DNA of 59,625 nucleotides, counting the filler. It is 4 parts of 4 records of this genome, joined end to end, with 100 filler letters (N's around TTAATTAATTAA, not from the genome) between each part and the next. Parts side by side here need not be neighbours in the genome. Positions count along the whole stretch, not along the records: positions 28,600 to 45,727 come from SRR31147125_15066; 3 more parts are not named here. One strand, written 5' to 3'. The position numbers and the translations under genes were made by a program. The notes under the pieces were generated by a model. It was not told where the DNA came from. It worked only from the letters and a program-made list of their open reading frames with translations, and did not search any database. Shown piece by piece: positions 1 to 59,625 of this stretch; positions within the stretch are counted from its first letter, which is position 1; each line of letters starts with the position of its first letter.

Positions 1-1
1 T

Positions 2-457
2 TTTCCCTTGTCGCGGAGCATGCAAGATCCTCTGGCTGTCGAAGAAGAAAGACGTCTTTTTTATGTGGGAACAACGCGGGCCAAGGAAAAACTCTATTTG
101 TCATGGGCCAAAAAACGACGACGATATGGTGAAAGAGCGGAAAGTATAAAATCACGATTCCTGAAAGAACTGGATGACTCTTTTATAACAATAGAAAGCT
201 CAGCGCTTTCCAGGTTTACGCAAAGAAGAGCACAGAAGAAGCAGTCCTGGCGGGAAGAGCCCATGCCGAACTATGAAGATCAATCACAGGAACAGGTTGA
301 GTTCCGACCGGGCATGCGGGTTGGCCATCAGATGTTTGGTAAGGGTACTGTTTTACAAGTTGAGCCTGCTTATGGAAATATTAAACTTGTCATCTTGTTT
401 GATTCGCAAGGAAGGAAAAGATTGGTATTACCTTATGCTAAATTGGAGATATTGTAA
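2..457 (+). CDS. pcrA: UvrD/PcrA ATP-dependent DNA helicase, C-terminal part (truncated by window start)
   Basis: Helicase motif VI EEERRLFYVGTTRAKEKLYLS and C-terminal Tudor-like domain (GMRVGHQMFGKGTV...KRLVLPYAKLE); frame open from base 2. Confidence 0.9.
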   Translation, partial: FPLSRSMQDPLAVEEERRLFYVGTTRAKEKLYLSWAKKRRRYGERAESIKSRFLKELDDSFITIESSALSRFTQRRAQKKQSWREEPMPNYEDQSQEQVEFRPGMRVGHQMFGKGTVLQVEPAYGNIKLVILFDSQGRKRLVLPYAKLEIL

Positions 458-464
458 GGTGAAA

Positions 465-3400
465 ATGAAAAATATTTTAATCACGGTTTTTATAATGTTG
501 TTTTTCGTGGCGAATCACAATGTGTATTCCCAGACAAACATTTTGCAGGAAGAACAGGATTTTAATTTCGCCGCGAGTTTATCCAAAAAGGGGATGTTTG
601 ATTTATCGGCATTACAGTTTTTAAATTTTGCGGAAAATTTTCCCACCAGTCCTCGTGCACCTGAAGCATTATTTCGGGCTGCTCAGAGCTACAGGCAAAT
701 TGACAGCCTGAAAAAAGCTGAAAATGTCTATTTGCAATTACTTTTTAAATATCCTGAAAGCGCCTTTATGGATCAGGCTCAGTTCAACAGAGCAGAGATC
801 CTGGAGTCGTTTGGACAGCACCTCGAAGCGGGTATTGCATTTGAACGTGTTCGGTTATTCAGCCCTAAAAGTGAGTTGGTGCCAAAAGCCCAATTATCTG
901 CTTCAGGCGCATTTTTTCAAGCCGGGGATTACAAACGTTCACGAGATGTTTTATTCTGGTTTTTAGAAGAGTTTTCAACACATCCTCTCAGACTGGAAGC
1001 ACGATACAAATTGGCGCACATATACAAGCAAGAGCAGCAACCTAAACTGGCACTGCAAGAACTGGATCGTATTGCAGGAGAACGGGTTGAAGATGATTTG
1101 ACAACCAGAGCCCAGCTACTCCGGGCCCAGGTTCTTCGACAGGGTGGCCGTTTTTCACAAGCTGATAGTGTCTTAAAAGTTGTTGTTGAAAGTGGTTATC
1201 AGGGTGACGCTGTTGGTGAAGCTGCTATTGAGCTGGCCAGGTCTTTTCAAAAAAAGGTGATTTTGATCAATCGAATGAAAGTGTAAACAAGGCTTTATTG
1301 CTAAATCTGAATGAGGGATCAAGGAATACTCTTAACATGATTTTAGCGGATAATCAATATGCGCGTAATAACCTGAATTCTGCTTTAGAAATATATGACT
1401 CATTTACCAAGGAAAGCCTGCCAATTGAAAAACGCTATACCCTGGAATTTCGGCAAGCTGTGACACATCAAAAAGCCGGTCATTCTGATAAAGCCTTGAT
1501 TCATTTCGAGTCCGTCTTAGCTATGGATGATAGTCTGTCGAGTCTTGATTTTGTCAGGCACCGGGCACTGATTGAAGCGGCACATGTATTAAACTCGAAT
1601 GGGCAATACCAGCAATCCCTGCGTTTATTGAGAATCAATTTAAAATCATCTAATTACCAAGATGAGATAATGTATCAAATTGGCCACACTCTTGAAAAAG
1701 TTCAGGATTGGCCCGGGGCACGCAGGAGTTTTTCCGGCATTCAGGAACTGTTTCCCACGAGTTCGTATGTGGATGAGGCACAATTAGGCATTGCTTCTGC
1801 TTATGAAGCACAGAAAGACTATTCACTTGCCCGTGCTGAATATAAAAGATATCTTGATCAGTTCCCAGGTGCTGATGATGTTGTGCTGGCACAGAAGAAA
1901 CTCGAGTACCTGCAAAAGTTTTTACCGCTGAACAATAAAGAGTCGAACTCTATTTTTAACTCCATCCTTTTACAGAATTTGAGTGGTTCTCAGAACAGTG
2001 CGTTTTTAGTAAAGTTTGCTGAAGAACAGATTTATTCATATCATGACTATTTTGACGCGCTAAAAACATTAAAAAAGGTTATTGCAAATGGAGAGAGCGC
2101 CGGGACTGATCAGCAAAAGCTTTTATATCTGATGAGTCTTTGTCATTCCTTAATAGCTGAAAAGTATGATATGGATCAAAATGCCAGTCAAGCGGCCGTA
2201 CACAGAGATTCCCTGAATTCTATTGTCTATGTACTTGAGACAAATTTTAGTCCGTCTCATTGGACAAATGAGGCCGTGTATCTGGCTACAAAGGCTCATG
2301 TATCAAAGGAACTCTCTTCGGCACAAAAAAGTGCTTATCTGGACACTGTTGTGCAAAATTTATCTCAGCTGGGTGCCGCGGATTCCTTAGTGAATGATTT
2401 GAAATATAATTTAGCTGAAGAGCTTTATAAAAATAACCTGACAGTGAAAGATTCCGTTACTTTTAGACGGGTGGAGCATTATTGCCAGCAAATTCGTCAG
2501 AGTGCTAGTCGAAATGATCTCGCTGAAAAGGCACATTTATTACACGCCATGGTTTACTATTCCACAGCTAAAAGCGATAGTGCTATTTCCTTGCTGAAGC
2601 AATTTCTTACAACGTTTTCCACCAGTCCCAAAATCATAAAAACATATCTGACGCTTGCTGAACTCTATGAGCAACAAAATAGAATTGATGACGCCATAAA
2701 ACTATATGAATATGTTAGTGAACAGTATTTTTATGCAAAAGATGCTGCTGTGGCAAAAAGTAAATTGTGCGCACTTTTTTTAAAAGAAAAAAGAGTGGAA
2801 GAAGCACTCTCTTGTCTGGATGGGAATCGATTAAATGAGATAGAGCAAGAGCTTTATCTGTTTTTGCCACATCAATCTGAGGATGAAAGCTTGTGGTTAA
2901 ACGCCGAAGCGAAAAGAGTGCAAGGATCTCATGCAGATGCCATGCAGGTTTATCGGGACTATCTGATAAAGGTACCGAACGGAATTCATCGCTCTGACGC
3001 CCTGCTTGCTATGGGAGAACTGGCTGAGGATATGAATTATGAAGATATGGCGCATGGATTTTATAAAGAGTTAATACAAACATTCCCGGATGATACTCTC
3101 TTCCAGATCGCTCAGGTCAGGTCAGCCGATATTTATTTTAAAAAAAGGACTTTCAGAGAGCAGTCACTGAGTATGCTGCCATTAAATCACGTGTTTCAGG
3201 TTCTCTCTTAAAACATGTTGCATCACAAGAGGTTTTATGTCAATATAAACAGGGCAATCTGTCCAGAGCGAAAAACCTTGTTAATGTCTTTAAAAAAGGT
3301 ATTCGGATAAAAAATCAGAAGCCTCTTTTTTATATGCTGAAGGAAATTATTATATAGCAAAAAAAGATTTCAAGAATGCGGAAAAATCTTATAAAGATCT

Positions 3401-4160
3401 GTCAAAAAAATACAATGATTTTCCCGAGGGTGCTTTAGGAGAGCTCGGACTTGGGAGATTGTATTTTATATTAAATCGAACGGATGATGCTTTAAAGTTA
3501 TTAACATCCATACCTGAAAAATATACGGATCCGAAAACAGTTGCAACGGCCTATGTGAATTTAGGCCATTTTTATTATTCCAACCGACAAATAGACAACT
3601 GTATTATAACAACGCGTAAGGTTCTGGAACTACAGGAAAAAGGGGATGAACATGAACAGGCCATGCGGTTGCTAGTTAATGCTTATGATGATGTGAGGTT
3701 ATGGGATCGTGCTATAGCCCTTGCAAGAGAATATGTTCAGCTTTATCCCAATAGTCCTTACAATATCTCCTTTAAAACAAAAATCGGGCAGTTTTTAAGA
3801 AAATTAAAAGAATATGACAGGGCCATTGCGTTTTTTCGCAATTTGAAACCACTTGTTGATGCTGAAACAGAAGCTGAGATACAGTACTGGATTGCCAAGA
3901 CCTACTCGGAACGGGGTAGTGCAGAACAGGCTATTACGGAATTTTTAAAGGTGAAATATCTTAGCAAACCCACAAAATTACCATGGGGTGATACAGCACT
4001 CTATGAAGCGGGTATGGCTTATCGGAAATTGGGAAACCTGGAGAAAGCAAAAGAATTACTTCAGGAAGTTGTACGTTCAAGGGGGGCTGCGGATCAAATC
4101 GGTCAGGTAGCGAATGAAAAAATTAAAGAAATAGATGCTGAATTGGCAAAAAAATCCTGA
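465..4160 (+). CDS. Giant exported tetratricopeptide-repeat protein (~1,230 aa, BamD/CpoB-like repeats), split into pieces by three homopolymer frameshifts
   Basis: Signal peptide MKNILITVFIMLFFVANHNVYSQ from ATG 465; repeated TPR units (FPTSPRAPEALF, YPESAFMDQAQF, FPTSSYVDEAQL). Adding one A at the runs 1249-1255, 3140-3146 and 3292-3297 joins ORFs 273-1286, 1298-3211, an unlisted middle segment and 3459-4160 into one frame. Confidence 0.8.
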
Positions 4161-4178
4161 TTATAGGCAATCACCAAG

Positions 4179-5018
4179 ATGAATGAGATATTTTTTAATA
4201 TTATTGAAACATCCCTGGAAGAGGATCTCCAAAAACGCGGGGATATCACGACAGCTGCGATTGGAGATGACGATAAAAAGGCAACAGCTGTTATTATCGC
4301 AAAACAGGCGGGTGTATTGGCAGGTGTGGATATTGCAAAACAGGTTTTCCAGCGACTGGATAGTGCAATGTCCTTTGAACAACAAAAATCAGATGGAGAA
4401 AAAATAAACAATAAAGAACAGCTCTTGTCTATCGAGGGAAAGTTGTCAGCAATTTTAATGGCTGAGAGAACAGCCCTTAATTTTCTGGGAAGATTATCCG
4501 GAATTGCCACTCTGACTAGTCAGTTTGTTGAAAAAGTAAAAGGAACCAAAGCAAAAATATTGGACACACGAAAAACAACTCCTGGATGGAGGCTGCTGGA
4601 AAAATACGCTGTCCGTTGTGGTGGTGGTGTGAATCATCGGATGGGCCTGTATGATATGTTTTTGCTCAAAGAAAATCATATTTGCGCTGCCGGTGGCATC
4701 ACACCAGCTGTACAAAAATGTCGTGAATATATGAAAAATCATTCTCTGGATATAGAAATTGAAGTAGAAACAAAAAATTTTGAGGAATTAAAGCAGGCTG
4801 CCGCACTGAATGTGGAACGAATTATGCTTGATAACATGCCCCTGGAATTAATGAAAAAATGTGTCATGTATGTTGATAGTAAAATACCTCTTGAGGCGTC
4901 GGGCAACGTGAAACTTGAAAATGTACGTGATATAGCTGAAACCGGAGTTGATTATATCTCCACAGGAGCGATTACCCATTCTGCCCCCATTTTTGATTTC
5001 AGTTTGTTACTTGACTGA
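4179..5018 (+). CDS. nadC: Nicotinate-nucleotide pyrophosphorylase (carboxylating)
   Basis: Motifs ERTALNFL, DTRKTTPG, HRMGLYD, IMLDNM, LEASGNV, VDYISTGAITHSAP. Confidence 0.97.
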   Translation: MNEIFFNIIETSLEEDLQKRGDITTAAIGDDDKKATAVIIAKQAGVLAGVDIAKQVFQRLDSAMSFEQQKSDGEKINNKEQLLSIEGKLSAILMAERTALNFLGRLSGIATLTSQFVEKVKGTKAKILDTRKTTPGWRLLEKYAVRCGGGVNHRMGLYDMFLLKENHICAAGGITPAVQKCREYMKNHSLDIEIEVETKNFEELKQAAALNVERIMLDNMPLELMKKCVMYVDSKIPLEASGNVKLENVRDIAETGVDYISTGAITHSAPIFDFSLLLD

Positions 5019-5195
5019 TTTTTCATTTTCTCTGACAAATCGCCTGCTATGTATGCCAAAATGACAGTTTGTTTAGCCTGGGATACGATTGGTACTATGG
5101 CCTAACTGTATAATTTATAACATTGTGAAAATGGAACATTATTTGCACCGTTTACGTTTGTTATGTAATATTTATATTTAATTGATGAGGATAGA

Positions 5196-6730
5196 ATGGA
5201 TATTTTTAGTAATAAAAACATACCGACTCCTGACGAGTTGCGAAAAGAAGTGTCTGATTTTTTAAAGAGCAAATATGGCGAGAGAGTTGTTATTCCACCA
5301 GAAGCGGATGCTGCCGGAAATGAACCGGAAGACTCGGGTGAAAAAATCCCAAAACCACATTTTGTAAATTTTGATCTTAAACCGACCGAGCTGGAAGATT
5401 ATTTAAATCAATTTGTTGTTGGACAGGAGGAAGCCATTGAGGTTTTGGCAACAAAAATTTGTACGCATTTTAATCGTATGAAATTGGAGACCAAAACAGA
5501 TGGTGTTGGCGAGATTGTAGGTAATATTAAAAGCAATATACTTATGATAGGACCAACTGGAGTAGGTAAAACTTATATACTAAAGCTTATTGCCAGTAAA
5601 ATTGGTGTTCCTTTTGTGAAAGGAGATGCCACAAAGTTTAGTGAAACCGGTTATGTTGGTGGAGATGTGGACGATCTCGTTCGCAGTCTCGTGCATGAGG
5701 CTAACGGGGATATGAAACTGGCGGAATATGGTATTATATATCTTGATGAAATTGACAAGATCGCTTCTGCCGGTAATAGTTACGGTCCTGATGTGTCTCG
5801 AACAGGCGTACAGAGGAACTTACTTAAACTTATGGAAGAAGCGGAAGTCGATCTGAAAACGCCTCATGATCTGGCATCACAAATGGAAGCGGCTATGGAA
5901 GCGCAAAGAACAGGGAAGGTAAAGAGAAAAAAATTAATACAAAAAATATTCTCTTTGTTATGAGTGGTTCCTTTGGTTCTTTGCCTGACATTATTCGTAG
6001 AAGATTAAATCAGCAACCGGTTGGATTCCGTAATCACTCTGAAGATTTACCTGAAAATGTGAATGATAATATTCAGGTGCTCAAAAATTGCCGTTCCGAA
6101 GATTTGATCAGTTTTGGTTTCGAATCAGAATTTGTCGGCCGACTTCCAGTTGTTGTCACGCTGAATGATCTGGATGTGAAAGGATTATATAGTATTCTTA
6201 AAAATCCCAATAGTTCGGTTATTTTGGGTAAAAAACGAGATTTTCAGGCATATGATATTGATATTCATTTTGATGATGATTCCTTAACCCGGATTGCCGA
6301 ATTAGCTTATGAAGAACATACCGGCGCCAGGGGACTGGTTAGTGCTGTAGATCGACTATTATTAAAGTACGAAAAATTATTACCTGATTCCGATATCAGG
6401 GAGATCCGTATTTCACAAGCGATAATTGAAAATCCCGAACAGGAACTTCATAAACTCCTGACTAATTATTATATTAAAAAATTTCAGAAACGTTTTCTGG
6501 CCACAAATGGAATTGTGATCACATTTACAGAGAAGGCGACGGAATTGCTCACAGAAAAAGCCAAACAAAACCGGAAAAACTTTGAGCAGGTTTGTAATGA
6601 TATGTTGAGAGATTATGAATACGGCTTGAAATTACTCGAATGCGATCAGTTTACGGTCGATGAAGAAATTGTGACGAATCCAAAACAACGACTTGAAGAA
6701 CTTATAAAAAAAGCCTACGAGAGTAAATAA
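5196..6730 (+). CDS. ClpX-like AAA+ ATPase lacking the N-terminal zinc-binding domain (split by frameshift at A-run 5927-5933)
   Basis: [15 protein letters not shown] (Walker A), [15 protein letters not shown] pore loop, IYLDEIDKI (Walker B), [19 protein letters not shown] loop, [15 protein letters not shown]; restoring one A gives ...[14 protein letters not shown]. Confidence 0.85.
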
Positions 6731-6740
6731 TAACGCTGAC

Positions 6741-6779
6741 ATAAAACGCCGTTTCCGGTAAAATGAAACGGCGTTTTAT
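6741..6779. terminator. Intrinsic terminator-like hairpin after the ClpX-like gene
   Basis: Perfect 15-bp inverted repeat ATAAAACGCCGTTTC / GAAACGGCGTTTTAT. Confidence 0.8.
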
Positions 6780-6880
6780 CTATAATAGAAAATAATGGTA
6801 AATTAAAAGATGTGATTTCTAAAAACTGTCATTTTGACACACGATTACGAGAAACTTGTCAGAAACAGGATAAATTGCCA

Positions 6881-7381
6881 ATGGATGTCATTGAGGCTAT
6901 TAACCAGAGATGCTGTATCCGAAGCTATGAAAATAAATCACTTTCACGTGATTTATTAGAAAAACTTGTCGATGCGGGACGACGTGCTCCCACTGGACGA
7001 AATGTGCAGCCTTTAGAATTTATTGTCATTACCGAGAAACAAACAAGAGAACAACTGGCAAATATAACAGAATATGGTAAATTCATTGCCCAGGCGCCAG
7101 CTTGCATCGCAGTATACAGTAAGGATACAAAATATTTCCTGGAAGATGGGTGCGCTGCTGTTGAAAATATATTGCTCGCTGCAACAGGCCTGGGGCTCGG
7201 TGCGTGTTGGGTGGCGGGTGATAAAAAACCATATACCGGCATAATAAACGACATACTTGAGGTGAGTGATGGATTTAAGCTCATTGCTCTCATTCCTGTC
7301 GGATACCCCACAAAAAGATCTACACCAAGACCTAAAAGACCTCTGCAAGAAGTTTTACACTGGGAAAAATTCAATAAATAA
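6881..7381 (+). CDS. Nitroreductase family protein
   Basis: MDVIEAINQRCCIRSY, APTGRNVQPLEFIVI, AAVENILLAATGLGLGACW, IPVGYP; likely start ATG 6881 rather than GTG 6812. Confidence 0.92.
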   Translation: MDVIEAINQRCCIRSYENKSLSRDLLEKLVDAGRRAPTGRNVQPLEFIVITEKQTREQLANITEYGKFIAQAPACIAVYSKDTKYFLEDGCAAVENILLAATGLGLGACWVAGDKKPYTGIINDILEVSDGFKLIALIPVGYPTKRSTPRPKRPLQEVLHWEKFNK

Positions 7382-9243
7382 TGACTGAAAAACGAACGCA
7401 AAAATTATCAGAAAAACTGGCCAATCTGTCTTCAAAACCCGGCGTGTATCTTTTTAGGGATAAAAAGGGTGAAATTATCTATATTGGCAAGGCCAAAGTG
7501 TTGCGAAATCGTGTGCGTTCTTATTTTCATAAAGGCAGAAAAAGTGATCCCAAGCTTGACCGCCTTGTTTCCCGGATAGCCAATTTTGAGACAATCATCA
7601 CTGATTCGGATGTTGAAGCTTTAATTCTTGAAGCAAATCTCGTTAGAGAGAACAAGCCCCGATATAACATCAATCTTAAAGATGATAAAAGTTATCCCTA
7701 TATTCGGGTAACAAATGAGCCTTTTCCGCGAATTTTTGTGACCAGGAAAATCATCCGCGACGGTTCGCGATATTTTGGTCCTTTTACGGATGTGAGATCC
7801 ATGAAAGCCCTGCTCAAAACGGCAAAAAAGATCTTTGCTATTCGTTCCTGTAACCTTGGCTTAACTGAAGGTGATATCGCCAGAAATAAATTTAATATAT
7901 GTCTGGACTACCATATTCAACGATGTCACGGCCCTTGTGAAGGTCATGTCACAAAAACTGAATACCGAAAAATGATAGATAATGTGGTTCGCTTTATTGA
8001 TGGCCATCCGGGTCAGGTTGTTTCCGAAATAAAAAATCGTATGCAGGAATCTGTCAAAGCATTGCGATTTGAAGAAGCCGCCCGGTTGCGTGATCAGCTG
8101 GAGCAGATCGAACTTTTTCAAAATCATCAAAAAGTAATGGATACATCCCTTATTGACAGAGATATTATTGCGACAGCTAAAGATATTAAAGATTCATGTT
8201 GTGTCGTATTTAAAATGCGAGAGGGCAAGCTTATTGGACGACAGCATTTTTATCTGAACAGTCTGGTGGATGATGAATACGCTTCTATTACCAGTGCATT
8301 TTTAAGGCAGTATTATCTGGATACGGATTATATTCCGGATGAGATATTTCTATCCACACATCTCAATGATGATTTGGAGCCGATCCGGACATGGCTTTCC
8401 CGGAAAAGTAATAAAAATGTAGATATATCCTGTCCAAATGAAGGTGAACATGCCAGGCTTGTAAAAATGTGCCAAAAAAATGCGACCCTGCTGCTTGAAG
8501 AATTAAAGATTCAAAAATACAAATCCGAGGAATTTACAGCAAAATCCGTACAAGCCTTACAAAGTGATCTGAGCCTGACCAGTGCTCCAAAAAGAATCGA
8601 AGGTTTTGATATCTCCAATATTCAGGGTACAGAGCCTGTGGCATCCATGGTGTGTTTTATAAACGGTCAGGCGAGAAAATCGGAATATCGCAAATTTAAA
8701 ATTAAAAGCAAATCTACACCGGATGATTTTGCCATGATGCGTGAAGCCGTCGGGAGAAGATATTCACAGTTATTAGAAGAAAAACAATCTCTACCTGATC
8801 TTGTGTTAATCGATGGAGGAAAAGGGCAGTTAAATGCCGCACTTGATGCTTTAAATGAATTAGGTATTCAGGATTTGCCCATTATCGCTCTGGCCAAAAG
8901 GTTAGATGAAGTTTTTATACCCGGTGTCTCGAGTGCTCAAAATATTCGACGTGGATCGCCCGGATTACACCTGTTGCAACGAGTCCGGGATGAATCTCAC
9001 AGGTTTGCTGTCACATTTCATCGTTCTTTAAGGACAAAGAGAAACCTAAAGTCAGAGTTGGACGATATTGGTGGTATTGGGCCAGCGCGAAGAAAAATTC
9101 TGATGCAAAAGGTGGGCTCTATGGACAAAATTAAGTCAGCCTCTATTGAAGACTTGTCTGCCATAGAGGGAATCCCACCAAAAATAGCGGAACAGATCTG
9201 GAATTATTTTAATTCTGATCAAACGAATAATTCACAGGATTAA
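7381..9243 (+). CDS. uvrC: Excinuclease ABC subunit C
   Basis: GIY-YIG start PGVYLF...IYIGKAKVLRNRVRSYF, IEGFDISN, LVLIDGGKGQL, RDESHRFA, C-terminal HhH. Confidence 0.98.
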   Translation: MTEKRTQKLSEKLANLSSKPGVYLFRDKKGEIIYIGKAKVLRNRVRSYFHKGRKSDPKLDRLVSRIANFETIITDSDVEALILEANLVRENKPRYNINLKDDKSYPYIRVTNEPFPRIFVTRKIIRDGSRYFGPFTDVRSMKALLKTAKKIFAIRSCNLGLTEGDIARNKFNICLDYHIQRCHGPCEGHVTKTEYRKMIDNVVRFIDGHPGQVVSEIKNRMQESVKALRFEEAARLRDQLEQIELFQNHQKVMDTSLIDRDIIATAKDIKDSCCVVFKMREGKLIGRQHFYLNSLVDDEYASITSAFLRQYYLDTDYIPDEIFLSTHLNDDLEPIRTWLSRKSNKNVDISCPNEGEHARLVKMCQKNATLLLEELKIQKYKSEEFTAKSVQALQSDLSLTSAPKRIEGFDISNIQGTEPVASMVCFINGQARKSEYRKFKIKSKSTPDDFAMMREAVGRRYSQLLEEKQSLPDLVLIDGGKGQLNAALDALNELGIQDLPIIALAKRLDEVFIPGVSSAQNIRRGSPGLHLLQRVRDESHRFAVTFHRSLRTKRNLKSELDDIGGIGPARRKILMQKVGSMDKIKSASIEDLSAIEGIPPKIAEQIWNYFNSDQTNNSQD

Positions 9244-9264
9244 AAAGGCAATAGAAATAGAAAC

Positions 9265-10539
9265 ATGGAGATGAGGATGCGAATCCCTTTAATTATTATT
9301 ATTACAAGTATTATAATGGGATGCGCCGGGAGTCGAAAGGCAACTGTGGATGTGCATCAACAAATTAAAGAAACACAATTGGCAATAAAATTGGATCCGA
9401 CGAATCCAATTAATTTTATTGAACTTGGAAATAAGTATTGTCTTATTAAAGAGCTTAAACCAGCCATAGATGCTTATGATAAAGCCCTGGAATTAAAGCC
9501 TGGTTTAAATGAGGCTTTGTTTCAAAAAGGAAATGTGTTATGGCAACAACAGGATTATTCTGAAGCAACCGGGCTATTTAAAAGTGTCCTGTTTAGCACA
9601 GAGGCTGAGGCTTTTACGAAAAGAATTGGAAATGTGATTGGTCTGCCACATCCTGTTGTAAAGAAAAGTGATGGCCTGGGTGACAATGCATTTCCAGCTT
9701 GTTCACCTTTAGATGGAAAAATCCTGTTCCAGTCGAATCGTGATGGTAACTGGGACATTTATTTGACCTATATCAACAATGACAGGTTTGAACGACTGAC
9801 ACAACATAAAGCACGAGATGAGTCACCTGTTTTTGCACCTGATGGAGAATCTTTTGCCTTCACATCAACCCGTGACGATTCGTCCCATATTCACATCGAA
9901 AATATGAATCGAAATATCTACATCGGTACAATAAACAAATCGAAAGTAAAAAAAGTGACACAAAATGAACAAGATGATTGGTCCCCGGTTTTCTCTCCAA
10001 CCGGAAACAAGCTCTTGTTTTTGTCGGGCTTGATTGACGAGAATGGAATTTCGCATAACAATCCTGATATTTTTGAGCTGGATTTACTTAATGGGGAACG
10101 ACATAAACTTTCTACCTCTGGCAAGCTCAAAGTGCTGGGCGATTATGCGACTGATCATACGAGAATTTATTTTTCCAGCAATCCTGACGATATTTTCAGA
10201 ACTTATTATCAAAATGCAGGGGAACAAAACCAGACGTTGGCTTTTGATTTTGACGGTGAAAGTTTTGGTGCCAAGATATCACCGCTAGGTGATCAGATGG
10301 TTTTCTTTGGAAAAGTGAATGGTAATTTTGATATCTACATGATTCACTTGCAAACACGCGATATCTCTCGCCTCACATGTGATCCGGCCATGGACACTCA
10401 TCCGACCTTTTCTTTTGACGACAAGCGGATATACTTTCATTCGAAAAGGGATGGCAGTTATCAAATTTATTGTATTGATTTAAATGAAACTGTAACAAAA
10501 GAAGAATTGATTAAAAGGTTGGATGGTTTGAAAAATTAG
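9265..10539 (+). CDS. Lipoprotein with N-terminal TPR and TolB-like (PD40) beta-propeller
   Basis: Lipobox IIMGC; TPR (AIDAYDKALELKP); repeated SNRDGNWDIY, SPVFAPDG, SPVFSPTG, SKRDGSYQIY. Confidence 0.85.
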   Translation: MEMRMRIPLIIIITSIIMGCAGSRKATVDVHQQIKETQLAIKLDPTNPINFIELGNKYCLIKELKPAIDAYDKALELKPGLNEALFQKGNVLWQQQDYSEATGLFKSVLFSTEAEAFTKRIGNVIGLPHPVVKKSDGLGDNAFPACSPLDGKILFQSNRDGNWDIYLTYINNDRFERLTQHKARDESPVFAPDGESFAFTSTRDDSSHIHIENMNRNIYIGTINKSKVKKVTQNEQDDWSPVFSPTGNKLLFLSGLIDENGISHNNPDIFELDLLNGERHKLSTSGKLKVLGDYATDHTRIYFSSNPDDIFRTYYQNAGEQNQTLAFDFDGESFGAKISPLGDQMVFFGKVNGNFDIYMIHLQTRDISRLTCDPAMDTHPTFSFDDKRIYFHSKRDGSYQIYCIDLNETVTKEELIKRLDGLKN

Positions 10540-10759
10540 ATTTTTTGTAAATTTACAATCTGATGAGAATTCATTGTTAATAAATGAGTTATTGCTCTGT
10601 GGGTATTGTTTAAATGCTTTACCCATAACGAGATAAAAGTGTAAAAAATCAGAGATAGTTGACAGGAAGAATATCTAATTATAATGTAATCAGGAAAAAT
10701 ATTAGTAATCTGACACAAAATTATCTCATTAGAAGGCTAAAATCTTCATGTCAACATAT

Positions 10760-11215
10760 TTATTTTAAAGAATTAATTATTCTGTTTATATTGTGCTTAC
10801 TTATCGTTTTGGAATTTGGCACTATTTTAATAATTTTTTTTATATCTTTTCGGTTCAATTTACCTTTTATTCTACCTACATCAGCATCAATCTGTCTCTC
10901 GATTTCAGGTTTACTAAAAGATTCAATAACTTTACTACAATTTACAAATGAATCATGGTCAAAAAACTCATAATCTGATTTTATTAAATTCAATTGTTGT
11001 ATTCTTAATTCCGGATTATTTTCAATAAAATGGTGGATTTCAGAATTAATTATAAAAAGGAGTGGCTCATTTCCGGAACCAGCTAAGACCAGAAATTTAT
11101 CTTTGGGTAGAGTCGTAAAATGACAGAACAGGTAGACAATTTGGCCGGGTTGAAAATGTCTTTTTATATATCTTTCCTTTTCGTCCTTTGGAAAGAAATC
11201 CCCCAAATTTTTCAT
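10760..11215 (-). CDS. Putative toxin with divergent PemK/MazF-like pattern
   Basis: PGQIVYL..PKDKFLVL..IINS..DSFVNCSKV..KGKL follows the MazF element order; starts 4 bp after the Panacea gene stop. Confidence 0.55.
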   Translation of the reverse strand: MKNLGDFFPKDEKERYIKRHFQPGQIVYLFCHFTTLPKDKFLVLAGSGNEPLLFIINSEIHHFIENNPELRIQQLNLIKSDYEFFDHDSFVNCSKVIESFSKPEIERQIDADVGRIKGKLNRKDIKKIIKIVPNSKTISKHNINRIINSLK

Positions 11216-11219
11216 CTTT

Positions 11220-11729
11220 TTAATTGTTTTTTAGATAATCCAAAAGTAAGTCGCTATTAGGCAACGTTTTTACAATTGCTTCTAAAGGAATAAGATCATT
11301 GTGGTCAGCTGACTTGTAAGCCTCATCATGACTAAGACTTTTTAATTTTTGAAACGATAAACTGCCATATTCTTTTAATGCTATATCCAGACATTCTATA
11401 TCTGATTCACTCAAATAATCCCGGTTGGCCTCTCTTGTTGGTATGATACTATAACTTTCTACAGAAAATGCTGATTCAATAGGAATGTCTGGACAGTAAA
11501 AACTATCCCCCCGTGCTATTTTGATAAGATCATATACTCCGCTAGGGACTGGTCCATTGCTCATGGCTATATAATTATCACCACATATTAATCTTCCATA
11601 TTTTGAAAGATGATCTTTATCTGCAAAATACAAAACCTTAAGTGCATTATAGGTGTCGCTGCATTTTTCAACGATGAATAATAGCACTTCGATTGCCTTT
11701 TTGTGATCAAATTTAGACCTTACATTCAT
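11220..11729 (-). CDS. Panacea (DUF4065/SocA-like) domain antitoxin
   Basis: LKVLYFADKDHLSKYGRLICGDNYIAMSNGPVPSGVYD and LSESDIECLD...YG...LKSLSH signature motifs. Confidence 0.88.
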   Translation of the reverse strand: MNVRSKFDHKKAIEVLLFIVEKCSDTYNALKVLYFADKDHLSKYGRLICGDNYIAMSNGPVPSGVYDLIKIARGDSFYCPDIPIESAFSVESYSIIPTREANRDYLSESDIECLDIALKEYGSLSFQKLKSLSHDEAYKSADHNDLIPLEAIVKTLPNSDLLLDYLKNN

Positions 11730-11880
11730 ATTATCCTCAGTGAAAGAAGATAAACAACCATTGGAATTTGTAAATGAAAAGATATTCCAATTTGGTTACT
11801 ATATAAAATAACAATCAATCAGGCTCCAATGTTTCGGAATTATTATCTGTGAAATCAAAATATGAAAATATAGCGGATTA

Positions 11881-12198
11881 TTATTTATGTTTTTGTTCAG
11901 CCGAAAGTTCTTTTAATCTTACATTTATTTTTTCCAAAATTTGCTCAAATTCTTCCGGATTATTTTTATAATACTCCAGATATTCATTGAATGCCTGTTT
12001 ACTCAGCTGATGGTTCTTCAGACTTGAATCCAGATAAGTTGGTGCCAGTTTCGGGTCAGATGAGTCTGCTGTTAACTTTTCAAGATAGTCCTGATAGACA
12101 TTAAAAAAGAGATCTTTATTTTTAGGTCCATCCATCTTTTCACTTTTTGAGCATCCCAAAACAAAAATGACCATAATCAAAAATAACCGTGTCTTCAA
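11881..12198 (-). CDS. Small helical lipoprotein, DUF4296-like
   Basis: TTG start with AGGAGG upstream; lipobox FVLGC; LKNHQLSKQAFNEYLEYYKNNPEEFEQILEKI pattern. Confidence 0.6.
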   Translation of the reverse strand: MKTRLFLIMVIFVLGCSKSEKMDGPKNKDLFFNVYQDYLEKLTADSSDPKLAPTYLDSSLKNHQLSKQAFNEYLEYYKNNPEEFEQILEKINVRLKELSAEQKHK

Positions 12199-12231
12199 TG
12201 TGCCTCCTTTAGTTTGAAAGTATCCTGACAA

Positions 12232-12260
12232 AATTTAATAAAATAAATCGATAATGTCAA
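12232..12260 (-). promoter_or_regulatory. Sigma70-type promoter for the lipoprotein gene
   Basis: TTGACA-N17-TAAATT on the minus strand upstream of the RBS. Confidence 0.55.
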
Positions 12261-12465
12261 GAAGAGGGAGCCAAAAATGGCTTGCTTTTTAAGGCGATTA
12301 TTGATACTTTTTCTGATTAAAACCCAAAGATTCTAACCATTTAAAGGTATCATAAAACTGCCACTATTCAAGTTGACCGCCGAAAATCTGTATCTCGGCT
12401 TTTTTTGTGGCGTTTGCAGTCTGAATCTTTTTTGAACGTTCATTTGTTTCTATCTTGCCATAAAG

Positions 12466-13839
12466 ATGTCTAAATCTAAAAAAGATAATTCTCGCTTCGT
12501 TTGCCAGTCCTGTGGGCATGAATCCTACCGCTGGCTCGGTAAATGTCCATCGTGTGCCGCATGGAACAGTTTTGTTGAAGAAAAGGTGCCTGCTCAGTCA
12601 TCAAAATATGCATCCATCAATTCGGATAAAAAAATAGCTCCTGTTGCATTAAATTCTTTGTCTGTGGATGAAAATCCACGTAGTGCAACCATCAGCCAGG
12701 AATTTAATCGTGTTTTGGGTGGTGGTATTGTAGCCGGCTCTGTCGTTCTAGTGGGAGGCGATCCGGGAATTGGAAAATCAACATTATTACTTCAGGAAGC
12801 AGCTGGATTGAGCAATACCAAATCCAAAGTTCTGTATGTGACTGGTGAGGAATCCGCGAGACAAATTAAAATGAGAGCTGAAAGGCTCAATCTGAACTCA
12901 GAGTTTTTGTTTATTTTACCGGAAACAGAGCTTGAAGCGGCATTAAATGCGATTGAAAAGATAAAACCGCAGCTTGTTATTATCGATTCCATTCAAACCC
13001 TATATACGAATAACCTGGACAGCGCTCCTGGAGGTATCAGCCAGGTTCGTGAATGCGGATTGCAGCTAATCCATCTGGCAAAAACACAGCATATACCCGT
13101 TTTCATTGTCGGACATGTAACAAAAGATGGATACATCGCCGGTCCTAAAGTTTTAGAGCATATGGTAGATGCCTTGCTGTTGTTTGAAGGAGACCGGGAT
13201 CATTTTTATAGAATATTACGCGCTGTTAAAAATCGGTTTGGTTCAACACGGGAAATAGGGGTATTTGAAATGACGGAAACAGGTATGAAGGATGTTCCTA
13301 ATCCATCTGCCGTGTTTCTGGAGGAGAGGAAAACAGAAACAAGTGGTTCTGCTGTGATTTGTTGTATGGAAGGAACAAGGCCAATCCTTGTTGAGTTACA
13401 GGCTTTGGTGAGTCCTTCAAATTATGGTTTACCACAAAGAACCACGACCGGATTGGATAACAAGCGCGTCATGATGCTTTTGGCTGTGCTGGAGAAACGC
13501 ATGGGATATAAGGTTGGCATGATGGATGTATTTGTCAATGCCGTTGGAGGCATGAGGATCGATGAAACAGCTGCTGATTTAGGTGTAGCGGCCTGTATCG
13601 CATCGAGTATGAAAAATCGTTGCGTGGATTCAAATGCTCTCCTGTTAGGCGAAATTGGGTTGGGAGGTGAACTCCGTTCCGTATCGCATATTAGCAGCCG
13701 ATTACTGGAAGCCGAAAAGATGGGATTTCGCAGGGCCGTTATTCCTTCGAGTAACATGAAAAAACTGTCTAAAAATGGAAAAATGACTATTATTCCTGTA
13801 GATACGGCTGGTCGTGCTCTGGAGGCCCTCTTGCAATGA
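12466..13839 (+). CDS. radA: DNA repair protein RadA/Sms
   Basis: CQSCG...GKCPSC zinc finger, GGDPGIGKSTLLLQ, KNRFG motif, Lon-like C-terminus. Confidence 0.98.
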   Translation: MSKSKKDNSRFVCQSCGHESYRWLGKCPSCAAWNSFVEEKVPAQSSKYASINSDKKIAPVALNSLSVDENPRSATISQEFNRVLGGGIVAGSVVLVGGDPGIGKSTLLLQEAAGLSNTKSKVLYVTGEESARQIKMRAERLNLNSEFLFILPETELEAALNAIEKIKPQLVIIDSIQTLYTNNLDSAPGGISQVRECGLQLIHLAKTQHIPVFIVGHVTKDGYIAGPKVLEHMVDALLLFEGDRDHFYRILRAVKNRFGSTREIGVFEMTETGMKDVPNPSAVFLEERKTETSGSAVICCMEGTRPILVELQALVSPSNYGLPQRTTTGLDNKRVMMLLAVLEKRMGYKVGMMDVFVNAVGGMRIDETAADLGVAACIASSMKNRCVDSNALLLGEIGLGGELRSVSHISSRLLEAEKMGFRRAVIPSSNMKKLSKNGKMTIIPVDTAGRALEALLQ

Positions 13840-13880
13840 AAAAAATATATTAAATGAAGTACAGTGGAGGAGAGAGTTAA

Positions 13881-15011
<1,131 letters not shown>

Positions 15012-15040
15012 AAAAAACGACACAATTTTAGGAGGATAAC

Positions 15041-15382
15041 GTGAATACAATAGCATTATGTTTGGCAATGACCGGGCAAGCTGGTGGCACAGGTGGTCAG
15101 GGAAGTACATTTGGTTTTTTTCTACCTCTCATTCTTATCTTTGCAATTATGTACATGCTTGTTTTTCGCCCGCAGGCTAAAAAACAGAAAGAACATAAAA
15201 GTATGCTGGATACCCTGGACAAAGGTGATAAGGTTCAGACAGCCGGTGGTATTTTTGGTACAGTTGCTGGTATCAAAGAAAAGGAAAATATCATTATTTT
15301 GCAAATTGCCAAGGATGTAAAAATTGAGGTCTCAAAATCATCCATTGCAAGAAAATTCACCACTGAAGCGGTAAAAAAATAA
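15041..15382 (+). CDS. yajC: Preprotein translocase subunit YajC
   Basis: TM helix then RPQAKKQKEH, GDKVQTAGGIFGTV; follows tgt; AGGAGG RBS. Confidence 0.95.
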   Translation: MNTIALCLAMTGQAGGTGGQGSTFGFFLPLILIFAIMYMLVFRPQAKKQKEHKSMLDTLDKGDKVQTAGGIFGTVAGIKEKENIIILQIAKDVKIEVSKSSIARKFTTEAVKK

Positions 15383-15392
15383 GATATCTGTT

Positions 15393-16325
15393 ATGAATAT
15401 TATTTTTATGGGATCACCAGATTTTGCTGTTCCCGGATTGAAGAAAATTCTCGATAGCCGGCACAAGGTTCTCGCTGTAGTCACTGTTGCAGATAAACCT
15501 GCCGGCAGAGGGAAAAAAATACGCTCTTCTGCGGTAAAAAAATTCGCTGAAGAGCAGGGATTGCCTGTTCTCCAGCCGGAAAAGTTAAAAGCCCCGGAAT
15601 TTCTCGAGGAGCTGAAAGCTTTTAATGCGGATTTGTTTGTTGTTGTGGCTTTTCGAATATTACCACCAGATGTTTTTAAGATGCCTGAAAAGGGTACTAT
15701 AAACGTGCATGCGTCGCTGTTACCAGCCTATCGTGGCGCTGCACCTATCCAATGGGCTCTCATTAATGGAGAAGACCGTACAGGTGTAACCACTTTTTTT
15801 ATCGATGAAAAGGTTGATACGGGCGAAATTCTTTTAAAGAAAGAGACGGACATTACCTTTCAAATGACGGCCGGCGAATTACATGATAAATTAGCCCTAC
15901 TTGGAGCGGAAGCCCTCATTGAAACTATTGATGGTATTGATTCCGGTCAATTAAAGCCACAACCACAATCCGGACAAGTAACGAGCGCACCCAAGATCAC
16001 CAAAGAGTTGGGACGAATTGATTGGTCCAGACAGGCACAGGACATTCACAATCTTGTGCGTGGTTTATCGCCTTATCCTGGCAGTTATACTTTTCTCAAC
16101 GGCAAGTTACTCAAAGTGCTCAGTAGTCGGATTAAGGAAACAGATGACCGGGAACACGATAAGCCAGGTTTGATAGTTGGGATTAACAAGAATGGTCCAA
16201 TCGAGGTTCAAACAGGCCAGGGAGTTCTCTGTTTAGCGGAGGTCCAACCTGAGGGTAAGCGCGCCATGGGTGCAGGAGAGTTTATCAGAGGATCCCGATT
16301 ACAGGTGGGAGATAAACTTGAATGA
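15393..16325 (+). CDS. fmt: Methionyl-tRNA formyltransferase
   Basis: IFMGSPDFAV, NVHASLLPAYRGAAPIQWA, VQPEGKRAM. Confidence 0.98.
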   Translation: MNIIFMGSPDFAVPGLKKILDSRHKVLAVVTVADKPAGRGKKIRSSAVKKFAEEQGLPVLQPEKLKAPEFLEELKAFNADLFVVVAFRILPPDVFKMPEKGTINVHASLLPAYRGAAPIQWALINGEDRTGVTTFFIDEKVDTGEILLKKETDITFQMTAGELHDKLALLGAEALIETIDGIDSGQLKPQPQSGQVTSAPKITKELGRIDWSRQAQDIHNLVRGLSPYPGSYTFLNGKLLKVLSSRIKETDDREHDKPGLIVGINKNGPIEVQTGQGVLCLAEVQPEGKRAMGAGEFIRGSRLQVGDKLE

Positions 16326-16351
16326 CGAGATTTTAGAACGAAATTAACCAT

Positions 16352-17696
16352 ATGGAAAAACGTAAAAAAGGTTTGAGTCCTGCCAGGCTGTTAGCTTATC
16401 AGGCCTTAAAACGGGTTGAACAGGACAATGCTTATGTAGATATTGTATTGTCCCAATTGTCAGCCGATCCATCGCTAAACGACCGTGATCGTGCATTGCT
16501 TAATGAACTGGTCAGGGGTACGGTGAAATGGAAAAAGAGGCTTGACTGGATTGTCAAACAATTATGGGGATTGAAAAAAGCCACCCAACAGGCATGAATG
16601 GATCTTGTGGCTCGCTCTTTATCAACTTTGTTTTTTGGATAATGTTCAGGAATTTGCTGTTGTATACGAATCCGTGGAATTGACCAAAAAGGTGCTCAAT
16701 CCATACTGGAGCCGCGTGACAAATGGTATTTTAAGGTCCTATTTACGCCATCCGGATAAAATTGAATTTCCGGATGAAAAAAAGAATCCAGCATTGTCGA
16801 TTGCAATCAGGATGTCTCATCCGGTTTGGCTTGTTGAACGCTGGTTGCAACAATTTGGATTGGAGAGTACCCTGAAACTGTGTCAGGCCAATAATGAGAC
16901 ACCCCCTTTGTGCGTTCGATATAATTCTTGTCAGGTAAATGTAACGCAATTTGAAGATGTGCTCACGAATGCACATGTTGAGTTTCAAAAATCAATAGTA
17001 CCGGGATTTTATCGGCTAAAGACCTTTTCCTGGAATAATATTAAGGAGCTGTTGAATAAGGGGCTGTTGACTGTTCAGGATGAGAGTGCTGCTTTACCTG
17101 TGTATTTAGCTGATCCTTCACGGGATGAGACAATATTCGATCTCTGTGCTGCCCCAGGTGGAAAAACAACCTTTTTGGCTGAATTATCAAACAATCAGGC
17201 CCATATACTTGCGGGCGATGTGAATCCTTCCCGGATTCGTCTCGTAAGAGAGAATAGAGATCGTTTGAAATTAAATTCTGTGAAAACGATTGTTGCTGAT
17301 GGAATGCATTTTCCAGGGCGCATGGCAGATACGGTTCTACTGGATGCACCGTGTTCAGGTCTGGGTGTTTTACGCAAGAAACCTGATCTTCGTTGGAAGA
17401 GGAAACCAAAAGATGTGAAAGAATTAGTTCAACTGCAAAAACGATTCATCGATTCTGCAGCCAGATATGTCAAAAAGGGCGGAAAATTGATCTATAGTAC
17501 CTGTACTATAGAACCGGAAGAGAACGAAAACGTTATTCTGGATTTTTTGCAAAAAAGACCTTATTTTAAAGTGGCGTTTTCATCCAAAACTATAGAGTTT
17601 GAATCATTTGTAAATTCCAGGGATATGATTCAGACCTTCCCGCATGTGCATGATATGGATGGTAGTTTTGCTGTTAAACTAATCAGGGTAGATTAA
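16352..17696 (+). CDS. rsmB: 16S rRNA m5C967 methyltransferase RsmB/Sun (split by frameshift near 16565-16580)
   Basis: NusB-like N-terminal part in 16352-16597; SHPVWLV, VQDESA, DLCAAPGGKT, LDAPCSGLG, YSTCT in 16605-17696; follows fmt. Confidence 0.92.
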
Positions 17697-17702
17697 TAGG
17701 AT

Positions 17703-18488
17703 ATGAAAAAAGTCGTGAATTTGAATAAACAAGACGTTATCAAGTGGCTCAGATACACTGGGATAGGTTTGGTAAGTATTTTTGTGCTGTATTATATTAT
17801 GGATTTGATTGTCATGCCGGTTTATACGCGACAATTTTTTTCTCTTCGCGTGCCGAATGTGACGCATCTTTCCTATGATGCTGCCTATAAAATATTGACA
17901 AAATCCGGATTAAAGGTTGTAAAAGGTGGTGAAAAGTATGACGAGAACTATCCTTCAGGATTCGTGCTTTTCCAAAATCCCGGTCCGGATTCCCATGTGA
18001 AAAAAGGTAGACGGGTTTATTTGATTTTAGGAAAGGGCCATCGTGTATTTAAAATGCCAAGACTCGTGGGAATGGCATTAAGGGATGTTAAATTTAAACT
18101 AAAAGATTTACAGCTCGTGCTTGGTCATATCGAATACGAAAGTGATTATTACTATCCCGAAGGAGTGGTCAGTTCTCTTTCCATTGAAGAAGATACAGAC
18201 GTTGCCGTTGGAGAGAGAATAAATATGACTGTCAGCCTTGGAGCTGAACCCACTGTCTTTATCGTACCAGATCTACTTGGTAAATCAGTTGGTGATGCAT
18301 CATTGGCAGTTAAAAAGGCAGGTTTAACTTTAGGCAGTTTGAGGAAGCAAGAGACAGACAAGCTCATTCCCAATACTGTTATTAAACAATCTTTGGATGT
18401 CGGTTTGCAGGTATCCAAAGGCGATACAATTGATCTTTACATTAGTCAACTTCCAAACAAAAATTCTCAGGAAGAATCAAAATGGTAA
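17703..18488 (+). CDS. Membrane-anchored PASTA-domain protein (three repeats)
   Basis: N-terminal TM; VPNVTH, MPRLVG, VPDLLG repeat starts; between rsmB and rpe. Confidence 0.9.
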   Translation: MKKVVNLNKQDVIKWLRYTGIGLVSIFVLYYIMDLIVMPVYTRQFFSLRVPNVTHLSYDAAYKILTKSGLKVVKGGEKYDENYPSGFVLFQNPGPDSHVKKGRRVYLILGKGHRVFKMPRLVGMALRDVKFKLKDLQLVLGHIEYESDYYYPEGVVSSLSIEEDTDVAVGERINMTVSLGAEPTVFIVPDLLGKSVGDASLAVKKAGLTLGSLRKQETDKLIPNTVIKQSLDVGLQVSKGDTIDLYISQLPNKNSQEESKW

Positions 18489-19141
18489 AAATTGCTCCAT
18501 CCGTACTTAGCGTCGATTTCTCAAAACTCTCTGAACAAGTTAAAATGGCTGTTGATGGCGGTGCCGATTGGATTCATTTGGATGTCATGGATGGTCATTT
18601 TGTCCCCAATATTACATTTGGACCATTTATCATTGAGGGAATACGAAAACTGACTGATCTGCCCCTTGATGTTCATTTGATGATTGAAAATGCAGATCGT
18701 TATTTGACTGATTTTAAAAATGCCGGAGCGGATTATATTACGGTTCATTATGAAGCGTGTCCGCACTTGTGGAGTACAATAGATACGATACATGAGTTAG
18801 GAATCAATGCCGGTGTGACACTAAATCCAGCCACGCCTATTCAGTTATTGGATCCGGTTCTAGAAAGGGTCGATCTCGTACTGGTGATGTCTGTTGAGCC
18901 CGGATTTGGCGGACAAAAGTTTATCAAGCAATCTGTAGAAAAAATATCTTATTTAAGTGATGTGAAACAGGCAAATGGTTATAACTACGAGATAGAGGTC
19001 GATGGAGGTATTGACCCTGATACGGCAAAACTTGTATCAAAAGCCGGTGCCACTGTTTTAGTCGCTGGTAGTTCTGTATTTAAAAGTGCGAATATTCCTG
19101 CTGCCATTACAAATCTTCGGCAATCGGCACAATCAGGATAG
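18482..19141 (+). CDS. rpe: Ribulose-phosphate 3-epimerase
   Basis: IAPSVLS, HLDVMDGHFVPNITFG, MSVEPGFGGQKF, EVDGGI. Confidence 0.98.
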   Translation: MVKIAPSVLSVDFSKLSEQVKMAVDGGADWIHLDVMDGHFVPNITFGPFIIEGIRKLTDLPLDVHLMIENADRYLTDFKNAGADYITVHYEACPHLWSTIDTIHELGINAGVTLNPATPIQLLDPVLERVDLVLVMSVEPGFGGQKFIKQSVEKISYLSDVKQANGYNYEIEVDGGIDPDTAKLVSKAGATVLVAGSSVFKSANIPAAITNLRQSAQSG

Positions 19142-19200
19142 TTAGCTGACTAACAAATGAAAATGGTTGGTTAACTTCTTGAAAAAATATAAAATAACAC

Positions 19201-19229
19201 TTGACAAATTATGAGGCCCTTTATATATT
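19201..19229 (+). promoter_or_regulatory. Sigma70-type promoter upstream of the cold-shock gene
   Basis: TTGACA-N17-TATATT. Confidence 0.65.
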
Positions 19230-19476
19230 AATATGATATTGCCAGGTTATCTGAATTGAGAAAAATTCTATCAGGTTCTCACCATCAGATGACCTAGTGT
19301 GTCGTATCTTTATCTCACCGGAACGTTAACATTCTATAGAACTCGTTAGTTTCTTAACTGGTATGGGGCCTCAGCCAGATACTAAAATCAGATACGAGGG
19401 GTGAGTTGAATTAATTTATTATGTTTTAAAATGTGGAGGCAATTACTTTCGTAAAAAAGTCAGGAGGGAGCCATCA

Positions 19477-19677
19477 ATGCACAAAGGGACAGTTAAATGG
19501 TTTAACGATTCCAAGGGTTATGGATTCATTGAGCAGAATGAAGGGGACGATATTTTTGTTCACTATTCTGTAATTGACATGGATGGTTTTAGAACTTTGC
19601 AGAAGGGTAGCGAAGTAGAATTTGAAGCTATTCCGGGTGATAAAGGGTTGCATGCTACTAAAGTCAATAGAGTGTAG
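19477..19677 (+). CDS. Cold-shock domain protein (CspA family)
   Basis: GTVKWFNDSKGYGFI (RNP1), DIFVHYS (RNP2); 66 aa. Confidence 0.96.
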   Translation: MHKGTVKWFNDSKGYGFIEQNEGDDIFVHYSVIDMDGFRTLQKGSEVEFEAIPGDKGLHATKVNRV

Positions 19678-19712
19678 ATTGTCGCGTGGATAAAAAAGTT
19701 CTTTGAAGGTTC

Positions 19713-19743
19713 AAACCCCGCACGATTTGTGGGGTTTTTATTT
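19713..19743 (+). terminator. Intrinsic terminator after the csp gene
   Basis: AAACCCCGCA-loop-TGTGGGGTTT followed by a T tract. Confidence 0.8.
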
Positions 19744-19755
19744 ATAATAAAAAAA

Positions 19756-19855
19756 NNNNNNNNNNNNNNNNNNNNNNNNNNNNNNNNNNNNNNNNNNNNT
19801 TAATTAATTAANNNNNNNNNNNNNNNNNNNNNNNNNNNNNNNNNNNNNNNNNNNN
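19756..19855. other. Assembly gap / artificial contig linker
   Basis: N run containing TTAATTAATTAA. Confidence 0.98.
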
Positions 19856-20302
19856 AAAAAACCCTGGAAGCAAAAAGGTAGAGGTACCGCGCGATCTGGT
19901 ACAAACCGTTCGCCTATTTGGACAGGTGGAGGCACAGCGCATGGACCACAACCGCATGAGTTCAGTAGCAAGTTACCTAAAAAAGTGAAAAGATTAGCCA
20001 GAATTTCTGTTCTTTCAGTAAAAACGAAAACTTCTGCTTTGAAGGTACTTGAAGATTTTCAACTTGAAGCTGCCAAAACAAAAGAAATCGCTTCTGTATT
20101 AAAGGGTTTCAGTCTGGAAAATAAAAAGACTTTAATGTTAGTTCCCGAATACGATCCGAACCTGATTTTGGCCAGTCGAAATATTAAAAATTTCAATATT
20201 GCTATTGTTACTGATGCCTCGACATACGACTTGTTGAATTGTAAGACATTGCTTGTAATGGAAAGTGCCATAAAAAAGTTGGAAGGTAATTTAGGATCAT
20301 GA
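19856..20302 (+). CDS. rplD: 50S ribosomal protein L4 (5' truncated by gap)
   Basis: Frame open from 19856: KKPWKQKGRGTARSGTNRSPIWTGGGTAHGPQP... Confidence 0.95.
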   Translation, partial: KKPWKQKGRGTARSGTNRSPIWTGGGTAHGPQPHEFSSKLPKKVKRLARISVLSVKTKTSALKVLEDFQLEAAKTKEIASVLKGFSLENKKTLMLVPEYDPNLILASRNIKNFNIAIVTDASTYDLLNCKTLLVMESAIKKLEGNLGS

Positions 20303-20607
20303 AAAAAGATCGTCCAATTCTTGTCAGACCTATTTTAACAGAAAAAATGTTAAAACAGCAAGAAACTGAAGATAAATATGGCTTTGTCGTAAGCAAAGAC
20401 TCTAATAAAATAGAGATCAAGAATGCTGTCGAGAAAAAATTTGATGTTACAGTCGACAGTGTAAAAACTGCCAACGTTTTAGGCAAAGCAAAAAAAATGA
20501 ATACCAAAAGGGGTATTACGAGAGGTAAGAGATCGGACTGGAAAAAGGCCATTGTTAAGCTTCGCAAGGGCGATACCATCGATTTCTTTGAAGGATCCAA
20601 CGCCTGA
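20299..20607 (+). CDS. rplW: 50S ribosomal protein L23
   Basis: RPILTEK, NKIEIKNAVEKKFDV, WKKAIVKL; operon order. Confidence 0.97.
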   Translation: MKKDRPILVRPILTEKMLKQQETEDKYGFVVSKDSNKIEIKNAVEKKFDVTVDSVKTANVLGKAKKMNTKRGITRGKRSDWKKAIVKLRKGDTIDFFEGSNA

Positions 20608-20631
20608 TAGGCGAGTTCGAGGAGAAAATAA

Positions 20632-21453
20632 ATGCCAGTTAAAACATTTAAACCGACTACTCCAAGCTCACGTTTTAAGAGTGTCAATTCGTTCGAAGAT
20701 ATTACGGACGCTACCCCTGTACGTTCTCTTATGAAGCCTATCAAAAAATCAGGTGGGCGTAATAATTTGGGTAGAATAACCTCGAGGCGACGAGGTGGTG
20801 GTCATAAACGATTTTACCGGATAATCGATTTTAAAAGAAATAAAATGGATATCCCGGCAAAGGTAGCGGCGATTCAATACGATCCCAATAGAAGTGCCTT
20901 TATTGCCCTGTTGAATTATGCTGACGGTGAGAAACGATATATTTTATGGCCAATTGGTCTTAAAGTTGGTGACACCGTAATGGCGGGCATGGTCACAGAA
21001 ATCGCTGTTGGAAATGCAATGCCACTTGAGAAAATCCCTCTGGGTACGTTTGTGCACAACATTGAGCTTAAAAAGGGTAAAGGTGGACAAATTGCGCGCG
21101 GAGCTGGAACTTATGCTCAGCTGATGGCTAAAGAAGGTGGTTATGCTCAGTTAAGACTTCCTTCCGGTGAAGTTAGAATGGTGAGAATTGAGTGCTTCGC
21201 AACGATTGGCCAGGTCGGAAATACAGAACATGAAAATATTGAGTTGGGTAAAGCAGGTCGTTCCAGATGGCTTGGTAGAAGACCCAAGGTCCGTGGCGTT
21301 GCCATGAACCCGGTAGATCACCCAATGGGTGGTGGAGAAGGTAAAAGCTCTGGTGGTCGTCACCCCTGTACTCCTTGGGGAAAGCCGACTAAGGGATACA
21401 AGACACGAAAGAATAAACCATCAGATTCATTGATAGTAAAACGAAGAAAATAA
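20632..21453 (+). CDS. rplB: 50S ribosomal protein L2
   Basis: [33 protein letters not shown]. Confidence 0.99.
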
Positions 21454-21466
21454 TAGGACTAATGTA

Positions 21467-21747
21467 ATGGCAAGATCGCTTAAAAAAGGGCCTTATATTG
21501 ATCAAAAATTGATGGGCAAGATCGACGATCTGAACACAAAAATCAAAAAAAAGTGATCAAAACCTGGTCGAGAAGATCTACAATACCACCCGAATTTGTT
21601 GGTCATACTCTTGCTGTCCATAATGGTAATAAATTTATCCCTGTGTTTATTACTGAAAATATGGTTGGTCACAAATTAGGTGAGTTTTCGCCTACGAGGA
21701 CGTTCAGAGGTCACATTGACAGAAAGTCAGACAAGTCGAAACGTTAA
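21467..21747 (+). CDS. rpsS: 30S ribosomal protein S19 (apparent 1-base frameshift in A-runs ~21538-21552)
   Basis: [12 protein letters not shown] from ATG 21467 in one frame; [10 protein letters not shown]...[11 protein letters not shown] in the next. Confidence 0.95.
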
Positions 21748-21790
21748 TAACTAGTTTTGAAAACAAATATTTATCTCGGAGATATATTCA

Positions 21791-22138
21791 ATGGAAGCAA
21801 CGGCGATTGCGAAATGGGTGAGAACTTCACCGTTAAAAGTTAGAAGAGTCGCCAACTTGGTACGCGGTAAACAAGTTAATGACGCAATAAATATTTTGCA
21901 TTTTAACAACACTGGTGCCTCTGTTCCGCTTGAAAAAGCTCTTCGTTCGGCGGTTGCGAACTTTATGAATAAGGAAGAAGCTTCAAAAGTCACTCCAGAA
22001 GATCTTTATGTGAAAGAATTGAGGATTGATGGTGGGCTTACGATGAAGAGATTTCGTGCTGCATCGATGGGCAGAGCTTCACGGATCAGAAAAAGATCCT
22101 GTCATATTTCAGTTGTTGTCGCAGAAGTAGAGAAATAA
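21791..22138 (+). CDS. rplV: 50S ribosomal protein L22
   Basis: SPLKVRRVANLVRGK, SAVAN, GRASRIRKRSCHI. Confidence 0.98.
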   Translation: MEATAIAKWVRTSPLKVRRVANLVRGKQVNDAINILHFNNTGASVPLEKALRSAVANFMNKEEASKVTPEDLYVKELRIDGGLTMKRFRAASMGRASRIRKRSCHISVVVAEVEK

Positions 22139-22155
22139 AAAAGTAGGAGAAAAGT

Positions 22156-22791
22156 TTGGGACAAAAAGTAAACCCAACAGGATTTCGAGTCGGCGTCATA
22201 AGAGGTTGGGATTCAAACTGGTTCGATGAAAAAGATTTCGATGCCAAGTTGAAAGAAGATTTGATGCTCCGACGCTATGTTTATAACCGATTACAACGAG
22301 CAAGTGTTTCAAAAATTGAAATTGAACGCACTGCCAAACAAATTAGGTTATCTATACATACTGCAAGGCCAGGTATTGTAATTGGACGCAAGGGAGCAGA
22401 AGTTGACAAGCTGAAGGAAGAGTTACAGCGAATTACAGGTAAGGATATTCAGCTTAATATTAATGAAATAAAGCGTCCTGAACTTGATGCCTATCTGGTT
22501 GCTGAGAATATTGCTAATCAATTAGCAGGAAAAATTTCCTTTAGACGTGCTATGAAAAAAGCAATTATGTCTGCCATGAGAATGGGCGCAGAAGGAATCA
22601 GAATCAGTTGCTCTGGTCGATTAGGTGGCGCAGAAATGGCCCGACGGGAACAGTATAAGGAAGGTCGTATACCGCTACACACGTTGCGCGCCGATATTGA
22701 CTATGCCACTGCTATTTCCAAAACAACTTATGGCACCATTGGTGTTAAGGTTTGGATCTGTAAAGGCGAAATCATAGGAAATCAGGAATAA
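22156..22791 (+). CDS. rpsC: 30S ribosomal protein S3 (TTG start)
   Basis: [35 protein letters not shown]. Confidence 0.98.
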
Positions 22792-22949
22792 GAATTTCCA
22801 GTGTGCGAGCACAAATTAAGTAGCTGAACTAAAGTTGTAAAAGTGCATGATTAAAGGTTGGACAAACGTTCGAACCGATTATTTATTAACAGCTGCTGAT
22901 AGATTAATAATATAGAATTTATAAGAACTAGAATCGGAGTGATAGATTC

Positions 22950-23369
22950 ATGTTAATGCCAAAGCGTGTAAAATTTAGAAAACAGCAGCGGGGAAGACTC
23001 AATGGCAAAGCTGTTAGAGGTTCTCGGGTGGCATTTGGATCGTTTGGACTCAAAGCCCTGGAGCCGCATTGGATCACCTCTCGTCAAATAGAAGCGGCAC
23101 GTGTTGCTATGACAAGACACGTGAAACGAGGTGGAAAGATTTGGATTCGAATTTTTCCCAATAAACCGATTTCCAAGAAACCTGCTGAGACGAGAATGGG
23201 AAAAGGTAAAGGCGTTCCTGAGTACTGGGTCGCTGTTGTTAAACCAGGAAGAATCATGTTTGAGATTGATGGTGTGCCTGAAGAGTTGGCACGGGAAGCA
23301 CTTAGATTGGCCGCACACAAATTGCCAATTAAAACCAAATTTGTCTCAGCCTCTGATATTGGAGAGTGA
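22950..23369 (+). CDS. rplP: 50S ribosomal protein L16
   Basis: [31 protein letters not shown]. Confidence 0.98.
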
Positions 23370-23373
23370 TACT

Positions 23374-23574
23374 ATGAAAATGGAAGAAATAAACCAATTA
23401 TCCCTGGACGATTTAAAGCTTCAGTTAGAAGATTTAAAGGAAGAGATGGGAAATTTGCAATTGCAGCATTCCACTCATCAACTTGATAATCCTTTACGTA
23501 TCAGATCTGTCAGACGGGATATTGCCAGATTGACAACAATCGTTCGTGAATATGATCTGGGCTTGCGTAAATAA
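23374..23574 (+). CDS. rpmC: 50S ribosomal protein L29
   Basis: QLDNPLRIRSVRRDIARLTT; ATG 23374; position after rplP. Confidence 0.95.
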   Translation: MKMEEINQLSLDDLKLQLEDLKEEMGNLQLQHSTHQLDNPLRIRSVRRDIARLTTIVREYDLGLRK

Positions 23575-23619
23575 AGCAGTGTTAAGAGTTATCTTTATAT
23601 TGGAATTGGAGAATATCCA

Positions 23620-23874
23620 GTGGAGAGAGGAAGTAGAAAAAGTAAAATAGGGATTGTTTCGAGTGACAAGATGGACAAAAGTCGTGTTATCTCTGTCGAA
23701 CGAAACATTCGACATTCCCTTTATAAAAAGTATGTCAAAAAATCGACCAAATTCATGGCCCATGATGAAAACAACGATAGCCATATCGGTGACGTGGTGA
23801 GAATTATGGAAACCAGGCCATTAAGTGCTCGGAAAAGATGGCGAATTGTAGAGATATTGGAACGAGCAAAATAG
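23620..23874 (+). CDS. rpsQ: 30S ribosomal protein S17
   Basis: [28 protein letters not shown]. Confidence 0.98.
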
Positions 23875-23915
23875 GATGAAAACCTTCTGTACAGGCGAAG
23901 GAAGAGGAACGAACC

Positions 23916-24284
23916 ATGATTCAAGAACAAAGTCGACTAAATGTTGCTGACAATACTGGTGCAAAAAAAGTGATGTGTATTCGCGTCCTTGGTGGCTCCA
24001 AGAAACGTTATGCATCGGTAGGAGATATCATTGTTGTATCAGTAAAACAGGCTATACCGAATAGCCCTGTTAAAAAAGGTGAAGTCAGCAAGGCTGTGAT
24101 TGTTCGAACAAAAAAAGAACAACGTCGAAAAGATGGATCTTATATTCGTTTCGATGAAAATGCAGCTGTTCTTATAAACGAAGCAATGGAACCAAAGGGC
24201 ACTCGAATTTTCGGGCCGGTGGCCAGAGAATTGAGAGAAAAAGAATTTATGAAAATTGTTTCGTTAGCCCCGGAAGTTTTATAA
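23916..24284 (+). CDS. rplN: 50S ribosomal protein L14
   Basis: [36 protein letters not shown]. Confidence 0.99.
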
Positions 24285-24328
24285 CTCAATAGTTTTCATT
24301 TAATCAAGCCTTAAGAGCGAGATAAGAT

Positions 24329-24664
24329 ATGCGTGTAAGAAAAAACGATGAAGTCATCGTGATTGCCGGTAACTATAAAGGCAAAAAAGGCAAAGTACTT
24401 AAAGTCTTTCCTGAGAAAGATCGCGTCATCGTCGAAGGTGTCAATTTTATTAAAAGACACACCAGACCATCACAACAGAATCCTCAGGGCGGCATTGTAG
24501 AGAAAGAAGCGCCAATACATGTATCGAATATCATGGTTTTATGTCAGAAGACCAGCGTACCGACACGTGTTGGAGCTAAAGTTATCTTTGATGAGCAGCG
24601 AAATCGGAATACCAGAGTTCGCTATGCTAAAAAAAGTGGCGAAATGTTTACTAGTGGATCATAA
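24329..24664 (+). CDS. rplX: 50S ribosomal protein L24
   Basis: KOW motif [29 protein letters not shown]. Confidence 0.98.
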
Positions 24665-24693
24665 TTTTTAAACGCAGTATTGGATTTTAAGAA

Positions 24694-25260
24694 ATGGCTG
24701 AAAAAGATTACAAACCAAGACTGGTGGATGTTTACCGTAAGGAAATCGCTCCGGTTTTACAAAAGAGGTTTGGCTATAAAAATGTAATGCAGATTCCCAA
24801 GTTGGAAAAGATTGTCCTGAATATGGGAATAGGCGATGCGACCGAGAATTCAAAAAATGTTGAAACAGCAGTTGAAGATCTCGTAATTATTGCCGGGCAA
24901 AAACCAGTCATACGAAAAGCACGTAAGGCAATATCAAATTTTAAATTACGTGCGGGCATGCCAATTGGTTGTAGTGTTACGCTGAGAAAATGGCAGATGT
25001 ATGAATTTTTGAATCGTCTCATTGCTGTTGCCATACCGCGTGTAAGAGACTTTAGAGGATTACCGGTAAAATTTGACGGTCGAGGTAACTACAATATGTC
25101 TATTAAGGAGCAAATCGTGTTTCCAGAAATAGACTATGACAAGGTAGATAAAGTTCGCGGTTTCAATATTACCATTGTTACAACTGCCAAGACCGATGAA
25201 GAAGCATACGAATTGCTTTCTGCATTTGGAATGCCTTTTATGAAACAGGATCAGAATTAA
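24694..25260 (+). CDS. rplE: 50S ribosomal protein L5
   Basis: [32 protein letters not shown]. Confidence 0.98.
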
Positions 25261-25282
25261 CTTAATAAGAAGAGGAGTAACA

Positions 25283-25468
25283 TTGGCTAAGAAAGCGCTA
25301 GTTGTCAAAGCCAATAAGGAGCCCAAATTTAAAGTAAGAGAATATAATCGGTGCTCCCGATGTGGCAGGCCGAGAGCCTATATTCGGAAATACGGAATTT
25401 GTAGAATTTGTTTTCGGGAGCTCGCATTAGAAGGCCAAATACCAGGTGTTACAAAATCGAGCTGGTAA
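25283..25468 (+). CDS. rpsN: 30S ribosomal protein S14, zinc-binding (type Z)
   Basis: 61 aa with CSRC...CRIC and IPGVTKSSW. Confidence 0.97.
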
Positions 25469-25531
25469 ATAACTGAATTTTATTATAATGAGTAAGACTT
25501 GTCCGCTGAAGGATTGTTAGGGAGATTATAG

Positions 25532-25930
25532 ATGTCAAAAACAGATCCCATCGCAGATTTCTTGACCCGAGTCAGAAATGCGACCAGGGCTAAACATCGT
25601 AAAGTCGACATACCTGCATCAACATTAAAGATTGAACTTGCAAGAATTTTGCAAGAGGAATCTTATATTAAAAACCACATCTTTATTAAAGATGATAAGC
25701 AAGGTGTCATCCGTATTTATCTTAAATACGACGATAGCGAAAAAAGTGTTATATCCGGGTTAAGGAGAATAAGTACTCCTGGCTACCGACGTTATGTTGG
25801 GAAAAATGAGATTCCTCGAGTCTTTAACAACCTCGGTGTTTCGATTATCACTACTTCCCAGGGAGTTATGACTGGACAGGAAGCGAAACGTCGTGGCGTT
25901 GGTGGTGAAGTCTTGTGCTATGTTTGGTAA
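25532..25930 (+). CDS. rpsH: 30S ribosomal protein S8
   Basis: DPIADFLTRVRNA, STPGYRRY, GGEVLCYVW. Confidence 0.98.
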   Translation: MSKTDPIADFLTRVRNATRAKHRKVDIPASTLKIELARILQEESYIKNHIFIKDDKQGVIRIYLKYDDSEKSVISGLRRISTPGYRRYVGKNEIPRVFNNLGVSIITTSQGVMTGQEAKRRGVGGEVLCYVW

Positions 25931-25961
25931 ATGTCAAATCGTTATAGATTAGGAGTCTGCT

Positions 25962-26498
25962 GTGTCAAGAGTTGGTAAAGCACCCATTCCTATACCGGAA
26001 GGTGTTTCAATCGATATAAACGGTAATGTCGTCAAGGCAAATGGACCAAAAGGTGAACTTGTTCTTAATGTTCATCCTGAAATGAAAGTCGAGATCGACA
26101 ATAACGTTATCAGTGTAACCAGACCGACCGATAATAAATTACATCGGTCCTTACATGGACTATCCAGGACACTCGTGTCTAATATTGTTGAGGGCGTTAG
26201 CAAAGGCTTTGAGAAACGTCTTGAAATTGTTGGTGTCGGATACAGGGCCGAAATGAAGGGGAAAAAATTACTCCTTTCCTTGGGATATTCCCACCAGATA
26301 TTATTTGTACCTTCTGAAGCTATTGAAATAACCTTGGAAGGTTACAATATTATCATTATCAAGGGAATTAGCAAGGAACTAGTCGGCCAAACAGCTGCTA
26401 AAATCAGATCTTTTCGTCCACCTGAACCATATAAAGGTAAAGGGATTAGATATGTGGGCGAAGTTGTTAAAAGGAAAGCTGGAAAGACAGCAGTGTAA
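25962..26498 (+). CDS. rplF: 50S ribosomal protein L6
   Basis: SRVGKAPI, GVGYRA, RPPEPYKGKGIRY. Confidence 0.98.
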   Translation: MSRVGKAPIPIPEGVSIDINGNVVKANGPKGELVLNVHPEMKVEIDNNVISVTRPTDNKLHRSLHGLSRTLVSNIVEGVSKGFEKRLEIVGVGYRAEMKGKKLLLSLGYSHQILFVPSEAIEITLEGYNIIIIKGISKELVGQTAAKIRSFRPPEPYKGKGIRYVGEVVKRKAGKTAV

Positions 26499-26529
26499 CC
26501 AAAACACCCATAAATTATGAGTCTAAGCA

Positions 26530-26904
26530 ATGTCAAAGAAAAATCAAAATAAAAATAGTGCGCGTATCAAGAGACACAAGCATATTATCAAAAAACTCAG
26601 GGGCACAGATGAGCGTCCCAGACTTGTTGTGTTTCGAAGTAACAAACATATTTATGTTCAGGTCATTGATGATGTGAAACATCAGACCATATGTACCGCC
26701 TCGACCCAATCAAAGGACATTGTTAAAGAGGTACAGAGCGCTAAATCCAAGATTGAAAAGTCGATTCTTGTAGGAAAACATATTGCCCAGGTGGCTAAAG
26801 ATAAAAAAATTGACAAAATCGTCTTTGATCGAAACGGATATTTGTATCATGGTCGAGTAAAAGCTCTTGCTGATGGTGCAAGAGAAGGTGGCCTGGAATT
26901 CTAA
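26530..26904 (+). CDS. rplR: 50S ribosomal protein L18
   Basis: [38 protein letters not shown]. Confidence 0.98.
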
Positions 26905-26944
26905 CCCGATAATAATTTTTAAGATTGTAAAGAGGGATAAAGTT

Positions 26945-27478
26945 TTGGAAAGATTAAATCCTAACGAACTAGATCTCACAGAGAAGGTAATACACGTTAA
27001 TCGAGTTGCCAAGGTTGTCAAGGGTGGTAGAAGGTTTAGCTTTAATGCTATCGTCGTCGTTGGTGACGGTAAAGGACATGTTGGAATAGGTCTGGGAAAA
27101 GCAAATGAAGTAACAGATTGTATTTCAAAAGGTTCTGAAGCAGCCAAGAAAAACCTGATTACTGTGCCTTTAAACGGTGGTACGATACCTCATGAAATTG
27201 AGGGCAAATTTGGAGCCGGACGAGTTTTTATGAAACCTGCCTCTCCTGGTACAGGAGTTATTGCCGGTGGCCCTGTTCGTGCCATTATGGAAGCTGTTGG
27301 TGTACACGATGTCTTGACAAAAAGCCGTGGTTCTGCTAATCCACACAATGTGGTTAAAGCGACCATGGTGGCTTTGGAAGGTTTAATGGATGTCGCCAGC
27401 GTGGCACGAAAACGTGGATTATCTATTATGAGAGTATTTAATACCGAGCCTAAGGCAAATACTGTAGAAACAAATTAA
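26945..27478 (+). CDS. rpsE: 30S ribosomal protein S5 (probable TTG start at 26945)
   Basis: [27 protein letters not shown]. Confidence 0.97.
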
Positions 27479-27502
27479 AACTTTGTTTAGGAAATAAGGG
27501 AC

Positions 27503-27697
27503 ATGGCAACAAAAAAGGTTAAACAAGTAAAGATTACGCTTAAAAGAAGCACAATTGGCCGGCTGGAGAACCAGAAAAGAACGGCCATTGCTTTAGGGTT
27601 AAAAAAAACCAATAGAAGCGTAATTCATTCTGATACTCCAGTGATTCGTGGAATGATTAATAGAATTTCCCACCTGGTAGAAGTAGAAGAAATCTAA
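27503..27697 (+). CDS. rpmD: 50S ribosomal protein L30
   Basis: [28 protein letters not shown]. Confidence 0.96.
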
Positions 27698-27757
27698 GAG
27701 ACAGTAAGGAGGATTAACCCTCCATGTTATCAGAACTGGCAATAAGGTGAGACAAAG

Positions 27758-28192
27758 ATGGATTTATCAAATTTGACATTTGCAAAAGGTGCTCGTAAAA
27801 ACCGCAAAAGAATTGGACGCGGTGGAGCACACGGAAAAACCGCAACAAAGGGACATAAAGGTCAACTATCTCGTTCCGGAGCGAAAAAACGTCTTTGGTT
27901 TGAAGGCGGGCAAATGCCTATCCAACGTCGATTACCAAAGCGTGGATTTACCAATATTTTTAAACAAGAGTACCAGACTGTTAATGTAAGCTTGCTCAAT
28001 AGTCTTGAAAACGTAGAGGAAGTAACACCAGAGGTTTTATATACAAATCGCATCATACGTAAAAAAAATGTCCCTGTTAAAATACTGGGAGATGGCGAAT
28101 TGTCTAAAAAGTTAACGGTCTCTGCTAACGCATTCAGTAAAACGGCTATAGAAAAAATCGAATCTGCTGGCGGGAGGGCTGAAACCCTATGA
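27758..28192 (+). CDS. rplO: 50S ribosomal protein L15
   Basis: RIGRG, FEGGQMPIQRRLPKRGF, KILGDG. Confidence 0.98.
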   Translation: MDLSNLTFAKGARKNRKRIGRGGAHGKTATKGHKGQLSRSGAKKRLWFEGGQMPIQRRLPKRGFTNIFKQEYQTVNVSLLNSLENVEEVTPEVLYTNRIIRKKNVPVKILGDGELSKKLTVSANAFSKTAIEKIESAGGRAETL

Positions 28193-28499
28193 TGGAAAGT
28201 GTCAAAAGCATTTTCAAAATACCTGAATTGAAAAAACGTATCCTTTTCACAGCTCTTATTCTGATCATCTATCGGGTTGGTGGACACGTACCGGTTCCTG
28301 GTATAAATGCTCAAGCTTTGCTGGAGTATTTTGAACAAGCACAAAGAGGTTTACTCGGATTATATGATTTATTTGCCGGAGGAGCTTTTAAAAGAGCGAC
28401 TGTGTTTGCTCTCGGTATCATGCCCTATATTTCCGCTTCTATTATAATCCAGCTACTCGGTGCCATCGTACCCTACTTTCAAAAATTACAAAAAGAAGG
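28189..28499 (+). CDS. secY: Preprotein translocase SecY (3' truncated by gap)
   Basis: ELKKRILFT, HVPVPGIN, FALGIMPYISASIIIQLL. Confidence 0.97.
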
Positions 28500-28599
28500 N
28501 NNNNNNNNNNNNNNNNNNNNNNNNNNNNNNNNNNNNNNNNNNNTTAATTAATTAANNNNNNNNNNNNNNNNNNNNNNNNNNNNNNNNNNNNNNNNNNNN
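28500..28599. other. Assembly gap / artificial contig linker
   Basis: N run containing TTAATTAATTAA. Confidence 0.98.
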
Positions 28600-28827
28600 A
28601 AAAAACGAGTCCGTCTTTTTATGATTATTTGTTTTTCTACTTGAATTTTAAGTAATAATTTTTAATTTTAAATGATACATTCCATAACTTTGTAATTCTT
28701 CAAGATGATCTCGTTAGCACGGAATGTTTTCGGGTAGACATTATTAGCTCATCGATTTTGATAATATAGAATATTATGTCTTATATTGATTGTCATATCG
28801 ATGGTTTCAAAAGAACAACTATAAAAA

Positions 28828-30255
28828 ATGAAGGAAGACAGAATGAAGGAAGAAAAACAAAAATCTCCTGCGGCTGATGAGAGCAAAAAAATTGACCGAC
28901 GAGATTTCTTGCAGGGAGCAGCCACACTTCCGGTTCTGGGGCTTTTTGGCTATGCTGTTCAACAGCAGAAAAGTATGGAAAAAAAACAAAAAGCGGCCAA
29001 ACTTGCAGCCAAACCTGTTGCCGAAAATCTTGAAGACCTCAATATTGGTCTCATTGGTGTGGGTGCGCAAGGAAGTGTGTTGTTAACCGCAATGCTAAAA
29101 TTGCCAAATCTACGTTTTCGCGCTGTCTGTGATATCTGGACCGAATACAATCAAAAAAGAACCGTTCGATTGTTAAAAAAATACAAATATGATGTTAACG
29201 CTTATGAAGATTACCGTGTTATGTTGGAAAAAGAAAAAGATCTGGATGCTGTTATCATTGCCACGCCGGATTTTTGGCATTCCCAAATGACAGTTGACTG
29301 TTTGAATGCAGGTCTCCATGTTTACTGTGAAAAAGAGATGTCCAACACCCTGGAAGGCGCCAGAAAAATGCTGCAGGCATCACGAGAAACCGGCAAATTG
29401 CTTCAAATCGGCCATCAAAGACGAAGTAATCCCAAATATATACACTGTTATAACAAGATCATTAAAGAATCGGGTATGCTTGGACGTATTGTGACATCCA
29501 ATGCGCAATGGAATCGAGCCGTACAGCCGGATATTGGATTTCCTAAAAAGTATGCCATGTCAGAGGCGCGTTTAAAGAAATATGGATTTAAATCTATGTC
29601 TCAATTCCGTAACTGGCGCTGGTATAAGGGCCTTGGTGGCGGCCCCATTGTCGATTTAGGTTCTCACCAGATTGATATTTTCAGTTGGTTCCTCGAGACA
29701 AACCCGATTTCTGTTATAGCCAGTGGTGGCACGGATTATTATGCCCCCAAATCACACGAGTGGTACGATACGGTTATGGCGATTTATGAATATGAAACCA
29801 AAGATGGCCGTTCCAGAGCCTATTACCAGACTCAGACAACAAACAGCAGTCAGGGCTATTATGAGAATTTTATGGGTGATCAGGGTACACTCTTTATTTC
29901 AGAATCAGGAAGTCGTGGCAGTGTCTATCGTGAAACATCTGCTCCGGCATGGGATGAATACATCAATAAAGGTATTATCTCGGCTCCAAAAGCTCAGGCA
30001 CAAGAAGCGGCAACAGATGCTGTTTTGGATGTCCGTGAAACAGTTACACCAGATGAACATGAGCTTAACATTGTCTTTAACGATCCCTATCATATGCCTC
30101 ATTTAAGTAACTTTTTTAATAGTGTTCGTGGATTAGAGACATTGAACTGTCCGGGAGAGATCGGGTATGAAACAGCTGTGGCTGTTCTCAAGGTAAATGA
30201 GGCAATTGAAGCCGGCCGTAAACTGGAATTTGATCCAAAAGAATTTCATGTTTGA
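28828..30255 (+). CDS. Tat-exported Gfo/Idh/MocA family NAD-dependent oxidoreductase
   Basis: Twin-arginine motif DRRDFLQ; Rossmann GLIGVGAQG; DAVIIATPDFWH, HVYCEKE, QIGHQRRS, NWRWY..GGG...DLGSHQID. Confidence 0.92.
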   Translation: MKEDRMKEEKQKSPAADESKKIDRRDFLQGAATLPVLGLFGYAVQQQKSMEKKQKAAKLAAKPVAENLEDLNIGLIGVGAQGSVLLTAMLKLPNLRFRAVCDIWTEYNQKRTVRLLKKYKYDVNAYEDYRVMLEKEKDLDAVIIATPDFWHSQMTVDCLNAGLHVYCEKEMSNTLEGARKMLQASRETGKLLQIGHQRRSNPKYIHCYNKIIKESGMLGRIVTSNAQWNRAVQPDIGFPKKYAMSEARLKKYGFKSMSQFRNWRWYKGLGGGPIVDLGSHQIDIFSWFLETNPISVIASGGTDYYAPKSHEWYDTVMAIYEYETKDGRSRAYYQTQTTNSSQGYYENFMGDQGTLFISESGSRGSVYRETSAPAWDEYINKGIISAPKAQAQEAATDAVLDVRETVTPDEHELNIVFNDPYHMPHLSNFFNSVRGLETLNCPGEIGYETAVAVLKVNEAIEAGRKLEFDPKEFHV

Positions 30256-30296
30256 TCAGTAAACGATGATGCTGTTATACTCTTAAATAGGATAAA

Positions 30297-30797
30297 ATGA
30301 TTATGGAAAAAAGAGAAATGAATAACATACAAATGATCGCGTTAGTTATCTTGAGGGTCACCATTGGCTGGCATTTTCTTTATGAAGGTGTCGCCAAATT
30401 GATGAAGCCAGGCTGGTCAGCAGCTGGTTTTTTGTCACAATCCAAGTGGATTTTTGCGCCAATTTTTAAATGGATCGCCAGCACACCTGAAGTATTGAAT
30501 ATAGTCAATCTGATGAATATCTGGGGCCTTGTTTTCATCGGCCTTGGTCTGATTGTCGGGGCATTTACCCGTACTGCCAGTGTTGCCGGTATTTTGCTTG
30601 TATTGTTATATTATTTTTGTAATCCACCTTTTGCGGGCCTTTATTATTCCATACCCATGGAAGGTAATTATTTGGTAATTAACAAAAATTTAGTGGAAGT
30701 AGCCGCATTAATCCTGATTGCTGTTACCTACAGCGGCCGATATCTTGGATTTGATCGACTCATTCACAAATGGATTAGCCAAAAAAAGGCAGCCTAA
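30297..30797 (+). CDS. DoxX/DoxD family membrane protein
   Basis: LRVTIGWHFLYEGVAK, WSAAGFL, EGNYLVINKNLVE, GFDR; about four TM helices. Confidence 0.88.
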   Translation: MIMEKREMNNIQMIALVILRVTIGWHFLYEGVAKLMKPGWSAAGFLSQSKWIFAPIFKWIASTPEVLNIVNLMNIWGLVFIGLGLIVGAFTRTASVAGILLVLLYYFCNPPFAGLYYSIPMEGNYLVINKNLVEVAALILIAVTYSGRYLGFDRLIHKWISQKKAA

Positions 30798-30862
30798 TAG
30801 ATATATTCAAGAGGTTTACCAATTAGAATATCCCTGCATGACTATGCAGGACGGGAGTTTTG

Positions 30863-30903
30863 AAAATAAAAGGGATCAATAATCTTTGATCCTTTTTATT
30901 TTT
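30863..30903. terminator. Bidirectional terminator-like hairpin
   Basis: AAAATAAAAGGGATCAA / TTGATCCTTTTTATTTT. Confidence 0.75.
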
Positions 30904-31193
30904 ATAGGGGAAGGGATTTAAAACTAAATCGAAAAAAGCCTTACTACCTTGCAATAGCTATTTAGAACATTGTAACTTTCTTCATTTTCTCTGTATCAGT
31001 TTGAAATAACGAATTCCTCAATGAGTCAACCCGGTTTGCGCGACCGAGAAGAAACAAGCCTAATATCCGTGCTCTTTTTTTAATATGTTTTCAGATGTAA
31101 CAGAATGTGGTTTTTTCAAAATAACTTTTAAATGAAAAATAATACTCTCTTTATATGATATTGATTCATTTTAGCTTTGGAGAAATTTACATC

Positions 31194-32161
31194 ATGTCAG
31201 CTTTTAAGAGGATAACCATCTGGGTGTGTTGTTTAGGTATTTTAACTTCTGTTACATGTTTGAAAAAGAATACCAGGCCTTCCTCAAAAACAACAGATTA
31301 CAAGTTTGCTTTTATTACCTGCACTGTAAATGCTACATTTTTCAAACCGGTTATCAAGGGAATGACTGATGCCGCAGAAATGGCAGGTGTGCAATGTGAT
31401 TTTATGGGAACTGAAGGTGTGGATATTCCTGCTCAGATCGAGATGGTTCGACGCGCCGTTACTGAGGGTTATGATGGTATTGCGCTCAATATTATTGATC
31501 CTGTTGCGTTTGATGTTGTTATTCAGGAAACCATGGATAAAGGTGTGCCAGTTGTTGGTTTTAATGTTGACGATTTTGAGACGCCTAATGCGCGTTTGAG
31601 TTCAGTAAATCAACAGTTATTCAAAGCCGGGGAACGGTTGGCCACTTTTTATTACCCCATATTCCGAAAAATGCTTTTGTTTTGATGACCATGCATGATG
31701 AAGGTGTGTCTGCTCTGGAGGACAGGTTACATGGACTGCAAAACGTGTTACAAAAAAAGGATGTAAAGTATAAAGTCCTGATTACCGGCAATAATTCTAC
31801 AAAAGGAGCTGAAATTATAGCTGATTTTTTAAAGAAAAATATAAATTATAACATTATTTTAGGTACAGGACAAGCAGATACAGAAGCGGCTGGAAAAACT
31901 ATTGAAAAATATTTTAGCAACAAAGGTTATTGGTCAGCAGGATTTGATTTGTCTCCCAAAACACTGCAATGCATCAGGGATGGTTTTATTCGCTGCACAG
32001 TGGATCAACAACCCTATATTCAGGGATTTTATCCGGTTGTACAATTGACTCACTATCTTCGTTATGGAATTATGCCATCCAATATCGATGCCGGCGCTGC
32101 TATTATTGATTTAGAGAATGTGGATCAGGTATCAAGACTAACCGAACAAGGGTACAGGTAA
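31194..32161 (+). CDS. Type I periplasmic sugar-binding protein, probable lipoprotein (split at T-run 31646-31650)
   Basis: FFKPVIKGMTDAA, GVPVVGFNVD, AGFDLSP, TVDQQPYIQGF; adding one T joins the two ORFs. Confidence 0.85.
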
Positions 32162-32187
32162 AATGTTGAAAAAGGTGGGAGTCGATT

Positions 32188-33837
32188 ATGCAGATTGAGA
32201 GCCTGGATTTAGGAATTATTTTTCTTTATTTTATTTTTATTGTGGGATTTGGATGTTGGGTTGGTATTCGCAACAAAAAAACGGACCAGGCCCATGGTTA
32301 CTTTTTAGCTGGCAAGTCGTTGCGCTGGCCCATGATTGGTTTGGCTTTGTTTGCAACCAATATATCTACGGTGCATCTGGTAAGCCTGGCTGAAGAAGGA
32401 TATACCAATGGACTTGCCTATGGAAATTTTGAATGGATGGCTCCGTTTACTCTCATTTTACTCGCCCTGTTTTTTGCGCCTTTTTATATCCGCTCAAGGG
32501 TAACAACATTACCGGATTTTCTTGAAAAACGTTACTCCCGTGCCAGTCGGGATTGGCTTTCTCTTCTTTCCATCATATCAGCGATTTTTATTCATATTGG
32601 CTTTTCCTTATATGCGGGTGCAGTTGTATTGGAAGGTATGTTTGGCCTTGATAAAATGGTGAGTATAGTCCTGATCGCTGGCCTGACAGGCGTATATACC
32701 ATTGTTGGTGGATTAATTGCTGTTGTCTTTACAGAGTCGGTACAGACGATTATTTTGCTGTTGGGTGCCATTATTCTTACAGCTATTGCCTATGTAAAGG
32801 TTGGCGGCTGGAGTGGTTTGCAACAGGGCGTGGATCCGCATTTACTCACTGTGCTTCGGCCACATGGTGATCCCTCAGGCTTACCATGGTACTCTATAAT
32901 ATTGGGATACCCGATTATTGGTATATGGTACTGGTGTACGGATCAGACAATTGTACAACGCGTTCTGGGAGCCAAAGATGAAAACCATGCACGTATCGGG
33001 CCTTTGTTTGCCGGATTTATTAAAATATTACCTGTTTTTATTTTTGTTTTACCCGGATTGATTTGTCTGGCATTGATCAATAAAGGTTTACTTCCGGCTC
33101 TTCCTCTCGCAGAGAATGGAAAAGTGGATGCTGCTCAGACTTTTTCACATATGATTGCCCATCTGTTGCCAATCGGACTTCGGGGACTTGTTGCTGCTGC
33201 ACTGATCGCTGCACTGATGAGTACTGTTTCAGGGGCTTTGAATTCTGTGGCTACTTTATTTACGTTTGATTTTTATAAACGCTGGTTTCCCAATACATCA
33301 GAAAAAAGAATGGTTTATGTCGGTCGTATTGTGACGTTTACAGGTATGATCCTCGCCGTGCTATGGTCGCCTCTTTGTGGTCGATTCCCCACTGTTTTTC
33401 AGGGGATAAATACAGCTATTTCTTATCTGGCTCCACCTATAACCGTGGTGTTTGTTGCAGGAGTCTTTTGGAAGAAAGCGTCTTCAAAGGCTTCTTTTAT
33501 CACTCTTGTTTGTGGTTCTGTGTTGGGTTTTGTTGTATTTATTCTGGACTTTACGCATGTTCTGAGTCGTTTTAAAGAGACACATTCCGCATTTTCCTGG
33601 TTAAATTTCATGATGATAAGCTTTCTTCTTGCTATGATTTGTGCAACGATTATGATCGTTATGTCCTTCATCTACACCGAACCCATGACCGAAGAGAGGC
33701 GAAAACTTGTTTGGTCATCACCCCTGGAACCACTACGGGAACAAGGATGGTCAGGAATAGGAAACTATAAATGGCTCAGCGCCACTCTGGCGACATGTAT
33801 GATTCTACTTTATTTTGTATTTACATTTTTAGTCTAG
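32188..33837 (+). CDS. Sodium:solute symporter (SSS, SGLT-like)
   Basis: YFLAGKSL, ATNIST, TLPDFLEKRY, WYWCTDQTIVQRVL, AALMST; multiple TM helices. Confidence 0.95.
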   Translation: MQIESLDLGIIFLYFIFIVGFGCWVGIRNKKTDQAHGYFLAGKSLRWPMIGLALFATNISTVHLVSLAEEGYTNGLAYGNFEWMAPFTLILLALFFAPFYIRSRVTTLPDFLEKRYSRASRDWLSLLSIISAIFIHIGFSLYAGAVVLEGMFGLDKMVSIVLIAGLTGVYTIVGGLIAVVFTESVQTIILLLGAIILTAIAYVKVGGWSGLQQGVDPHLLTVLRPHGDPSGLPWYSIILGYPIIGIWYWCTDQTIVQRVLGAKDENHARIGPLFAGFIKILPVFIFVLPGLICLALINKGLLPALPLAENGKVDAAQTFSHMIAHLLPIGLRGLVAAALIAALMSTVSGALNSVATLFTFDFYKRWFPNTSEKRMVYVGRIVTFTGMILAVLWSPLCGRFPTVFQGINTAISYLAPPITVVFVAGVFWKKASSKASFITLVCGSVLGFVVFILDFTHVLSRFKETHSAFSWLNFMMISFLLAMICATIMIVMSFIYTEPMTEERRKLVWSSPLEPLREQGWSGIGNYKWLSATLATCMILLYFVFTFLV

Positions 33838-33853
33838 TTCAAGAGGTTTATTT

Positions 33854-35095
33854 ATGAATTCACGTGAACGAATAATAGCGGCTATTGAGCACAGGGAACC
33901 GGACAAGGTCCCACTGGATCTTGGCTCTACACCCAGTTCCGGTATTTCGGCTATCGCTTATAATAATTTGAAACAACACCTGGGATTCACAAAGGGGTAT
34001 ACTCGCGTCTATGATGTGGTCCAACAGTTAGCTGAACCGGAGGATGATATCCTTGATTACCTAAAGATCGATGTTGTTGACATTGGCAGAATGTTCAACG
34101 ATAAAGATAAGGACTGGTATAACGTTAAACTGGCTGATGATTCTAAAGCACAATATCCTGCCTGGTTCAAACCTGTTGTAAGGGAGAATGGAGTCACTGA
34201 AGCAGAGGTCAATGGCGAGGTGATTGCCCGGCAACCAATTGATGGAACTTTTTTTGATCAAACATACTTTCCTTATCTTGATGCTTATCCGGATAGCTTT
34301 AAAGGCTTACCTGAGGCAATGAAAAAAGTTCTGTGGGCGGCCCTTGTCCATAGTCCATGGGATCATGCTTCTGAACCGGATTTTTGGCAAAAGCTTCGGG
34401 AAAAGACCATAAAACTTCGCCAGAATACAAATCGTGCCCTGATGGTTGTGTGTGGCTGCAACTTGTTCGAGTGGGGAACCTTTTTACGGCGAATGGATAA
34501 CTTTCTCATGGATATCCTGATGGATCCGGTTCATGTCGAAGCCTTGTTGGACGCTTTAATGGAAATCCATCTGGACACTCTTGAGAAGGTCTGTAAAGCT
34601 GTAGGGGATGTCGTCGATATTCTGCGTTTTGGTGATGACCTGGGCATGCTGCATGGACCGTTCATGTCACCCGCTTCCTATAAACAGATTTTCAAACCCC
34701 GACATAAACTGTTAAACGAGTATGTTCACAAAAACAGTAACATGAAAACATTTCTACATTCCTGTGGTTCGATCTATGCTTTGATGCCTGACTTGATTGA
34801 GGCAGGTTACGATGTTATTAATCCTGTACAGACGAATTGCCGGGACATGGATCCGAAGATTCTAAAAAAGGAATTCGGTAAAAGTATTACCTTTTGGGGA
34901 GGAGGCTGTGATACCGCTTCTGTTCTGAACAACGCAACTCCAAAGCAGGTAAAGGAGCATGTTCTCGAAAGACTTGGTATATTTTCACTTGGTGGTGGTT
35001 TTGTCTTTAACACGATTCACAATATCCTTCCAGAAGTTCAGGCAGAGAACATTGTGGCCTTATTTGAAGCTGTGAATGAATTCAATGGAAGGTGA
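33854..35095 (+). CDS. Uroporphyrinogen decarboxylase / MtaA-CmuA methyltransferase superfamily protein
   Basis: MNSRERI..HREPDKVPLD start, GDDLG, HSCG, NPVQ, FWGGGCDT, GGFVFNTIHNI. Confidence 0.85.
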   Translation: MNSRERIIAAIEHREPDKVPLDLGSTPSSGISAIAYNNLKQHLGFTKGYTRVYDVVQQLAEPEDDILDYLKIDVVDIGRMFNDKDKDWYNVKLADDSKAQYPAWFKPVVRENGVTEAEVNGEVIARQPIDGTFFDQTYFPYLDAYPDSFKGLPEAMKKVLWAALVHSPWDHASEPDFWQKLREKTIKLRQNTNRALMVVCGCNLFEWGTFLRRMDNFLMDILMDPVHVEALLDALMEIHLDTLEKVCKAVGDVVDILRFGDDLGMLHGPFMSPASYKQIFKPRHKLLNEYVHKNSNMKTFLHSCGSIYALMPDLIEAGYDVINPVQTNCRDMDPKILKKEFGKSITFWGGGCDTASVLNNATPKQVKEHVLERLGIFSLGGGFVFNTIHNILPEVQAENIVALFEAVNEFNGR

Positions 35096-35248
35096 TTCAC
35101 TATTATTAGCAGAGCTTTTATTTAATAGGTGTTGTTAAAATAAAATGAATTGTGTAAAATATCAAAAGTTTTTACTTATGGGTATGAAAAGAATATAACT
35201 CAAGAATAATACCAATTACATGTTTTAAAAAAAATGGGAGTAACAGCC

Positions 35249-36400
35249 ATGGAGAGAATTTTTTTAACGATCTTTTTACTTTGTGCCTTTGTAACCATTT
35301 ACGCCCAGGAAGCATTTAATGGTTTGAACGTCGATATGAGCAACTTGTATCGACTCTCAAATGCAAAAACACGATCGATTAGTCCGGAGAATTTTACCGG
35401 TGAAAAGGGCAAAGGTGGCATGGCTACCCTGGAAGAGGGAAGTGCCGCAAAAGCAGCCCGTGATTTGGGCCAGGGATGGAAGGTGAATCCCTATATCCGC
35501 ATTAAATCCAAAGAAGTATTTACATTAGCTGAGATTGATGGCCCGGGTGCTATTCAACATATCTGGATGACCCCTGCAGGCACCTGGAGATATTCGATTC
35601 TCAGGTTTTACTGGGATGATGAGACAGAGCCGTCTATTGAAGTGCCGGTTGGTGATTTCTTTGCAGCTGCATACGAATATAAACAAATTTCTTCATTGCC
35701 TGTGGCTGTGAATCCTGGCAGCGCATTTAACTGTTACTGGGTGATGCCATTCCATAAAAAGTGTAGAATAACGATGGAGAATATTGGTGAGAAGGAAATG
35801 ACTCTATACTATCAGATTGATTACACCCTGACAGATATTCCAAAGGATGCTGCCTATTTCCATGCTCAATTTCGGCGGGAAAATCCTGTACCTTACAAAG
35901 AGGTTTACACGATTGTGGACGGGATAAAAGGCAAAGGACAGTTTGTTGGTACCTACATGGCCTGGCAAACAAATAACAATGGTTGGTGGGGAGAGGGGGA
36001 AATCAAGTTTTATATGGACGGAGATAAGGAATTTCCTACCATCTGTGGCACAGGTACAGAGGACTATTTTTGTGGTTCCTATGGCTTTGCAGGTAATACG
36101 GACAAAGGCCGGCAGTATATTGATTACACCACCCCATATGTGGGATTTCATGTGATTAGACCGGATGAAAATCTTTTGAGAAAATCACAAACCCGGTTTG
36201 GTATGTATCGATGGCATATTCAGGATCCGGTGCGTTTTGAAAAAGATTTAAAGGTGACCATGCAGGCTTTGGGATGGCGCAGTGGTGGTCGTTATCTGCC
36301 TTTGCAGGATGATATCGCTTCTGTTGCCTTTTGGTACCAACAAGAGCCGCATCATTCGTTTCCTAAATTACCATCTAAAGACGATTTGGAAATACAATAG
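35249..36400 (+). CDS. Secreted DUF2961 / glycoside hydrolase family 172 protein
   Basis: Signal peptide; TRSISPENFTGEKGKGG, GPGAIQHIW, WWGEGEIKF, GTGTEDYF, YRWHIQDP. Confidence 0.92.
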   Translation: MERIFLTIFLLCAFVTIYAQEAFNGLNVDMSNLYRLSNAKTRSISPENFTGEKGKGGMATLEEGSAAKAARDLGQGWKVNPYIRIKSKEVFTLAEIDGPGAIQHIWMTPAGTWRYSILRFYWDDETEPSIEVPVGDFFAAAYEYKQISSLPVAVNPGSAFNCYWVMPFHKKCRITMENIGEKEMTLYYQIDYTLTDIPKDAAYFHAQFRRENPVPYKEVYTIVDGIKGKGQFVGTYMAWQTNNNGWWGEGEIKFYMDGDKEFPTICGTGTEDYFCGSYGFAGNTDKGRQYIDYTTPYVGFHVIRPDENLLRKSQTRFGMYRWHIQDPVRFEKDLKVTMQALGWRSGGRYLPLQDDIASVAFWYQQEPHHSFPKLPSKDDLEIQ

Positions 36401-36614
36401 GAAAGAATCAGCTTGCAAAAGAAAAGTGACAGGTGACTGTCTGCAGCAGGCGCGAAGCTGTAATCAGTAATCCCTGTTACTTATAATATGTTGACCTGGT
36501 TTAAGCTTGATTTAAATAAAAGCGTGATCAGGCCTTAAAAAGCTGTATAGGGATTTTAAGTGATAGCCTGATTTTAATTCTCTTTCTAAAGCAGGTTTCA
36601 ATTTTCAGTTACAT

Positions 36615-36655
36615 AAAAAAAGGATCAATATCATACACATATTGATCCTTTTTTT
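36615..36655. terminator. Bidirectional terminator between convergent operons
   Basis: Perfect 17-bp inverted repeat AAAAAAAGGATCAATAT / ATATTGATCCTTTTTTT. Confidence 0.8.
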
Positions 36656-36888
36656 GTTGCAGAAAACAGGTCCCGTAAAGCCTTTTCAAAATTTAATGTG
36701 GAGGACAGCTTTACATTATGTCAGTTAGCCGAGCGCTTTATGGGAAGACATGTCGAAAATATTGTCTGGGTAAATATTTTTGTGAATGTCGTTTTTCCTG
36801 GATCGTGATAAAGAATAGGCAATTGCCTGAAAAAGGATTTTCAATTTATCCTATATAGCCTTTTTATATCATCCGATCTCTGATTTAT

Positions 36889-38214
36889 CTATTTCGTTTC
36901 TGATTGTGCTTCATAACTGTCGGCATTCCAGGTGAAAATGAATAATAGAGCAGCCATTAATGCAGCCAGAACCAGTACCAAAAAAACAGCATCCCAGCCA
37001 TGGTGGTCAACCGTATAACCGAGCCCCCATCCTGACAGAATACCGCTCAGGTAGCCAAAAATTCCGGTTAAACCATTGGCCGATGCGGCAGCTCTTTTAG
37101 AAGCAAGGTTTGCCGCAATGACACCGACAAGACATTGCGGACCGTATATGAAAAATCCAATAGAACATAATAATAAGGTATAAATCAGTTCAGAGTGAAC
37201 AGGTAATTTCCAGAAAAGTAAAATACTTGTAGCACAGGCCAGCATATAAAAGAAACAGGCGCGTCCACCATGGGATTTAAAGATATAGTCCATCATCCAT
37301 CCTCCGACAAGCATACCGATTATGCCAAAGCCTTCATAACCGGCAACCATCCATCCGGCATGGTGTAATTCTGTACCTTTCATTTCTGTTAGAAAGGTGG
37401 GTCCCCAGTCAAGAATGGCATAGCGAACCGTATAAAGGAAAAAATTGGCAAAACTGAGAATCCACATAACCGGATTTTTAAAAACATGCTGTATGACAAA
37501 TTTTTTAAAACTTTGGTCTGAAAAACCAGGTTCTTTAAATGTCGTTGGTTCTTTGTACAGTTCAACAGGAGGGAGGCCTAAAGATTCGGGTGTATCCCGT
37601 AAACGGTTCACTAAAAAGAACACTCCCATAAAGGCAAGGGCGGCAGGTACATAAAAACACAAACGCCAGTCGTACAGGACCAGGAAGCTATTTAATAATA
37701 AAACCAAAGCAGCACCAATGGAATGGGATGTATTCCATATGGCGAACTTTGTTCCCCTTTCTTTTACAGAAAACCAGTTCGTTAAACTATGAGCGCAGGG
37801 TGGAAATCCCATCCCCTGAAACCAACCGTTCAGGAGCCAGAAGGTACCAAAAGCCAAAACCGTACTGCTCATACCAAAGAATAAGCTCATAAAAGCTGAA
37901 AGAGCTAACCCGGTTGCCATAAAGTAGCGTGGATTCACACGATCACCGAGAATACCATTTGTAAATCTGGATATACCATAAAGAACGCCATTAATAGTTA
38001 AAAACAGACCCAGATCGGCTTTGGAAATTCCCAATTCGGCTTCCATACCAGGCATGGCAAGCGACAGGTTTTTGCGAACAAAATAAAAAAGCGCATAGCC
38101 AATCATGGTGGAATACATAATGCGAATTCGCCAGTAACGGTATTGTTTTTTGATCTCATTTGGATTGGTAATTGTCTGGGCTTTGGGTGGAACGGTTTTG
38201 TACAGATCAAACAT
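36889..38214 (-). CDS. MFS organophosphate:Pi antiporter (GlpT/UhpC/PgtP family)
   Basis: YRYWRIRI, GYALFYFVRKN, NGWFQGMGFPPC, WNTSHSIG, RDTPESLGLPP, FFIYGPQ, ANGLTGIFGY. Confidence 0.9.
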   Translation of the reverse strand: MFDLYKTVPPKAQTITNPNEIKKQYRYWRIRIMYSTMIGYALFYFVRKNLSLAMPGMEAELGISKADLGLFLTINGVLYGISRFTNGILGDRVNPRYFMATGLALSAFMSLFFGMSSTVLAFGTFWLLNGWFQGMGFPPCAHSLTNWFSVKERGTKFAIWNTSHSIGAALVLLLNSFLVLYDWRLCFYVPAALAFMGVFFLVNRLRDTPESLGLPPVELYKEPTTFKEPGFSDQSFKKFVIQHVFKNPVMWILSFANFFLYTVRYAILDWGPTFLTEMKGTELHHAGWMVAGYEGFGIIGMLVGGWMMDYIFKSHGGRACFFYMLACATSILLFWKLPVHSELIYTLLLCSIGFFIYGPQCLVGVIAANLASKRAAASANGLTGIFGYLSGILSGWGLGYTVDHHGWDAVFLVLVLAALMAALLFIFTWNADSYEAQSETK

Positions 38215-38376
38215 GTCAGCGTATCCCTTTCCAGTTTGAGTTTCGTTATCAGTAGAGCGGATGCGATAGAAAATGCGTCAACAAAGGTACTAAAAAATCA
38301 GGCAAAATAACAGGTCATATGTGATGAAAAGTTATTTTTTACGTAAATCTTGCAGTGAATTAAAAGATAGATAACA

Positions 38377-38769
38377 TTATCGAATGTTTTCCGTTTTGGC
38401 CATACTTCTTGTTGCTACCAGATCTGCGCCAGTATTTAAAATATTTTCTATTAAAATATCGCCCATATTTATAGGAGCGTCTAATTGGATGGAATTAATG
38501 ATATTCATACATGCAAAATTTAATTTTTTGGGAATGGCCTTACTGGTTTTGACAGGAAGTCTCTTAAGATATGTGTGATTTATTTTGACTGTAGATGTGA
38601 TCACACGGGTTGGATTTGTAAGTTCCTTTATGGCATAGTCAATGCCCTTTTTGCATGAATTTCCTGTCACTTTATAACCACTTTTTTCTCCATCATTTTT
38701 TGTGATTGTCAAACGACATCCCATTGGGCAGTTAATACAAATCAGATTTTTAGAATCGTTCGTATTCAT
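38377..38769 (-). CDS. DUF1667 CxxC-containing small subunit
   Basis: CINCPMGC...GNSCKKG..YA..E...PTRVITSTV, LPVKTS; third gene of the G3P-dehydrogenase-like module. Confidence 0.88.
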   Translation of the reverse strand: MNTNDSKNLICINCPMGCRLTITKNDGEKSGYKVTGNSCKKGIDYAIKELTNPTRVITSTVKINHTYLKRLPVKTSKAIPKKLNFACMNIINSIQLDAPINMGDILIENILNTGADLVATRSMAKTENIR

Positions 38770-38778
38770 ATTTAATCC

Positions 38779-40042
38779 TTAATCAACTCGAAGAGTTATG
38801 TCCTGTATCGAATGGTCTGCAAATATATCGGCGTTTAATTTTATTTTTTCCATTTCACCTGGTGCCAGATGTCTTTTTAATACTTTTTAGTAATTTCCCA
38901 TTGCTCATGATGTTCAGGTTTGTATCTTTATAGACCCGACGTACCCGGAAAAAGAGTTCCAGTTTATCCTCAATGTTTTCAATTCTTATTTTCTGCGGTA
39001 CAATATAACTGACTCCCTCACCAGCCTTGACGAATACGTTTTTGTTTTTATTGTCGAATTTTCCTTTAATATAAAGGGCGGCATTGCGTCCGGCGCGCCT
39101 GCTTTCTTCGGTGACAAAATCAACTAAATCGTGAACATGAACAACATTACCGCAGGCAAAAATACCCTCAATAGAGGTTTCCATTGCTTCGTTAACAACA
39201 GGTCCCCGGGTAACCGGATCAAGTTCGATACCTGCTTTTTGTGTTAGTTCATTTTCCGGAATCAGTCCAACAGAGAGAAGAAGTGTGTCACATTCGTATT
39301 CTATTTCAGTGTTTGGATCAGGTTTTCTATTTTTATCCACCTGAGCAACCATAACACTTTCTAATCTATCATGGCCTTTTATTTTCACAATAGTATGATT
39401 TAATAACAGGGGGATATCATAATCATCAAGACATTGAACGATGTTCCGTGCAAGTCCGCTGGAATAGGGCATGATTTCCACAACAGCCTCTACGCTTGCG
39501 CCTTCGAGTGTTAATCTCCGGGCCATAATAAGACCGATGTCACCGGATCCTAATATAATGGCTTTTTTACCAACCATGTACCCTTCCATGTTGATGAAAC
39601 GTTGAGCACAACCGGCCGTATAAATCCCGGCAGGGCGTGTACCTGGTATAGCCAGTGCTCCCCTGGTTCGCTCACGGCAGCCCATGCACAGTATGATGGC
39701 TTTGGCACGGATCTGCATGAGGCCATCCTGATTGTTGATGGCTGTTATGGTTTTATCAGCAGCCATGTGCAAAACCATCGTGTTTAATTTATACTCGATT
39801 TTCTCTGATGCCAAAAGAGTGATAAACCTTTCCGCGTATTCCGGACCTGTTAATTGTTCTTTAAATATGTGAAGACCAAAGCCATTATGAATACATTGCT
39901 GAAGGATACCTCCTAATTCCCGATCTCGTTCAACAACTAAAATTCGATTTACGCCGTTATTCTTTGCTTCCAGTGCCGCTGCAAGTCCAGCCGGCCCACC
40001 TCCGATTACAATCAGATCGTATTCGCTCATATTGTTATCCAC
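38779..40042 (-). CDS. FAD/NAD(P)-dependent pyridine nucleotide-disulfide oxidoreductase (C-terminal frameshift near 38875)
   Basis: GGGPAGLAAA, GGILQQCIHNGFG, GCRERTRG, GSGDIGLIMARR, ACGNVVHVHDLVD; shifted frame continues RHLAPGEME... to a stop at 38779. Confidence 0.88.
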
Positions 40043-40072
40043 GTGATATTAATGAAATAATCAAACATGTTG

Positions 40073-41509
40073 TCAATTTGCCCTTTTCGTTTTGCCGGTC
40101 AAAAGGAAGGAATCGTGATTATCTTTTACAATGTTTTCAATTTTTTCATCGAGTTCTCTTGCCAGGATGTCTATGACGCGAGGCAGACAAAATCCACCCT
40201 GACAACGTCCCATTCCCGGTCTGACCCTCTTTTTAATCCCATCCACGGTTCGCGCACCAGCCTTTCGATGAATGGCATCGACAATCTCACCCTCTGTAAT
40301 GCTTTCACATCTGCAAATGATTTTTCCATAGCGTGGATCTTTTTCAATGACTCTTTGTTTGCTTTTATCATCCAGATGTTGAAAATGTATAGTTGGTCTT
40401 CTTTTCGGGTTAAAGTTCTTTTTTACGAGTCCGTCAAAAAAGTGATCGACTAATTGGATTACGAATGTGGCAATGGATGGTGCTGAGGATAAACCAGGCG
40501 ATTTAGTGCCGGCAACATTGATAAATCCTGGAGTGTCAACAGATTCTTTGATGATAAAATCTCCTGTGTCCGGTTCCGCTCTTAATCCGGCAAAAGTGGT
40601 AATGGTTTGATCAAAGGGGATATCCGGAACAGATTTTTTTGCCATTTTTCGGACATACTCTAAACCGTTCTGGGAGGTGTGTAAACTCTGTTTATTATCT
40701 GTATCTTCCGCATTTGGTCCAATAATGATATTTCCATGAACCGTGGGTGTTAAAAGAATTCCTTTCCCCATTTGTCCCGGACACTGGAAAATGACATGGT
40801 TCACCATTGCCCCTGCATTTTTATCCAGAATAAAATATTCACCCTTTCTTGGGCTAATAGAAAAACGCGGCGAGCACACCATGTCGTTTATTTTATCAGT
40901 ATACACACCAGAGCAATTTATCACGACTTTAGATTTTATTTCCTGTTGTGATGTAGCAAGGTGAAAGGTATTGTTTTGTTTTGTAATCCCGAGGATCTCA
41001 TTGTTTAGAAAGAGCTCCACGCCGTTTTCGATCGCATTTTCAGCTAATGCAATAGCCAACTCCCAGGGGCCTATAATACCACAACCTGGAGCATACAGAG
41101 CTCCGGTTACATCTTTGGATAGATATGGTTCACGCTCTAGAACTTCTTTTTTATCAAGTATTTTTAAATCCGGTATCTTGTTAGCCAGACCTCTCTGATA
41201 TAATTCAGATAGTGTATTCAATTCATTCTTGTTAAAAGCAACAACCAGTGAGCCAATTCTTTTGAACGGAACGTCCAGTTCTCCACAAATGTGGTCGAAT
41301 AGAGGATTACCACTGGCATTAAATTTTGCCATCAGTGTCCCTGGTTTGGCATCATATCCGGCGTGAATAATTGCACTATTTGCTTTTGTCGTTCCGTTTG
41401 CGACATCATTTTCTTTATCGATAAGGTTTATCTTCAAGTCATAGCGGGATAACTCTCTGGCTATAAACGTTCCAATGATCCCTGCACCGATAATGCTCAC
41501 GTCATACAT
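40073..41509 (-). CDS. FAD-dependent oxidoreductase with BFD-like [2Fe-2S] domain (glycerol-3-phosphate dehydrogenase / LhgO-like)
   Basis: IIGAGIIG, TTKANSAIIHAGYD, PRKGEY, SPGLSSAP, CRCE...GRCQGGFC. Confidence 0.9.
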   Translation of the reverse strand: MYDVSIIGAGIIGTFIARELSRYDLKINLIDKENDVANGTTKANSAIIHAGYDAKPGTLMAKFNASGNPLFDHICGELDVPFKRIGSLVVAFNKNELNTLSELYQRGLANKIPDLKILDKKEVLEREPYLSKDVTGALYAPGCGIIGPWELAIALAENAIENGVELFLNNEILGITKQNNTFHLATSQQEIKSKVVINCSGVYTDKINDMVCSPRFSISPRKGEYFILDKNAGAMVNHVIFQCPGQMGKGILLTPTVHGNIIIGPNAEDTDNKQSLHTSQNGLEYVRKMAKKSVPDIPFDQTITTFAGLRAEPDTGDFIIKESVDTPGFINVAGTKSPGLSSAPSIATFVIQLVDHFFDGLVKKNFNPKRRPTIHFQHLDDKSKQRVIEKDPRYGKIICRCESITEGEIVDAIHRKAGARTVDGIKKRVRPGMGRCQGGFCLPRVIDILARELDEKIENIVKDNHDSFLLTGKTKRAN

Positions 41510-41587
41510 TTATTTTATCCTGTTGTTACTGTTTTCAATAAATTAAGAGTAAATCTATAAAGTGCTGTTGTTATGAATCGGCAAAAG

Positions 41588-42556
41588 TCAGGATGTTTGT
41601 TTTTCATATTCAATCAAAATTTCGGCTGCTGTTTCATTATCTGTGATCAAAGAGTTGATCAATTTCCCTTTTATGGCGCCCAGTATGGCCTTTGCTCTAT
41701 TTTTTCCGCTTGTAACAGCGATCACTTTTGGTGTCTTTCTTAATTGTTCCAGGCTCATACTGATGACGCGATCTCTATATTCCGTTTCACATTCATTACC
41801 TTGATCATTGTAGAATCGTCCGCATATTTCACCTATCACTCCTTTTTGCTCCAATCTGTGTGCATCGTCGGGCTTTAAAAAGCCGCGATCGATAAATACA
41901 GAATCAGATAACACACCGATACCCACAAGGGCTATATGAGCATTGTTCATTTGTTCGAGAACAGCTTTTACCTGTTCGTGTTCAATAAAAATATCTCTTG
42001 ATTTCTTGTCAGGTGCTATGGCTGGAGTTTGTAACTGATAAAATCGACCATTCCATTTTTTTGCACATTTTCTGCCTAATTCAATCGCATCATAATCATG
42101 AATGTTGGCATCAATTTGACCCATTGTTTGCAGAACAACAATACCGGGTGTTGATCGTTCCGGTTTCATTTTTTCAACAAGTTGATGGATTTGTCGGCCT
42201 GCTGAAATACAAATGACATTGTTGGGATGGAAAAGGGAGCTAATTTCTGGTGCAGCATAATGGGCGACGGTCCGGTGGTGTTGTTCCAGGTTTTGCCCAC
42301 TAATGGTTTGGACAACAATGGCGTTTGACAAAGAAAGTTTTTCTATTAATTGGGCTTCAAGATCCTCTTGTCTGGGATAAAAAGGTTCAACGGAAATGCG
42401 AATGATACCTCGTTTGCGGGCCTCGGTCAATAATCTGGACACCTTGGCCTGTGAAACACCCGCCATCCTGGCAACTTCGGCCTGTCCCAAATTATCATTA
42501 TAATAGAGTGAGGCAATCATGGTTAAAAGCTGATCATCATATTTTTTATAGTTCAT
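41588..42556 (-). CDS. SorC/DeoR family sugar-phosphate-binding transcriptional regulator
   Basis: LYY...QAEVA...SQAKVSRLLTEARKRGII HTH; ALVGIG, GEICGRFY, LITD. Confidence 0.93.
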   Translation of the reverse strand: MNYKKYDDQLLTMIASLYYNDNLGQAEVARMAGVSQAKVSRLLTEARKRGIIRISVEPFYPRQEDLEAQLIEKLSLSNAIVVQTISGQNLEQHHRTVAHYAAPEISSLFHPNNVICISAGRQIHQLVEKMKPERSTPGIVVLQTMGQIDANIHDYDAIELGRKCAKKWNGRFYQLQTPAIAPDKKSRDIFIEHEQVKAVLEQMNNAHIALVGIGVLSDSVFIDRGFLKPDDAHRLEQKGVIGEICGRFYNDQGNECETEYRDRVISMSLEQLRKTPKVIAVTSGKNRAKAILGAIKGKLINSLITDNETAAEILIEYEKQTS

Positions 42557-42698
42557 TTTAATCTTACTCTATATTGATGAAGATGTTTTTTATATTATTT
42601 ACAATTAAGGTTTTTTTTATAATGGCTGAATATTCTGCTGGTGTTGTTGCTTTTTGTTGAGTCGTTTATCGTTTATGGTAATAGTCAATTCCTATTGC

Positions 42699-44065
42699 TT
42701 AGGATTCAAACCAGAAACCTTCGGGCTGGAAAAGGTCATCAACACAGGTGTTCCAACATCCGGATTCCAGGGCAAAATCCAGTATTGTGTAGCGTTTACG
42801 GATCAGTTGTGCCTGACTGTAGCTTTTGTGTAATCTTTTTAGATCAATACCAAAATGAGTTGATTTTGATGGCGCTTGTGCTTTGATAAGCATTTCCTGA
42901 AAGGCATATACCCCAACAAGTTGCGTTTTTAAAGACTTTTTCAAGTCAGGCCAGATAGACCTGGCTTTTAAAAGACGTTTTTCCAGTTCATGCGCATTTA
43001 TATATTTAGCTTCACTTTGTTCCAGTACCTGTTTGAAAACCTGTTCATCCGAAAAATTATCCTGAATTGTTTTTCGTACAGTATTTATATCCGGCCATCG
43101 TTTTTGGATACTATTCATGTTAGTATCTATTTGCGTTGAATCGATCTTTAAGATTCGGTCATATAATGCCTCAGATGCAAGAGAGCCGATAGCGACTTTG
43201 AAGCCATGAGAGGGGGAACACCATTAAACGTGTGATGCTGATTATCCCACAGGTGACTAAACTGATGATCGGCTCCGGAAGCCGGACGCGAGGATTGAGA
43301 TTTTTGCATGGCTAATCCACTCATGATCAGGCCTTCTATTAATTCGGCTAAGGTGGCCAATGTGCCTTCTCTGACCCCGTCCGGATTTGAGGTCCATTGG
43401 CGCAGATGATCCTGTACAATAGACCAGGCTGGTTGAGTGATTGCTTCTATTTCCAGAGCATCGGCAAGTATCCAGTCAGCTCCGGCAGGAATTTTGGCCA
43501 GTAGATCGGCATATCCGGATGCATTCATGCCTTTTGGAGCAGCGGCGATAATATTCAAATCAACGATGACCGCTCTGGGCGCGGGGCAAAAAAAGGTCTG
43601 TTTAAAATCCTGATATGTTATAGATGCCCCATAGGCTGTATAACCATCCATTGATGCAGCTGTCGCAACAGACATGTATTGCCGGTCACAATGATGTGCA
43701 GCCAGTTTTGTCACATCATTTATGGTGCCTGACCCAACAGCAATGGGAATAGCATTATGTGCTGACAAAATCTGTTCCAGTTGTTCGGCATATTTATATT
43801 CGGCATATAAGGATGGATCGTCAAAAATAAATGGATCAATGACCAGTTCGAGTTCATTTTTTAATAATTCGTGAACCTTTTTGCCGGCTGCTTTAAATGT
43901 ATTTGTGTCTGCTATGACGATCGCAGGAGCTGTACCAAAATTTTCTTTAAAATAAAAAGGAACAGATGACAGAGCGTCTGTGTCTATTACAACAGATTTT
44001 GTTGTGTTTGCATGGTATAGTTCTTTATTAATTCGATCCTGAGTTTTTTGGATAGCTAGAGTCAT
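42699..44065 (-). CDS. sn-Glycerol-1-phosphate dehydrogenase family protein (AraM/EgsA-like), split at G-run 43212-43216
   Basis: AVGSGTINDVTK, TAASMDGY, SGYADLLAK, SRPASGADHQFSH; restoring one base gives PSHGFKVAIG and joins ORF 42699-43118. Confidence 0.85.
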
Positions 44066-44143
44066 TGTTTTGGCCTGAATATAAAGTAATTTATGTATCT
44101 TTATTATTTTAGAATGGAAACGTATGGTCTTGATTCGTGTTAG

Positions 44144-44171
44144 TGAATATTTATTCATACATAATTATTCA
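44144..44171. promoter_or_regulatory. Candidate SorC-family operator (tandem palindromes)
   Basis: TGAATA-TT-TATTCA directly followed by TACATA-AT-TATTCA, about 80 bp upstream of the G1PDH start. Confidence 0.5.
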
Positions 44172-44400
44172 CCTTTTTAAAAATGCACTTTTTTTATAAC
44201 AAAGTCAATAAAAATATAAAAAAATTAAAAAAGGATTTATTTGATGATTTACGTACGCAATTTTATTTCATATCGCACTTTTGCTTTTTTCCATTTTTGC
44301 CTGGTGGTATGCATTTACTGAATAAATCCCGCCTCTGAATGTGTTAACAACACTGATGTGTTTTTAAATAAAAATCAAAATGTAAAGGGGAGGATAATGC

Positions 44401-45722
44401 ATGGCTGACAAGCTGTATGGAACAAATCTACCATCATCTGATATCATGCTCCAGGCATTTTATTGGGATGCTATGTGGAAGAATGAACCCGGGAGATGGT
44501 ATAAATTTCTCGAGTCCAAAGTTGAGGAGATAAAAAAAGCCAAAATAGGGTTGATCTGGATGCCACCGCCCAGCAAATCCCGGATATCTACCTTTGTCGG
44601 TTATACTCCAATGGATTATTATGACCTGGGAGAATATAAGCAGTGGGTACAAGACTGGGATAGCGATTTATCCACATACACCTGGTCACAACATCAGAGT
44701 GAATCAACGCTTTATGGCAAAAAGCAGGAACTGTTAAAATTGTTAAAAAAATTAAAGGCAAACGGTATCAGGCCTGTTGCTGATATTGTTATAAATCATA
44801 GGGCCGGACAGCAACATAATGAACAGGGAGAACGGATCCGTTGGAAAGGAGAGGATCACCAGATAACGAGCAAGAAAATGGCATGGGGTTATGAGACAAA
44901 CGATCCTGTAGAAATCACAAGAGGAACCGGTGGAGGCCATGTGCAGGATGATGGAGGAAGTGATTTTGGCGGCAACCTGGCTCATTCCTATCTTAAGGTG
45001 AGGGAAGAAATTAAAGAGTGGATGACCTGGCTCAAAAACGATATCGGTTTTGAAGGGTGGCGATATGACTATGTCAAGGGATATGCGCCACGACACCTGG
45101 GAGAGTATAATTACAGTACCAATCCGTATATCTCAATTGGAGAGTATTGGGGATCTGCTCAATCTATCTATAACTGGATCGATGGCACGGATCTGTTTGA
45201 TGTCAATAAAAAGTCAATGGCTTTTGATTTTCCCTTGCAACAGCATCTGAAGGACATATTCTGGGAGGTAAGCCATTTCAGCAACTGGCGGCCTGGAAAA
45301 ACAGTTTTATTTCCATTATGGGAGGGTGGCCGGCCAAAGCTGTCACTTTTCTGGATAATCACGACACTATCAGAAAGCCTTTCAGCGATTTTCCGGCAGA
45401 TAATAAGCGCTTGGTACAGGGATATGCCTTTCTGTTGACGCATCCGGGACTACCATGTATTTTCTGGAATCACTTGTTTAAACGGGATAACAGCTATGCG
45501 TATGACAAGATCATTGCTTTGTGTCAATTTAGAGTCATTAATCATATAACCAACCAATCATATGTGGATATCCTGGTAGCTGAACCGGATTGTTATACCG
45601 CCCGAATTAACGACAATATCATTATCAAAATTGGTGATTCTTTCTGGAGCCCGTATGGAATACCCGGATTTTGGGATCTCAAGCAATCCGGACATGGCTG
45701 GGCAGTGTGGAAGAGACAGTAG
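44401..45722 (+). CDS. Alpha-amylase, GH13 (plant-like architecture), split by frameshift near 45263
   Basis: MLQAFYW, IWMPPPS, VADIVINHR, GWRYDYVKGY, IGEYW, AVTFLDNHDT, QGYAFLLTHPGLPCIF, C-terminal IIIKIG...AVWK. Confidence 0.88.
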
Positions 45723-45727
45723 GCAGT

Positions 45728-45827
45728 NNNNNNNNNNNNNNNNNNNNNNNNNNNNNNNNNNNNNNNNNNNNTTAATTAATTAANNNNNNNNNNNNNNNNN
45801 NNNNNNNNNNNNNNNNNNNNNNNNNNN
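45728..45827. other. Assembly gap / artificial contig linker
   Basis: N run containing TTAATTAATTAA. Confidence 0.98.
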
Positions 45828-46018
45828 TTCTATTTGCTTATCAATATGATATACGTTTTTAATATTTTTTGTTAGCTTTAAAAAGTAATTCTGTCTCAAC
45901 CTCATCTGCCTTTTTCTCAATCATATCAAAAACAATACCTCCAGGCAAAATCATAAAAATGTTGCGAGTTTGATACATTTCAAAACATGTGAAATTACGT
46001 CTTTTTATGCTGTTTTTC

Positions 46019-46040
46019 AGATGTAGAGCCGAAACTGCTC
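46019..46040 (+). repeat. 22-bp direct repeat, copy 1
   Basis: AGATGTAGAGCCGAAACTGCTC, identical to 56504-56525. Confidence 0.9.
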
Positions 46041-46480
46041 TTATTTATTACTATCTAAGGTTGGTTATGGTACGAAGATTTTATTGATTCAAATCTAAAA
46101 CAACTTTATATTAACTCTTAAGCAAATTGAGACATTAGGTTATTTAAAAATTGCACTTCATAATGGACAAATTAAATATTTTTGACCTGCCCTTAATGAT
46201 TTGTCCTTAATCCTGATATGTGTTTCATATATTCACCATGAATCGTTTGTTAGTTTAATATGCCTTCTAACGTGTAAAAGGATTAGTTCTTTTTTCAAAA
46301 CCAAAACCACTACAATAAAAATTATTTGATTGTATATTAATGCCTTTATGCTTGTTTTTTCCATGGTAAAAAGAAAGTTGGTAATGTAAACTTTGCATAG
46401 GAGATAAGTGGTAATATGATTCATATTTCAGCCGACTGGGGTAGTCAGAAAGATACACTTATAATCAAAAAAATGTGGAG

Positions 46481-46762
46481 GGATATAATGTAGTCCATCT
46501 GTAGCAAAAATCAGCAGGAATGTCTCATGATACATATCTAGAAAAATACCAAGATAAATTTGCAATCATGGGCGGTCTTTGTGTTCAAGGCGCGATTGGA
46601 TTTGGCGATTATGATAAAGTTGAACGAGAAATTAGACGTATGTTTAATATGCTTAAAGGAAAGCGATGGGTTTTTTGTACACCCTACTTTATTCAATCCC
46701 ATTGTAGTTTAGAGGAATTAATATTTGCATATGACCTTGCGGTTAAACTAGCAAGAGCATAA
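46481..46762 (+). pseudogene. C-terminal remnant of a URO-D/methyltransferase family gene
   Basis: GYNVVHL*QKSAGMS...IMGGLCVQ...WVFCTPYFIQ; in-frame TAG at 46502-46504 and no N-terminal portion. Confidence 0.65.
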
Positions 46763-46782
46763 AGTGATAAATGGAGGAAAAA

Positions 46783-49422
46783 ATGTTTTTAATAAAAAAA
46801 ATACAACTTAACCATCAAACGCAACAAGTTGGAGTAAGCGAGTGGCCAAAAATATCATGGGAACTTTTGAGTGATAAAAAAGATGTTGTTCAAACACGAT
46901 ATCAGATTCAAATATCTGATAAGTCTAATTTTGAAAGCACACTATACGATAGTTTGTTTATCCAGTCAAATAAATCTATCAATGTAAAACTGCTGGATAT
47001 CTCATGTGAAGATTTCACTAAATACTTTATTAGAGTTAGGGCTGAAAATAACTATGAAGAGATTACAGATTGGGCTACTAAAGACTTTGTAATGGGATAT
47101 GCCAGCTCGAATTGTAATTCCTCAATGATAACGATTGAGGATGAAGTAAAACTAGAAGAAAATGAAGCATTCTATTTAAGAAAGCAATTTGAGTTAGAAA
47201 AGCATGTGGAAGAAATCTATTGCGCAGCAACTGCGTTTGGACTTTACAATCTGTATTTTAATGGTAAAAAAGCAAGTGATTATCTTATGACGCCTGGTTG
47301 GACATCTTTTAAAAATAATTTAATGTATCAAGTTTATGATATTAAGAATTTTGTTACAGAAGGAACTAATACCTTAGGAGCAATAATTGGAGCTGGTTGG
47401 TATAAAGGGACATTTGGCTTTAATCGTGTAAGAGATTTTTATGGAGACAAAACAGGTTTTTTATGCGAGATACATATAAAATATTCTGATGGAAGAAGAC
47501 AAGTGCTTGGAACTGATAGTACTTGGAAAGGTCATATAGCACCTATACAGTTTTCTCATATTTATGATGGTGAGATTTATGATACTCGAAAAGAAGTTCC
47601 AAGATGGAATGAAAACGAAGGAGATGAAACGGATTGGGTATCTTGTTCAGTTATTGATTTTGACAAAAAAATCTTAAGAGCTCAGATTTGTGAACCAGTT
47701 AAAGTGATCGATGAATTTGCTCCAAAGAAGGTGTTTAAAACACCAAAGGATGAAACCATTATCGACTTTGGACAAAACATGTCAGGGACTATTAAGATAT
47801 CTGCTGAGGGGAAAAAAGGAGATAATATTGAACTTATCTGCTTTGAAGTATTAGATAAAGATGGTAACGTTTATCTTGATAATTTAAGGAGTGCAAAGCA
47901 GACGATAAGATATACTTTTGGAGACAGCAGTGAAATCGAGTATGTTCCTTCGTTTACTTTTCAGGGATTCAGGTATGCATACATTAAGCAATTTCCTTCT
48001 AATCCGAAACCAGACAACTTTGTTGGTATGGCGATTAGTTCAGGCATGGAGCAAACTGGATATTTTGAATCATCAAATGAAGATGTTAATCAGTTAATGC
48101 ATAATATTTTATGGGGACTAAATAGCAATTTTGTTGATATTCCTACAGACTGCCCTCAGCGAGACGAAAGATTAGGTTGGACGGGTGATGCTCAGATTTT
48201 TGCACGAACAGCATGTTTTTTGAAAAATTGCTACGGCTTTTACAGCAAGTATCTTGTTGATTTAGCTTTTGACCAAACGGAAAATGGCGGAGTGCCACAT
48301 GTGGTTCCAGATATATTGACAGGACACTGCGATGATGATGTTTTTATGTCACAAGGTACACATTCAGCTACTGGATGGGCAGATGCAGCAGTTATTATAC
48401 CTTGGACGCTTTATCAAGTTTATGCAGACAAGGAAATTCTCTATCAGCAATACGAGAGTATGAAAAGTTGGATCGATTTTATGATTAATCATTCAAAAGA
48501 CTTTGTGTGGGAGTTTCAACTACAATTTGGTGATTGGGTAGCCTTGGATGCCGAGGAAGGCAGTTATTTTGGTGCGACACCAAATGAAATGATGTGTGCT
48601 GCATACGCTGCATATTCGACCGGCTTATTTATTAATACTTTAAAAATTTTAAATAGAAACGAAGAAGCTGAATATTATCAACAGTATCTTGATGGCGTGG
48701 TGAATCAATATAGAAAAACATATTTTGATAAGGATGGACATATGACAGTCCAAACCCAAACTGCACATATCGTCTCACTTTATTTTGGATTAGTTGAAGA
48801 AAATCATAAACAAGTAGTTACTGATGGCTTGATTAAACTTCTTAAAAAAGAGGATGGGCATTTGGTTACAGGATTCCTCGGAACCCCTTATTTTTGCACA
48901 GTATTAACGCAAAATGGCAAAATAAAAGAAGCTTATGATTTGTTTTTAAGAGATGATTTCCCATCATGGTTATATCAAGTAAAGATGGGTGCTACAACTG
49001 TGTGGGAACATTGGGATGGTATAAAACCAGACGGCAGTATGTGGAGTGCTGATATGAACTCATTTAATCATTATGCTTATGGTGCTATTGGTGAATGGAT
49101 TCAACGCAGTATGATTGGGATAGAAATTGATGCAAGCAAACCGGGATATGAGCATTTTTATATCAGTCCTGTTATTGATGATAGGTTTACATTTGTTAAA
49201 GGAAAACTGATAACCCAATTTGGTGCGGTTGAAAGTATTTGGGAGTATAAAGACGGAATTTGCAATTTAAAGATTCAAGTGCCTGTTAATACTAAATGTA
49301 CGGTAATATTGACACAAGCGAAAGATATTCTGTCATCTGATGTTGGAACATTTAAGCATTCGAATAAAGGACTTATGAGCAATGTTGGTTCAGGCGATTA
49401 CTCAATTACTTTTTCATTATAA
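46783..49422 (+). CDS. Alpha-L-rhamnosidase (GH78)
   Basis: DFGQN, FTFQGFRY, PTDCPQRDERLGWTGD, FGDW, TGFLGT, GATTVWEHWD, MNSFNHYAYG; GGAGG RBS before ATG 46783; no signal peptide. Confidence 0.95.
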   Translation: MFLIKKIQLNHQTQQVGVSEWPKISWELLSDKKDVVQTRYQIQISDKSNFESTLYDSLFIQSNKSINVKLLDISCEDFTKYFIRVRAENNYEEITDWATKDFVMGYASSNCNSSMITIEDEVKLEENEAFYLRKQFELEKHVEEIYCAATAFGLYNLYFNGKKASDYLMTPGWTSFKNNLMYQVYDIKNFVTEGTNTLGAIIGAGWYKGTFGFNRVRDFYGDKTGFLCEIHIKYSDGRRQVLGTDSTWKGHIAPIQFSHIYDGEIYDTRKEVPRWNENEGDETDWVSCSVIDFDKKILRAQICEPVKVIDEFAPKKVFKTPKDETIIDFGQNMSGTIKISAEGKKGDNIELICFEVLDKDGNVYLDNLRSAKQTIRYTFGDSSEIEYVPSFTFQGFRYAYIKQFPSNPKPDNFVGMAISSGMEQTGYFESSNEDVNQLMHNILWGLNSNFVDIPTDCPQRDERLGWTGDAQIFARTACFLKNCYGFYSKYLVDLAFDQTENGGVPHVVPDILTGHCDDDVFMSQGTHSATGWADAAVIIPWTLYQVYADKEILYQQYESMKSWIDFMINHSKDFVWEFQLQFGDWVALDAEEGSYFGATPNEMMCAAYAAYSTGLFINTLKILNRNEEAEYYQQYLDGVVNQYRKTYFDKDGHMTVQTQTAHIVSLYFGLVEENHKQVVTDGLIKLLKKEDGHLVTGFLGTPYFCTVLTQNGKIKEAYDLFLRDDFPSWLYQVKMGATTVWEHWDGIKPDGSMWSADMNSFNHYAYGAIGEWIQRSMIGIEIDASKPGYEHFYISPVIDDRFTFVKGKLITQFGAVESIWEYKDGICNLKIQVPVNTKCTVILTQAKDILSSDVGTFKHSNKGLMSNVGSGDYSITFSL

Positions 49423-49522
49423 AAAACAAGCTTAGATTTTACATGGATAATACGTGCATTCTCCATGTGAACTTTAAAAAGAAGGTGGTAGAATTGCATC
49501 ATAAAATAAATGGAGGTAAAAA

Positions 49523-50872
49523 ATGAAAAAACTTATTGTATTAGTATTCATGATTGCTATGATGCTTAGCATGGTAATCGGATGTAGTCCAGCTGATGAG
49601 CCGAAAGAGGCGAAAGCACCAAAAGAAGAGAAATCTTCTGATGCTAAAGACGAGGTTAGTGAAGCTGGTTTACCTTATGAAGGTGTAACGATTACGCTTA
49701 TGACAGACAATAACAATAGTACCGAAGGTGTTGAAGCTGTTGCTGCATTGGCGAAAGAAAAGCTTGGTATTGAAGTTGATATTGAAGTATATGTTGGCGG
49801 TGCAGAAGGTGACAACATAGTGAAAACTAGACTTGCTTCTGGCGAAATGTCTGATATATTGCAGTATAATTCAGGCTCTTTGCTTAGTGCTTTGAATCCT
49901 TCAGATTACTTCCTGGATATCACAGATCAACCATTTATGGATAGATTGGTTGAAAGTTTTATAAGTACTGTTTCCGTTGATGATGTTGCTTATGGTATTC
50001 CATACACAACAATCATGAGTGGTGGATTTATTTATAACAAGGCTATTTACAGTGAGCTTGGTTTGGAAGTTCCAAATACTTGGGATGAATTCTTGAAAAA
50101 CTGTGATGTAATTAAGGATGCTGGAAAAACAGCGGTTATTGGTACATATGGAGATTCATGGACTTCTCAAGTTATCTTCTTGGGAGACAACTATAATGTT
50201 TTGGCTGAAACACCAGATTTTGCAACAAAATTTGAAGCAGGCGATATGAAATTTGCTACTAACGATGCTGGTGTAAAGAGCTTCCAAAAGTTGATCGATG
50301 TTGAACAATATCTAAACGAGGATTATTCAGTTGCTACTTTTGATAATGGTGTAGATATGTTGGCATCTGGCGAAGGTGCTCATTGGGCGATGCTTTCATT
50401 TGCTCTATCGAACGTGAATGAATTGTATCCAGAAGCAAATGAAGATATGGGTATATTTGGTATACCTGGCGACAGTGCTGATGATTTAGGTTTGACAATT
50501 TGGATGCCTAATGCATTATATATCAACAAAGATTCAGAAAGTGCAGATGCAGTTTTAGCATTCTTTGACTTATATCTATCCAATGAAGGACTTGACGCAT
50601 ATACAGAAGCAATTTCTCCAACTGGTGCATATGCTGTTAAAGGATATGAGCTTCCTGATAATACTATATCTGCAATAAAAGATGATATGCAATCTTATGT
50701 AAACAACGGAAAAACAGCACCTGCTTTAGAGTTTATGACAGCAGTAAAAGGACCAAACTGTCCTGCGATTTGTACAGAAGCGGGTTCTGCTCAAACTTCT
50801 GCGGTTGAGGCGGCTGATGCATATGATGCTGATTGTATGAAACAAGCAGTACAACTTGGTTTAAATTGGTAA
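49523..50872 (+). CDS. Carbohydrate ABC transporter substrate-binding lipoprotein (CUT1)
   Basis: Lipobox VIGC, acidic linker, YNKAIYSELGLEVPNTWDEF. Confidence 0.92.
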   Translation: MKKLIVLVFMIAMMLSMVIGCSPADEPKEAKAPKEEKSSDAKDEVSEAGLPYEGVTITLMTDNNNSTEGVEAVAALAKEKLGIEVDIEVYVGGAEGDNIVKTRLASGEMSDILQYNSGSLLSALNPSDYFLDITDQPFMDRLVESFISTVSVDDVAYGIPYTTIMSGGFIYNKAIYSELGLEVPNTWDEFLKNCDVIKDAGKTAVIGTYGDSWTSQVIFLGDNYNVLAETPDFATKFEAGDMKFATNDAGVKSFQKLIDVEQYLNEDYSVATFDNGVDMLASGEGAHWAMLSFALSNVNELYPEANEDMGIFGIPGDSADDLGLTIWMPNALYINKDSESADAVLAFFDLYLSNEGLDAYTEAISPTGAYAVKGYELPDNTISAIKDDMQSYVNNGKTAPALEFMTAVKGPNCPAICTEAGSAQTSAVEAADAYDADCMKQAVQLGLNW

Positions 50873-50894
50873 TCACTGATTTGTTCCCCCGTAT

Positions 50895-50932
50895 AAAATA
50901 GCTGTTTATATTAATAATCAGCTATTTTTTTT
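50895..50932 (+). terminator. Intra-operon hairpin after the binding-protein gene
   Basis: AAAATAGCTG / CAGCTATTTT plus T tract. Confidence 0.65.
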
Positions 50933-50951
50933 GAAAGGAGAAATATAAGAA

Positions 50952-51809
50952 ATGAAAGTTAATAGAACATATTCGATGTGGTTTGTAACCCCTGCTTTCA
51001 TAATATTTTGCATATTCTTTTTGCTACCATTGGTGATATCTTTTTTCTTTAGTTTGACTATTTGGGATTTTAAAAGTTTTAGATTTGTAGGCTTAGATAA
51101 TTTTAAACTGTTCTTTTCAGAAAGATTTCTGATGATTAGTATGAAAAATACGATTATTTATGCTTTTCTAACAAGTGGATTTAAAGTAATACTTTCATTC
51201 TTTATAGCTGTTTTTTTAACAAGTAATATTAGAACAAAGAATTTTATTAGGTCATTGGTGTTTTTCCCAAACTTAGTCAGCACAATCGCGATTGGTATGG
51301 TGTTTAAAGCTATGATGCACCCTACAAAGGGTTTGATTAATGTGGTTATTGGTCTTTTAGGAGCTGAAGGGATTAATTGGCTTGGTGATCCGAATTTAGC
51401 ATTATTTAGTATTGTAATAGCGGATGTATGGAAAGGTGTTAGTATTGCAACAGTCATATATATTGCAGGTATTGTTTCTATTGATAAAAACTATTATGAA
51501 GCAGCTGCAATTGATGGAGCAACTTCATTTATGCAATTGATGCATATTACTATGCCTTTAGTTAGACCAGCAATGAATACAGTTATTCTTTTGTCGCTGA
51601 TTGGCGGATTAAGAAGTTTTGATATGATTTGGGCTATGACAGGTGGTGGACCAGGATTTGCTTCTGATGTGCTGGCGTCCACAATCTATAAACAATATGC
51701 TGCTGGTTTTTACGGTTTATCTACAGCAGGTAATGTTATTATGCTTATTTTGATTGCAATTATTATATTTCCATTAAGGAAAATACTGCTTAAAAAGGAG
51801 ATGGACTAA
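50952..51809 (+). CDS. Carbohydrate ABC transporter permease
   Basis: FVGLDNF, EAA motif YYEAAAIDGA, MTGGGPG. Confidence 0.95.
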   Translation: MKVNRTYSMWFVTPAFIIFCIFFLLPLVISFFFSLTIWDFKSFRFVGLDNFKLFFSERFLMISMKNTIIYAFLTSGFKVILSFFIAVFLTSNIRTKNFIRSLVFFPNLVSTIAIGMVFKAMMHPTKGLINVVIGLLGAEGINWLGDPNLALFSIVIADVWKGVSIATVIYIAGIVSIDKNYYEAAAIDGATSFMQLMHITMPLVRPAMNTVILLSLIGGLRSFDMIWAMTGGGPGFASDVLASTIYKQYAAGFYGLSTAGNVIMLILIAIIIFPLRKILLKKEMD

Positions 51810-52633
51810 TGCATAAAAAGAATTCAATTATAAAAGATATTTTAGGCGTCCTTATCGCGATAGTTATCTTTGTCATTCCTTTTTATTTCATGTTTGTCAA
51901 TTCGATAAAGGAAAGGAAAGAAGCCAATTTACTGAATGTAGCTTTTCCTCAGCAGCCAGTTTGGAGCAACTATTTGGATATAATAAAAGAGAATGACTAT
52001 TTAATATTGACAGCTTTTAAGAACAGCTTATCAATTATGTTTCTATCTGTAATTACACTTATTATATGCGGCTCAATGGCTGGCTATGTTCTTCAAAGAA
52101 GGAAAGGAAAGCTTGAGAAAGGTGTCAGTGGTATTTTCTTGCTGGGGCTTATGCTTCCGCCTGCTATCTTACCAACCATATGGGTTTTGCAGACACTAAG
52201 CATCTTTAAAACATTATTCTCAGTTGTAATGATCGAGGTAGCACTGCAACTACCATTTACGATTATGCTTTATCGTAGTTATATGAGCACGATCCCAAGA
52301 GAGCTGGAAGAAGCTGGTTATATTGATGGGTGTACCAGTTGGAAGATGTTCAGAAGGATTATTTTCCCAATGTTAAGACCAGTAACAGCAACAATTATAA
52401 TTCTTAATGCTGTTACTATATTTAATGACTTTATGAATCCGCTATACTTCTTTCCAGGAAAAGAAAATGCAACCGTTCAGTTAACGCTTTATAATTATAT
52501 GGGTAGATTTTCAAGCTCTAACAACTTGCTCTTTGCAAATGCAATAGTAATTACAATACCTATGTTGATATTGTTTATCATATTTAATAAGCGTATTGTT
52601 GATGGTATGGCCGCTGGATCTGTAAAAGGTTAG
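51809..52633 (+). CDS. Carbohydrate ABC transporter permease
   Basis: IPRELEEAGYIDG, IIFPMLRP, GMAAGSVKG. Confidence 0.95.
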   Translation: MHKKNSIIKDILGVLIAIVIFVIPFYFMFVNSIKERKEANLLNVAFPQQPVWSNYLDIIKENDYLILTAFKNSLSIMFLSVITLIICGSMAGYVLQRRKGKLEKGVSGIFLLGLMLPPAILPTIWVLQTLSIFKTLFSVVMIEVALQLPFTIMLYRSYMSTIPRELEEAGYIDGCTSWKMFRRIIFPMLRPVTATIIILNAVTIFNDFMNPLYFFPGKENATVQLTLYNYMGRFSSSNNLLFANAIVITIPMLILFIIFNKRIVDGMAAGSVKG

Positions 52634-52883
52634 AAAAAAAGACAGGCAAGCATGACTGTGTAACAGATAGCAAAAATTGTTTGGAGTTGATAAACAAATG
52701 GATTTTGTATACAATAGTAGAAAAATATACTACTATTAAATAGCGTTGGAGATATAAAATTATATAATTGATGCAATGCATATATAAATCATGTGAATCT
52801 TCAATGATGATAGTAGTGTTTCAAATCAAATACCAAATCTGTAAAATTGTTTCTATATACGAACTTTCAGATGGAGGCACTAT

Positions 52884-54650
52884 ATGAGATTTCAATATAA
52901 ACTGTTTATTATTTATGCTATCTTCTTGCTTGTTGTTTCCATTGCTATTGGTATTGGAGCATATAGCTATAGTGTGCACCAAATTAATATAAGAGAACAA
53001 AGTAGACTCGATTCGATTTCTATACAGATCAATAATCGAATTTTAGAAGTCTTTGATCTTATGAAATACCGTACTGATACTTTGCTTGCTGAACCGAATA
53101 CACTTGAAAGTATGAAGATATTAAGCACACCTTATGAATATTCGGACGAGTATGTTCGAGAAGCAAGGAATGCTCTGCAAAAAAGCCTAATGACTGATTC
53201 TGTGATGTCGAAGTTTTACAGGGTAATTGTGTTTAATCAAAGTGGTCAAGTGATTACGACGAAACACTTTTATTTGCCAAGACTTAGAAGTGATATACCA
53301 TGGGATAACATGACATGGCTCGATAAAGTGGATGCTGAAAAAGGAACCCCAACGGCTATGATAGGACATGATGACGTTTGGGCAGAAGAGAATAGCGAAA
53401 CCATTTTTTCCCTTATCAGAGCCGTACAAGGTAATAATTTAGGATACATTGAAGTTCAGCAGAGTATGGAAGCTTTAGAAAAGCTTATTAAGTTACCGGA
53501 TAAACAATTGGAATTGGTTATCTTGATAAATGAAAATGAGTGCTTATATTCTAACGTAGAAAACTTTTCTATAAATGATTACAGGGAAATCATTGAAAAC
53601 GAATCTTTTAAAAACGAAGGAATTAATTCAGTTAGTAATGATACAAAACTAGTATCTAAGATGCGATCGGATTTGTATGATATCAGCGTTTTAGTTATGA
53701 AAGATAAGGCAGTTATTAAGAAAGAAAATCGATATTTATTTATCATGATTATATTGATTGATACAATATTTTATATCGTTACACTAGGTTTCATCATGCT
53801 GTTATCATATTTTATTTCAAAACCAATTCGTCAGCTTCGTAATATTATGGAGAGGACTGAATTGAGTAATATCAATGAAGATGTTGTTATCGGTGTGCCA
53901 AATGATGAGATTGAAGCTTTAAATATATCCTATCAAAATCTTTTAGAAAGATTTAAAAGGACAATTGAAGAAGAAAAACAAATAATCATGTTGCAAATGG
54001 AGACGCAATTTGATTTGTTGCAAGTACAAGTTAATCCTCATTTTCTTTTCAATGTTCTAAATGTGTTATCTAGCAAAGGGCTTGCTAATGATGATGAGAG
54101 TATTTGTGATATTTGTGGTAATTTAGCGGATATGTTGAGATATTCTACAAACACAAAAGAAAAACACTCTACAGTCGAAGAAGAAATCGAATATGTAAAG
54201 AAATATTTATATATATTAAGTTCAAGGTATGAACACAAGTTGAATTTTTCTGTTGAATATGATGATCTTGTAAAAAAACAAGTTTTACCAAAGATAACCA
54301 TACAACAGTTTGTTGAAAACAGTATTCGACATGCATTTAAGGATACAGCTGAGGTAATGGAAATTGAAGTTTCGGGAAGTGTTAAGGGAAACGGTTGGTC
54401 TATATCTATAAAAGATAATGGATGTGGTTTTTCGCAAGAAGCGCTTGATGAGTTTGAAAAAAGTATTGAAACCATAAAACACACTATATCTAATTCAAAT
54501 GGCAACATTGAATTGAATATTGGTGGAATGGGGCTTGCCAATACTTTTGCAAGACTTTACTTGCTGTATGGAGACTCGTTAAGCCTTTCAGTTAGTAATA
54601 CTTCACCTGGAACAAACGTAGAGATAAATGTAGAAAGCAAAGGGATATAA
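52884..54650 (+). CDS. YesM-like sensor histidine kinase
   Basis: Two TM helices, HAMP, QVNPHFLFNVL, VENSIRHA, DNGCG, GMGLAN. Confidence 0.93.
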   Translation: MRFQYKLFIIYAIFLLVVSIAIGIGAYSYSVHQINIREQSRLDSISIQINNRILEVFDLMKYRTDTLLAEPNTLESMKILSTPYEYSDEYVREARNALQKSLMTDSVMSKFYRVIVFNQSGQVITTKHFYLPRLRSDIPWDNMTWLDKVDAEKGTPTAMIGHDDVWAEENSETIFSLIRAVQGNNLGYIEVQQSMEALEKLIKLPDKQLELVILINENECLYSNVENFSINDYREIIENESFKNEGINSVSNDTKLVSKMRSDLYDISVLVMKDKAVIKKENRYLFIMIILIDTIFYIVTLGFIMLLSYFISKPIRQLRNIMERTELSNINEDVVIGVPNDEIEALNISYQNLLERFKRTIEEEKQIIMLQMETQFDLLQVQVNPHFLFNVLNVLSSKGLANDDESICDICGNLADMLRYSTNTKEKHSTVEEEIEYVKKYLYILSSRYEHKLNFSVEYDDLVKKQVLPKITIQQFVENSIRHAFKDTAEVMEIEVSGSVKGNGWSISIKDNGCGFSQEALDEFEKSIETIKHTISNSNGNIELNIGGMGLANTFARLYLLYGDSLSLSVSNTSPGTNVEINVESKGI

Positions 54651-54652
54651 GT

Positions 54653-56164
54653 ATGTACAATGTAGTAGTTGTAGACGATGAGCCTTCGGCAATCAGAAAT
54701 ATTTCCATGATTATTGAAAAATATTGTGAAAAATTTCAGGTCGTTGCAACGGCAGAAAATGGTGAAGATGCAATTGAAAAAATAAGCAATTGCTACTGCG
54801 ATGTAGTGATTACTGATGTTTGCATGCCAATCTTAGATGGAATTAGACTGATTGAGTGGATTAATAAACAGAATAGCGATACAAAAACGCTTGTAACTAG
54901 TGGATATCAAGAATTTGATCATGTTCAAAAAGCAATAAACTTGGGTGCTTGTTCTTACTTAGTAAAACCCGTTATCCCTGCAAAGATGAGAGAAACACTT
55001 TCAAAAGTAGAAAGTTATTTGGATAAGTATTACATTACAAATCAGATTAAGTTGTTTAATGCTTTTTATTTTAATGAGCGTTTTGATATGGCAATCGCAA
55101 AAAAGTTTTTCACCAGTGATGAATATTATTTGGCGGTTAAGAGACAAAATGGTCTTCCCGCAAGATATAAAAAATGAGATGTTTGATGTTTTTGCTGAAC
55201 GTAATAGTTCCATAATCATTTGTGGAAGAGATATAAATGAGGAATTGTTTTTTATTCCTAGTAAAATCATAACAAAATTAGACATCGAACACTTAGTAAA
55301 AGTTCAATCCAGCTTAAATGATGGTGACGGTTATTTCACACTTGTCTATTTTGATTATTCTATGAAAATCAATGATTTTCCTAATCGAGTAAAGGAGTTA
55401 TACCGTGCACTTGATAGTGTAATTGCAACGGGTATGAATCAAGTGCTAACAACGGATCAAACCCGTGATATAATAAAAAAGCAGGTGTTGTCCTTTGAAA
55501 GCGATGACTTGGATAAACTTTACTACTTTATTAAAGAGCAGCAAAATGCAGATTTAAAAAAAGAAATAGAAATTTTATTTAAGAGTTGGGAGAAAAAAGA
55601 AGAACACATTTGTATATTGAAGCTACAGCTAAACAGATTCTTTTTAGAATGAGACAAACCTATGGGAATAATGTTTCACTATTAGAATGTGAGTATTTGA
55701 TAGAAGAAATGTTTGTTTATTCTAGAAGTGTTCAGGAGTTGCGAGAGAATTTTATAGAAATATTGAAACGCTTTTTTAAACAAGAGAGCTACACAGATCG
55801 AATAGATACTCCTCATTTTTTAGATAGGATAACGGAATATCTTAAATTGCATATTGATAAGCAGATATCTTTAAAGCAACTGTGCAAAGTGTTTGGAGTG
55901 TCTCAGCCTTATTTAAGTAAAATGTTTAGAAAGTATTTAAACGAATCTTATAATCAATATGTAACAAGAATCAAAGTTGAAAAAGCTAAGACACTGATGA
56001 TGCAAAGAGACAGTATGAAAATTAAAGATGTTGCAGCATTAGTTGGATATGACGATCAATTTTACTTTAGTAGAGTTTTTAGAAGTTGTACTGGTAATGC
56101 GCCTTCTGAATTTATTAGTTCATTAAAAGAGCAAGGTGGTAGAGCCGAGATTCTTGGGAGTTAG
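54653..56164 (+). CDS. YesN-like response regulator with C-terminal AraC domain (split by two frameshifts at A-runs ~55169 and ~55595)
   Basis: Receiver VVVDDE..TDVCMP..YLVKP; AraC YLSKMFRK...VGYDDQFYFSRVFRSCTG. Confidence 0.88.
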
Positions 56165-56503
56165 AATATAGTTAGGTTTTCTCAATAGAGCTGTGAAAAT
56201 CAAGCTAACCAACATGAATTGAACTGCAATATCTAGAGCATTTTCTTTAACCGAAAGAGCCAGCAGGCTGAGCCTGCACCAATTGTTGCGAATCATGTTT
56301 AGTGGTTGGCGACTTTTGTGTTCCGCGTGATTATTTCTGTCTAAAAAGCGTTAGTCCCACCACCAAGCAAGCTTGGTTTTCATGTGCGTACCTAATCAGC
56401 GGTACGCATATATTGTTCGGACTAAAAAGTGGCAGTGCCACCAGGTTGAGCAATTTCGCGTTTACTAAAGAATTATGGAGATTCTAAGCAAACCTTGCTG
56501 TTA

Positions 56504-56525
56504 AGATGTAGAGCCGAAACTGCTC
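56504..56525 (+). repeat. 22-bp direct repeat, copy 2
   Basis: Identical to 46019-46040. Confidence 0.9.
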
Positions 56526-56554
56526 CAAATTACTGTCTCCAGTCCGAAAAAAAG

Positions 56555-56604
56555 AAGTACTGATTTATGAACGCTCCATAGAAAATGTTCATACCTCAGT
56601 ACTT
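56555..56604. terminator. Hairpin between convergent transcription units
   Basis: AAGTACTGA..TATGAAC / GTTCATA..TCAGTACTT. Confidence 0.55.
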
Positions 56605-56682
56605 GCTTCAAGTTATTTATATATACTCCATTTGAATATTACTATTACTTACTTCTTTATATGCTCTCCCCATTTAAAATTA

Positions 56683-57324
56683 TTATTTTACTTGTCCATA
56701 TTTTGTTTTAACAAAAATTTGCATAGCTTTAATATTTTCATCACTAATAGGTTCAGGATTTCCAATTGTCTTACACTTGTAATAAACTTCAGCAACTTGT
56801 TCTAATACATTCGACACTAGAAATGCTTTATTCATATTATCTCCAACACAAACAGCACCATGAGCTTTTAAAAGACATGCGTTAGAAGTTTCCAACTTTG
56901 CTACACAGTTATCAGCAAGCTCTTGACTACCAGGAAGAGCATAATCACAAGTTTGAACAGTATCTCCTAGTAATTGTGCAGCTTCATCAATAATTAACGG
57001 AATATCTTCACCAAGAGTAGCAAACACTAGCGAATGATTCGGATGTGTATGAACAACAGCATTAACATCCTTTCTTACTCTATAAATTCCAATGTGCAAA
57101 TCTTTTTCAATTGTTGGGACTTTTTCACCCTCTACTATTTCTCCATCCAAATTACATACAACGACATGATCCTCTGTACAAGTCTTATAGTCCATCCCAC
57201 TTGGAGTTAAATAAACTAAATCTGTTTCAGGATCACGAGCACTTATATTCCCCCATGTTCCAACAGTTAAATTACTGTTATACATCTTTAACCCTGAATC
57301 TATTATCAATTTTTTATAATTCAT
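56683..57324 (-). CDS. Class II aldolase/adducin family protein (FucA/AraD-like)
   Basis: GTWGNISAR, TPSG, PTIEKDLH, AVVHTHP, LLKAHGAV; AAGGAG spacing favours ATG 57324. Confidence 0.92.
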   Translation of the reverse strand: MNYKKLIIDSGLKMYNSNLTVGTWGNISARDPETDLVYLTPSGMDYKTCTEDHVVVCNLDGEIVEGEKVPTIEKDLHIGIYRVRKDVNAVVHTHPNHSLVFATLGEDIPLIIDEAAQLLGDTVQTCDYALPGSQELADNCVAKLETSNACLLKAHGAVCVGDNMNKAFLVSNVLEQVAEVYYKCKTIGNPEPISDENIKAMQIFVKTKYGQVK

Positions 57325-57374
57325 TGACATCTCCTTCTTTTAAAAATCTAAAATTTATATAAATGTACTTTATT

Positions 57375-57408
57375 CGAATATACCAGTTATTTTAAACTGG
57401 TATATTCG
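57375..57408. terminator. Hairpin after the binding-protein gene
   Basis: Perfect 14-bp inverted repeat CGAATATACCAGTT / AACTGGTATATTCG. Confidence 0.7.
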
Positions 57409-57425
57409 TTGTTTTATCAATCTAA

Positions 57426-58467
57426 TTAGTTAGCAAATTGAGCAAGATATTCTTGGAAACCTTCTACTTCATCAAGTGTAATCAAATCAGCACCTGTATC
57501 AACGCTCATTTCAATAGTTTCCCCGCCAAGAACTTTAACCGCCGCTTCAACACCTTGTATACCCATTTCAGCTGGATATTGAGCAACAGTTCCTAAAAGC
57601 TTACCATCACTAGTTAAGTTTACTGCTTCACTGATAGCATCAAATCCAATAATTTGAATTTGCTCTTCTAGGTTCATTTCTTCAACAGCACGTAGTGCAC
57701 CAATAGCCATTCCATCGTTCGAAGCAAAGATCAAACCAACGTCTGGGTTACCGTTTAGAATGTTTTTAGTTACGTTATATCCTTCATCAACTTCCCATTT
57801 AGCTGTTTGTTCAGCAACAACTTCAACATGACTAGAAGCAGCATCATAAAAACCATTTCTTCTATGAGCAGCATTTTCTTGTCCATCGATACCTGTTAGG
57901 ATAGCAGCTTTAGTACCAGCTTCAACATTTGCTACAACATATTCGCCAGCAGCTTTAGCACCAGCATAGTTATCAGTTCCGATAAATGGTACAGCAGCAA
58001 GTCCACTATTTTCTAATAGAGTTGCATCGAATCTTGTATCAAGATTGATTACAGGAACGCCTTTCTTCGCATTTTCTAAGAGCTGTAATTAGACCTTCTG
58101 AAGAACTTGGAACTATACAGATAGCATCAACACCGCTAGTAAGCATATTCTCAACAATTTTTAGTTGTTCTTCTGCACTAGCATGCTCCTTAGCTCCTTG
58201 CACCTCCAAAGTTATCCCTAACTCATCAGCTTTTTGTTCAGCACCAGCAATCATTGTTAAGAAGTATTCATTATTCATTGTCATTGGTATAAAACCAATA
58301 GTATAACTTTCTTCCTCAACAGGTTCGTTAGCAGGCTCGCTAGCAGGTTCAGATTCACCAGCAGCACTAGGTACCTCTGTTGTCTCAACTGGTTTTGAAC
58401 ACCCAACAAGTGTCATGCTTAATACTAATACTAGTACCAACATTGTTACTAAAAGCTTTCTTTTCAT
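57426..58467 (-). CDS. RbsB-like monosaccharide ABC substrate-binding lipoprotein (split by frameshift ~58065)
   Basis: Lipobox LVGC; NNEYF; shifted frame GVPVINLD...IGTDNYAG...FASNDGMAIGA, IIGFD, TVAQYP. Confidence 0.88.
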
Positions 58468-58533
58468 TTTCTTCCTCCTTTTTATGGCTACCGCCAATTA
58501 GTTTTATGTACATTTACATAAAAAATTTATAAA

Positions 58534-59511
58534 TTATTCAGCTCTTCGCTCTTTCTTCTTATCTATATAAACTGCAGCTATAATCGCAAGACCTGTAACT
58601 ATTTGCTGATAAAATGTAGGAACATTCATAATCTGCAAACCACATTGCAAGGTACCCAATATTAGTGCACCAATTAGAACATTTGATAATTTACCATATC
58701 CACCTGACATACTTACTCCACCAAGCACCACCGCAGCAATAGTATCCATCTCATATCCACTACCAGCATTTGGATCAGCGTATAGCAATCTTGCAAGCAA
58801 CATAAATCCGCCGATTGCACCAAATATTCCAGCTACAGAATAGGTATAAGTTTCTATTTTATTAACTTGAATCCCTGATAATCTAGCAGCTGATCTGTTA
58901 CCCCCAACTGCATATATATATCTTCCAAATTTAGTCTTACCTAGCAACACTCCCATTACGATGAATAGTGCTGCAACATAAATTATGAAAACTGGTATGC
59001 CTAAAATATCTGATGATGCAACTTTATAAAAATTATTTGGAATAGCAGCAACTGCAATTGGTTTAGATCCACTAATACCCAAAGTCAAACCGCGTAAAAT
59101 AATCATCATACCCAAAGTCATAATAAAAGGTGGTACTTTGCCAACACTTATTACGTATCCATTTATTGCACCAATAACAGCTCCAAGCAAAATTACAATC
59201 AATAAAACTAGAACTATAGGAACACCAGATACCATGAGCATTCCACCGATAATTCCGACAAAACCAATCATAGATCCAACTGATAAATCGATTCCACCAG
59301 TTAAAATTACTAGTGTTTGTCCAATTGATATAATTGCTATGGGTGCAACTTGAACTACTATATTTACAACAGTTGAAAAACTAAAGAAGTTCCTATCTAA
59401 TACTCCACCTACTATTGAAAACAATGCAAAAATAACAATCGCTGCAACGTACAATACAAGTCCCTGACTAGATTTATTTTTTACAATATCTTTTCTATTT
59501 ACCTTTAACAT
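58534..59511 (-). CDS. RbsC-like monosaccharide ABC permease
   Basis: GQTLVILTGGIDLSVG, PPFIMTLG, GRYIYAVGGN, YEMDTIAAVVLGG. Confidence 0.95.
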   Translation of the reverse strand: MLKVNRKDIVKNKSSQGLVLYVAAIVIFALFSIVGGVLDRNFFSFSTVVNIVVQVAPIAIISIGQTLVILTGGIDLSVGSMIGFVGIIGGMLMVSGVPIVLVLLIVILLGAVIGAINGYVISVGKVPPFIMTLGMMIILRGLTLGISGSKPIAVAAIPNNFYKVASSDILGIPVFIIYVAALFIVMGVLLGKTKFGRYIYAVGGNRSAARLSGIQVNKIETYTYSVAGIFGAIGGFMLLARLLYADPNAGSGYEMDTIAAVVLGGVSMSGGYGKLSNVLIGALILGTLQCGLQIMNVPTFYQQIVTGLAIIAAVYIDKKKERRAE

Positions 59512-59624
59512 TATTTATCTCCTCCATCAATCGCATGTTGAAACACTAATTCTTGAGTAACAAATTCGTCATTTTCAAGCATGCCGCTTATTTCTCCTTC
59601 TTTCATTACCATAATTCTGTCACT
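59511..59624 (-). CDS. RbsA-like ABC ATPase, C-terminal end (truncated by window end)
   Basis: Manual translation SDRIMVMKEGEISG...TQELVFQHA; stop overlaps the permease ATG. Confidence 0.85.
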   Translation of the reverse strand, partial: SDRIMVMKEGEISGMLENDEFVTQELVFQHAIDGGDK

Positions 59625-59625
59625 T

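Follow-up and report, generated by a model that had tools for sequence, protein, structure and literature searches.

What would a bacterium do with a gene cluster that sets a homologue of sn-glycerol-1-phosphate (G1P) dehydrogenase beside a putative sn-glycerol-3-phosphate (G3P) oxidoreductase and a GlpT-like transporter? The window, that is, the whole 59,625-nucleotide stretch of DNA analyzed here, is made up of four contigs joined by N44-TTAATTAATTAA-N44 spacers at positions 19756-19855, 28500-28599, and 45728-45827, and the true neighborhood of the cluster is therefore limited to 28600-45727. The six co-oriented genes lie on the minus strand from 44065 to 36889. The first encodes an AraM-like G1P-dehydrogenase homologue of about 455 aa (42699..44065), with its ATG at 44065 and its stop at 42699 in two different frames. 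It is followed by a SorC/DeoR-type transcription regulator with an HTH and a sugar-phosphate-binding domain (41588..42556); an FngA-like subunit, in which an FAD dehydrogenase (DAO) carries a BFD-type [2Fe-2S] domain at its C terminus (40073..41509); an FngB-like Pyr_redox_2 flavoprotein (38782..40042, the end corrected from the window ORF stop at 38855); an FngC-like DUF1667 subunit with an N-terminal four-Cys motif (38377..38769); and a GlpT-like organophosphate:phosphate antiporter of the MFS, OPA family (36889..38214). The gene order and identities given in the initial annotation are borne out by these coordinates and by the Pfam and NCBIfam matches. The gaps between the genes span 12-162 nt and hold no terminator-like sites on the cluster's strand, which weakly favors cotranscription as a single operon. 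Neither an FGGY kinase nor an MIP channel was found in a profile scan of the contig's ORFs of at least 110 aa, in agreement with the earlier statement that the cluster lacks a glycerol kinase and a glycerol facilitator; GlpQ is likewise absent from the contig. An inverted repeat located some 80-105 nt ahead of the start codon of the AraM-like gene (44143..44172; 12-nt arms, 6-nt gap, 92% complementary) is a candidate operator only: its core word is not more frequent than expected by chance, and no repeat resembling it was found upstream of related loci.

Two of the reading frames are broken in the deposited sequence. The AraM-like gene is frameshifted at a five-C run (minus strand) near 43211-43216, and alignment with the orthologue from locus L017 places residues 8-280 and 283-449 of 452 in two frames. 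An independent Logan contig from run X1, which is probably the source sample of the window (98% of sampled words present, depth 32), contains one extra G behind 43211 that restores the frame. The deposited assembly is in error at this point, and the gene is intact in the contig built from reads, so that the repair called for by the initial annotation is unnecessary. The X1 contig set also has TT inserted behind 38873 (depth 32.2 of 39.9), and because of this 2-base assembly error the Pyr_redox_2 ORF of the window ends early at 38855, giving 395 aa compared with 421 aa for the L092 homologue. With the correction, the frame extends as far as a stop codon at 38784-38782, leaving a gap of 12 nt to the DUF1667 gene.

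The AraM-like protein matches Pfam Fe-ADH_2 at 112 bits and the NCBIfam G1PDH model at 149.7 bits, below its cut-off of 413. Its homologues of 441-492 aa are 54-64% identical, and several are named sn-glycerol-1-phosphate dehydrogenase. The best PDB match for the family is the solved G1PDH 9h4x, which we infer from its name and length to be Bacillus subtilis AraM; the motifs GSGTI.D, S.DGYT, ASG.EH..SH, and HG.KV are common to both, and for homologue P0004 the score is far higher on 9h4x (147.5 bits) than on glycerol dehydrogenase structures (39 bits). The regulator, in addition to its HTH, matches Pfam Sugar-bind at 212.8 bits and the NCBIfam Bacillus-type DeoR model at 187.9 bits, missing the cut-off of 420, and it is 58% identical to the SorC gene product at the equivalent position in L017. 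The antiporter (MFS_1, 171 bits) obtains near-equal scores of about 365 bits on the UhpC, GlpT, and PgtP models and misses every cut-off (632 for GlpT). Its best solved structure is Escherichia coli GlpT 1pw4 (321 bits), with which its VRKN, SH, and VRY motifs align at positions that we take to be R45, H165, and R269 of the E. coli protein.

The three central genes resemble FngABC, an electron-bifurcating ferredoxin- and NAD-dependent G3P oxidoreductase described by Schut, Poole, and Adams (October 2026, PMC13689815). The FngA-like protein contains DAO (233.9 bits) and Fer2_BFD (54.6 bits) domains and has as its best NCBIfam match the type 2 G3P oxidase, at 372 bits below a cut-off of 460; the FngB-like and FngC-like proteins match Pyr_redox_2 (111 bits) and DUF1667 (112 bits). 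The trio matches FngABC, with a G3P substrate and bifurcation as predictions from sequence. In the 33 FngA loci that we compared, GlpP, a G3P-responsive antiterminator, adjoins the nearest FngA relatives (48-58% identity) in nine of 11 loci and is present in 14 overall, and a true GlpK, scoring higher than its NCBIfam cut-off, is encoded in three, two of them within the nearest 11. The G3P-regulon setting claimed for such trios is supported for the nearest relatives. An AraM-like gene is encoded in none of the 33 loci.

The AraM-like gene has a different set of habitual neighbors. We compared 80 loci encoding AraM-like relatives, 71 of which have at least 1.5 kb of downstream sequence. A GlpT-like gene is present within 6 kb in 45 of the 80 and follows immediately, in the same orientation, in 39, and the window antiporter is 64-73% identical to the transporters directly 3' of the AraM-like gene in L001, L003, L016, L017, L036, L054, and L055. 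Other neighbors are HAD-IIA (35 loci), GDPD (21), SorC (20), and GlpD-type G3P dehydrogenase (13), and in Bacteroidota loci SusC/D adjoins the AraM-like gene. Cultured carriers include Gaoshiqia hydrogeniformans and Pedobacter chitinilyticus. L017, whose genome is the nearest to that of the window (TGT 73% identical), has contiguous AraM-like, SorC, and GlpT genes, which is the window order minus the Fng genes. An Fng-type enzyme is encoded in one of the 80 loci (L001, with an FngA 39% identical to that of the window) and in a paralogous cassette, L134, where the Fe-ADH_2 protein is 29% identical to P0004, FngA and FngB are about 35% and 30% identical to those of the window, and HAD-IIA, an OPA-family MFS transporter, and GDPD lie alongside. 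A G1PDH-family gene beside an FngA-type gene occurs in three mutually distant forms, those of the window, L001, and L134. Conserved synteny thus stands for AraM-like and GlpT-like genes without glpK, a widespread pairing, but the exact set with the FAD/BFD trio is confined to that single locus and the one paralogous cassette.

We consider that there is an even chance that the cell imports glycerophosphate and oxidizes both enantiomers to dihydroxyacetone phosphate (DHAP), G3P by way of FngABC and G1P by way of the AraM-like enzyme. The host would be an anaerobic, uncultured sediment bacterium of the FCB type, in which the SorC-controlled operon, responding to a presumed effector, would catabolize imported glycerophosphate, the sources of which would be teichoic acids, the head groups of phospholipids, or the backbones of archaeal lipids. 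The GlpT-like antiporter would exchange internal phosphate for external glycerol phosphate. G3P would be converted to DHAP by the FngABC-type complex, with the use of reduced ferredoxin making NAD+ reduction feasible, and the mirror-image G1P would be converted to DHAP by the AraM-like enzyme with NAD(P)+, glycolysis pulling the reaction forward. If this is correct, it would represent breakdown of both mirror forms of glycerol phosphate by a route not yet described in print; no account of a G1P dehydrogenase acting in catabolism was found in the published literature that we searched. The proposal of import followed by two dehydrogenases, already made in the initial annotation, fits the GlpT-like, HAD-IIA, GDPD, and GlpD neighbors; against it, NAD-linked G1P oxidation is thermodynamically uphill, the scores fall short of every curated equivalog threshold (G1PDH, GlpT, and G3P oxidase), the Fng link is rare, PcrB is encoded in the two closest genomes, and polyol-phosphate genes are neighbors in part of the family.

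It is possible, although we think it doubtful, that the substrate is another polyol phosphate, as the initial annotation also allowed: a tetritol or pentitol phosphate, for instance, released from teichoic acids of the ribitol or erythritol type and brought in by the antiporter. The two dehydrogenases would then act on different polyol phosphates or at successive steps. Schut et al. (PMC13689815) state that many FngABC homologues have no glycerol-related neighbor and probably act on other polyols. Among the 80 AraM-like loci, RpiB (13 loci), an RbtT/DalT-type polyol permease (eight), and a pentulose-kinase-like non-GlpK FGGY protein (seven) are found, exactly these genes accompany the Actinomycetota group that is sister to the window's clade, and the antiporter scores do not separate GlpT from UhpC or PgtP. 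The erythritol pathway of Brucella is also marked by SorC regulators together with GlpD-like and RpiB-like enzymes. However, the window's contig contains no RpiB, kinase, or polyol permease, the window's own AraM-like clade is associated with GlpT, GDPD, and SorC, the GDPD neighbors point to glycerophosphodiesters, and the nearest FngA relatives are found in the G3P-specific context of GlpP and GlpK.

An unlikely alternative is that imported G3P is oxidized to DHAP by FngABC and the AraM-like enzyme then reduces DHAP to G1P, in effect a racemase, for an ether lipid of the PcrB/GGGPS type or some other envelope component that contains G1P. The G3P/DHAP couple lies at -190 mV and NAD at -320 mV (PMC13689815), and the same potential must presumably hold for the enantiomer G1P. 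NAD-linked G1P oxidation is therefore uphill, DHAP reduction is favored, and where an organism depends on FngABC for G3P, an enzyme that simply uses NAD(P) would run more easily toward G1P. AraM, the only characterized bacterial relative, is biosynthetic: it is encoded in a catabolic operon beside a HAD-IIA gene and yet makes G1P for the PcrB lipid (PMC13400652, PMC5059525), so gene context can mislead. Of the five carrier genomes that we tested, three encode PcrB, among them the two that are nearest to the window of those examined, where the gene for the 455-aa protein is the sole G1PDH-type gene, the other Fe-ADH_2 matches being AroB and GldA. Against synthesis, PcrB was not found in carriers G001 and G005, the latter a complete genome, nor near the cassette in G002, G003, or G004. 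Across 121 Bacteroidota genomes, the 455-aa family is encoded in one (G005, which lacks PcrB) and in none of the 53 with strong PcrB; the two are uncoupled and the family is not the usual partner of PcrB. The patchy distribution of the family, together with importers, phosphodiesterases, SusC/D, and GlpD, is a catabolic pattern.

Recent chance insertion of an FngABC glycerol-phosphate module into an AraM-like/SorC/GlpT operon of unrelated function would account for the Fng-less order of L017, for the lack of the trio in 79 of the 80 loci, and for best matches to the window FngA in 31 related genomes that are just 36-37% identical and encoded elsewhere in those genomes, but it is improbable given that strand, tight spacing, and the downstream transporter have all been kept, that L001 and L134 are two further sequence-distant juxtapositions, and that GlpD, the aerobic G3P counterpart, occupies the equivalent cassette in 13 of the 80 loci.

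Catabolism of both enantiomers, the reading that we prefer, can be set against four known systems. B. subtilis AraM, a Ni2+-dependent sn-glycerol-1-phosphate dehydrogenase, shares the Fe-ADH_2 family and catalytic motifs with the window protein, and its neighbor AraL is a HAD-IIA phosphatase, as in the HAD-IIA pairing of the window's family. In contrast, alignment ranges give the window family roughly 55 additional residues in the C-terminal domain, and AraM is adjoined by arabinose genes, whereas the window family is adjoined by a GlpT-like importer, GDPD, and G3P dehydrogenases. FngABC of Pyrococcus furiosus (PF2005-2007) has the same three subunits, order, and [2Fe-2S]/[4Fe-4S] Cys motifs: window FngA Cys399/401/436/441 matches P. 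furiosus Cys407/409/448/453, and window FngC Cys11/14/18/39 corresponds to Cys9/12/16/35, which hold the [4Fe-4S] cluster. The P. furiosus fng operon includes a glycerophosphodiesterase; the window trio lacks a glycerol kinase and is instead partnered by an antiporter and an AraM-like dehydrogenase, and G1P dehydrogenase partners are not mentioned in the accessible part of PMC13689815.

Bacteria able to grow on G1P are on record, as are transporters that accept either enantiomer (PMC12718374, accessible part): Phaeobacter sp. MED193 uses G1P as a carbon source, and its GpxBCD and UgpB accept G1P and G3P alike. These are ABC uptake systems and that part of the report names no catabolic enzyme for G1P, whereas in the window the carrier is an antiporter of the MFS type, accompanied in the cluster by a candidate dehydrogenase.

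The E. coli glpTQ/glpABC/glpD regulon combines antiporter import with subsequent oxidation to DHAP, as proposed for the window. The window differs in having FngBC in place of GlpBC, in adding a G1P-family dehydrogenase that would use NAD(P), and in employing a SorC-type regulator in place of the DeoR-type GlpR of E. coli.

The six genes of the cluster lie in a row on the minus strand. They suggest a SorC-type operon that could break down both enantiomers of glycerophosphate, sn-glycerol-3-phosphate (G3P) through an FngABC homolog and sn-glycerol-1-phosphate (G1P) through an AraM-like dehydrogenase, a reading to which we give an even chance. The first gene, read in two frames from 44065 to 42699, encodes the AraM-like Fe-ADH_2 dehydrogenase, which among curated models scores highest on that of NAD(P)-dependent glycerol-1-phosphate dehydrogenase. 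It is followed by a SorC/DeoR-type regulator (42556-41588) with a Sugar-bind domain (PF04198) and an N-terminal HTH in Pfam, a DAO plus BFD flavoprotein resembling FngA (41509-40073; best NCBIfam model type 2 G3P oxidase, 372 bits, cut-off 460), a Pyr_redox_2 flavoprotein resembling FngB (40042-38855 as deposited; Pyr_redox_2 at 111 bits), a DUF1667 protein resembling FngC (38769-38377; DUF1667 at 112 bits) and an MFS transporter (38214-36889). Pfam and NCBIfam thereby bear out the six co-oriented genes of the initial annotation. Its statement that the cluster has no glycerol kinase or facilitator also holds: FGGY and MIP profiles match none of the scanned ORFs of at least 110 amino acids on the contig at 28600-45727, and neither of these components of the classical glpF-glpK-glpD regulon was found there.

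In the proposed route, the GlpT-like antiporter would import glycerophosphate in exchange for Pi, the FngABC homolog would oxidize sn-G3P to DHAP aided by reduced ferredoxin, the AraM-like enzyme would oxidize sn-G1P to DHAP, and the SorC protein would sense a phosphorylated intermediate. Growth of bacteria on G1P, and carriers that take up both enantiomers, are documented in Phaeobacter in the accessible part of a December 2025 report of the first G1P uptake systems (PMC12718374), according to which no earlier G1P transporter had been documented; that part of the report names no G1P-degrading enzyme. The glycerophosphate polymers of walls and lipoteichoic acids are enantiomeric, as stated in the available portion of PMC7086022. 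The main weakness of the catabolic reading is thermodynamic. The G3P/DHAP couple lies at -190 mV and NAD+ at -320 mV, and the existence of FngABC is explained by the inability of this couple to drive NAD+ reduction (PMC13689815, in the part accessible). We infer that this gap of +130 mV applies equally to the other enantiomer when G1P is oxidized with NAD(P)+, a reaction that would need a strong glycolytic pull, failing which the enzyme would run in the reverse direction.

The AraM-like protein contains the PF13685 Fe-ADH_2/DHQS-like domain (112.3 bits, cut-off 28) and belongs to a large family, with 6649 proteins at E ≤0.001 among 8000 scored candidates. Among the 120 matches listed, nearly all are 437-492 amino acids long (three are shorter, one of those partial), identity does not exceed 64%, and for several the source record gives the name sn-glycerol-1-phosphate dehydrogenase. 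A full-length homolog, P0004, scores 147.5 bits on the solved G1P dehydrogenase 9h4x, 63-65 bits on archaeal G1P dehydrogenases and at most 39 bits on clear GldA/glycerol dehydrogenase structures, which places it nearer to the solved G1P dehydrogenases. The residues G111-S-G-T-I-N-D117, D140, H267 and H271 and the histidine of an HG.KV motif vary little or not at all among 12 sequences, and they align with residues of 9h4x. They cover the glycine motif for NAD binding and the Asp/His/His metal site, whose ligands are presumably among them. The equivalog score of NF002022 (cut-off 413) is missed both by the N-terminal part of the window protein (149.7 bits) and by full-length homologs (150.9-174.4 bits), and the alignment ranges of P0004 and 9h4x indicate a C-terminal domain that is longer by about 55 residues.

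The HG.KV motif sits just past the junction of the two frames, where the gene breaks at a run of five C; alignment shows homologs to be continuous across this point, and the L017 ortholog matches through its residues 8-280 in the first frame and 283-449 in the second. Public run X1, possibly the source sample, contains 98% of the words sampled; no RNA dataset was among the holders listed. An independent X1 Logan contig (depth 32, spanning 39872-44205) has one additional G behind 43211 that restores the frame. Since several other window genes are also split, we attribute the break to an assembly error, and a pseudogene was rejected on the strength of the extra base. X1 contigs likewise have two additional T behind 38873 (depth 32.2 of 39.9), which moves the stop of the Pyr_redox_2 gene to about 38782; the corrected FngB-like gene ends 12 nt before the DUF1667 start, and the gap between the FngA-like and FngB-like genes is 30 nt. 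Elsewhere, a ClpX-like ATPase (5196-6730), a periplasmic binding protein (31155-32161) and an alpha-amylase (44401-45722) are split over adjacent frames and a YesN-type response regulator (54653-56164) over three pieces, a pattern consistent with indel errors, which the X1 contigs demonstrate at 43211 and 38873. Two marine sediment metagenomes, X2 and X3, hold only small pieces 90-99% similar to the region and are not taken as proof of habitat. A weak protein-atlas label for TGT clusters placed the window in the Bacillota, which is contradicted by genome comparison.

The transporter is closest, among solved structures, to E. coli GlpT (1pw4, MFS fold), with 321 bits over residues 4-428 of 441. 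Binding-site motifs are kept between the two proteins (FVRKN/LVRKN, TSHS/CAHN and TVRY/LLRY); we take these to contain E. coli GlpT R45, H165 and R269, the two phosphate-binding arginines and the binding-site histidine. The TIGR00712 GlpT equivalog is missed (365 bits, cut-off 632.55), and the UhpC and PgtP subfamily models score equally at about 365 bits, also below their cut-offs.

The six-frame-stop spacers N44-TTAATTAATTAA-N44 at 19756-19855, 28500-28599 and 45728-45827 join four draft-assembly contigs, and genes flanking a spacer are therefore not neighbors. A rhamnosidase and ABC genes past 45828 were rejected as cluster context because they lie on a different contig, and a SecY gene is truncated at the contig end at 28499. 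The cluster's own contig, 28600-45727, also encodes a GFO/IDH oxidoreductase, DoxX, a split periplasmic binding protein, an SSF symporter, a URO-D-like protein, DUF2961 and a divergent split alpha-amylase. The split periplasmic sugar-binding protein, the SSF symporter, the URO-D/MtaA-like gene and DUF2961 form a plus-strand row at 31155-36400, a set of uncharacterized uptake and processing genes convergent with the glycerophosphate operon. On another contig, a SocA/Panacea-domain antitoxin-like gene (11220-11729) is followed on the minus strand by a 151-residue ORF without a Pfam match, and the two (10760-11729) may be a toxin-antitoxin pair. Promoter and terminator scans gave no excess of sites over shuffled sequence. 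An inverted repeat with 12-nt arms 5' of the AraM-like gene (44143-44172) may serve as a SorC operator; the word at its core is no commoner than chance predicts, and its pattern is matched in 4 of 133 loci, none of which is an AraM-like locus.

A one-genome-per-species scan matched 601 stretches, which yielded 593 relatives of the AraM-like protein; the 80 loci that we retained belong to Planctomycetota, Verrucomicrobiota, Kiritimatiellota, Lentisphaerota, Bacteroidota, Fidelibacterota, Sumerlaeota, Acidobacteriota and Actinomycetota. Neighbors within 6 kb were counted by tblastn with window proteins and family representatives; the downstream sequence reaches 1.5 kb or more in 71 of the 80 loci. 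A GlpT-like gene is present in 45 loci, in 39 directly downstream on the same strand, together with a HAD-IIA phosphatase in 35, GDPD in 21, SorC in 20, a GlpD-type G3P dehydrogenase in 13, RpiB in 13, an RbtT/DalT-type polyol permease in 8 and FGGY kinases in 7. Similar counts came from ORF clustering with Pfam (GlpT-like 40, HAD-IIA 32, GDPD 22, SorC 16, GlpD 11, RpiB 7, polyol permease 10, FGGY 8), by which SusC/D genes were also found near the AraM-like gene in Bacteroidota loci. The typical cassette reads [SorC or DeoR]-[GlpD]-GDPD-AraM-like-GlpT-like-HAD-IIA. In L017, whose genome is the nearest to that of the window (TGT 73% identical), the AraM-like, SorC and GlpT genes are contiguous, which is the window order minus the Fng genes. 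The expectation of a conserved neighborhood of AraM, FAD/BFD and GlpT genes is accordingly upheld for the AraM-like/GlpT-like pairing but not for the FAD trio, which was found in a single locus of the 80 (L001). A quick maximum-likelihood tree, built without 11 loci whose AraM-like gene was missed by ORF calling, places the window protein in a 15-row clade with an SH-aLRT of 95, including L001, L002, L003, L005, L007, L014, L016, L017 and L032.

That another polyol phosphate is the substrate is unlikely in our estimation, and evidence for it comes from the same neighborhoods: RpiB, FGGY kinases and polyol permeases adjoin AraM-like genes, and they are the neighbors in the Actinomycetota clade that is sister to that of the window protein. 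Further evidence for it lies in the accessible part of the study by Schut, Poole and Adams (October 2026, PMC13689815), which identifies P. furiosus PF2005-2007 (DAO plus BFD, an FAD oxidoreductase and DUF1667) as FngABC, an electron-bifurcating enzyme that couples NAD+ reduction to the joint oxidation of G3P and reduced ferredoxin, and whose authors caution that many FngABC homologs probably act on other polyols. For this reason, we examined the nearest relatives of the window FngA in metagenomes, comprising 33 loci, 11 of them at 48-58% identity. The gene for GlpP, a G3P-responsive antiterminator, adjoins FngA in 14 of the 33, including 9 of the 11 closest, and a true GlpK, above the NCBIfam equivalog cut-off, occurs in 3 (L094, L096 and L112), 2 of which are among the 11 closest. 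These neighbors support, short of proof, G3P as the substrate of the window FngABC homolog. Among the closest FngABC relatives, four loci (L090-L092 and L095) carry a TRAP transporter DctQM, HAD-IIA and GlpP, with GDPD in L091, apparently another glycerophosphodiester-type cassette, and in L092 a formate-dehydrogenase-like gene set lies downstream of the Fng genes.

A biosynthetic direction, in which the AraM-like enzyme makes G1P or forms half of a two-enzyme racemase feeding lipids, seems to us quite improbable. Its precedent is B. subtilis AraM, the only characterized bacterial relative, which makes G1P for a PcrB lipid (PMC13400652 and PMC5059525, in the parts accessible). PcrB (PF01884) was detected in three of five carrier genomes, including the two closest to the window (G002 and G003), and was absent from G001 and the complete genome G005. 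In G002 and G003 the next-best Fe-ADH_2 matches are AroB and GldA, so the 455-residue gene is their sole G1P dehydrogenase-type gene, and its presence alongside PcrB keeps the biosynthetic alternative alive. Among 121 Bacteroidota genomes, the 455-residue family occurs in G005 only (E ≤1e-60) and strong PcrB matches (E <1e-30) in 53 (61 over the tool cut-off), with no overlap between the family and strong PcrB. PcrB in Bacteroidota is therefore independent of the family; at 1 in 121 genomes the family is too rare for a 2 × 2 co-occurrence test, and the result speaks to uncoupling from PcrB only. The archaeal G1P dehydrogenase model matches six of these genomes at E ≤1e-25, all far below cut-off and five at 91-105 bits; on this model a glycerol dehydrogenase reaches 91.8 bits. 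The patchy, cassette-bound distribution of the 455-residue family is as expected for an accessory catabolic gene.

The Fng trio appears inserted, because across 31 relatives of G002 the best matches reach only 36-37% identity to the window FngA and are located elsewhere in the genome; the 33 FngA loci are all devoid of AraM-like genes. In the Sedimentisphaerales locus L001, an FngABC trio, with an FngA 39% identical to that of the window, immediately precedes the AraM-like gene on its upstream side. The DUF1667 and AraM-like frames of that locus are merged into one 624-residue ORF (5181-7055), which may be a fusion or reflect assembly errors like those of the window, and its SorC and GlpT genes are fragmented. 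A further locus, L134 (G031:C15, from a relative of G002), has on one strand at 4449-13930 GDPD, a 446-residue Fe-ADH_2 protein, FngA-like and FngB-like genes, HAD-IIA and an OPA-family MFS gene, and no DUF1667 gene in the cassette. The Fe-ADH_2 protein is 29% identical to P0004 over most of its length, and the MFS protein is 29% identical to the window transporter; L134 is apparently a paralogous cassette, carried by a lineage related to that of the window. GlpD occupies the Fng position in aerobic or respiratory carriers and the Fng genes recur in sequence-distant form, thus pointing to a recurring design of an importer, a G3P-type flavoenzyme and a G1P dehydrogenase-type NAD(P) enzyme. A chance insertion of the trio, which its inserted appearance and its rarity beside AraM-like genes would fit, is in light of this recurrence highly improbable.

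The question at stake is how G1P is recycled, both from the backbone of archaeal lipids and from its units in lipoteichoic acid. Tentatively, and with somewhat less than even confidence, we propose that the 455-residue AraM-like clade is the missing catabolic sn-G1P dehydrogenase and its GlpT-like partner an MFS G1P/G3P:phosphate antiporter, which together would allow PVC and FCB bacteria to feed on the backbones of archaeal lipids, on lipoteichoic acid and on the head groups of phosphatidylglycerol, the window being an anaerobic version with FngABC for G3P and the AraM-like enzyme for G1P. If this is true, a large family, already sequenced but at present annotated for lipid synthesis, would serve as a marker of catabolism, showing where sediments, soils and guts turn over necromass of archaea and Gram-positive bacteria; there would be a candidate MFS transporter for G1P; and it would become apparent how an anaerobe joins the recently described bifurcating G3P enzyme to an additional, enantiomer-specific dehydrogenase. 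The recycling of G1P becomes directly testable with recombinant proteins and with cultured carriers, among them Gaoshiqia hydrogeniformans Z1-71, Pedobacter chitinilyticus CM134L-2 and Sphingobacterium sp. SGG-5.

A search of full article texts found neither a catabolic role of a G1P dehydrogenase-family enzyme, nor a link of that family to a GlpT-like antiporter, nor its pairing with FngABC. All parts of the cluster belong to known families, the FAD trio is a published enzyme and bacterial G1P uptake has been published since 2025; we class the cluster as a putative variant of the glycerophosphate catabolic operon. The likeness to the P. furiosus enzyme is seen in three adjacent subunit genes in identical order and in the cysteines, which correspond in spacing pattern rather than by residue-level alignment: C399/401/436/441 of the window FngA-like protein with 407/409/448/453 of P. 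furiosus FngA ([2Fe-2S]), and C11/14/18/39 of the FngC-like protein with 9/12/16/35 of P. furiosus FngC ([4Fe-4S]).
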